DNA of 34,829 nucleotides from Actinomycetota bacterium (GCA_025963875.1 JAOPZY010000184.1:1-34829), one strand, 5' to 3'; numbered from the stretch's first letter, positions 1 through 34,829 are shown. Notes: generated by a model from the sequence alone, not told the origin. Numbers and translations are program-made.

Positions 1-2
1 CC

Positions 3-47
3 ATCGACGGCGAGGCCATCGTCATCTACTGGCGGCGCCTACCGTAG
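3..47 (+). CDS. C-terminal fragment of a gene starting before the window (IDGEAIVIYWRRLP*), possibly a GNAT-type protein
   Basis: Open frame with GC3-rich codons (atc gac ggc gag gcc atc gtc atc tac) ending at TAG 45-47; too short for a product call. Confidence 0.4.
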   Translation: MDGEAIVIYWRRLP

Positions 48-389
48 CCTTGCTTGACATGGACGCGTGCTGTCGCGCGCGCCCAGACCCCGTGGCCACG
101 AGGATAGTCCGTGATCGCGCAGATACGCGCGATAGGCGACTAACCTAACCTCCAAGTCCACCAGTAGGGGCACACGCCATTTCATACCTCGTGGGTGGCC
201 GGCACAGGCATATGGACTTTGAGCATATTCTGGCGTATAACACCACTTTTTACTCACAGACACTGAAGAGCAAGTCAAGAACATCCGCCTATGGCAGTGC
301 TGGGGTGAAATAGGTCTCAATATCAGCCCTCAGCACACAAAGAAGATCCCGTCGTCGAGGCGGCCAGGTCATCAAGACGAGGGCCAGGC

Positions 390-1259
390 TCAGTGCAGGG
401 CGCTGAGGACCGCCGCGGCGGCGGCCTGCATGCCGAGGACGTTCGGGTGCACCGGGGCGGCGGGCATCGTCGGTACCAACCCCTCGACCCACCGGACGCC
501 GTAGTCCTGGCACAGGTCGTGACCGATCGTGGGGCTGTAGGTGTCGACGAAGGTTGCCCCGTTGGCGGAGGCCTGAGCGGCGAGCATCTGGTTGACCTGC
601 TCCTCCACGCCCCGCAGGTAGGAGAAGTCACCCACGGCGATCGGGGTGAACGGCCAGCAGCCCGGCCCGTTCACGGGCATGACGTCGATGTAGCCCACCA
701 GCAGGACCCTGGCCTGGGGCGACCGCTGGTGGATTCCCTGCAGCACGGCAGCGACCTTGGGTGCCGTGGCAGCGATAGCGGCAGCGAGGACATCCGTCCC
801 ACCTTCCGTGTAGTGCTCCCTGCATGGAGCCCCGAACGGGTTGAGGAGGGCTAGGGCGACGCAAGTCGTCACGACGCTGGCGAAGCCGATGTCGTTGCCG
901 CCGATCGTGACGCTCACGAGGCTGGCGTCGGGGCCGAGGGCGTCGAACTGGGGTGGCACGAGGGTGAAGGGATTGGTCTGCTGGCTCTGGGTCATGTCGA
1001 TGGTTCTCGCTCCCGAGCAGGTGGCATCCCGGAAGGAACTGAAGTGCACGGCGTCGGCCACCAGGGACGGGTAGTTGTGGTCGGACCGCTGGCAGGCGGA
1101 GTGCACCACGTTCGGGATCCCCGGCCCGGCCGCATACGAGTCCCCCAGGGCGACGTACGCGTTGGGGGTGGTGACCGCGGTGGAAGGGAGGGCCTGGGCC
1201 AGCAGGCCGGCACCAGCGAGCAGCAGGCTACAGATACCCAAAACACCTTTACGTCGCAT
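390..1259 (-). CDS. Secreted SGNH/GDSL hydrolase (Streptomyces lipase/esterase type)
   Basis: Signal peptide MRRKGVLGICSLLLAGAGLLAQA; blocks YVALGDSY, TCSGA, TIGGND, HPNVLG; six Cys in the mature part; start could also be ATG 1274. Confidence 0.9.
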   Translation of the reverse strand: MRRKGVLGICSLLLAGAGLLAQALPSTAVTTPNAYVALGDSYAAGPGIPNVVHSACQRSDHNYPSLVADAVHFSSFRDATCSGARTIDMTQSQQTNPFTLVPPQFDALGPDASLVSVTIGGNDIGFASVVTTCVALALLNPFGAPCREHYTEGGTDVLAAAIAATAPKVAAVLQGIHQRSPQARVLLVGYIDVMPVNGPGCWPFTPIAVGDFSYLRGVEEQVNQMLAAQASANGATFVDTYSPTIGHDLCQDYGVRWVEGLVPTMPAAPVHPNVLGMQAAAAAVLSALH

Positions 1260-1326
1260 GCCGGACGATCTCATTTCCCCCCATCCTTTCACCGGGAAAC
1301 GCCGCGGGAAGTCCGCGGCTCTGGCT

Positions 1327-1935
1327 CTAGCTGAAATGGACGCCGTCCCGGCAGCGGGGCAGCCTGGCGGCGCAATAGGCCCCGACCCAGTCGGTGGCGA
1401 TGGCGTGCTGTGCCTGGGCGAGCGGAACCCGCCCGGCGCAGACGTCGCTGCGGAGCTGGTTCTCGAGTTCGTCCTTAGCGAAGCTCGTGGCATGGGGCTC
1501 GTCCCAGAAGTTGGCGATGTCGTCCGGGGCGCCCCCGAGCTCGAGGGCGATCAGGTGGTCGCCCTCGTAGTTCGAGAGCGAGTCCGTGACGCCGTAGGCC
1601 GTCGCAGCGACTCGTTTGAGGCGGTTCGATTCGCTGACCGGGGGCCGGATGGTCGTGGTGTACCCCGGCACGCAGATCGTCTGGTTGATGGTCGCCGGGG
1701 TCACCGCGGGGTTGAGGGAGCCCGGGGTGCAGGCGGGGTCGGGGAGGGGGCCGCGGGCTTGGCATGCCGTGGAGGGCGTCGCGGCGGCAATACCTTCCGG
1801 TACCACCGAGCCCGCAGTCAGCGTGGCCTGGGATGTCTGGGGAGCCAGCACGGAGGGCCCGATCCCCGTCGCCTGGGACCCGCACTCTGCGGCGGCAAGC
1901 GTCCCAAGGAGCAGCACCGTCAGGCAATGTCGCAT
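1327..1935 (-). CDS. Exported HNH-like (beta-beta-alpha-Me) protein
   Basis: Hydrophobic N-terminus ending in Cys (MRHCLTVLLLGTLAAAEC); LPDPACTPG; ICVPGYT..IRPP; EGDHLIALELGG..NFWDEP..KDELEN..VC; C-terminal part of ORF 1327..2697. Confidence 0.7.
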   Translation of the reverse strand: MRHCLTVLLLGTLAAAECGSQATGIGPSVLAPQTSQATLTAGSVVPEGIAAATPSTACQARGPLPDPACTPGSLNPAVTPATINQTICVPGYTTTIRPPVSESNRLKRVAATAYGVTDSLSNYEGDHLIALELGGAPDDIANFWDEPHATSFAKDELENQLRSDVCAGRVPLAQAQHAIATDWVGAYCAARLPRCRDGVHFS

Positions 1936-1944
1936 GCGGTGAGC

Positions 1945-1961
1945 ATCGTACGCGATAGTCT
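1945..1961. promoter_or_regulatory. Back-to-back -10 elements of a compact divergent promoter
   Basis: TAGTCT (+, 1956-1961) 7 nt before GTG 1969; TACGAT (-, 1950-1945) 9 nt before ATG 1935; no SD sequences in the 33 bp gap. Confidence 0.5.
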
Positions 1962-1968
1962 GTCGCCC

Positions 1969-3036
1969 GTGGAATACCGCACGCTGGGAAGGACGGGGCT
2001 GCGCCTCAGCGCCTACGGTCTCGGGGGCATGATGTTCGGTGCGTGGGGCAATCCCGACGTCGACGAGTGCACCCGGATGATCGACCTGGCCCTCGAGTCG
2101 GGCATCAACTTCATCGACACCGCCGACACCTACGGCTCGGGCGAGTCCGAGGAGATCATCGGCAAGGCGCTGCTCGGACGCCGGGACGAGGTGGTCCTCG
2201 GGTCGATGTACAGCTCGATGAGCAAGGAGCGCACCGAGCGCGGCAACTCCCGGCTGTGGATCCTGCGGGGGGTCGAGGCGAGCCTGCGGCGCCTCCAGAC
2301 GGACCACATCGACATCTACCAGCTCCACCGGCCCGACCCCCTGACCGACATCGAGGAGACCCTCACCGCCCTCGACGACCTGGTCCATCAGGGCAAGATC
2401 CGCTACGTCGGCACCTCGACCTACCCGGCCTGGGAGCTGGTCGAGGCCTACTGGGTCAGCGAACGCCGCGGCCTTGCCCGGGTCGTCTGCGAGCAGACCC
2501 CCTACTCGATCTTCGCCCGGGAGCCCGAGCGCGACGTCTTTCCCGTCACCCAGCGCTACGGCATGGGCGTGCTGGTGTGGAGCCCCCTCGCCGGCGGCTG
2601 GCTGACCGGCAAGTATCAACGGGGCAAGCCCATCCCCGAGGACTCCCGTATCGCCAGGGCCGCCACATGGGGTCCGAAGGGGGCGGCTCGCTATCACCTT
2701 GACCGCCCAGGCAATCAGCGCAAACTAGACCTTCTGGATAAGCTGGCGAAGGTCGCCGAGCAGGCCGGCCTCTCCCTCACCCACATGGCCGTCGCCTTTA
2801 CCCTGGTCCACCCGGCCGTCACCACGACGATCCTCGGGCCGCGGACGTACGAGCAGCTCAGGGACCTGATCGGCGGGGCGATGATCCGCCTCGACCCCGA
2901 CACCCTCGACGCCATCGACCGGATCGTCAGCCCGGGAACAATCGTCGAGCGGGCTGACCGGGGATGGAACCCGCCCTGGATGGCCCGAAGGGCCCGCCGG
3001 CGGGACCTCTCGACGCCCGCTCGCGTCCAGATCTGA
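1969..3036 (+). CDS. Aldo/keto reductase family protein
   Basis: MEYRTLGRTGL, GINFIDTADTYG.G.SEE, SLRRLQTDHIDIYQLH, GKIRYVGTS, WSPLAGGWLTGKY; GTG start. Confidence 0.92.
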   Translation: MEYRTLGRTGLRLSAYGLGGMMFGAWGNPDVDECTRMIDLALESGINFIDTADTYGSGESEEIIGKALLGRRDEVVLGSMYSSMSKERTERGNSRLWILRGVEASLRRLQTDHIDIYQLHRPDPLTDIEETLTALDDLVHQGKIRYVGTSTYPAWELVEAYWVSERRGLARVVCEQTPYSIFAREPERDVFPVTQRYGMGVLVWSPLAGGWLTGKYQRGKPIPEDSRIARAATWGPKGAARYHLDRPGNQRKLDLLDKLAKVAEQAGLSLTHMAVAFTLVHPAVTTTILGPRTYEQLRDLIGGAMIRLDPDTLDAIDRIVSPGTIVERADRGWNPPWMARRARRRDLSTPARVQI

Positions 3037-3130
3037 GCTCGCCGGCCCCGACGTCCGGTCGGTCGCGGGAGCACTCGGCGCATGTGGGCGTTTTCTCTCT
3101 GATGTTCCGGAAAGAATGACATGGCGGCCC

Positions 3131-3155
3131 TATCAAACGTGAGCCAGCCGGCTCT
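3131..3155 (+). promoter_or_regulatory. Putative ECF-type promoter TATCA-N17-TCT (leaderless)
   Basis: cTATCA 3130-3135, TCT 3153-3155, GTG start 6 nt later; same spacing recurs at 4354 and 28764. Confidence 0.45.
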
Positions 3156-3161
3156 CACCTA

Positions 3162-3683
3162 GTGGAGATGGAAACCTACGAGAGCATGAACGAGAACCCA
3201 AAGGGCCGGGAGGTGACTGACGAGATGATGCTCGCTACCCTCCGAGAGGCGGCTGCGGTCAGGGAGCCCGTGCCGGCCAGCGTCCTCCAGGCTGCCCGCG
3301 ACGCCTTCGCCTGGCGACGTATCGATGCCGAGCTCGCTGAATTGGTGGCGGACTCGGCCTTCGAGATGGCGCCCGCCGGGACCCGCGGCGGATGGGAGCC
3401 TCGACACGTGACGTTTGAGGTACCCGGCGGGACCGCGTTGGAGTTGGAAGCCTCTTGCCACGGCGCCGGCATCCGCCTCGTTGGTCAGGTAGTACCCGCC
3501 CGGCCGGGGACCGCCGAGGTGCAGCACCCCGGAGGCAGCGTCGCCGTCGAGGTCGACGAGGTGGGTCGCTTCGCCGCCCACGGCATCCGGCCGGGCCCCA
3601 TGCGGGTCAAGCTCCGACTGGTCACCCCGGACCCGACATGTACGTCACAGCTCGAGATCGTGACCGCCTCCCTGACCCTCTGA
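3162..3683 (+). CDS. Conserved actinobacterial protein with C-terminal carboxypeptidase-regulatory-like beta-sandwich; putative soluble anti-sigma factor
   Basis: EPVP..V..AARDAFAWRRIDAELAELVADS motif; LVGQVVP; VDEVGRF...IRPGPMRV; family recalled as lying beside ECF sigma/CHAT/S8 genes. Confidence 0.7.
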   Translation: MEMETYESMNENPKGREVTDEMMLATLREAAAVREPVPASVLQAARDAFAWRRIDAELAELVADSAFEMAPAGTRGGWEPRHVTFEVPGGTALELEASCHGAGIRLVGQVVPARPGTAEVQHPGGSVAVEVDEVGRFAAHGIRPGPMRVKLRLVTPDPTCTSQLEIVTASLTL

Positions 3684-3702
3684 GGTAGCAGCTAAAACCC
3701 GC

Positions 3703-3730
3703 AGCCCGCTCAGCGGGCTTTTTTTCTTTT
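3703..3730 (+). terminator. Intrinsic terminator
   Basis: AGCCCGC-tca-GCGGGCT stem-loop followed by a T-rich run, between convergent genes. Confidence 0.85.
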
Positions 3731-3752
3731 GTCAGGGTGATGCGAGAGATCT

Positions 3753-4322
3753 TCAGGCCGCAGCGTTCAGGCGGTGGGGGACTCCCAGGGTCGCGAGCAG
3801 GAGGTCCACCAGAGTGCCGTCGAGCTGGGCATCGGCCACCCGGCGCAGCTCCTGGACGGCGGCGACCGGGCTGCATCCCGCCCGGTACGGGCGGTCCGAG
3901 ACCAGAGCGTCGTAGGAGTCGGCGACCGAGACCAGCCGGGTCAGCCAAGGCAGCGACGGCCACTCGTCGAACCGGTCGTGGTGGTGCGCCACCACGTGGA
4001 GGATGTCGGGAGGCGCGAAGCTGCGGACCATGCGGGCGCCGCTCAAGGTGTGGCCATCCATGACGCGGGCCTCCGCCTCGCTGAGTGCGGCCGGCTTGTT
4101 GATGAGTGCGGTCGGCACGGTGAGCTTGCCCACGTCGTGGAGCAGCCCGGCCAGGCCGGCAGCCTGGCGGACCGCCGCCGGGGCGCCGGCCTGTGCGGCC
4201 ATTGTCCGGGCCAGGCGGGCCACCCTCCAGGAGTGGCGGAGCGTGCCGGCGTCATGCTCGCCGAGGAGGGACGCCATCTGCGTCACCTCAGCTCCTGCAA
4301 CCGCTCCGATGATGGTTTCCAT
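3753..4322 (-). CDS. Stand-alone HD-GYP family protein lacking the GYP loop
   Basis: D..T..HS.RV, AGLLHDVGK, NKPA.LS..E, HHHDRFD, VADSYDALVSDRPYR, QLDG; ATG at 4322. Confidence 0.85.
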   Translation of the reverse strand: METIIGAVAGAEVTQMASLLGEHDAGTLRHSWRVARLARTMAAQAGAPAAVRQAAGLAGLLHDVGKLTVPTALINKPAALSEAEARVMDGHTLSGARMVRSFAPPDILHVVAHHHDRFDEWPSLPWLTRLVSVADSYDALVSDRPYRAGCSPVAAVQELRRVADAQLDGTLVDLLLATLGVPHRLNAAA

Positions 4323-4329
4323 ATCTTTT

Positions 4330-4355
4330 AGATGCCGCACCTTCCGAAGTGATAC
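4330..4355 (-). promoter_or_regulatory. Putative ECF-type promoter GTATCA-N17-TCT (leaderless)
   Basis: Minus strand gTATCA 4355-4350, TCT 4332-4330, ATG 7 nt later. Confidence 0.45.
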
Positions 4356-4393
4356 GTCGCGTTGGCACCCGGGGGATTGAAGAGGATTGATCA

Positions 4394-5179
4394 ATGGGAC
4401 GGGAACAGCGTTTTGTCTTCGGGGAGGTGGCGGACCTCTACGACCGGGCCCGGCCCGGGTATCCGGGGGCCCTGGTGGACGATGTTCTCGGCCTCTGTGG
4501 CCTGGCGGCTCCGAGGGTCCTTGAGGTGGGCGCGGGCACGGGGAAGGCAACGGTCGCCTTTGCCGCCCGGGGCCTCGAGATCGTGGCCCTGGAGCCGACG
4601 CCGGAGATGGCGGCGGTCGCCGCCCGGAACTGCGCGGCCTTCCCCGGAGTCACCGTCGAGGTCGCGACGTTCGAGGAATGGCAGGGCAGGGGCACCGGTT
4701 TCGACCTGGTGCTCGCCGCCCAGTCCTGGCAGTGGCTACGCCCCGGCGTGCGCTGCCGGAAGGCCCACGAGGAACTGAGGGCCGGGGGAGCCCTGGCGCT
4801 GTTCTGGAACATCCCGCTCTGGGAGGACGCCGGGCTGCGGGCCGAACTCGACGCGGTCTACGAGCGGCACGCTCCGGAGCTTGTGGCTATGGGGGCGTTC
4901 CCGGGCCTGCGGGTCTCGAAAGAAATGGCATCGATGCGTGAGGAACTCGACACCTCAGGCCTCTTCGAACCCCTCACCCAATCCCTGTACCGATGGTCCG
5001 TTGCCTACAGCGTCGAGGGCTGGCTCGATCTGCTGAACACGCACTCGGACCACCGGTTGCTGCCGGAAGCCAGGCGCCTGGCCCTCTTGGACGCCGTGGC
5101 CGAGGCGCTCAATCGGAGAGGCGGCGCCTTCGAGATGGCCTACGAGACGCAGCTCTACCTGGCACGTGCGCTGGTCTGA
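4394..5179 (+). CDS. Class I SAM-dependent methyltransferase
   Basis: F..VADLYDRARPGYP, VLEVGAGTGKAT motif I, ALEP...M, FDLV. Confidence 0.9.
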   Translation: MGREQRFVFGEVADLYDRARPGYPGALVDDVLGLCGLAAPRVLEVGAGTGKATVAFAARGLEIVALEPTPEMAAVAARNCAAFPGVTVEVATFEEWQGRGTGFDLVLAAQSWQWLRPGVRCRKAHEELRAGGALALFWNIPLWEDAGLRAELDAVYERHAPELVAMGAFPGLRVSKEMASMREELDTSGLFEPLTQSLYRWSVAYSVEGWLDLLNTHSDHRLLPEARRLALLDAVAEALNRRGGAFEMAYETQLYLARALV

Positions 5180-5217
5180 GCCGGAAAAGGGCGCGCGTCA
5201 CCCAGGAGGACCCGCGG

Positions 5218-7767
5218 TCAGGGCGTATAGGTGAACTTGTCGCCGGCGGTGACCGCGCTTTGGCCCCCGTACGTAGTTACTCGGACGTCGACAACGGTGC
5301 CAGCGGCTGCCGCAGGCGCCTTGCACGTGATGGACGTCACCGAGGTCACGGTGCAGGCGGCGATGTTGGCCCCGAAGCTGACCGTGAGGGGTGCAAACGT
5401 GGTGGCGATGAAGTTGTTTCCCGTAATAACGACTGACACGGTAGCGGTTGCAGCCCCACTGCCGGTGGCCGGGCTCAGGCTACTGATGGAGGGTGGGGGC
5501 GGCGGCTGGTACTGGAAGGACGGACCACCGTCGCTGTGGCCCCCAGCAGTGGTGACCACCACCGCTGCGTTGGCCCCCGCCAACGTGGATTGCGGCGGCG
5601 TCGTGACCATCAGCGTGGTGTCGTTGACGGGCGTAACCTGCGCGGCGACTCCGTTGAAGGTCACGGAAGGGGCGGAGCCGAAGTTGATGCCATGGATGGT
5701 CACGGACGTGCCGCCGTTCCACGGCCCCGTGTTCGGGGTGAGGCTGCTGCTGTTGTTGTTGGTGATCCCGGGCCCGTAGTCGAACTGCTGGTCGTTGGGT
5801 GCCGGGTTGGATGTGCCGACGGGGGTTGTCACGACGATGTCGAACTCCTGCACCCCGAAGAAGGGAGGCGAGATCGCCGTGATCTGGCCGTCGGAGTCGA
5901 CGTGGAAGCTCTGGGCGGGCTGACTACCGAAGATGACCTTGCTGGTTCCCGTGAAGCTGCTGCCCGTGAGCTTCACCGGGGTGCCGCCCCCGACCGGCCC
6001 GAACAGGGGGCTGACGGTCGCGATGGTCGGCCCCACGTAGGTGAAGTTGACCCCGGCGCCGCTCGTGCCTCCTGGTCCGCTGACCGTGACCGGCACCGCC
6101 CCCGTGCCGGGTGGCGCCGTGACGGTGATCTGGGTGCCCGCCTCGGCGACGACTCCCGAACCCTGCTGGGCGGAGGTGACGCTGAAGGGGGAGGCGGTGT
6201 TGCTGCCGAACCGCACCAGCGTGGCCCCGCTGAAGTTGGAGCCGTTGATGGTCACCTGGATCCCCGAGGGACCCGAGGCCGGGCTGATGCCTCGCACAAC
6301 AGGAGCAGACGGCGGCGGGGGCGGCGGGCTCTTACTGGGGGCCGGCGTGGGGGCCGGCGCCGGGATGGGGGCGCTGGGGGGGCCCACTGCGATGGTGGTC
6401 GGCGTGGTGGTCTTGGTCTGCCCACTGGCGTTCTTGCTGGTCGTCGGCGGCGTCACGAGCACGCCCTGGGTCCCGGTGATCTTCCCCCCCTTGCCTGCGG
6501 CCATCGGGAAGAAGAGGGGCGCGACGCTCTTGCCGGTCGCTCCGTCGCTTGGTGACGGCACCGGGGAACCTGCCGGGGTGTCGGTGGCGGGGGATGGGGT
6601 GTCCGTCGATCCCTGATCCGGCACCGACGGCGAGGTCTGCACGATCGACTGATCGGACCTCGACGCGAGCACGTGGCTGCCGGCAGTGTTGGACATGACA
6701 CCGAGCCATCCGGCCCCCGCCACCGCGATCGCCGTGACGGCGGCGGCCGCCGGGGCGGCGGACCCGTGCAGCAGGTGCTCGGCCCTGCGGACGAGGCCGC
6801 TCATCGGCGCCAGCCCGAGCAGGGCCCCCCCGAAGGGCACCTTGGCCTTCTCGACCTCGATGAGGGCCTCGACCAGGTCGGCGTCGAGCTGGGTGCCGGC
6901 GACGGCCCGGAGCTCCATGAACGCCTCTTCTCGGGAGCGTCCCGGCCGGTAGGCCCGGTCGGAGATGAGCGCGTCGTAGGTATCGACCACGGGCACAAGG
7001 CGGGCGATCAGCGGCAGCGCGTCGCCGTCGACCCCGTCGGGGTACCCGGCGCCGTCCACCCGCTCGTGGTGGTGGCGGACTGCGTTGACGACGTCGGCAC
7101 CGATGTAGGGGGAGACCAGGGCTGCCCCCACCGTGGGGTGGGTCCGCACGAGGTCGGCCTCGTCGGGGTCCAGGGGACCGGGCTTGTTCAGGATCGAGGT
7201 CGGGATCTCCAGCTTGCCGATGTCGTGGAGGAGTCCGGCCAGGCGGGCCAGCTCGCACTCCTCGGGAGACAGGCCGATCTTCTGGCCCACCTCGACCGAG
7301 AGCCTCGACACCCGGCCCGAGTGCGCCCGGGTGTAGATGTCCCGCCGGGCCAGCTCACGGGAGAGGTCTAGCAGCGCCTTCTGCGCCTCGCGCGACGGTG
7401 CGGCAGGGGTCTGCCGCAGGCGGTCGATGATGGCCTGGACGTTGCGATGGGCGATGCGGTGGCGAATCCAGCGCAGCGGAAGGAAGTTCGCCGGGCCTGA
7501 GCCCGGCAGGCCGACCCGCCGCCAGGCAGCCTCGACCACAGCCGCGGCGCCGAGTCCGGCGAAGATGGCCTCGGCAATGGTCAGTGCGGCAGCAGCCAGC
7601 GAAGCCGCCCTCGACGCGTGGGGAACCTGTGGGGGGCCCAGCAGGAGGGCGGCGGCAATGGCAGCGATCGCCGGGATCACGAGGCCGCCCAGCGTGGCGA
7701 TGACCGTCAGCCAGAAGGGGTGTGGGGGAGGAGGCGTCACCTCGGCGAGCGTCCTGCTCGCGGGCAT
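5218..7767 (-). CDS. Membrane HD-GYP phosphodiesterase with Pro/Thr/Ser-rich stalk and four IPT/TIG repeats
   Basis: Two N-terminal TM helices; D.YT.AHS.RV, LLHDIGK, HHERVDGAGYPDG, DTYDAL..DRAYR; third hydrophobic segment; four P.I..(I/V/L)(S/T)P..G...V.I.G.NF...F.Y repeats; GATAAT 6 nt before ATG 7767 (alternative start 7800). Confidence 0.88.
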   Translation of the reverse strand: MPASRTLAEVTPPPPHPFWLTVIATLGGLVIPAIAAIAAALLLGPPQVPHASRAASLAAAALTIAEAIFAGLGAAAVVEAAWRRVGLPGSGPANFLPLRWIRHRIAHRNVQAIIDRLRQTPAAPSREAQKALLDLSRELARRDIYTRAHSGRVSRLSVEVGQKIGLSPEECELARLAGLLHDIGKLEIPTSILNKPGPLDPDEADLVRTHPTVGAALVSPYIGADVVNAVRHHHERVDGAGYPDGVDGDALPLIARLVPVVDTYDALISDRAYRPGRSREEAFMELRAVAGTQLDADLVEALIEVEKAKVPFGGALLGLAPMSGLVRRAEHLLHGSAAPAAAAVTAIAVAGAGWLGVMSNTAGSHVLASRSDQSIVQTSPSVPDQGSTDTPSPATDTPAGSPVPSPSDGATGKSVAPLFFPMAAGKGGKITGTQGVLVTPPTTSKNASGQTKTTTPTTIAVGPPSAPIPAPAPTPAPSKSPPPPPPSAPVVRGISPASGPSGIQVTINGSNFSGATLVRFGSNTASPFSVTSAQQGSGVVAEAGTQITVTAPPGTGAVPVTVSGPGGTSGAGVNFTYVGPTIATVSPLFGPVGGGTPVKLTGSSFTGTSKVIFGSQPAQSFHVDSDGQITAISPPFFGVQEFDIVVTTPVGTSNPAPNDQQFDYGPGITNNNSSSLTPNTGPWNGGTSVTIHGINFGSAPSVTFNGVAAQVTPVNDTTLMVTTPPQSTLAGANAAVVVTTAGGHSDGGPSFQYQPPPPPSISSLSPATGSGAATATVSVVITGNNFIATTFAPLTVSFGANIAACTVTSVTSITCKAPAAAAGTVVDVRVTTYGGQSAVTAGDKFTYTP

Positions 7768-7839
7768 ACGCCTATTATCTTCGGGTTGAAAATGATTCAT
7801 GGCCGCGGCCCCCAACCGTAGCGGAGTACTTAGGAGTCT

Positions 7840-7855
7840 ACCCCTGGTCAGGGGT
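7840..7855. promoter_or_regulatory. Palindromic operator-like site
   Basis: ACCCCTG-GT-CAGGGGT perfect 7 bp inverted repeat in the divergent intergenic region. Confidence 0.4.
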
Positions 7856-8144
7856 GTCCACATGCCGCTTACTTGACAAAGGGCGTTAGAGTTCTCTCAT
7901 AGCCCACCTTTGGCTAGAACCGGAACCTCCAAACGGTGACGCTCAGCGGGTGGGCCCCCACGCACCAAACCGGCTCCGGATCGTGCGGTCGGAGGCAGTG
8001 ATCCGTTTGCACCGATCGGATGCCGGGGGAAGTCCTCCGCATATACTCGGGAGCGACAGCTTCTATGTTGTCTGGTCAGCCGTGTTCCACGTTCCTAACG
8101 AAGTTCCAGGGTTCAGCGATGGGGGACGAGGGATGGGGAGAGCA

Positions 8145-8987
8145 ATGACGCAGCGTGCAGGGACCTCATCCGCCGGCAGGTCGACAAGCGTGCGAGACCC
8201 CGAGGCCGCCGACGCCGCACAGGTGGCACTGACCGGGCTCTGGCAGGAGTACAAGCTCTCCGCCTCGCCCCTTGCCCGGGACAAGCTCATCCTGCAGTAC
8301 TCGCCGCTGGTGAAGTACGTCGCCGGACGCGTCTCCACCGGGCTTCCCTCCAACATCGAACAGGCCGACCTGGTTTCCTACGGGATCTTCGGGCTCATCG
8401 ATGCCATCGAGAAGTTCGAACCCGGCAGGGGCAACAAGTTCGAGACCTACGCCATCAGCCGCATCCGCGGAGCGATCATCGACGAGCTCCGGGCAATCGA
8501 CTGGGTGCCCCGTTCCGTCCGGTACAAGGCTCGCGAGATCGAGAAGGCCATCGCCAAGCTCGAGACCGAGCACTCCCGGGTGCCCACCGACCCGGAGATC
8601 GCCCACCAGATGGGCATCAGCCTGGGCGACCTCCGCTCCCTCTACCAGCAGATCTCGTTCGTCTCGCTCGTCGCCCTCGACGAGCTCATGACGGTGGGTG
8701 GCGAGAAGGGCGACAGCCTGCCGCTGATCGAGACGCTCCAGGACACCGGCACGGCCGACCCGGTCGCCGCCTTCGAGTCGGAGGAGATGAAGCGGATCCT
8801 CCTCGAAGCCATCAACAAGCTCCCCGACCGGGAGAAGATCGTCGTGACCCTCTACTACTACGAGGGCCTGACCCTCGCCGAGATCGGGCAGGTCCTCGGC
8901 GTGACGGAGTCCCGCATCTGCCAGATGCACACCAAGGCGGTGCTGCAACTCCGAAGCCGGATGAGCGACAACAACCGCCGAGACTGA
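8145..8987 (+). CDS. whiG: FliA/WhiG family RNA polymerase sigma factor
   Basis: [100 protein letters not shown]; very like Streptomyces WhiG; SD ggggag; alternative ATG 8133. Confidence 0.93.
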
Positions 8988-9015
8988 CCCCCGGAGGGCC
9001 GCCCACCCCGCCTCC

Positions 9016-9078
9016 CCGGCGTTCTTTGGGTGCTGAGCGATGAAATGCATCGTTAACCACCCAAAGAACATCGCCCGG
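9016..9078. repeat. Long imperfect inverted repeat downstream of whiG (terminator-like hairpin)
   Basis: GTTCTTTGGGTG (9021-9032) / CACCCAAAGAAC (9058-9069) enclosing CGATG-aaatg-CATCG. Confidence 0.7.
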
Positions 9079-9266
9079 TGAGCCAGGTACGCCTGAATGC
9101 GAAGAGAAGGGCGCCTTTCTGATCCGGTGAGTGGCGCCCGTTGAGCAGCGGATCCAGCCTCTGGAGGCGACTCACCCGGCGAACGAGACTTGGACCGACG
9201 GAGGGTACGCCGGGTGGTGGGTTTCGGAGCCGCCAGAGGGCTGTGTCCGCTGCTCGCTTGGCGGAA

Positions 9267-9272
9267 TACAAT
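9267..9272 (+). promoter_or_regulatory. -10 element of the rpsB-tsf promoter
   Basis: TACAAT about 30 nt upstream of the rpsB leader motif. Confidence 0.55.
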
Positions 9273-9299
9273 GGGAGAAAGCACCATTCCGTAGTCATT

Positions 9300-9409
9300 C
9301 CACACGCTCAATGAACCCTTGGGTGCTCCGGGCCTGAACGGCTGGGGTCAAAACGTGAGCGGAGGGGCGGGGCCTGCAACAGGCTCCGCTGGAACCGAAA
9401 GGGGGCGGC
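9300..9409 (+). ncRNA. rpsB (S2) leader, t44-like autoregulatory element
   Basis: CACACGC...GGGTGC...TGGGGTC...GTGAGCGGAGG...AACC arrangement directly before rpsB, as in the t44/rpsB leader. Confidence 0.7.
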
Positions 9410-10438
9410 ATGGCCGTCGTAACCATGAAGCAGCTGCTGGAGTCGGGCGTCCATTTCGGGCACCAGACCCGGCGGTGGAACCCGAAGATGCGCCGCTACA
9501 TCTTCACGGAGCGCAGCGGGATCTACATCATCGACCTCCTGAAGACCCTGGAGGGCATCGAGCGCAGCTACACCTTCGTCCGGGACCTCACGTCGAAGGG
9601 CGGGACGGTGCTCTTCGTCGGCACGAAGAAGCAGATCGCCGACGCCATCGCCGACGAGGCGAAGCGGGTGGGGATGCCCTACGTGAACTACCGCTGGCTC
9701 GGCGGGATGCTCACCAACTTCCAGACCATGTACAAGCGGATCCGCCGCATGCGCGAGCTGGAGACGCAGGAGGCCCAGGGCATCTTCGAGGAGCTGCCCA
9801 AGAAGGAGGCCCTCCGGCTGCGCCGGGAGCTCGAGAAGCTGCAGAAGAACCTCGGCGGCATCGGCGACCTCACCCGTCGCCCCGACGCCATCTTCGTCAT
9901 CGACACCCGCAAAGAGGAGATCGCCGTCAAGGAGGCCCGCAAGCTCGGGGTCCCCATCATCGCGGTGGTCGACACGAACTGCGATCCCGACGTCGTGGAC
10001 TTCGTGATCCCCGGCAACGACGACGCCATCCGCTCGGGGTCGCTGCTGGCGAGGGTTATCGCCGACGCCGTCGCCGACGGCCTGGGGGCACGGCCCCCCG
10101 AGGTCATCGCCGCAGCCGAGGCGGCCGCCGCCTCGGGTGTGACCTACACAGCCGGTGGCGAGGAACCCCCGGCAGAGTGGGAGATCCAGCTGGCCCAGGA
10201 GGAGGCGGAGAAGGTCCGGCGGGCCAAGGAGGAGATGGTCCCCGAGGCCGGCGTAGCGCCGGAGGCCCCGGTGCAAGCCCCGCCGGCTGCGGTCCCGGCA
10301 CCCCCAGAAGAACCAGCAGAGGAAGAAGTCATCGAACCGCCCCGGCCCATCCTCATCGAGGAGGACATCCCGGGCGAAGACCTGGAGGAGGAGCTGAAGG
10401 TGATCTACAAGGACGAGGAGGAGGGGAGGCGGCGATGA
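9410..10438 (+). CDS. rpsB: 30S ribosomal protein S2 with long acidic C-terminal extension
   Basis: [56 protein letters not shown]. Confidence 0.98.
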
Positions 10439-11079
10439 GCACCAACCCTCCTGACATCCCCATCAGCGCTTCGGACGTCAAGAAGCTGCGTGACGAGACC
10501 GGCGCCGGGATGATGGATTGCAAGCGCGCCCTCTCGGAGTCGAAGGGCGACGTCACCGCCGCCAAGGACCTGCTGCGGACCTGGGGCCTCGCCGGCGTCG
10601 AGAAGCGCAAGGCCCGCACGGCCTCCGATGGCCTCGTCGTGTCCTACCTGCACGAGGTGGGTGGCCTGCCGCCCAAGGTTGGCGTCCTGCTCGAGCTGGA
10701 CACCGAGACCGACTTCGTCGCCAAGACCCCCGATATCCGCCAGCTTGCCCGCAACCTGGCGATGCACGTCGCGGCCATGGAGCCGCGCTGGGTGTCGCGC
10801 GAGGACGTGCCCGAGGACTTCCTCGAGAGCGAGCGCAAGATCGTCGCGGCCTCCGACGAGGTCGCCCGCAAGCCCGAGAACATCCGGGAGAAGATCATCG
10901 AGGGCAAGGTGTCCTCGGTCCTCTCCGGCAAGGGCGGCGTGCTCCTCGAGCAGCCCTACGTGAAGGACGAGACCGGCAAGAAGAAGGTCGGGGACGTCGT
11001 CGCCGAGGCCGCCGCCACCATGAAGGAGAATCTGGTGGTGCGACGCTTCGCCCGCTTCCGGGTCGGCGAAGAGGACTAG
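10435..11079 (+). CDS. tsf: Elongation factor Ts (short form, 214 aa)
   Basis: [59 protein letters not shown] overlap with rpsB. Confidence 0.96.
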
Positions 11080-11083
11080 CCGC

Positions 11084-11815
11084 ATGCCGGCTGCCTACCG
11101 GCGGGTCCTGCTCAAGCTCTCTGGCGAGATCTTCTCCGGGGCTGAGGGGGGCTTCGGCATCGATGCCGAGGTGGTGACCTCACTCGCCAAGCAGGTGGCC
11201 GAAGTCCAGGCCCTCGGGGTGGAGATCGCCGTCGTCGTGGGCGGGGGCAACATCTTCCGGGGCGCCCAGGCGTCCGCCATGGGCATGGAACGTGCCCGGG
11301 CGGACTACATGGGCATGCTCGCCACGGTGATCAACGCCCTTGCCCTCGCCGACGCCCTCGGGCAGATCGGGTCGGACTCACGCGTCCAGAGCGCCATCTG
11401 GATGCAGGAGGTCGCCGAGCCGTTCATCCGGGGCCGTGCAATCCGCCACCTGGAGAAGGGACGGATCGTGATCTTCGGCGGCGGCACCGGCAACCCTTAT
11501 TTCTCGACCGACACCGCGGCGTCGGTGCGGGCGCTGGAGATCGGCGCGGAGGCGATCCTGAAGGGCACCCACGTGGACGGGGTCTACGATGCCGATCCCA
11601 GGAAGAACCCCGACGCGAAGCGGTTCACCGACGTGGACTACATCGAGGTGCTCAGCCGGGGCTTGAAAGTGATGGATTCGACGGCGATCTCGTTATGTAT
11701 GGACAACGCGCTGCCGATCATTGTCTTTGACCTGACGGCCGGCGGGAACCTCCGGCGAGTGGTGATGGGAGAGGATGTCGGCACACGGGTCGGGATGCGG
11801 CGAGCAAGCGTTTGA
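11084..11815 (+). CDS. pyrH: UMP kinase
   Basis: [49 protein letters not shown]. Confidence 0.97.
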
Positions 11816-11825
11816 GGAGGCCGGG

Positions 11826-12386
11826 ATGGCAGACAGCCAGCAGATCAAGGAAGCCGAGGACAAGATGGGCAAGGCAGTGCATGCCTGCCGGGAGGAACTG
11901 GCCGTGATCCGCACCGGCCGGGCCTCGCCGAAGCTGGTCGAGCACCTCCAGGTCGAGTACTACGGCTCCAAGGTGCCCCTCAACCAGATCGCCGGGATTT
12001 CCGTGCCGGAGGCCCGCCAGCTCGTCATCACGCCGTATGACCGCAACGCCCTGAGCCCCATCGAGAAGGCCATCAATGCCTCGGAGCTGGGCATCAACCC
12101 GTCCAACGACGGGACCATCATCCGCCTCAGCTTCCCGCCGCTCACCCAGGACCGGCGCAAGGAGCTCATCAAGGTGGCCAGGGAGCGGGCCGAGGAGGGC
12201 AAGGTGGCCGTGCGCAACGTGCGCCGCCACGTCAAGGACGAGATGGAGCACCTGGAGCGGGACGGTCAGATGTCCGAAGACGACCTCCGCCGCCAGGAGA
12301 AGGACCTCCAGCGGGTCACCGACCACAACGTCGCCGAGATCGACGAGGTGCTGGCCGCCAAGGAACGGGAGTTGCTCGAAGTCTGA
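11826..12386 (+). CDS. frr: Ribosome recycling factor
   Basis: IRTGRASP, VEYYG, NPSNDG..IR..FPPLT.DRRKEL, AVRNVRR; SD gaggagg. Confidence 0.97.
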   Translation: MADSQQIKEAEDKMGKAVHACREELAVIRTGRASPKLVEHLQVEYYGSKVPLNQIAGISVPEARQLVITPYDRNALSPIEKAINASELGINPSNDGTIIRLSFPPLTQDRRKELIKVARERAEEGKVAVRNVRRHVKDEMEHLERDGQMSEDDLRRQEKDLQRVTDHNVAEIDEVLAAKERELLEV

Positions 12387-12431
12387 GGGCGCCCCGCGCG
12401 GTACGTCCGGCGTCGAAAAGGAAAACCCGTC

Positions 12432-13271
12432 ATGGCTGGTCGCAAGATGCGTGGTCACAAGAGCAACGGAAAGAAACCCGACCTGAAGGTGCGCCTCCTC
12501 ACGGGTGGCGTTCTGGTGGTCGTCGCCGGGACGCTCGCCTACCTCGGGTCCTTGGCGCTGCTCGCGCTGGTCCTCGTCCTCGTGCTCGTCGCCCAGGGCG
12601 AGTTCTACATGGCGGTCAGCAGGGCCGGCCACCGCCCGGCCACCTCGCTCGGCCTCGTCGCCGGGGCCACCCTGCTCATCGCGGCCTACCGCCGGGGTGT
12701 GGGATCGGTGCCGGTCGTCCTGTTCCTCACGCTGGCCCTGGCCTTCGTCTGGCACGCCTGGGGGAGGGGAAAGGACAAGGCGCTCGCCGACCTGGCCGTG
12801 ACCATCCTCGGCGTCGCCTACGTCCCGCTCCTGGCCAGCTTCGCCGCCGCCGCGCTCAGCCGCCACGACGGGCGGGCCGTGGTACTGGCCACGATCGGGG
12901 CAGCCGCCGCCTACGACATCTTCGCCTACCTCGGGGGCCGCACGTGGGGCCGGAGGCCACTCGCCCCCAGGATCTCGCCTGGCAAGACCCGGGAGGGGGC
13001 CCTCATCGCCAGCGCCGGTGTCGTCGTCGCCACCGCGGCCGTCGCCCCGCTGGTCGGACCATGGAACATTGGCGAGGCGGCCGTGCTCGGCGCCCTCGTC
13101 TGCATCGTCGCCCCGCTGGGCGACCTGTTCGAGTCCGTGCTGAAGCGGGACCTGGGGCTCAAGGACATGGGGGCGATCCTGCCCGGCCACGGAGGCGTGC
13201 TCGACCGGATCGATGCCATCCTGTTCTGCGTGCCTGCCTCCTACTTTTCGTTGCGGCTCTTCGGGCTGTGA
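12432..13271 (+). CDS. cdsA: Phosphatidate cytidylyltransferase
   Basis: Multi-TM; DIFAY.GG..WG...LAPRISPGKTREG; GDLFES.LKRD.G.KDMG.ILPGHGGVLDRID. Confidence 0.95.
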   Translation: MAGRKMRGHKSNGKKPDLKVRLLTGGVLVVVAGTLAYLGSLALLALVLVLVLVAQGEFYMAVSRAGHRPATSLGLVAGATLLIAAYRRGVGSVPVVLFLTLALAFVWHAWGRGKDKALADLAVTILGVAYVPLLASFAAAALSRHDGRAVVLATIGAAAAYDIFAYLGGRTWGRRPLAPRISPGKTREGALIASAGVVVATAAVAPLVGPWNIGEAAVLGALVCIVAPLGDLFESVLKRDLGLKDMGAILPGHGGVLDRIDAILFCVPASYFSLRLFGL

Positions 13272-14494
13272 TGAGCGACATCGATGACTACGGGGACGAT
13301 CTCTTCGGGGACGCCCCAGAGCCGGTGTCCGTGGCGATCCTCGGCTCGACAGGGTCCATCGGTACCCAGGCTCTCGAGGTCGTCCGGGCCCATCCCGACC
13401 GCTTCAAGGTGACGGCCCTCACCGCCCACTCCGACGGCGACACCCTCCTCGCCCAGGCAAAGGAATTCGATGTCCCCCTGCTCGGCCTCACGGCGGGCGG
13501 GATGGAAGCGCCGGCCGGAACGACCCTCGTGGATGGGTCCATGGCGTCGGCCGAGGTGGCCGAGGCCGCCGAGGCGTCCGTCGTGCTCAATGCCGTGGTC
13601 GGGGCCGCCGGCCTGCAGGCCACGCTGGCGACGCTGCGGGCGGGCAAGACGCTCGCCCTCGCCAACAAGGAGAGCCTGGTGGCCGCCGGCGAGCTGGTGA
13701 TGGCCAAGGCAGGCCCGGGCCAGATCCGGCCGGTTGACAGCGAGCATTCAGCTCTGTGGCAGCTGCTCCACAGCATCGCACCCGATCAGGTACGGAGGGC
13801 CCTCGTCACGGGGAGCGGGGGACCGTTCCGGGGCCGCACCCGGGAAGATCTCGGTAACGTGGATGTGCAACAGGCGCTGGCCCATCCCGTGTGGGCTATG
13901 GGGCCGAAGATCACCGTGGACTCTTCGACGTTGATGAACAAGGGGCTCGAGGTCATCGAAGCGCACTTTCTGTTCGGCTTCACCTACGACGAGATCGACG
14001 TCGTCATCCATCCCCAGGGGACGGTCCATGCCTTGGTGGAGACGGTGGACGGCGCCGTCTTCGTCCATGCGGCGCCGCCCGACATGCGCCTGCCCATCCA
14101 GCTCGCCCTCGCCTGGCCGGACCGCCTCGGCGCCCCCGGCGGCAAACGGCTCGACTGGGCCACCCTGGGGACGCTGACCTTCGAGCCACCGGATACCGAC
14201 ACCTTCCGTTGCCTTGCCCTCGCCTATCAGGCGGCCCGCCTGGGCGACACCTATCCCGCCGTGCTGAACGCCGCCAACGAGGTGGCCGTGGGAGCATTCC
14301 TCGACGGCCGGCTCGCGTACCTCGGCATCCCCGATGTGGTCGAGCGGGTGCTCGACGCCCACGAGCCCATTGCCCCGAGCCTCGAGGGGGTCCTCGAGGT
14401 GGACGCGTGGGCGCGGGGACAGGCGTCGGCCATCATTGCCACCAGGGGCCCCTCAAGGCCCCGGATCGACCCAGGATCGGGGGCAACCCGGTGA
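13271..14494 (+). CDS. dxr: 1-deoxy-D-xylulose 5-phosphate reductoisomerase
   Basis: ILGSTGSIGTQALEV, LALANKESLV, PVDSEHSA, HP.W.MG.KIT.DS.TLMNKGLEVIEA, PDMRLPI, NAANEVAV; TGATG overlap with cdsA. Confidence 0.97.
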   Translation: MSDIDDYGDDLFGDAPEPVSVAILGSTGSIGTQALEVVRAHPDRFKVTALTAHSDGDTLLAQAKEFDVPLLGLTAGGMEAPAGTTLVDGSMASAEVAEAAEASVVLNAVVGAAGLQATLATLRAGKTLALANKESLVAAGELVMAKAGPGQIRPVDSEHSALWQLLHSIAPDQVRRALVTGSGGPFRGRTREDLGNVDVQQALAHPVWAMGPKITVDSSTLMNKGLEVIEAHFLFGFTYDEIDVVIHPQGTVHALVETVDGAVFVHAAPPDMRLPIQLALAWPDRLGAPGGKRLDWATLGTLTFEPPDTDTFRCLALAYQAARLGDTYPAVLNAANEVAVGAFLDGRLAYLGIPDVVERVLDAHEPIAPSLEGVLEVDAWARGQASAIIATRGPSRPRIDPGSGATR

Positions 14495-15639
14495 GCGGCG
14501 GCGCAATCGGAGTCCTGCTGTTCGTCGCCACCCTGGTCGTCATGGTCATGATCCACGAGGCGGGCCACATGACTGCGGCCCGCGTCTTCGGGATGAAGGT
14601 CGAGGAATACTTCTTCGGGTTCGGCCCCCGCATCTTCTCGTTCCGCCGGGGTGAGACCGAGTACGGGATGAAGGCCATCCCCGCCGGCGGCTACGTGAAG
14701 ATCGCCGGGATGAACCCCTACCAGACGGTCCCCGAGTCGGAGCGGTCGAGGACCTTCGGGGCCAAGCCCGCCTGGCAGCGGGCCATCGTCCTGGTGGCCG
14801 GCTCCGCCACCCACTTCGTCGTGGCCGTGATCCTGTTGACCTTCTCATTCGCCGTCCTCGGCCGCCCGGGCAACCCGACGACAACCCTGCAGTCGGTCTC
14901 CGCCACGTCGACCCAGCTCCACGGCGTCCCCGGCCCGGCCGAGAAGGCGGGCATCAAGGCCGGCGACCGCATCGTCGGCATCGACGGCAATGTCATCAGC
15001 AGATGGGAAGACCTGCAGACCTACATCAAGGCACGCCCCGGGACGCCCGTGGCGGTCAAGGTCGACCGGGGTGGCAAGCTGCTCACCTTCACCGTGACGC
15101 CGGAACAGGTCACGGACGCCAACAACCATCCCGTCGGACGCATCGGTGTCTCCCCGGCCATCGCCCAGAACAAGGAGTCACTCCCGGTGGCAGCCTGGGA
15201 TGGGGTGAAGGGCGTCGGTTCGCTCATCGTGGCCTCCGTGCAGGGGATCGTCCATCTCTTCTCGCCCTCCGGCATCGGGCAGGTGCTGTCGTCGGTCACC
15301 CGCTCCCAGGCGGCCCGAGGCTCGGGGGGTCAGTCGGCGGTGGGACTTGTGGGTGGCGCGCGCCTGGCGGGCCAGGCCGTCGAGACCGGGCAGTCGCAGT
15401 CCCTCGTGGGGCTCCTCGCCCTGTTCATCGTCTTCCTCGGCGTCCTGAACCTGGCACCGTTGCCCCCGCTGGACGGCGGCCACCTGGCGGTCCTGGCCAT
15501 CGAGAAGATCCGGGGCCAGCCGGTCGACCCCCGCAAGGTCGTGCCCGTCGCCGCGTTCGTGCTGAGCCTCATCGTGGTGCTGGCGGTGGCCGTGATGTAT
15601 GCCGACATCGTGCATCCGGCCGCCAACCCGTTCCAGTAG
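14491..15639 (+). CDS. rseP: RIP metalloprotease RseP/Rip1 (M50) with PDZ domain
   Basis: IHEAGH, GFGP, IPAGGYVKIAGM, PAEKAGIKAGDRIV (PDZ), NLAPLPPLDGGH; GTGA overlap. Confidence 0.94.
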   Translation: MSGGAIGVLLFVATLVVMVMIHEAGHMTAARVFGMKVEEYFFGFGPRIFSFRRGETEYGMKAIPAGGYVKIAGMNPYQTVPESERSRTFGAKPAWQRAIVLVAGSATHFVVAVILLTFSFAVLGRPGNPTTTLQSVSATSTQLHGVPGPAEKAGIKAGDRIVGIDGNVISRWEDLQTYIKARPGTPVAVKVDRGGKLLTFTVTPEQVTDANNHPVGRIGVSPAIAQNKESLPVAAWDGVKGVGSLIVASVQGIVHLFSPSGIGQVLSSVTRSQAARGSGGQSAVGLVGGARLAGQAVETGQSQSLVGLLALFIVFLGVLNLAPLPPLDGGHLAVLAIEKIRGQPVDPRKVVPVAAFVLSLIVVLAVAVMYADIVHPAANPFQ

Positions 15640-15692
15640 GAGGCGCCACCAACGATACGCCCGCCTCCGGCGGTCCCTGAAGGCCGAACGGG

Positions 15693-15733
15693 TATAGTTC
15701 CCGCGCGAAAAGGTTCGACCGCGAAAAGGTCGA
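15693..15733 (+). promoter_or_regulatory. gap promoter -10 followed by tandem direct repeat
   Basis: TATAGT 15693-15698; CGCGAAAAGGTTCGA (15704-15718) and CGCGAAAAGGTCGA (15720-15733). Confidence 0.55.
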
Positions 15734-15756
15734 AAATGCGGGCGTCGGGAGGCTCT

Positions 15757-16779
15757 ATGACTGTGCGAATCGGTATCAACGGGTTTGGACGTATCGGTCG
15801 CAACTTCACCAGGGCGGTCCTCAAGCGCCCTGATTCTGGTGTCGAGCTGGTGGCGGTGAACGACCTGAGCGACGCCGCGGTGCTCGCCCACCTGCTGCAC
15901 TACGACACGGTCCTCGGCCCTCTGGAAGGCGTCAGGGTCACCGACGACGGCATCGAGGTCGGTTCGTCGACGATCAAGGTGCTGGCGGAGCGGGACCCGG
16001 GGGCGCTCCCCTGGAAAGAGCTCGGCGTCGACGTCGTCGTCGAGTCCACCGGCATCTTCACCGACCGGGCAGGCGCATCGAAGCACCTCGAGGCCGGGGC
16101 CCAGAAGGTCATCATCTCGGCCCCCGCCACCGACCCCGACATCACCATCGTCATGGGGGTCAACGACGACCAGTACGACGCCGCCGAGCACAACATCATC
16201 TCGAACGCCTCCTGCACGACGAACTCGGTGGTCCCGATGGCCAAGGTCCTCCTCGACAACTTCGGCATCGACCACGGGCTCATGACCACCGTCCACGCCT
16301 ACACCACCGAGCAGCAGCTCCAGGACCAGGTCGCCGTCACCCGCAAGGGCAAGCCGGACCTGCGCCGGATGCGCTCCGGTGCCCTCAACATCGTGCCGGC
16401 CTCGACCGGCGCCGCCAAGGCGGCGTCGCTGGTCCTGCCGGAGCTGAAGGGCAAGCTCCACGGCATGGCCCTGCGGGTGCCGATTCCCGTCGGCAGCGTC
16501 ACCGACCTCGTCGTCGAGCTCGAGCGGCCGGCGACGGCCGAGGACGTCAACAACGCCTTCAAGGAGGCGGCCGACTCCGACCGGATGCGGGGGATCCTCG
16601 TCTACACCGAGGACCCCATCGTCTCCTCGGACATCGTGGGCAACCCGGCCTCGTGCACGATCGATGGCCTCGTCACGATGGGCATCGGCGGGAACATGGT
16701 GAAGGTCCTGGGCTGGTACGACAACGAGTGGGGTTACTCCAACCGCATCATCGATCTCATCCGCCTCATCGCCCCGTGA
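15757..16779 (+). CDS. gap: Type I glyceraldehyde-3-phosphate dehydrogenase
   Basis: MTVRIGINGFGRIGR, ESTGIFT, NASCTTN, MTTVHAYT, STGAAKA, WYDNEWGYSNR; SD ggagg. Confidence 0.98.
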   Translation: MTVRIGINGFGRIGRNFTRAVLKRPDSGVELVAVNDLSDAAVLAHLLHYDTVLGPLEGVRVTDDGIEVGSSTIKVLAERDPGALPWKELGVDVVVESTGIFTDRAGASKHLEAGAQKVIISAPATDPDITIVMGVNDDQYDAAEHNIISNASCTTNSVVPMAKVLLDNFGIDHGLMTTVHAYTTEQQLQDQVAVTRKGKPDLRRMRSGALNIVPASTGAAKAASLVLPELKGKLHGMALRVPIPVGSVTDLVVELERPATAEDVNNAFKEAADSDRMRGILVYTEDPIVSSDIVGNPASCTIDGLVTMGIGGNMVKVLGWYDNEWGYSNRIIDLIRLIAP

Positions 16780-16795
16780 AGCCTGACCTTTTCCA

Positions 16796-16887
16796 CTCGT
16801 GGCCCGCTCCCTCGGACCGTCCCACGAGCCAGGGGGGATTCGCAGCTTGTCGCCTCGCTGCGCTCGGCGGCTGCTACTCCCCCCTGG
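16796..16887. repeat. Two tandem hairpins; second is a REP-like palindrome
   Basis: CTCGTGG/CCACGAG (16796-16828); CCAGGGGGGA/TCCCCCCTGG (16829-16887) with inner GCAGC/GCTGC and TCGCTGCGCTC loop. Confidence 0.65.
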
Positions 16888-16903
16888 ACCCCCCTGACGC
16901 CCG

Positions 16904-18094
16904 ATGAAGCTGCCCAGTCTCGATTCGCTGCACGTCGCCGGGAAACGTGTCCTCGTCCGATCGGACCTCAACGTCCCGCTGGCCGACGGCCCCGACGGAT
17001 GGGTCGTCGCCGACGACACGCGCATCCGGGCGAGCCTCCCCACCATCCGCGCCCTGATCGACCGCAAGGCAACGGTGATCGTGTGCTCGCACCTCGGGCG
17101 GCCGAAGGGCGAGCGCAACCCGAAGTACTCGCTGGCCCCCGTCGCGGAGGCGCTGTCGAAGCTGCTGCGGATGAAGGTGCGCCTGACGTCGATGCCCACC
17201 GGCCCCGCCGATGAGCTGGACGGGCTGGGCCCCGACGAAGTGGCTCTGCTGGAGAACCTGAGGTACGACCCGGGCGAGGAGGCCAACGACAAGCGGTTCG
17301 CCGCGCGCCTGGCGGCGCTGGCCGACGCCTACGTCGACGACGCCTTCGGGGCGGTGCACCGGGCGCACGCCTCGGTGGTCGGTGTGGCCGAGCAGCTTCC
17401 CTCCGCGGCGGGCCTGCTGCTGCAGAAGGAGGTCGACGTGCTGTCCCGGCTCGTGGAGTCGCCCGACCGCCCGTTCGTGCTCGTCCTCGGCGGGGCCAAG
17501 GTGTCGGACAAGATCGGCGTCGTGGCCAACTTCCTCCGGCGGGCGGACGCCATCCTCATCGGGGGGGCGATGGCCAACACCTTCCTCGCCGCCCGGGGCC
17601 AGAAGGTCGGCACCTCCAGGATCGAGCCCGACCGGCTGGCCGAGGTCCGCAGGACGCTGGCGTCGGCGTCCAAGGCAGGGGTCGAGATCGTCCTGCCGTC
17701 CGACGTGGTGGTCGCGGAGGCCTTCGACGAGCATGCCGAGCCCACGGTGGTGTCGGTCAACGCCATCCCGGACGACAGGATGGCCCTCGACATCGGCCCC
17801 GCCACCGCAGCCAAGTTCGGCGCCTGGGTGGGCCGGGCCGCCACCGTGCTGTGGAACGGCCCCATGGGGGTCTTCGAGTGGGAGTCCTTCTCCAACGGGA
17901 CCAAGGACGTCGCCAAGGCCGTCGCCTCGTCCAAGGCCTTCACGGTCGTCGGCGGCGGCGACTCGGCGGCGGCACTGGCGGCATTCGGGCTCGAGAACGA
18001 CGTCTCGCACCTGTCCACAGGCGGGGGCGCCTCGCTCGAGTTCCTCGAGGGCCGGGAGCTGCCGGGCCTCAAGGCACTCCTGGCGGCCAACTAA
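16904..18094 (+). CDS. pgk: Phosphoglycerate kinase
   Basis: GKRVLVRSDLNVP, SHLGRPKG, LLENLR, DAFG.VHRAHAS, GGAKVSDKI, WNGPMGVFE, STGGGASLE. Confidence 0.98.
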   Translation: MKLPSLDSLHVAGKRVLVRSDLNVPLADGPDGWVVADDTRIRASLPTIRALIDRKATVIVCSHLGRPKGERNPKYSLAPVAEALSKLLRMKVRLTSMPTGPADELDGLGPDEVALLENLRYDPGEEANDKRFAARLAALADAYVDDAFGAVHRAHASVVGVAEQLPSAAGLLLQKEVDVLSRLVESPDRPFVLVLGGAKVSDKIGVVANFLRRADAILIGGAMANTFLAARGQKVGTSRIEPDRLAEVRRTLASASKAGVEIVLPSDVVVAEAFDEHAEPTVVSVNAIPDDRMALDIGPATAAKFGAWVGRAATVLWNGPMGVFEWESFSNGTKDVAKAVASSKAFTVVGGGDSAAALAAFGLENDVSHLSTGGGASLEFLEGRELPGLKALLAAN

Positions 18095-18131
18095 AGCCAA
18101 ACGAAGCCAACTCAACGGGGGAAGGCAGCCG

Positions 18132-18905
18132 ATGCGACGCCCGATCATCGCGGCCAACTGGAAGATGCACAAAACCCATCTCGAGGCGATGCACTTCGTC
18201 GAGAGCCTCCGCAACCGCCTGGCGCCATCGGACTACGACCGGGTCGAGGTGGTCGTCTGCCCCCCCTTCACGGCGCTGCGCACCGTGCAGACCACCATCG
18301 ACGGGGCCGATCTCGACATCGGCCTGGGCGCCCAGAACATGCACTGGGAGGAGAAGGGCGCCTACACCGGCGAGATCTCCTCCCCGATGCTCGTGAAGCT
18401 CAGCGTCACCTACGTCATCATCGGCCACTCCGAGCGCCGGGAGATCTTCGGGGAGACCGACGAATGGGTCAACAAGAAGGTGAAGGCGGCCTTCGAGCAC
18501 GACCTGCTGCCGATCATGTGCGTGGGGGAGACCCTCGCCGAGCGGGAGGAGGGCGGTACCGAGGCGAAGGTCGAGCGCCAGGTCCGGGCCGGCCTGGCGG
18601 GCGTCCCCAAGGACCGGCTGCCGTCGCTGGTCATCGCCTACGAGCCCATCTGGGCGATCGGGACGGGCCGCAACGCCTATCCCGACGACGCGCAGGCCAC
18701 GATCGCCTTCATCCGCTCGACGGTGCGGTCGGTTGCCGGGGACGCCGCGGACGAGGTCCGGATCCAGTACGGCGGGAGCGTCAAGGCAGGCAACATTGCG
18801 GGCTTCATGGCGCAGCCAGACATCGACGGTGCGCTGGTGGGTGGGGCGAGCCTCGATCCCGAGGAGTTCGCCCTCATCGTCCGTTACGACACCAGCTCTT
18901 CGTGA
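18132..18905 (+). CDS. tpiA: Triosephosphate isomerase
   Basis: IAANWKMHKT, GAYTGEIS, IGHSERR, AYEPIWAIGTG, YGGSV, DGALVGGASL. Confidence 0.98.
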   Translation: MRRPIIAANWKMHKTHLEAMHFVESLRNRLAPSDYDRVEVVVCPPFTALRTVQTTIDGADLDIGLGAQNMHWEEKGAYTGEISSPMLVKLSVTYVIIGHSERREIFGETDEWVNKKVKAAFEHDLLPIMCVGETLAEREEGGTEAKVERQVRAGLAGVPKDRLPSLVIAYEPIWAIGTGRNAYPDDAQATIAFIRSTVRSVAGDAADEVRIQYGGSVKAGNIAGFMAQPDIDGALVGGASLDPEEFALIVRYDTSSS

Positions 18906-19047
18906 GGTGTGTCCCCAGCGACTAGGCATTTCGTCCGAGAACGACCATGGCAGAAGATGGGGCAGCTAGCGAAACGCCCATTACCAAGCTGCTAAACTCG
19001 GCAGCATTAACCACACCAATCACACGCACACCCGCAGGTGACCGCGC

Positions 19048-19290
19048 ATGCACTGGCTGAGGCTGACCAACCTCATCGTCCTGATTCACGTCCTGGTGGG
19101 GGGCACGCTCGTGCTCTTCATCCTCCTGCACGCGGGCCGGGGCGGTGGCCTCTCGGACATGTTCGGCGGGGGCATGGGCGGTGGCCTCTCGGGGTCCTCC
19201 GCGGTGGAGCGCAACCTCGACCGGTTCACGGTGGTCCTCGGTTTGATCTTCGGCATCACCACGGTCTTGCTGGCCCTCCGACTCAAGTAG
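19048..19290 (+). CDS. secG: Preprotein translocase subunit SecG
   Basis: Two TM helices around ILLHAGRGGGLSDMFGGG...SSAVERNLDRFT; follows tpiA. Confidence 0.93.
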   Translation: MHWLRLTNLIVLIHVLVGGTLVLFILLHAGRGGGLSDMFGGGMGGGLSGSSAVERNLDRFTVVLGLIFGITTVLLALRLK

Positions 19291-19387
19291 GAATCCGGCA
19301 GCGAGTGCAACGCGCGCCGGGTACCGGGAGTCAAGCATCGGCAGAGTTACAGGCTGAACGCAGTTCCCGACTCCCGGAGGTGAGCTT

Positions 19388-21040
19388 GTGAGCAAACGCA
19401 GGGTCGTACCGGTCGTTGCGTGGGTGGTTGCGCTGGTCATTCTCGCCACGGCCTGCAAGTCGGCCAAGACCGGTGCGCCGGCCGCCACGCCGACGGGGGG
19501 CACCTTCACCGTCGAATCCCAGGAGCCCGGCTCCCTCGATCCACCCCTGGCCTCCGGTTCCGAGGACCTGCGGGTGGTCCACGAGCTCTTCGACGGCCTG
19601 ATTCTCTACGACGACAAGACCGCCGCGGTGACGCCCGGGGTGGCCACCTCCTGGGCACCCAACGCCGACAACACCAAGTTCACGTTCCACCTGCGGTCCG
19701 GCACGAAGTTCTCCAACGGCGAGGACGTGACGGCGGAGAGCTTCGTGCGGGGGATGACCCGCTCCCTCACCCCCAAGTTCTACAACGATCCCAACGGTCT
19801 CGGGTACCACCTCGATGGTGTCCTGGGGGCGGCCGCTGTGAGCAAGGGCGTCACCACGACCCTGACCGGGGCGGTCGCCAAGGACAAGACCACGCTGGAG
19901 GTGGACCTCTCGGCGCCGGATGCCGAGTTCGTCGTGCGGACGGGGCACATGCCGTTCCTCCCGATCCCGAGCGACGCCGCCATGGCCGCTCAGAAGCCGT
20001 CGTGGTCGGAGAACCCGATCGGCAACGGCCCCTTCAAGATGAAGGAGGCATGGGTCCACCAGCAGTCCATCACCCTCGTCCCCAACCCCACCTACTACGG
20101 CACGAAGCCGAAGGTGGACCAGGTCGTCTACAAGATCTTCCCGGACCAGGACACCTCCTACCTGCAGTGGCAGGCCGGTAATCTCGACTGGACCCGCATC
20201 CCCCCGGCGAAGATCCCCGAAGGCAAGGCCCAGAACCCGGGCAACTACATCATCCAGGACGTGGGGGGCATCAACTACCTCTCCACGCGCTACACGCTGG
20301 CACCGACCAGCAACAAGCTCTTCGACCAGGCGATCTCGCTGTCGTTCGACCGCCAGGCAATCTCCAACGCCGTGTTCTCGGGGCTCAACACGCCCGCGGC
20401 GGGGATCGTGCCCCCCCTGATCCCCGGTTCCCAATCCAAGGGCACCAGCGGGCCGTGCAAGTACTGCACCTACGACCCCGCCCGGGCCAAGGCCCTGTTC
20501 AAGCAGTTCACGGATGGCGGCGGCACGGTCAAGGAGCCGTTCCCGATGTACTTCAACGCCGGGGCCGGCCACGACGCCTGGATGCAGGCGATCGCCAACC
20601 AGATCCAGACCACCCTCGGCTTCAAGGTCCAGGCAATCGCCGCGACGGCGCAGTTCACGGGTGCCGAGAGCTACTCGAAGTTCATCGGCAAGGACGCTCC
20701 CGCCAGCGCCAACCGCTTCGGCTGGAGCCTGGACTACCCGACGCCCGACAACTTCCTCTACCCGCTGTTCTCGACGGGCAGCGCCGACAACAAGTCCCAG
20801 TACTCCAACCCGGCGTTCGACGCGCTGATCAAGCAGGCCCGGGCCGAGCCGGACGCCACCAAGCGGGTGAAGATCTACCAGCAGGCCGAGGACATCGTGC
20901 TGGAGGATCTCCCGATCATCCCGGTGTGGTGGCGTACCCAGATCCGGCTGGCGAAGCTGAACAAGTGGGGCGGCCTCGGCATGGACCCGTACGAGGACCC
21001 CGCCGTCCGCACGGTCTACCTCAAGGCAGCCTCGAGCTGA
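19388..21040 (+). CDS. oppA: Peptide ABC transporter substrate-binding lipoprotein (family 5), copy 1
   Basis: Lipobox LATAC; EP.SLDP, LFDGL, A.SW, FTFHLR...KFSNG..VTAE.F, GNGPF, RFGWSLDYP; SD ggaggt. Confidence 0.92.
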   Translation: MSKRRVVPVVAWVVALVILATACKSAKTGAPAATPTGGTFTVESQEPGSLDPPLASGSEDLRVVHELFDGLILYDDKTAAVTPGVATSWAPNADNTKFTFHLRSGTKFSNGEDVTAESFVRGMTRSLTPKFYNDPNGLGYHLDGVLGAAAVSKGVTTTLTGAVAKDKTTLEVDLSAPDAEFVVRTGHMPFLPIPSDAAMAAQKPSWSENPIGNGPFKMKEAWVHQQSITLVPNPTYYGTKPKVDQVVYKIFPDQDTSYLQWQAGNLDWTRIPPAKIPEGKAQNPGNYIIQDVGGINYLSTRYTLAPTSNKLFDQAISLSFDRQAISNAVFSGLNTPAAGIVPPLIPGSQSKGTSGPCKYCTYDPARAKALFKQFTDGGGTVKEPFPMYFNAGAGHDAWMQAIANQIQTTLGFKVQAIAATAQFTGAESYSKFIGKDAPASANRFGWSLDYPTPDNFLYPLFSTGSADNKSQYSNPAFDALIKQARAEPDATKRVKIYQQAEDIVLEDLPIIPVWWRTQIRLAKLNKWGGLGMDPYEDPAVRTVYLKAASS

Positions 21041-21122
21041 TCACCACGGACGACACTGCGGTCGCCCAGCGAGCGGACCGGGTGCCGCCGCTGAAACCGG
21101 GACGGGCTGTGGAGGCGGCGGC

Positions 21123-22061
21123 GTGACGCGCTACATCGTCCGCCGCCTCCTGCAGATGGTGCTCGTGTTCTTCGGGGCGACGTTCCTGCTGTTCGCCGCG
21201 CTGTACCTGCTCCCGGGGGACCCCACCCAGGCGCTCGGCTCCGACCGCACGCTGGCCCCGGCGACCGTCCAGGCGATCCGGGCCCGCTACCACCTGGACG
21301 ACCCCGTCTACGTCCAGTACGCGACCTACATCAAGGACATCGCCCGGGGCGACCTCGGGACCTCGATCCAGCTCCGCAGGCCCGTGAGCCAGATCATGCG
21401 CGATTCCATCCCCTGGTCCGTCAAGCTGGCGCTGTCCGCGACAGCGGTCGAGATCATCCTCGGGATCGGCAGCGGGGTGATCTCCGCCATCAAGCGCTAT
21501 TCGTTCCTCGACACGCTCTCGACGGTGTCGACGAGCGTCCTGATCGCGATCCCGGTCTTCTGGCTGGGGCTCATGCTGCAGATCCTCTTCGGCCTGAAGT
21601 TCCGGGGGACCTTCCTGGGGCTTCCGATCTCGGGCGTCACCGACGGCTGGAAGAGCTACGTCCTGCCCTCCATCACCCTGGCCTCGGCCGTGACGGCCGT
21701 CACGGCCCGCCTGACCCGCACGACGATGCTCGAGGTGATGCGTCAGGACTACGTCCGCACCGCCTCCGCCAAGGGCCTCTCCCGGCGGGCGGTGGTGTTC
21801 AAGCACGCGCTGCGCAACGCCCTGATCCCGGTGGTCACCAACATCGGCCTCGACTTCGGCACGCTCATCGGCGGCGCCATCCTCACCGAGACCGTCTACG
21901 CCTGGCCCGGGGTGGGGCGCCAGGTCTACTTCGCCATCATCGCCCACGACAATCCGGTGATCATCGGGTCGACGATCGTCTTCGTCTTCGCATTCATGGT
22001 CGTGAACCTCATCGTCGACATCTCCTACGCCGTCCTGGATCCGAGGATCCGCTATGTCTGA
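21123..22061 (+). CDS. oppB: Peptide ABC transporter permease
   Basis: YIVRRLLQ, LPGDP, GDLGTS, EVMRQDYVRTASAKGL, KHALRNALIPVVT, GAILTETV..WPGVG. Confidence 0.93.
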   Translation: MTRYIVRRLLQMVLVFFGATFLLFAALYLLPGDPTQALGSDRTLAPATVQAIRARYHLDDPVYVQYATYIKDIARGDLGTSIQLRRPVSQIMRDSIPWSVKLALSATAVEIILGIGSGVISAIKRYSFLDTLSTVSTSVLIAIPVFWLGLMLQILFGLKFRGTFLGLPISGVTDGWKSYVLPSITLASAVTAVTARLTRTTMLEVMRQDYVRTASAKGLSRRAVVFKHALRNALIPVVTNIGLDFGTLIGGAILTETVYAWPGVGRQVYFAIIAHDNPVIIGSTIVFVFAFMVVNLIVDISYAVLDPRIRYV

Positions 22062-23001
22062 CGCGGCAGTCCAGCCCGGACCTTTCGTGGTCGAACCCGT
22101 GACCCCGGGGGGCCTGGACGCCGGGGTAGGGGGGGCCGCCGCCGAACTGCCCATGATGACCCTCTGGGGCGACGTGTGGCGCAGGCTGCGACGCAACAAG
22201 CTGGCCATCCTCGGCAGCGCCATCATCCTGGGGCTGGTACTGACGGCGGCGCTCGCGCCCCTGATCGCACCGTACTCACCGGACGCCCAGAACCTGTCCA
22301 ACTTCCTCGCGCCGCCGTCACTGCGGCACTGGTTCGGCACCGACAACCTCGGGCGGGACTACTTCAGCCGGGTCGTCTACGGCTCGCGGGTCTCGATCAG
22401 CATCGGCATCGTCGCCACATTCATCTCCGTGGCCATCGGGATGAGCCTCGGCGCCGTCTCCGGCTACTTCGGGGGCAAGATCGACGCCGTCGTCATGCGC
22501 GTCGCCGACGTCTTCTTCTCGTTCCCCTTCATCGTCGGGGCGATCATCATCATCACCGCCCTTGGCCCCTCGTTCCCGCGCCTGCTCGCCCTGTTCATCG
22601 CCATCGGCGTGCTCGGCTGGGCGACGGTGGGCAGGATCTTCCGGTCCAGCGTCCTGCAGGTGCGGCAGGCCGACTACGTCGAGGCGGCGCGGGCACTGGG
22701 GGCCGGCCACTTCCGCATCCTGACCCGCCACGTGGTCCCCAACGCGATCGCCCCGGTCATGGTGTACAGCACGATCTACACCGGGCTCGTCATCCTCACC
22801 GAGGCGGCACTGTCGTTCCTCGGGTTCGGCGTCGCGTCCGGGACCCCGGCCTGGGGCCTCATGGTCGCAGACGGCAAGAGCTCGCTCACCAGCCAGCCGT
22901 GGCTGGTCCTGTTCCCGGGCCTGGCGATCGTCCTCACCGTCCTCGGCTTCATCTTCCTGGGCGACGGGTTGCGCGACTCCATGGACCCACGGCTGCGCTG
23001 A
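22054..23001 (+). CDS. oppC: Peptide ABC transporter permease
   Basis: WRRLRRNKLA, HWFGTDNLGRD, DYVEAARALGA, RHVVPN, EAALSFLG, GDGLRD. Confidence 0.93.
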   Translation: MSDAAVQPGPFVVEPVTPGGLDAGVGGAAAELPMMTLWGDVWRRLRRNKLAILGSAIILGLVLTAALAPLIAPYSPDAQNLSNFLAPPSLRHWFGTDNLGRDYFSRVVYGSRVSISIGIVATFISVAIGMSLGAVSGYFGGKIDAVVMRVADVFFSFPFIVGAIIIITALGPSFPRLLALFIAIGVLGWATVGRIFRSSVLQVRQADYVEAARALGAGHFRILTRHVVPNAIAPVMVYSTIYTGLVILTEAALSFLGFGVASGTPAWGLMVADGKSSLTSQPWLVLFPGLAIVLTVLGFIFLGDGLRDSMDPRLR

Positions 23002-23002
23002 C

Positions 23003-24124
23003 GTGACGCCGGAGGTCGGCGACATCCCGGAGCCGTCCGAGGCCGGCGCGCCGCTGCTCGACATCCGCGACCTCCGGGTCCACTTCTTCACGGACTTCGG
23101 CGTCGTGAAGGCGGTGGACGGCGTGAGCTACTCGCTGGCCGCGGGGGAGACCCTGGCGATCGTGGGGGAGTCCGGCTCCGGCAAGAGCGTCAGCGCCCTC
23201 GCCACGATGGGCCTCATCGCCCCGCCGGGCAGGGTGGTGTCGGGCAGCATCTGGTTCCAGGGGCGGAACGTGCTGGAGCTGGACGAGGAGGAGCTCCGGC
23301 GGATCCGGGGCAACCGCATCGGGATGGTGTTCCAGGACCCCCTGACCTCCCTGAACCCGGTCTTCTCGGTGGGGTCGCAGATCGCCGAGGCCGTGCGCGC
23401 CCATTCCAAGGTGGGACGTCGGGCGGCGAAGCGCCGTGCCGTCGAGATGATGGAGATCGTGGGCATCCCCAACGCTGCGGAGCGCACCGGCGACTACCCC
23501 CACCACTTCTCAGGCGGCATGCGCCAGCGAGTCATGATCGCCATGGCGCTCGCGATGAACCCGGCCCTCCTCATCGCGGACGAGCCGACCACTGCGCTGG
23601 ACGTCACCGTGCAGGCCCAGGTGCTCGACCTCCTGTCCTCCCTGCAGGAGGAGTTCAAGATGGCGATGGTCCTCATCACCCACGACCTCGGCGTGGTGGC
23701 CGAGCAGGCGGACAGGGTGGCGGTCATGTACGCCGGACGGATCGTGGAGCAGGCCTCCGTCGACGACCTGTACTACCGGCCGCAGCACCCGTACACGATG
23801 GGGCTGATGAGCTCGATCGCCCGCCTCGACCGGGAGCGGACCGGCCGGCTCCACCCCATCAAGGGCCAGCCGCCGAGCCTGGTCAACGTCCCGCCCGGCT
23901 GTGCCTTCCACCCCCGCTGCCCCTACGTGCAGGACATCTGCCGCCGGGAGCGCCCGGAGCTGGTCGCCCATGAGGTCGCTGGCACGTCGGCCTGGTCGAA
24001 GGGGGGCGAGGAGGCTGGGATCGGCGACGCGGAACACCTTGCCGCCTGCCACTTCGCCGGTGCGCTGCCCGACCTGCCCGCGGAGGCCGCAGAGGCAGCG
24101 GGGACCGCAGGGGCCGCAGGGTGA
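23003..24124 (+). CDS. oppD: Peptide ABC transporter ATPase
   Basis: [49 protein letters not shown]. Confidence 0.94.
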
Positions 24125-25227
24125 GTCGCGCCGCTCCCGTCCCCACCATGCCCGCTTCCGACGCCGACTCCGCCGAGCTGCTCTCGGTGCGGCATCTCGT
24201 GAAGCACTTCCCGGTCACGCAGGGCATCGTCTTCAAGCGGCAGGTCGGCACCGTCAGCGCCGTCGAGGACGTCTCCCTGTCCATCCGCAAGGGCGAGACG
24301 CTCGGGCTGGTGGGGGAGTCGGGGTGCGGCAAGTCCACCGCGGCACGGTGCATCCTGCGGTTGCTCGAGCCCACGTCGGGGTCCCTCCTGTTCGAGGGGG
24401 AGGACTTCACCCGGGCTGGCCGGGGGCGGATGCAGGAGCTGCGGCGGGAGATGCAGATCATCTTCCAGGACCCCTTCTCCTCGCTGAACCCCCGGATGAC
24501 CGTACGCAGCATCGTTTCCGAGCCGTTGATCATCCACGGCATCTACGAGCGTGAGGGGGGCATCTCCTACGTCGGGGACCTGCTGGAGCGGGTGGGGCTC
24601 AACCCCGAGCACGGCAACCGCTATCCGCACGAGTTCTCGGGCGGTCAGCGCCAGCGGATCGGTGTGGCCAGAGCCCTGGCGCTGCGCCCGAAGCTGATCA
24701 TCTGCGACGAGCCGGTGTCGGCACTGGACGTCTCCGTGCAGGCCCAGATCGTCAACCTGCTCGAGGACCTGCAGGACGAGTTCGCCCTCACGTACCTCTT
24801 CATCGCCCACGACCTGTCGATCGTCCGGCACATCAGCGACCGGGTGGCGGTCATGTACCTGGGCAAGATCGTCGAGGTCGGCGACCGCACCGACCTGTAC
24901 GAGCGCCCCCTGCACCCCTACACCCAGGGCCTGCTGTCCGCCATCCCCGTCCCGGATCCCAACAAGGAGCGCGGCCGCGAGCGGGTCATCCTGCGGGGCG
25001 ACGTCCCCAGTCCCCTCAACCCCCCGTCGGGGTGCCGGTTCCACCCCCGCTGCTTCCGGGCCGAGGAGGTGGCTCGTACCCAGGCGGTCGACACCGTGGG
25101 GGTGGGGCGGAGCGGGCGGCTGGTGCCGAGGATCTGCACCGAAGAGGAGCCTGCCCTCGTGGAGCGGGGCTTGGGGCCGCTGCACCCCGCGGCGTGCCAC
25201 TTCGCCGTCGTGAAGGACGTCGTGTGA
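24121..25227 (+). CDS. oppF: Peptide ABC transporter ATPase
   Basis: [53 protein letters not shown] overlap. Confidence 0.94.
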
Positions 25228-25556
25228 CCCGGGTCGTTGTCCTTGCCGTCACGGCCCTCGTCCTGGCGCTGGCGCTGGGCGGCGCCGCGTGGAGTCAGGC
25301 GCCGGCCCCGTCGGGCGGGGCGTCGCCCTCGGGTTGCCAGGCAGACCAGCTCTGCATTCCGCAGAGCCCGGCGCCCGGGTCGAATGGCGGGTCTGATGGG
25401 GGCCAGGTGCTGGTGGGTCACGACCCGCCGTCCCACTTCGCCCGCTCGCTCGTGACGATGGGCTGCATCGCCCTGGTCCTGGGGGTCTACCTGGTCATGG
25501 CCGTGACGGGCAAGCGCCTGCCGCTGCCGCGCCGGAGGGCCGGGGGCCGGCGCTGA
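25224..25556 (+). CDS. Small membrane protein (signal peptide, low-complexity loop with Cys pair, C-terminal TM, basic tail)
   Basis: GTG overlapping oppF stop (GTGA); [52 protein letters not shown]; fills the gap between oppF and the next gene. Confidence 0.7.
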
Positions 25557-27286
25557 GGCGGCGGTCTTCGTTCGGCCGCCGCCTGGGGCTGGCCGTCCTC
25601 CTCGTCTGCGTCGCGGTTGGCGTCGTCATGGTGCGGGGCAGGCTCAACCGGTCGACTGCGTCGGGGACCGCGAAGAACCGGGCGGCGGCGGCCTTCGACA
25701 CCAACGCCGGCATCGTGTACTCGCTGGACGAGGAGCCGGTGAACTTCAACTTCCTCACCTCGGACGGGAACGGGGTGGCGATGCTGCAGATCGTCGACCG
25801 CGTCTGGCCGTCGGTGTTCCACGCCGACCCCGCAGCGATCGTCTCCATGGACAAGGCGTTGATGGACTCGGTGACGCTGGTCTCGTCCAACCCGCAGACC
25901 GTCGTCTACAACGTCAACCACCGGGCGACGTGGCAGGACGGCGTCCCCTTCAACGCCGACGACTTCGTCTACAACTGGCAGGCCCAGTCGGGGCTCCCGC
26001 AGTACACGGACGTCGGCGGTGTGCCGTTCGACGCGGCAAGCACGGTCGGCTACAACCAGATCGCGAGCATCACGGCGTCCCCGGACAAGTTCACGGTGAC
26101 CACGACCTACTCCACGCCGTTCGCCGACTGGAGGAGCTTGTTCTCCCCCATGGCTCCGGCCCACATCATGCAGAGGGTCGGCTGGAACAAGGGGCTGCTG
26201 CCCGCAGCCGTCGGTGCCGGCACCTTCATCTCCGCCGGGCCGTTCCTGTTCGCGTCGTACACCCCGGGCAAGGACTTCGTGCTCAACCGCAATCCGCAGT
26301 ACTGGGGCACGCCGTCGAACCTGGCGACCGTTGACTTCCGCTTCGTCAACGACCCCGCGCAGGTGGCGTCGGGTCTCGCCGGCAACGAGATCGACGCCTC
26401 CTATCCCCAGCCCGAGCTCGATCTGGTCCGCCAGCTCAAGAAGGTCCCGACCCTGAAGTTCGACGAGCGGCCCGGTCTGACCTACGAGCACCTGGACTTC
26501 AACGAGGCCAACCCGTTCCTGGCCGACGTCAACCTGCGGCGGGCGATCGCGCTGTCGATCGACCGCACGGACCTGATCGCCCAGACGGTCGGTCAGTACG
26601 CCACCGGCATCGTGCCCGACAACAACCACTTCTTTGCGCCCGGCCAGCCCGAATACCGGGACAACTCCGGCGGCTGGACCACCGCCACCGCCACGGCCGG
26701 CGGGCCGTATGACCACGCCGACATCGAAGGGGCCAGGCGGTTGCTCGCCGGCAGCGGCTACATCCTGAGCCGCGGCGTGCTCACCAGGGCCGGGAGACCG
26801 GTCACGCTTCGGATCACCTCAACCCTGGGGAACACCCTCCGCACCGCCGAGGAGGCCTACGTCATCGCCCAGCTGGCGAAGATCGGCATCAACGCCACCG
26901 AGCAGGACACCGCAGGACTGCGCACTACGCTGAGCTGGCACGACTTCGACCTGATCATCTTCGCCTGGTCGGACACGCCGTTCCCATCGGGCTCCGATCC
27001 GATCTTCCAGACGAAGACCAGGTCCACCGGCGCCCAGAACTACGACTCGTACGCCAACCGGACGGTGGATGCCCTCATCGGCCTGGCGGGCCTCGAGCTC
27101 GACCACGCCAAGCAGGTGTCCCTGTACAACCAGGCGGATGCCATCCTCTGGAAGGACATGGTGACGCTGCCGCTCTTCCAGAAGCCCACCCTGCTCGTGT
27201 ACCAGTCGAGGTACAAGAACATGGTCAACAACATCACCACGGAGGGCCCGGTCTCCAGCATGGAGCAGTGGGGCCTCCCGAAGTGA
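25553..27286 (+). CDS. Family 5 ABC substrate-binding protein, copy 2 (N-terminal TM anchor; probable CTG start)
   Basis: TWQDGVPFNADDF, SAGPF, RNPQYWG, YEHLDFN, LRRAIALSIDR, LPLFQKP; in-frame upstream extension [25 protein letters not shown] from CTG 25553; first ATG is 25628. Confidence 0.85.
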   Translation: MRRRSSFGRRLGLAVLLVCVAVGVVMVRGRLNRSTASGTAKNRAAAAFDTNAGIVYSLDEEPVNFNFLTSDGNGVAMLQIVDRVWPSVFHADPAAIVSMDKALMDSVTLVSSNPQTVVYNVNHRATWQDGVPFNADDFVYNWQAQSGLPQYTDVGGVPFDAASTVGYNQIASITASPDKFTVTTTYSTPFADWRSLFSPMAPAHIMQRVGWNKGLLPAAVGAGTFISAGPFLFASYTPGKDFVLNRNPQYWGTPSNLATVDFRFVNDPAQVASGLAGNEIDASYPQPELDLVRQLKKVPTLKFDERPGLTYEHLDFNEANPFLADVNLRRAIALSIDRTDLIAQTVGQYATGIVPDNNHFFAPGQPEYRDNSGGWTTATATAGGPYDHADIEGARRLLAGSGYILSRGVLTRAGRPVTLRITSTLGNTLRTAEEAYVIAQLAKIGINATEQDTAGLRTTLSWHDFDLIIFAWSDTPFPSGSDPIFQTKTRSTGAQNYDSYANRTVDALIGLAGLELDHAKQVSLYNQADAILWKDMVTLPLFQKPTLLVYQSRYKNMVNNITTEGPVSSMEQWGLPK

Positions 27287-27365
27287 CGCCCGACCTTGCA
27301 TCCGGCGGGCGGGTGCGAAATACCACCGTATGGGTGGAAAATCGGTCCCACCCCCGGTGGTCACG

Positions 27366-28676
27366 TTACCAGCCGACGATGGCGCCTCCGCCCTTGGGTA
27401 TCGGGACCCGGGGCACGCCCGCCGCCTGGATGAGCTGGAAGGCGGCATCGCGGACCGTGATGCCATCCCGTTCCGCCAGGGCCGCGATGGCACCGGCCAC
27501 CGCCGGGGTCGCGAACGAGGTCCCGGTCCACCTCGCCCAGCCCTCGAAATCTCGGGCTGCCAAGGACACCCCGCTGGGAAGGGGAAGCACAGCATCGTCC
27601 CACTCCAGGAAGAAGGTGCTTACCCAGTCCCCGATCGCCCAGGCGTCGACCCACCATCCGAAGTTGCTGTAGGAGGCCGGGGGCGTCTGATCGGAGGCCT
27701 GCGCCCGGGGGGCGCTCTCCGCGCCGGGATCCAGGGCGCCCACCCCGAAGACCCGCTTCTGGGCTGCGGGCCAGAACGGTCTGGCCACTCCCTGGTTGCC
27801 GGCAGCGGCGACCACCACGATCTCGGGCGGTAGGGCGGCGATGGTGGCCCCCAGCGCCAGCAGCGGCGCGTCGTTGTCGGTGAACGCACCGAACGAGAGG
27901 CTGAGGATGTCGGGCCTCTCCCTCTCTACCAGTTCGACGAGGGCGTTGCGGGCGTCGATCTCGGTGGCGAAGCCTTCGCTGTCGAGGACGCGATGGAGGG
28001 CCACACGGGCGTAGGGGGCGGTCTGGAGCACGACGCCAGCGCAGAAGGTGCCATGACCCGCTTCGTCGTCGAGGTGTCCGTCTGGGGGGAGCCTGTCCCG
28101 GAGGTCGTCGTCGTGGGCGGGGTCGTCGACCGCGCAATTCTCCAGGAAGGGGTGCTCGGGACGGGTGCCGTCCAGGGCGATGCCCGTGTCGAGAATGCCC
28201 ACGGTGATCATGCCCGGCTCACCCGGGGTGGCGTCAGTCGGGGGATCCGCCGGCTCCGCGAAAGAGATGGGGCCTCCCGGGTTGCCCATCACATCTCCCG
28301 CTCCGGTCATGATGAGGTTGGGTGCCACCAGAGGAATGCGTCCCGATTCGGGGTCCCGCCGGCGCAGGATCGCCAGGAGCTCGGGCACGGTCTCTTCGGT
28401 TTCGATCTGGAGATGGGCCACTCCGTGAAGGGCCTTGCCGACGGGGTTCACCTCGGCGCCGAAGATCCCCAGCCTCGCTGCGACGATGTCGAGGTCACCG
28501 GCGTTGACGAGAATCTCGTTCGGGCGGTACAGATACCCGGGTCCTACCGCGATGTCTCCGGCTGCGATCCGCCTCCTGAGCAATTCCTCACGGTAGCGCC
28601 TCCGAATCGACGGCGGTAAGCGGTCCTGCTTGACGCCGACACGTTCTGCGTCGTCTGGCTCCTCGGAATACCGCAC
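27366..28676 (-). CDS. S8/S53 subtilase-family serine protease, no signal peptide
   Basis: Triad ILDTG, GHGTFCAG, GTSFATP; oxyanion AAAGN; SD gaggggg before GTG 28676; charged N-terminal pro-region. Confidence 0.92.
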   Translation of the reverse strand: MRYSEEPDDAERVGVKQDRLPPSIRRRYREELLRRRIAAGDIAVGPGYLYRPNEILVNAGDLDIVAARLGIFGAEVNPVGKALHGVAHLQIETEETVPELLAILRRRDPESGRIPLVAPNLIMTGAGDVMGNPGGPISFAEPADPPTDATPGEPGMITVGILDTGIALDGTRPEHPFLENCAVDDPAHDDDLRDRLPPDGHLDDEAGHGTFCAGVVLQTAPYARVALHRVLDSEGFATEIDARNALVELVERERPDILSLSFGAFTDNDAPLLALGATIAALPPEIVVVAAAGNQGVARPFWPAAQKRVFGVGALDPGAESAPRAQASDQTPPASYSNFGWWVDAWAIGDWVSTFFLEWDDAVLPLPSGVSLAARDFEGWARWTGTSFATPAVAGAIAALAERDGITVRDAAFQLIQAAGVPRVPIPKGGGAIVGW

Positions 28677-28738
28677 GTCAGTGTCCCCCCTCGGTCGCAG
28701 TTCGTTGCGGATGCTCGCGCACAAGCCTCTTCAGGAAA

Positions 28739-28778
28739 AGGACCACATTCCCGACTGCTTGATACACGGAGCTATCAT
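28739..28778. promoter_or_regulatory. Divergent S8/CHAT control region: GTATCA-N17-TCCT (- strand), TATCAT -10 (+ strand), TGATA-N8-TATCA palindrome
   Basis: TGATAC 28760-28765; TATCAT 28773-28778; minus-strand TCCT 28742-28739. Confidence 0.45.
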
Positions 28779-28810
28779 TTCGCAGCCGTTGGCCTGACCG
28801 GGAGGTGAAG

Positions 28811-31471
28811 GTGGGCGGTGCCAAAGAAGCCCCGAGCACCGCCGAAGCGCTGCGCCTGGTCCAGACCGATCCCCACCGGGCACGACAGGTGGCGACGGCC
28901 TGCCTCGAACATTCCGAGGCGGCGGGGGACCCGGCCGGGATAGCGGCGGCGCAACGGGCCCTGGGGCTCACCGCGCGCCAACTCGGAGATGTCGAGGGTG
29001 CGATCGGCCTGTTCCGGGCGTCCATTGCGACGGCGGAGGGCGCCGGGTTGGCCAAACCGGCGGCCGAGGCACGCATGAGCCTGAGCGTGGCCCTCGCCTT
29101 TCGGGGGGATCTCGCGCAGGCCCTCCGCGAGACCGACCTGGCCGCAGGCGTGCTCCGCGGAGCCGATGCTGCTGCGCTGCAGATGAACCGCGCCCTCGTT
29201 CTCCAGCTGCTTGGTCGCTCCCAGGATGCACTCGACGGCTACCGGCTGGTGCTGGCGAAGTTTCGGCGGCAGGGCAATGTTCTCTTGGAGGGCCGGTGCC
29301 GCAACAACCGTGGGCTGCTGCATTGGTCGCTCTGGGATTTGAAGGCTGCCGAGGACGACTTCGAGCACGCCGAGCGTCTCTTCCTGGAGCTCGGCCAGGA
29401 TCTTGCGGTCGCCGACGTGCGGTGGAACCTCGGCATACTCGCAGCGCGGCGGGGAGACGTCCCGTCCGCCCTTGCGCTGCTCGATGTGGCGGACGAGTAC
29501 TACGACCGCCATCACATCCCGCGGGCGTACCACTTCATTGACCGGTGTGAGGTGCTGCTGTCTGTCCACCTCGTCGCCGAGGCTCGCCGCGAGGCGGAAC
29601 GAGCGGTCGAGGAGCTCTCTCGGGCGAAGCGGGGGCTGCAGCTTCCCGAAGCCCAGCTCAGCCTCGCCCACGCGGCCCTCCTCGACGGCGACGCGGCGAC
29701 CGCCGTCGCCAACGCGGACGAGGCGCGTCGAGCCTTTGCCGCACAGCGCCGGCCGAGCTGGCAGGCGCTGGCAAGATTCGCCGGGATCCGGGCAGCCCTG
29801 CTGGGTTCGGAGCGGACCCCCGCGACCTTGCGGGCTGCTCGCCGGACCGCGCAGCTCCTCGAGAGCCTGGGCTGGGCCGTTCCGTCGGCGGAGGCTCGCG
29901 TGATCGCCGCTCAGGTTGCCCTGCAGCTCGGGCGCCCTGGTATCGCGGCTTCCGAGCTCAAGCAGGTGAGCCGGGCGCGCCGCTCGGGCCCCGTCCAGCT
30001 GCGGATCCAGGCGTGGCACGCCGAAGCGCTCCTGCGCTCAGGGCGGGGGGACAAACGCGGCGCCGACGGGGCGCTGCGGGCGGGCCTGCGCATCCTCGAG
30101 GGGCACCGGGCCGCGCTCGGGGCCACCGAGCTCAGGGTCCACTCCTCGATGCACGGCACCGAGCTGGCCCAGCTCGGTCTCCGGCTGGCTCTGGAGTCGG
30201 GCGATCCCGGGCGGGTGCTGGCCTGGGCGGAGCGGTGGCGAGCGGCCACCCTGTTGCTGCCGCCCGCCAGGGAGGGGGAGGGGGCCGGCGCAGCGCTCCG
30301 CCACGACCTCACCGAACTCCGTCTCGTCGTGGCGGAGCTGGAGAAGGCGGCCCTCGAAGGCAGGGAGACGGCGGGGCTCCTTCGGCGCCAGGCGGCGCTG
30401 GAGCGGGCCGTCCGCCAGCGCACCCGCCAGGCTGCCGGTGGCGCGGCGCACGACGCAACGGTCGTGAAGGCCGCCGTCTTGAGGGCGGCGCTCGGGGATG
30501 CCGTCCTCGTCGAGCTGGTCGAGATCGATGGAGAGTTGTACGCCCTGGTTGTCCGGGCCGGGGGAGTGCGCCTGCATGCGCTGGGGCCGCTCGCCGCCGT
30601 CGTGGATGAGCTTGACGCGTTGCGCTTTGCCCTGCGCCGGCTTGCCCGGCCCGGTGGCTCGCCGGAACGGGCGGCAGCGGCGGGGGCGTCCGCGGCGTTC
30701 TCAGGGGACCGTCTCGATGCGCTCCTGCTCCGGCCCCTCCGCCCGGAGCTCGGAGAGGGGCCGCTGGTGATGGTCCCGACGGGCGCGCTCCACGCTCTGC
30801 CCTGGGGCCTGCTGCCCACGTGCCGTGGGCGTCCCGTGAGTGTCGCTCCGTCGGCGACGTTGTGGCACCGGGCGCAGGCAAGGGATCGAGAGGATCGGCA
30901 GGCCAGGGATGCCGCGCGGGTGGTCCTTGTCGCAGGGCCGGGCCTTGCGGGGGCCGCGGCGGAGGTTATGTCGCTGCGCCGGCGCTACCGGGGAGCCCAG
31001 AGCTTCACACCCAGGGCGGCCACGGTGGAGTCGGTCCTGTCCGCCCTCGACGGCGCTTCGCTGGCCCACATCGCCGCCCACGGGCGCTTCCGGGCCGACA
31101 ACCCGCTCTTCTCCTCCCTCCTGCTCGCCGACGGCCCGCTGATGGTCTACGACATCGAGCGGATGCGGCGGGCGCCCCGGCAGATCGTCCTGTCCGCCTG
31201 TGACTCGGGTGTGTCGGGCGTCCGGCCCGGCGACGAGCTGATGGGCCTCGCAGCCGCGCTCTTCGCCCAGAAGGCGAGCACGCTCGTGGCGAGCGTCGTC
31301 CCGGTCTCCGATGAAGCCACCCGGCCCCTGATGCTGCGGTACCACAAGGCGCTCCAGGCCACCGGCAGCCCGGCCGCCGCCCTCGCCAGGGTCGGGCAAG
31401 CCGCGGTAGGTGATGACCCCGCTGCCTATGCGGCTGCAGCGGCGTTCGTGTGCTTCGGGGCCGGCTGGTAG
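28811..31471 (+). CDS. TPR-CHAT caspase-like cysteine protease
   Basis: N-terminal helical TPR-like repeats (NRALVL...GR..DAL; NNRGLLH; WNLGIL...GD...AL); AERWRA; LVMVPTGALHALPW; catalytic HIAAHG and VLSACDSG; F.CFG terminus; GGAGG SD favours GTG 28811 (alternative 28805). Confidence 0.92.
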   Translation: MGGAKEAPSTAEALRLVQTDPHRARQVATACLEHSEAAGDPAGIAAAQRALGLTARQLGDVEGAIGLFRASIATAEGAGLAKPAAEARMSLSVALAFRGDLAQALRETDLAAGVLRGADAAALQMNRALVLQLLGRSQDALDGYRLVLAKFRRQGNVLLEGRCRNNRGLLHWSLWDLKAAEDDFEHAERLFLELGQDLAVADVRWNLGILAARRGDVPSALALLDVADEYYDRHHIPRAYHFIDRCEVLLSVHLVAEARREAERAVEELSRAKRGLQLPEAQLSLAHAALLDGDAATAVANADEARRAFAAQRRPSWQALARFAGIRAALLGSERTPATLRAARRTAQLLESLGWAVPSAEARVIAAQVALQLGRPGIAASELKQVSRARRSGPVQLRIQAWHAEALLRSGRGDKRGADGALRAGLRILEGHRAALGATELRVHSSMHGTELAQLGLRLALESGDPGRVLAWAERWRAATLLLPPAREGEGAGAALRHDLTELRLVVAELEKAALEGRETAGLLRRQAALERAVRQRTRQAAGGAAHDATVVKAAVLRAALGDAVLVELVEIDGELYALVVRAGGVRLHALGPLAAVVDELDALRFALRRLARPGGSPERAAAAGASAAFSGDRLDALLLRPLRPELGEGPLVMVPTGALHALPWGLLPTCRGRPVSVAPSATLWHRAQARDREDRQARDAARVVLVAGPGLAGAAAEVMSLRRRYRGAQSFTPRAATVESVLSALDGASLAHIAAHGRFRADNPLFSSLLLADGPLMVYDIERMRRAPRQIVLSACDSGVSGVRPGDELMGLAAALFAQKASTLVASVVPVSDEATRPLMLRYHKALQATGSPAAALARVGQAAVGDDPAAYAAAAAFVCFGAGW

Positions 31472-31508
31472 AGCGGCAACAGGAGACCGGACTCTAGGAT
31501 GCCCACCA

Positions 31509-33104
31509 ATGGTTCGCCTGATTGGCCGCAGGAAGCGTCCCACGCTCGTCGCGGGCCTGGCCCTCGTTCTTCTCGCCGGCGCCTGCCAGAGCGGCGCCCT
31601 GGCGGAGCCGCCCGCAACCCGCGTCTTCAGAGTCGGCACCGCGCCGCCGGCTTCCCTCGATCCGGTGCTCGCCTCCCAGCCCCAGGAGCGGCTGGTGGCC
31701 AGGCAGCTCTTCGACGGGCTCGTTCGCTACGACGACACGACCGCCGCCGTCGTGCCCGACGTCGCCACGTCGTGGAAGATCAATGCCGCCAACACCGTCT
31801 TCACGTTCCACCTCCGCCCCAAGGCCCGCTTCTCCAGCGGCGAGTACGTGACGGCGCAGAGCTTCGTCCGCGGGCTCACCCGAGCCCTCACCCCCACGGT
31901 CTACCGTGCTCCGGGGTCGCTTGGCTACGAGCTGGACGGGATCGCCGGGGCGGCCGACGTGGAGAGCGGGAAGGCGGCCACCCTTTCGGGTGCGCGGGCC
32001 CTGGACGACGCCACCCTTGAGATCCGGCTGTCGGTCCCCGACGCCCAGTTCCTGGTCCGCTGCGCTGACGCCGCCTTCTCGCCGATGCCGAGTGACTCGG
32101 CGATGGCTGCCCGGCTGCCCTCCTGGAAAGCGTTTCCGCTCGGCAACGGTCCGTTCCAGCTGGGCGGGCCCCTGGTGGCCAACCAGCCGATCGTCCTCGT
32201 GCCCAATGCCCTCCACGCCGGCGGGCATCCGAAGGTGGCCCAGGTGGCGCTCTCGCCGTACCGGGATGTCGGCGCCGCCTACGCCGCCTGGAGATCGGGG
32301 CAGCTCGACTGGACGGCATTCCCGCCGGACCGCACCGGCGAGGTGCGCCATCTCTACCGCCCCAGCTCCCTCATCCGGCCCACCGCAGGGCTGGACGGGC
32401 TTGTCCTTCCCCTGACGACCCCACCCACCGACAACCCGCTCTTCCGTCAGGCGCTCTCGCTGGCCATCGACCGGACGAGGATCGGCCGCTATGTCGTGGG
32501 GAATTCGCTCCTGCCGGCCAACGGGCTGGTCCCGCCCCTCGTCCCGGGCGCCGGGGCATCGAGCCCGACCGCCCCGTGCCCGGTGTGCGCGTACGACCCG
32601 GGCCGGGCACGGCAGTTGCTGGCGCAGTCGGGGGTGAAGGTCGCCGGCGTCTTCCCCCTGTACTTCGCCCAGGGAACGGGTGAGGAGGCGTGGGTCCGGG
32701 CCGTGGCCGGCGACATCGCCTCCGTCCTCGGCATCGACGCCAGGGCGATGCCCCTGCCAGTGGGGCCGGCGGTTCCTCCGGGTGCTACGGCTCTCGCCCG
32801 GCCGATGCGCTACCCGACACCGGACGACTTCCTGGTACTCCTGGTGGGGAGCGGCGGCCGGAACAACACCTCCGGCTACGCCAATCCTGCGTTCGATGCG
32901 CTGGTGGCCTCTGCCCCGTCGGTTTCGGATCCCGGCCTCCGGGCCGCTCGGTACCAGCAGGCCGAGCGGCTTGCCCTCGCGGACCTGCCCATCGTTCCGG
33001 TGTTCTGGCAGCGCAGCTTCCGCCTCGCCCGGCTCAAGGGCTGGAAAGGGCTCGGGATGGACGCCTTCGGTGATCCGACCCTGGCGAGCCTGGCGCCGAA
33101 GTAA
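31509..33104 (+). CDS. Family 5 ABC substrate-binding lipoprotein, copy 3 (paralog of copy 1)
   Basis: Lipobox LAGAC; LFDGLVRYDDTTAAV.P.VATSW, GNGPF, SGYANPAFDAL; TAGGAT -10 at 31495-31500 8 nt before ATG. Confidence 0.88.
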   Translation: MVRLIGRRKRPTLVAGLALVLLAGACQSGALAEPPATRVFRVGTAPPASLDPVLASQPQERLVARQLFDGLVRYDDTTAAVVPDVATSWKINAANTVFTFHLRPKARFSSGEYVTAQSFVRGLTRALTPTVYRAPGSLGYELDGIAGAADVESGKAATLSGARALDDATLEIRLSVPDAQFLVRCADAAFSPMPSDSAMAARLPSWKAFPLGNGPFQLGGPLVANQPIVLVPNALHAGGHPKVAQVALSPYRDVGAAYAAWRSGQLDWTAFPPDRTGEVRHLYRPSSLIRPTAGLDGLVLPLTTPPTDNPLFRQALSLAIDRTRIGRYVVGNSLLPANGLVPPLVPGAGASSPTAPCPVCAYDPGRARQLLAQSGVKVAGVFPLYFAQGTGEEAWVRAVAGDIASVLGIDARAMPLPVGPAVPPGATALARPMRYPTPDDFLVLLVGSGGRNNTSGYANPAFDALVASAPSVSDPGLRAARYQQAERLALADLPIVPVFWQRSFRLARLKGWKGLGMDAFGDPTLASLAPK

Positions 33105-33129
33105 TGGTGGGCATGGGGGTCATGCCGCA

Positions 33130-34740
33130 GTGAGGCGGCCTCGATCCGGGGCCGTCCTCGTCGTGGCCGTCCTTGCTTTCGCTGCACTTGACCTGGTTGC
33201 GTGTACCGGCTCGAAGACCCCCAACGTTGAATCGGCGACGACGCTCACCGAGCTCCGGATCGGGGTCCGCCAGCCGTCCACCCTCGACCCTGCCATGCGG
33301 GCGAACCCCTCCGATCTGCTCGTCGCCCGCCAGATCTACGAGCCGCTGGTGGGCTTCGACCCGCAGACCGGGGCGCTGCTCCCGCGGCTGGCAACGTCCT
33401 GGCAAGTCCTGAATGGCGGGACGGGCTTCCGGTTCCATCTGAGGCCCGACGCCCGGTTCCAGGACGGGGTGACGGTCACCGCGAACGATGTCGCCTTCGA
33501 GCTCAACCGCCTCGCCCGCAAGGACACGAACTCGAGCCTCGCCCACCTCCTGATGCCGGTCGTCGGCTACGACCAGGTCCATGGCACCGGCGAGGCGACG
33601 GAGCTGGCCGGCGTCAAGGTCGAGGACCCGCGCACCCTCGTCATCACCATCACGCAGCCGTGGTACGAGTTCCCCTACGTCCTCGCCGATCCCTCGACGG
33701 CGCCCATTCCGGCGGCCAAGTTCCAGTCCGACCCCGCAGCCTTCCTTCGCCATCCGACCGGGTCGGGCCCCTACGCGCTTGCTTCCGGCTCCGCCCTCCC
33801 GGGCAACCTCGTCCTGGAGCGTTCGAAGCACTACTGGGGGCCGCTCCCGGCGGTTGCCACCGTCCGCTTCGTCAGCGGCGGGTCCCCGTCGGCGGCCCTC
33901 GGCGGCCTCAGGGCGGGGCGCATCGACATCGGGGATGTCGCGCCGGACGCCATGTCGCAGGCGCTGCGCGACTTCGGGAGCCGCGGCTTCACGCCGCTGG
34001 CCGCCGAGATCTCGCTCGGATTCAACCTGACCGATCCGGCGCTCAAGGACCCCCGCCTGCGCCGTGCCGTCAGCATGGCCGTCGACCGCCAGGCGATCGG
34101 CAAGAAGGTCTACGGAGACGTCCTCGTGCCCGCCGACGGCCTCATCCCGCGGGGCCTGCCAGGACACACGGAGCTGGCGTGCGCCGACTCGTGCGTTCAC
34201 GACCCCGCGGGGGCCAAGGCGCTGGTGCAGCAGGTGTCGGGCACCGCCCGGCCCGAGATCGCCTACGACTACCCGCGGAGCGGGACGAACGACGCCGTGG
34301 CCCAGGAGCTCAAATCGGAGCTGGACGCCGCCGGCATCACCCTCGTCCCACGACCGCACGCCCCGATCGACTTCCTGTCCGCGCTCAACACGAACAGCCA
34401 GCAGATGTTCCTGCTGATCTGGGTGGCCGACTACCCCCTCGCCGACTGGTTCCTGGCCCCGCTGTTCAGCGCCAACTCGCCCGACAACCACAGCGGCTAC
34501 AACGACCCGGCGGTCCAGTCCCTCATCGACGCCGAGCGCTCGGATGGGGACCTCGTGCCCCGCCTGGGCCTCGAGAAGCAGATCGAGCAGAAGGTGCTGG
34601 CCGACCTGCCCGTCACGCCGGTGGGCTTCTTCCGCAACCACTACGCAGCCGCCACCCGGGTCCAGGGCTTCTACGTGGACGTGCTGGGCGGCTTCGACGT
34701 GGCCCGCCTCAGCCTCGGCGCCGCGCCGTCGGGTTCGTAG
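33130..34740 (+). CDS. Family 5 ABC substrate-binding lipoprotein, copy 4
   Basis: Lipobox LVAC; PSTLDP, IYEPLV, PRLATSW, FQDG..VTA.DV, GSGPY, LRRAVSMAVDR, WVADYP. Confidence 0.88.
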   Translation: MRRPRSGAVLVVAVLAFAALDLVACTGSKTPNVESATTLTELRIGVRQPSTLDPAMRANPSDLLVARQIYEPLVGFDPQTGALLPRLATSWQVLNGGTGFRFHLRPDARFQDGVTVTANDVAFELNRLARKDTNSSLAHLLMPVVGYDQVHGTGEATELAGVKVEDPRTLVITITQPWYEFPYVLADPSTAPIPAAKFQSDPAAFLRHPTGSGPYALASGSALPGNLVLERSKHYWGPLPAVATVRFVSGGSPSAALGGLRAGRIDIGDVAPDAMSQALRDFGSRGFTPLAAEISLGFNLTDPALKDPRLRRAVSMAVDRQAIGKKVYGDVLVPADGLIPRGLPGHTELACADSCVHDPAGAKALVQQVSGTARPEIAYDYPRSGTNDAVAQELKSELDAAGITLVPRPHAPIDFLSALNTNSQQMFLLIWVADYPLADWFLAPLFSANSPDNHSGYNDPAVQSLIDAERSDGDLVPRLGLEKQIEQKVLADLPVTPVGFFRNHYAAATRVQGFYVDVLGGFDVARLSLGAAPSGS

Positions 34741-34763
34741 CCGGGCGGGCCGGGGTGCCCCGG

Positions 34764-34769
34764 TATACT
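34764..34769 (+). promoter_or_regulatory. -10 element of tRNA promoter
   Basis: TATACT 13 nt upstream of the tRNA 5' end. Confidence 0.55.
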
Positions 34770-34782
34770 TCACGAGGTTCGA

Positions 34783-34829
34783 GTCGGAGTGGCGGAACCT
34801 GGTAGACGCGCTAGGTTGAGGGCCTAGTG
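34783..34829 (+). tRNA. tRNA-Leu(GAG), 5' part, truncated by window end
   Basis: GTCGGAG-TG-GCGGAACCTGGTAGACGC-G-CTAGG-TTGAGGG-CCTAG: D arm and anticodon arm with GAG. Confidence 0.92.

Follow-up and report, generated by a model that had tools for sequence, protein, structure and literature searches.

A subtilase (S8) gene and a TPR-CHAT protease gene that diverge from each other in an Actinomycetota contig (JAOPZY010000184.1; the whole stretch analyzed, 34,829 nt, is called the window below) are not an orphan pair. They supply the two proteases of a four-gene ECF54-type module that also comprises an ECF sigma factor and a small protein, c3, and this module probably, though by no means certainly, works as a CRISPR-independent, protease-gated sigma switch. 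The first-pass annotation had read the pair as a signaling or defense cascade. Its expectation of a sigma factor and a small partner, the independence from CRISPR and the zymogen nature of S8 hold up, whereas novelty, a role in defense and general cleavage of S8 by CHAT do not.

The protease pair

Both ORFs are present where they had been annotated (Table 1). On translation, the plus-strand protein contains the motifs HIAAHG and LSACDSG, as previously noticed, and the minus-strand protein contains DTG, GHGTF and GTSFATP. The proposed HMM search recovered all the anticipated Pfam families, namely, Peptidase_S8 in the S8 protein (6.2e-21, 75.4 bits, cut-off 21.8) and CHAT (3.3e-33, 115.8 bits, cut-off 24) and TPR_12 (1.4e-07) in the TPR-CHAT protein. 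The catalytic residues, described as intact, are invariant among the aligned relatives: D179, H224, N310 and S403 in 26/26 for S8, and H759 and C799 in 22/22 for CHAT. The long TPR-like N-terminal region attributed to the CHAT protein is helical and spans residues 1 to ~600.

For S8, GTG 28676, which is preceded by GAGGGGGG and coincides with the start of the 436-aa gene call P0123, is a more likely start than TTG 28724. The CHAT gene starts at GTG 28805 or 28811, the latter preceded by GGGAGG; the head-to-head gap, put at ~135 bp in the first-pass annotation, is therefore 128-134 bp. Hydropathy analysis agrees with the initial impression that neither protein of the window has a signal peptide or membrane helix. 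The sole membrane-helix-like segment of the CHAT protein is a conserved strand of the CHAT core, and the S8 reading frame extends merely two codons upstream of TTG 28724, so that a hidden signal would not fit.

Table 1. Positions of module genes, sites and neighboring genes in the window (S8 residues are numbered from TTG 28724, the start of the longest ORF, not from GTG 28676)
Feature	Nucleotides	Strand	Residues	Details
Decayed sigma 3' end	3037..3161	+		Holds c3 promoter-like site
c3 promoter-like site	3131-3155	+		TATCAA-N15-CTCT, inside sigma remnant
c3 gene	3162..3683	+		173 aa, soluble; single-copy in genome
Opp/Dpp-type peptide ABC importer genes	19388..27286	+
SBP_bac_5	19388-21040	+		Importer cluster
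Permeases	21123-22061 and 22054-23001	+		Importer cluster
ATPases	23003-24124 and 24121-25227	+		Importer cluster
Second SBP_bac_5	25628-27286	+		Converges on S8, 80 bp gap
S8 subtilase gene	27366..28676	-		436 aa from GTG 28676; Peptidase_S8
S8 disordered N-terminus			1-37	Model
S8 beta-alpha-beta-beta-alpha-beta prodomain	~28305-28556	-	~57-140	Model
S8 linker			141-170	Model, low confidence
S8 catalytic domain			173-426	Model
S8 triad Asp	28188-28190	-	D179
S8 triad His	28053-28055	-	H224
S8 triad Ser	27516-27518	-	S403
ECF54-type promoter-like site before S8	28740..28765	-		GTATCAA, 15 nt, GTCC
TPR-CHAT protease gene	28805..31471	+		888 aa; alternative start GTG 28811
CHAT domain	30704-31459	+	634-885
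CHAT catalytic His	31079-31081	+	H759
CHAT catalytic Cys	31199-31201	+	C799
SBP_bac_5 lipoprotein gene	31509-33104	+		37 bp after CHAT stop; lipobox LLAGAC
SBP_bac_5 lipoprotein gene	33130-34740	+		25 bp further; LVAC

Co-conservation with an ECF sigma factor and a small partner

Among 549 candidate stretches, 444 encode a relative, and 80 loci were kept; all 80 are titled Actinomycetota, the phylum that the search covered. In the 49 related loci where CHAT is flanked by at least 6 kb in each direction, we found S8 (44/49), an ECF sigma factor (41/49) and c3 (45/49) within 6 kb of CHAT, and all three together in 37. Thus, S8, CHAT, sigma and c3 are co-conserved. The neighborhood survey suggested in the first-pass annotation does bring out a conserved ECF sigma and a small partner, and the protein encoded at 3162-3683 is the window's copy of that partner. 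Across a phylum sample of 301 genomes, which includes one unpublished genome (G196), the CHAT profile matches 30 and the S8 profile 14; both profiles match in 12 genomes, 11 of which have the two genes adjacent and divergent.

This combination does not represent a novel type of system, its gene context having been described in 2015 and 2021: the ECF54 context goes back to Huang 2015, which Casas-Pastor 2021 (PMC7826278) cites. It includes a CarboxypepD_reg-like protein at position +1, a subtilase and a CHAT protein with TPR; in the ECF54 sections of PMC7826278 and PMC8999054, this context is catalogued in actinobacteria without experiment, and no anti-sigma is known. The genome that contains the window shares with ECF54 the four protein types, the affiliation with Actinomycetota and a matching promoter motif, and its subtilase and TPR-CHAT protein are likewise encoded together. 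It differs in that the window's c3 lies 25 kb away, the adjacent sigma gene is decayed and two sigma paralogues are located elsewhere; c3 downstream of a sigma gene beside the proteases is the arrangement of the relatives, not of the window. Furthermore, the window's pair is embedded in Opp-type transporter genes, which go without mention in the ECF54 sections of the two papers (PMC7826278, PMC8999054), and the 4Fe-4S protein that Casas-Pastor (PMC7826278) notes near ECF54 was not seen in the window.

Scattered module parts and promoter-like sites

All four parts of the module are kept in the genome in a scattered arrangement: S8 and CHAT lie side by side, c3 is found in the same window at a distance of 25 kb upstream of them, and the two paralogous sigmas are on separate contigs (C14 and C129). 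In the tree, these two sigmas are sisters nested within the clade of module-linked sigmas. The sigmas score 66-79 bits against the general ECF superfamily model TIGR02937 (cut-off 42.9), and their placement rests on this model and, for the two sisters, on clade nesting. The original sigma gene beside c3 has decayed, with only a remnant persisting; at the equivalent position in another genome of the genus (G002), 52 aa are still readable as sigma region 4. The block TCCGGAAAGAATGAC..CTATCAAA..CTCTCA is preserved at the sigma remnant before c3 in three genomes of the genus.

The predicted ECF54 promoter motif consists of GTATCAG (-35) and CTCC (-10) (PMC7826278), and the sites before S8 and c3 each differ from these published words by one or two mismatches. 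They are the only two matches in the window to a pattern that was written after both sites had been seen. When the whole genome was scanned with a matrix derived from other loci, the S8 site, which precedes the GTG start by ~65 nt, scored highest (23.4 bits); the c3 site is not among the 12 best window matches of that matrix. The S8 promoter block is conserved in a related locus (L037), and the S8 gene of genome G004 is preceded by GTATCAG-N15-CTCA. Over the related loci, 7/40 from outside Micromonosporaceae have the strict motif in the start region of S8 (background, 0.006 per 600 nt), as do none of the 23 from Micromonosporaceae. A search upstream of both sigma genes in the window's own genome yielded no promoter motif. 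Judging from these motifs, the window's S8 and c3 are apparently still linked through ECF54-type promoters.

Loss of the local sigma gene may have left the circuit here rewired or partly defunct. A rival explanation is that the pair is a decaying leftover, with sigma lost, the parts dispersed and no working module in this organism. The sigma remnant adjoining c3, the distance of 25 kb and the sigmas on other contigs fit such decay, as does the Ser that, in the window's c3, replaces the last Trp, present in ~90% of relatives. However, both protease genes are intact with all catalytic residues, full-length relatives are found at 81-92% (CHAT) and 77-90% (S8) identity, the promoter blocks before S8 and c3 have been kept though their flanks diverged, and the two sigma paralogues are retained in all three genomes of the genus. 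We consider this explanation highly improbable.

Comparison with CRISPR-linked and other protease systems

In keeping with the CRISPR-independence proposed at the outset, the window contains no CRISPR-like array and its 27 ORFs no cas family (Pfam), and a search of the genome, which is 94.6% complete, detected no Cmr2-type Cas10. The same Pfam scan of the 27 ORFs detected no gasdermin family, as the first-pass annotation had it; a genome search with PF04598 gave no match, but neither did it in the control genomes.

Parallels nevertheless come from CRISPR-linked systems. In type III-E Craspase, Csx29 cuts Csx30 and frees CASP-sigma; as outlined in PMC10028731, an inhibitor-like partner is cut in a flexible loop, which relieves the sigma factor, and, as in the present module, genes for a cytoplasmic TPR-CHAT protein, an ECF-type sigma and a soluble partner occur together. 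In contrast to Craspase, the module has no Cas7-11 or crRNA (the Cas check covering the 27 window ORFs), c3 has ~160 aa compared to 565 aa for Csx30, and a subtilase takes the place of Csx31. Against the Csx29 model NF041237, the CHAT protein scores 16.8 bits, far below the cut-off of 300, and thus does not qualify as Csx29.

In the type III-B system of Haliangium ochraceum, SAVED-CHAT activates PCaspase by cleavage, and PCaspase cuts the sigma factor and a small inhibitor, going by the account in bioRxiv 10.1101/2023.06.23.546230; there, too, the genes for two proteases accompany those for a sigma and a small protein. The sensor of the window's protein is TPR rather than SAVED/cA3, a serine subtilase with a prodomain takes the role of second protease in place of a caspase, and the module has neither a kinase gene nor a CRISPR/CBASS link. 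Given that Pfam finds only TPR families and CHAT in the CHAT protein, identity with SAVED-CHAT was rejected. The DdvA-DdvS system of Myxococcus xanthus also couples TPR-CHAT to the control of an ECF sigma, with proteolysis as the proposed release; DdvA, as portrayed in PMC11506125, spans the membrane as a single polypeptide that unites a zinc anti-sigma domain with a periplasmic TPR-CHAT. The window's TPR-CHAT is separate and soluble, with no zf-HC2 match and no apparent membrane helix, and was not assigned to the DdvA type.

CHAT and subtilase proteases do act in defense systems, gasdermin systems included. Together with the type III CRISPR cases presented in PMC10028731 and bioRxiv 10.1101/2023.06.23.546230, this would fit a stand-alone anti-phage or abortive-infection cascade, in which CHAT would be the sensor and S8 the executioner. 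The distribution is indeed patchy: CHAT matches, found in 30/301 genomes, are spread over 23/204 genera, with presence in 3/5 genomes of the same family and in 0/25 others of the order/class sample. Moreover, the GC3 of the pair (0.83-0.85) is below that of the neighboring genes (0.94-0.97). However, the PADLOC scores are just 22.8 bits ('subtilase') and 19.3 bits (BovA), the Csx29 score is similarly low, no Cmr2 was detected in the genome, and the 27 window ORFs include no defense, mobile-element or toxin genes, the neighbors being housekeeping and transport genes. The pair is consistently accompanied by a sigma factor and a small protein that does not look toxic. The anti-phage role suggested in the first-pass annotation is therefore unsupported, and we regard it as very unlikely.

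S8 as a predicted zymogen

The structure model of S8 (pLDDT 79.6, pTM 0.84) combines a prodomain of the beta-alpha-beta-beta-alpha-beta fold with a catalytic domain that has an intact Asp/His/Ser triad, in agreement with the pro-region postulated earlier. The best Foldseek matches, spanning 400-478 columns, are unprocessed pro-subtilisin E, pro-Tk-subtilisin and fervidolysin (E 2.8e-14 to 6.9e-13 over 404-478 columns for chains 3whi_B, 2e1p, 3afg_B and 1r6v). The window's S8 does look like a cytoplasmic, pro-subtilisin-like zymogen: it shares the prodomain, the catalytic fold, the triad and the oxyanion Asn with 3whi, 2e1p and 1r6v. Unlike these proteins, it lacks a signal peptide, has only 17-20% sequence identity to them, and carries an N-terminal extension of ~55 residues that is disordered/helical, as well as a 30-residue linker of poor model quality. 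A profile alignment that reaches the Tk-subtilisin precursor including the propeptide and Fervidolysin_NPro-like matches in 2/26 S8 members add weak sequence support for the prodomain. Atlas comparison (0.80-0.82) provided leads only.

A new feature of the family is the apparent Tat-like export signal (SRRRLL and an Ala-rich stretch) of Micromonosporaceae S8, detected in ~20/120 homologues, all from that clade; the other ~100, including the window's S8, have no export signal. The proposal that CHAT cleaves the S8 pro-region accordingly fails as a general rule, because the S8 of Micromonosporaceae is Tat-like while its CHAT partner has no export signal, and because S8 is missing in 5/49 well-flanked loci.

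Association with peptide importer genes

Also new is the interleaving of the module, often operonic, with Opp-type peptide importer genes in Acidimicrobiia-like lineages. Such linkage is seen in 8/19 Acidimicrobiia-like loci, 1/31 other loci and 0/26 Micromonosporaceae loci. In the window and in three other loci (L009, L038 and L052), Opp genes share the orientation of S8 or CHAT and are spaced 1-37 bp from them, and no terminator-like site was detected between the two SBP_bac_5 genes downstream of CHAT (31509..34740).

These gene arrangements bear on the possibility that S8 is an output of the switch rather than a relay within it, such that CHAT and c3 would regulate S8 and the Opp importer for peptide scavenging and the two proteases would never interact. 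The Tat-like signals, confined to the S8 member of the Micromonosporaceae pairs, the position of S8 as the first gene behind a sigma-type promoter and the co-directional Opp genes all agree with such a role. However, most S8 homologues, like that of the window, are without an export signal, and a broad cytoplasmic protease would be an odd 'nutritional' output; the Opp linkage is confined to Acidimicrobiia-like loci; and S8 adjoins CHAT far more strictly than would an ordinary member of a regulon. We therefore consider this explanation unlikely.

RRNPP quorum-sensing receptors pair a TPR receptor with Opp import. By analogy, the TPR-CHAT protein of Acidimicrobiia-like lineages might be a cytoplasmic receptor of Opp-imported oligopeptides, whose binding would cause the caspase-like domain to cut c3 and free the sigma factor. 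This is a decidedly doubtful conjecture; if true, it would amount to a peptide-sensing circuit that follows RRNPP logic but has a proteolytic, sigma-factor output.

c3 and the putative sigma switch

The reading of the module as a protease-gated ECF sigma switch is supported by the precedents of Csx29/Csx30/CASP-sigma and SAVED-CHAT/PCaspase. Under this scheme, the helical N-terminus of c3 would hold the sigma factor or otherwise block the pathway; a signal read by the TPR region would turn on the CHAT protease, which would then cut c3 in its disordered, Arg-bearing linker and free the sigma. The freed sigma would raise transcription of S8 and c3, which at canonical loci means the S8-sigma-c3 operon. 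S8 could be a second protease that completes the process or a regulated output, and, in the lineage of the window, the circuit may be tied to peptide import.

Several properties of c3, which typically has ~160 aa, are consistent with such a part. In the model of the family member from locus L052, two helices at the N-terminus are followed by a disordered linker, where pLDDT falls below 50 at residues 61-63 and 69-74, and then by a C-terminal beta-sandwich modeled with confidence; the linker Arg is ~90% conserved across 143 representatives. No recognizable anti-sigma domain was found in Pfam, NCBIfam or PDB sequence searches, the latter two yielding no match at all; Pfam gives weak CarboxypepD_reg matches in 21/36 members, and the fold search retrieved generic beta-sandwiches only. 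Rare sigma-c3 fusions (P0499 and P0408, 2 among the best 150) also fit the scheme but may be gene-calling artefacts because the sigma and c3 genes often overlap by 4 nt.

A head-to-head protease pair within a four-gene module

The subtilase (S8) and TPR-CHAT protease (CHAT) genes are present in one copy each in the genome that carries the window as contig C170, a soil metagenome-assembled genome of 3.84 Mb (94.6% complete, ~69% G+C). The first-pass annotation had described two proteases with intact catalytic motifs, arranged head to head and lacking signal peptides, and this description stands: both frames and their domain matches were confirmed, the catalytic motifs are present in both proteins, and neither has an N-terminal hydrophobic stretch, for which there is no space in the S8 frame. 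Alignment of 26 S8 relatives shows no variation at the triad residues (Asp, His, Ser) or at the oxyanion Asn, and the His and Cys of CHAT are likewise invariant in 22 CHAT relatives. Translation of S8 likely starts at the GTG at position 28676, because GAGGGGGG precedes this codon and the collection's own 436-aa gene call agrees; with this start, the gap between the two genes is ~130 bp. No Rfam match was found between positions 26500 and 32000, a scan for sigma-70 promoters returned 0 sites, and the 2 terminator-like sites are what chance would give. When the CHAT family sequence profile was compared with the PDB, the best 60 of 118 matches included TPR proteins only. Third-position G+C (GC3) is 0.83 in S8 and 0.85 in CHAT, compared with 0.94-0.97 in the flanking transporter genes.

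Features of the window and of contig C14 of the same genome
Feature	Position	Strand	Remarks
c3, small soluble protein	3162-3683	plus	
HD_5/HDOD protein	3753-4550	minus	adjoins c3
881-aa protein	5218-7863	minus	HD_5 (HD-GYP-like) and four IPT/TIG domains; unusual architecture
rpsB-pyrH interval	10438-11084		usual place of tsf; neither a Pfam match nor a GC3-supported frame among scanned ORFs
Flanking transporter genes	19388-27286		
S8 open frame	27366-28724	minus	Peptidase_S8 match 6.2e-21
CHAT gene, 888 aa	28805-31471	plus	TPR matches in first part; CHAT domain at residues 634-885, 3.3e-33
Split Ser/Thr kinase (contig C14)	~17846-21469 (4846-8469 in locus L092)	both	module-type sigma gene between two opposed halves; N-lobe on plus; C-lobe, membrane helix and Big_2 domain on minus

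Relatives were collected by scanning one genome per species with the CHAT alignment, which yielded 444 stretches. Of these the 80 best loci were kept, every one of them from Actinomycetota. Their ORFs, which are our own GC3-filtered frames with starts that are often too long, were clustered, and profiles built from the clusters were used for a second search. Four genes recur in these loci: CHAT, S8, a ~200-aa ECF sigma factor with Sigma70_r2 and Sigma70_r4 domains that passed the ECF superfamily model, and a ~160-aa protein denoted c3. In the 49 loci where CHAT is flanked by 6 kb or more on each side, counted with profiles built on the same loci, S8 lies within 6 kb of CHAT in 44, the sigma factor in 41, c3 in 45, and all three in 37; a single locus (L073) has none of them near CHAT, and two (L041, L072) contain S8, with sigma and c3 both absent within 10 kb. 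Most frequently, an S8-sigma-c3 operon is divergent from CHAT. There is no S8 near CHAT in five loci, namely L073 and L011, L061, L064 and L065, the last four of which carry a module variant that runs sigma>c3>CHAT in one direction. In an even sample of the phylum (301 genomes, including one unpublished genome, G196), the CHAT profile (E <=1e-80) matched 30 genomes, spread over 23 of 204 genera, the S8 profile (E <=1e-60) matched 14, and both matched 12, with the two genes adjacent and divergent in 11 of the 12. The CHAT/S8 pair is half of a four-gene module. The homologues of the two proteases are co-conserved, which answers one of the refuting conditions set in the first-pass annotation, and the ECF sigma factor and small partner for which it proposed a neighbourhood survey recur beside CHAT.

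As a gene context, that of sigma group ECF54, this module is already in print. For ECF54, Casas-Pastor et al. (2021, PMC7826278) give frequencies per ECF of 0.61 copies for a CarboxypepD_reg-like domain at position +1, 0.68 for subtilase and 0.71 for CHAT; in its account of the group, the same source notes TPR, the lack of an anti-sigma factor, restriction to Actinobacteria, and a GTATCAG / CTCC promoter motif. What a review (PMC8999054) says of ECF54 it bases on carboxypeptidase, subtilase and CHAT proteins that are conserved in the neighbourhood, and both sources cite Huang et al. 2015. A full-text literature search on 'ECF54' found no experimental paper on this group, which is one of the sigma groups without a known regulator or signal. 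The kind of module is known and catalogued. New in the analysis of the window are the wiring that seems to persist when the genes are scattered, the interleaving with genes of Opp-type peptide ABC importers, and a clade with Tat-like S8, three points that make the ECF54 question more testable.

Predicted structures and localization of S8 and c3

The structure model of S8 (from 26 sequences; pLDDT 79.6, pTM 0.84) consists of a disordered N-terminus, one helix, a confident beta-alpha-beta-beta-alpha-beta domain (~57-140), a linker modelled with low confidence and the catalytic domain, in that order. Its best PDB matches, over 400-478 columns, are unprocessed pro-subtilisin E, pro-Tk-subtilisin, ProN-Tk-SP and fervidolysin, and weak sequence signals agree with the pro-form reading. 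Judged by this model and its matches, the window S8 is a zymogen-like, signal-less pro-subtilisin. Some module S8 proteins contain exact peptide repeats, with a hexamer present three times in 2 of the 68 S8-cluster ORFs (L059, L072) and twice in three further S8 ORFs (L081 and, by chance, L020_5 and L040). In L059 the unit is VGAYPFIQ and in L072 it is HADNHA, each occurring three times, and L081 has two copies of a related hexamer; the window S8 has no hexapeptide repeat array.

A Tat-like N-terminal signal is present in about 20 of 120 S8 homologues, which come without exception from Micromonospora, Solwaraspora and kin; in this signal SRRRLL is followed by an Ala-rich stretch and then A-x-A (loci L014, L019-L034, L036, L040, L074 and L078). 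No signals were found on CHAT, c3 and the other module proteins of this Micromonosporaceae clade. These N-termini suggest that the S8 of the clade is probably exported; if so, cytoplasmic cleavage of S8 by CHAT, one form of the cascade put forward in the first-pass annotation, cannot lie at the heart of every such system. The window S8 does not belong to the Tat-like type.

The c3 model, made for the member from locus L052 (36 sequences, pLDDT 78.7), shows helices at 14-31 and 37-60, a disordered linker (~61-79) and a confident beta-sandwich whose only structural resemblances are to generic Ig-like or macroglobulin-like domains (best Z 9.1). Conservation across 143 diverse representatives is strongest in the helix motif W-R-T-x-D-A-E-L-A-E-L-x-x-D-S, at a linker Arg (~90%) and at core residues of the sandwich. 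The family comprises 760 representatives at E <=1e-30 and has no name in the resources searched. The possibility that c3 is a known anti-sigma factor was rejected, given that Pfam, NCBIfam, PDB sequence search, Foldseek and VIA returned nothing specific; a zf-HC2 cluster at 0.83 in the Atlas is a lead only. Two sigma-c3 fusions, which could be gene-calling artefacts, are present among the best 150 representatives.

Scattered module genes and their promoter motifs

In the window, c3, the protein that the first-pass annotation had singled out and that turns out to be the recurrent small gene of the module, lies 25 kb from the protease pair and is single-copy in the genome. There is no sigma gene directly before it. 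In the congeneric genome G002, a 52-aa stretch can still be read as sigma region 4 between an aldo-keto reductase gene and c3, and in the window and a second congener (G001) only the last ~50 nt of that sigma stretch are recognisable; a block ending CTATCAAA-N-CTCTCA before c3 is common to all three. Elsewhere in the genome, on contigs C14 and C129, are two sigma factors of the module clade, with 50% and 46% identity to a canonical one, which are sisters nested among module-linked sigmas. G001 and G002 have two module-type sigmas each, and the family relative G003 (unpublished) has one, adjoining c3. The remnant by c3 and the two sigmas elsewhere indicate that the genus lost the c3-adjacent sigma gene and keeps two copies at other sites. 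The split kinase around the C14 sigma gene has the look of a misassembly or of an inversion of ~1.4 kb, with no more than weak inverted repeats close to the breakpoints.

The sequence GTATCAA-N15-GTCC, located ~65 nt before the S8 start, is the top match in the whole genome (23.4 bits) to a promoter matrix built from the S8-upstream regions of other loci only, a test that is not fully independent because these include a fairly close relative, L037. The block is kept between the window and L037 while the flanks diverge, and in the family relative G004 the S8 gene is preceded by GTATCAG-N15-CTCA. The pattern TATCAR-N15-STCY, written after both sites had been seen, matches the window at two sites and no others, one in front of S8 and one in front of c3 (0.16 expected); the c3 site is outside the best 12 window matches of the matrix. 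The strict motif occurs in the S8 start region of 7 of 40 non-Micromonosporaceae loci versus 0 of 23 Micromonosporaceae loci (background 0.006 per 600 nt), and in several loci, the motif lies within the 3' end of the sigma gene, immediately before c3. Because these motifs are kept before S8 and c3 despite the loss of the neighbouring sigma gene, the scattered module seems to be still wired, which suggests that the S8/CHAT proteases and c3 are regulon members. A genome-wide regulon search with the matrix yielded no coherent gene set; further good matches (C136:5763, C121:3094, C122:1195 and C40:12249) precede genes of unknown or unrelated function, one of them hemA-like.

Proposed mechanism

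The module is co-conserved, with intact catalytic sites, a zymogen-like S8 and sigma-type promoters before S8 and c3, and has no CRISPR link here, in line with the CRISPR independence first proposed. We suggest that c3 would restrain the sigma factor or its pathway, that the TPR region would read a signal, and that CHAT would then cut c3 in its disordered linker. The sigma factor, once freed, would drive S8 and c3, and S8 would be a second protease or the output. Precedents are Craspase, in which, as described in PMC10028731, Csx29 cuts Csx30 and relieves CASP-sigma; the SAVED-CHAT/PCaspase cascade, for protease-to-sigma control as outlined in bioRxiv 10.1101/2023.06.23.546230; and DdvA-DdvS, as presented in PMC11506125. 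By curated models, the window CHAT protein does not belong with Craspase Csx29, SAVED-CHAT or DdvA. With its two proteases and small soluble protein, the ECF54 context resembles a CRISPR-free counterpart of the protease-to-sigma switches recently worked out for type III CRISPR systems. A defence role for the pair, offered as an option in the first-pass annotation, would be compatible with the patchy distribution and the lower GC3 of S8 and CHAT but finds no support from PADLOC or from the neighbouring genes in the window.

Interleaving with peptide importer genes

Among Acidimicrobiia-labelled loci, 8 of 19 have genes for an SBP_bac_5 substrate-binding protein (SBP) and a permease no further than 10 kb from CHAT; the same holds for 1 of 31 loci that are unclassified or of other origin and for 0 of 26 from Micromonosporaceae. 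An 'SBP' in L012 was a false cluster assignment, really a cyclase/AAA_16 protein, and was dropped. Gene orders differ between the Opp-linked loci. L009 has [ATPase<c3<sigma<S8] divergent from [CHAT>SBP>permease>permease], with gaps of 13-27 bp; L038 has [CHAT>ATPase>sigma>c3], with gaps of 1, -7 and 4 bp; L052 has [permease<permease<SBP<S8] divergent from [CHAT>sigma>c3]; and in the public locus L045, sigma-c3 is followed by Opp genes and then S8/CHAT, an order shared with the unpublished G003. The idea of a single orthologous 'module transporter' was rejected, as the linked SBPs occupy three or more distinct branches, among which other SBPs of the window's genome are also placed. That they are not one orthologous set suggests that Opp genes were recruited repeatedly, in loci that come from related organisms and are non-independent. 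A literature search found no paper that joins an ECF54-type module with Opp importer genes. Such repeated operonic interleaving in one lineage suggests the importer as a candidate signal or a candidate output. In the window, a six-gene Opp cluster lies on one side of the protease pair and two SBP lipoprotein genes follow CHAT on the other, with gaps of 37 and 25 bp; the window carries 4 of the 9 SBP_bac_5 genes of its genome.
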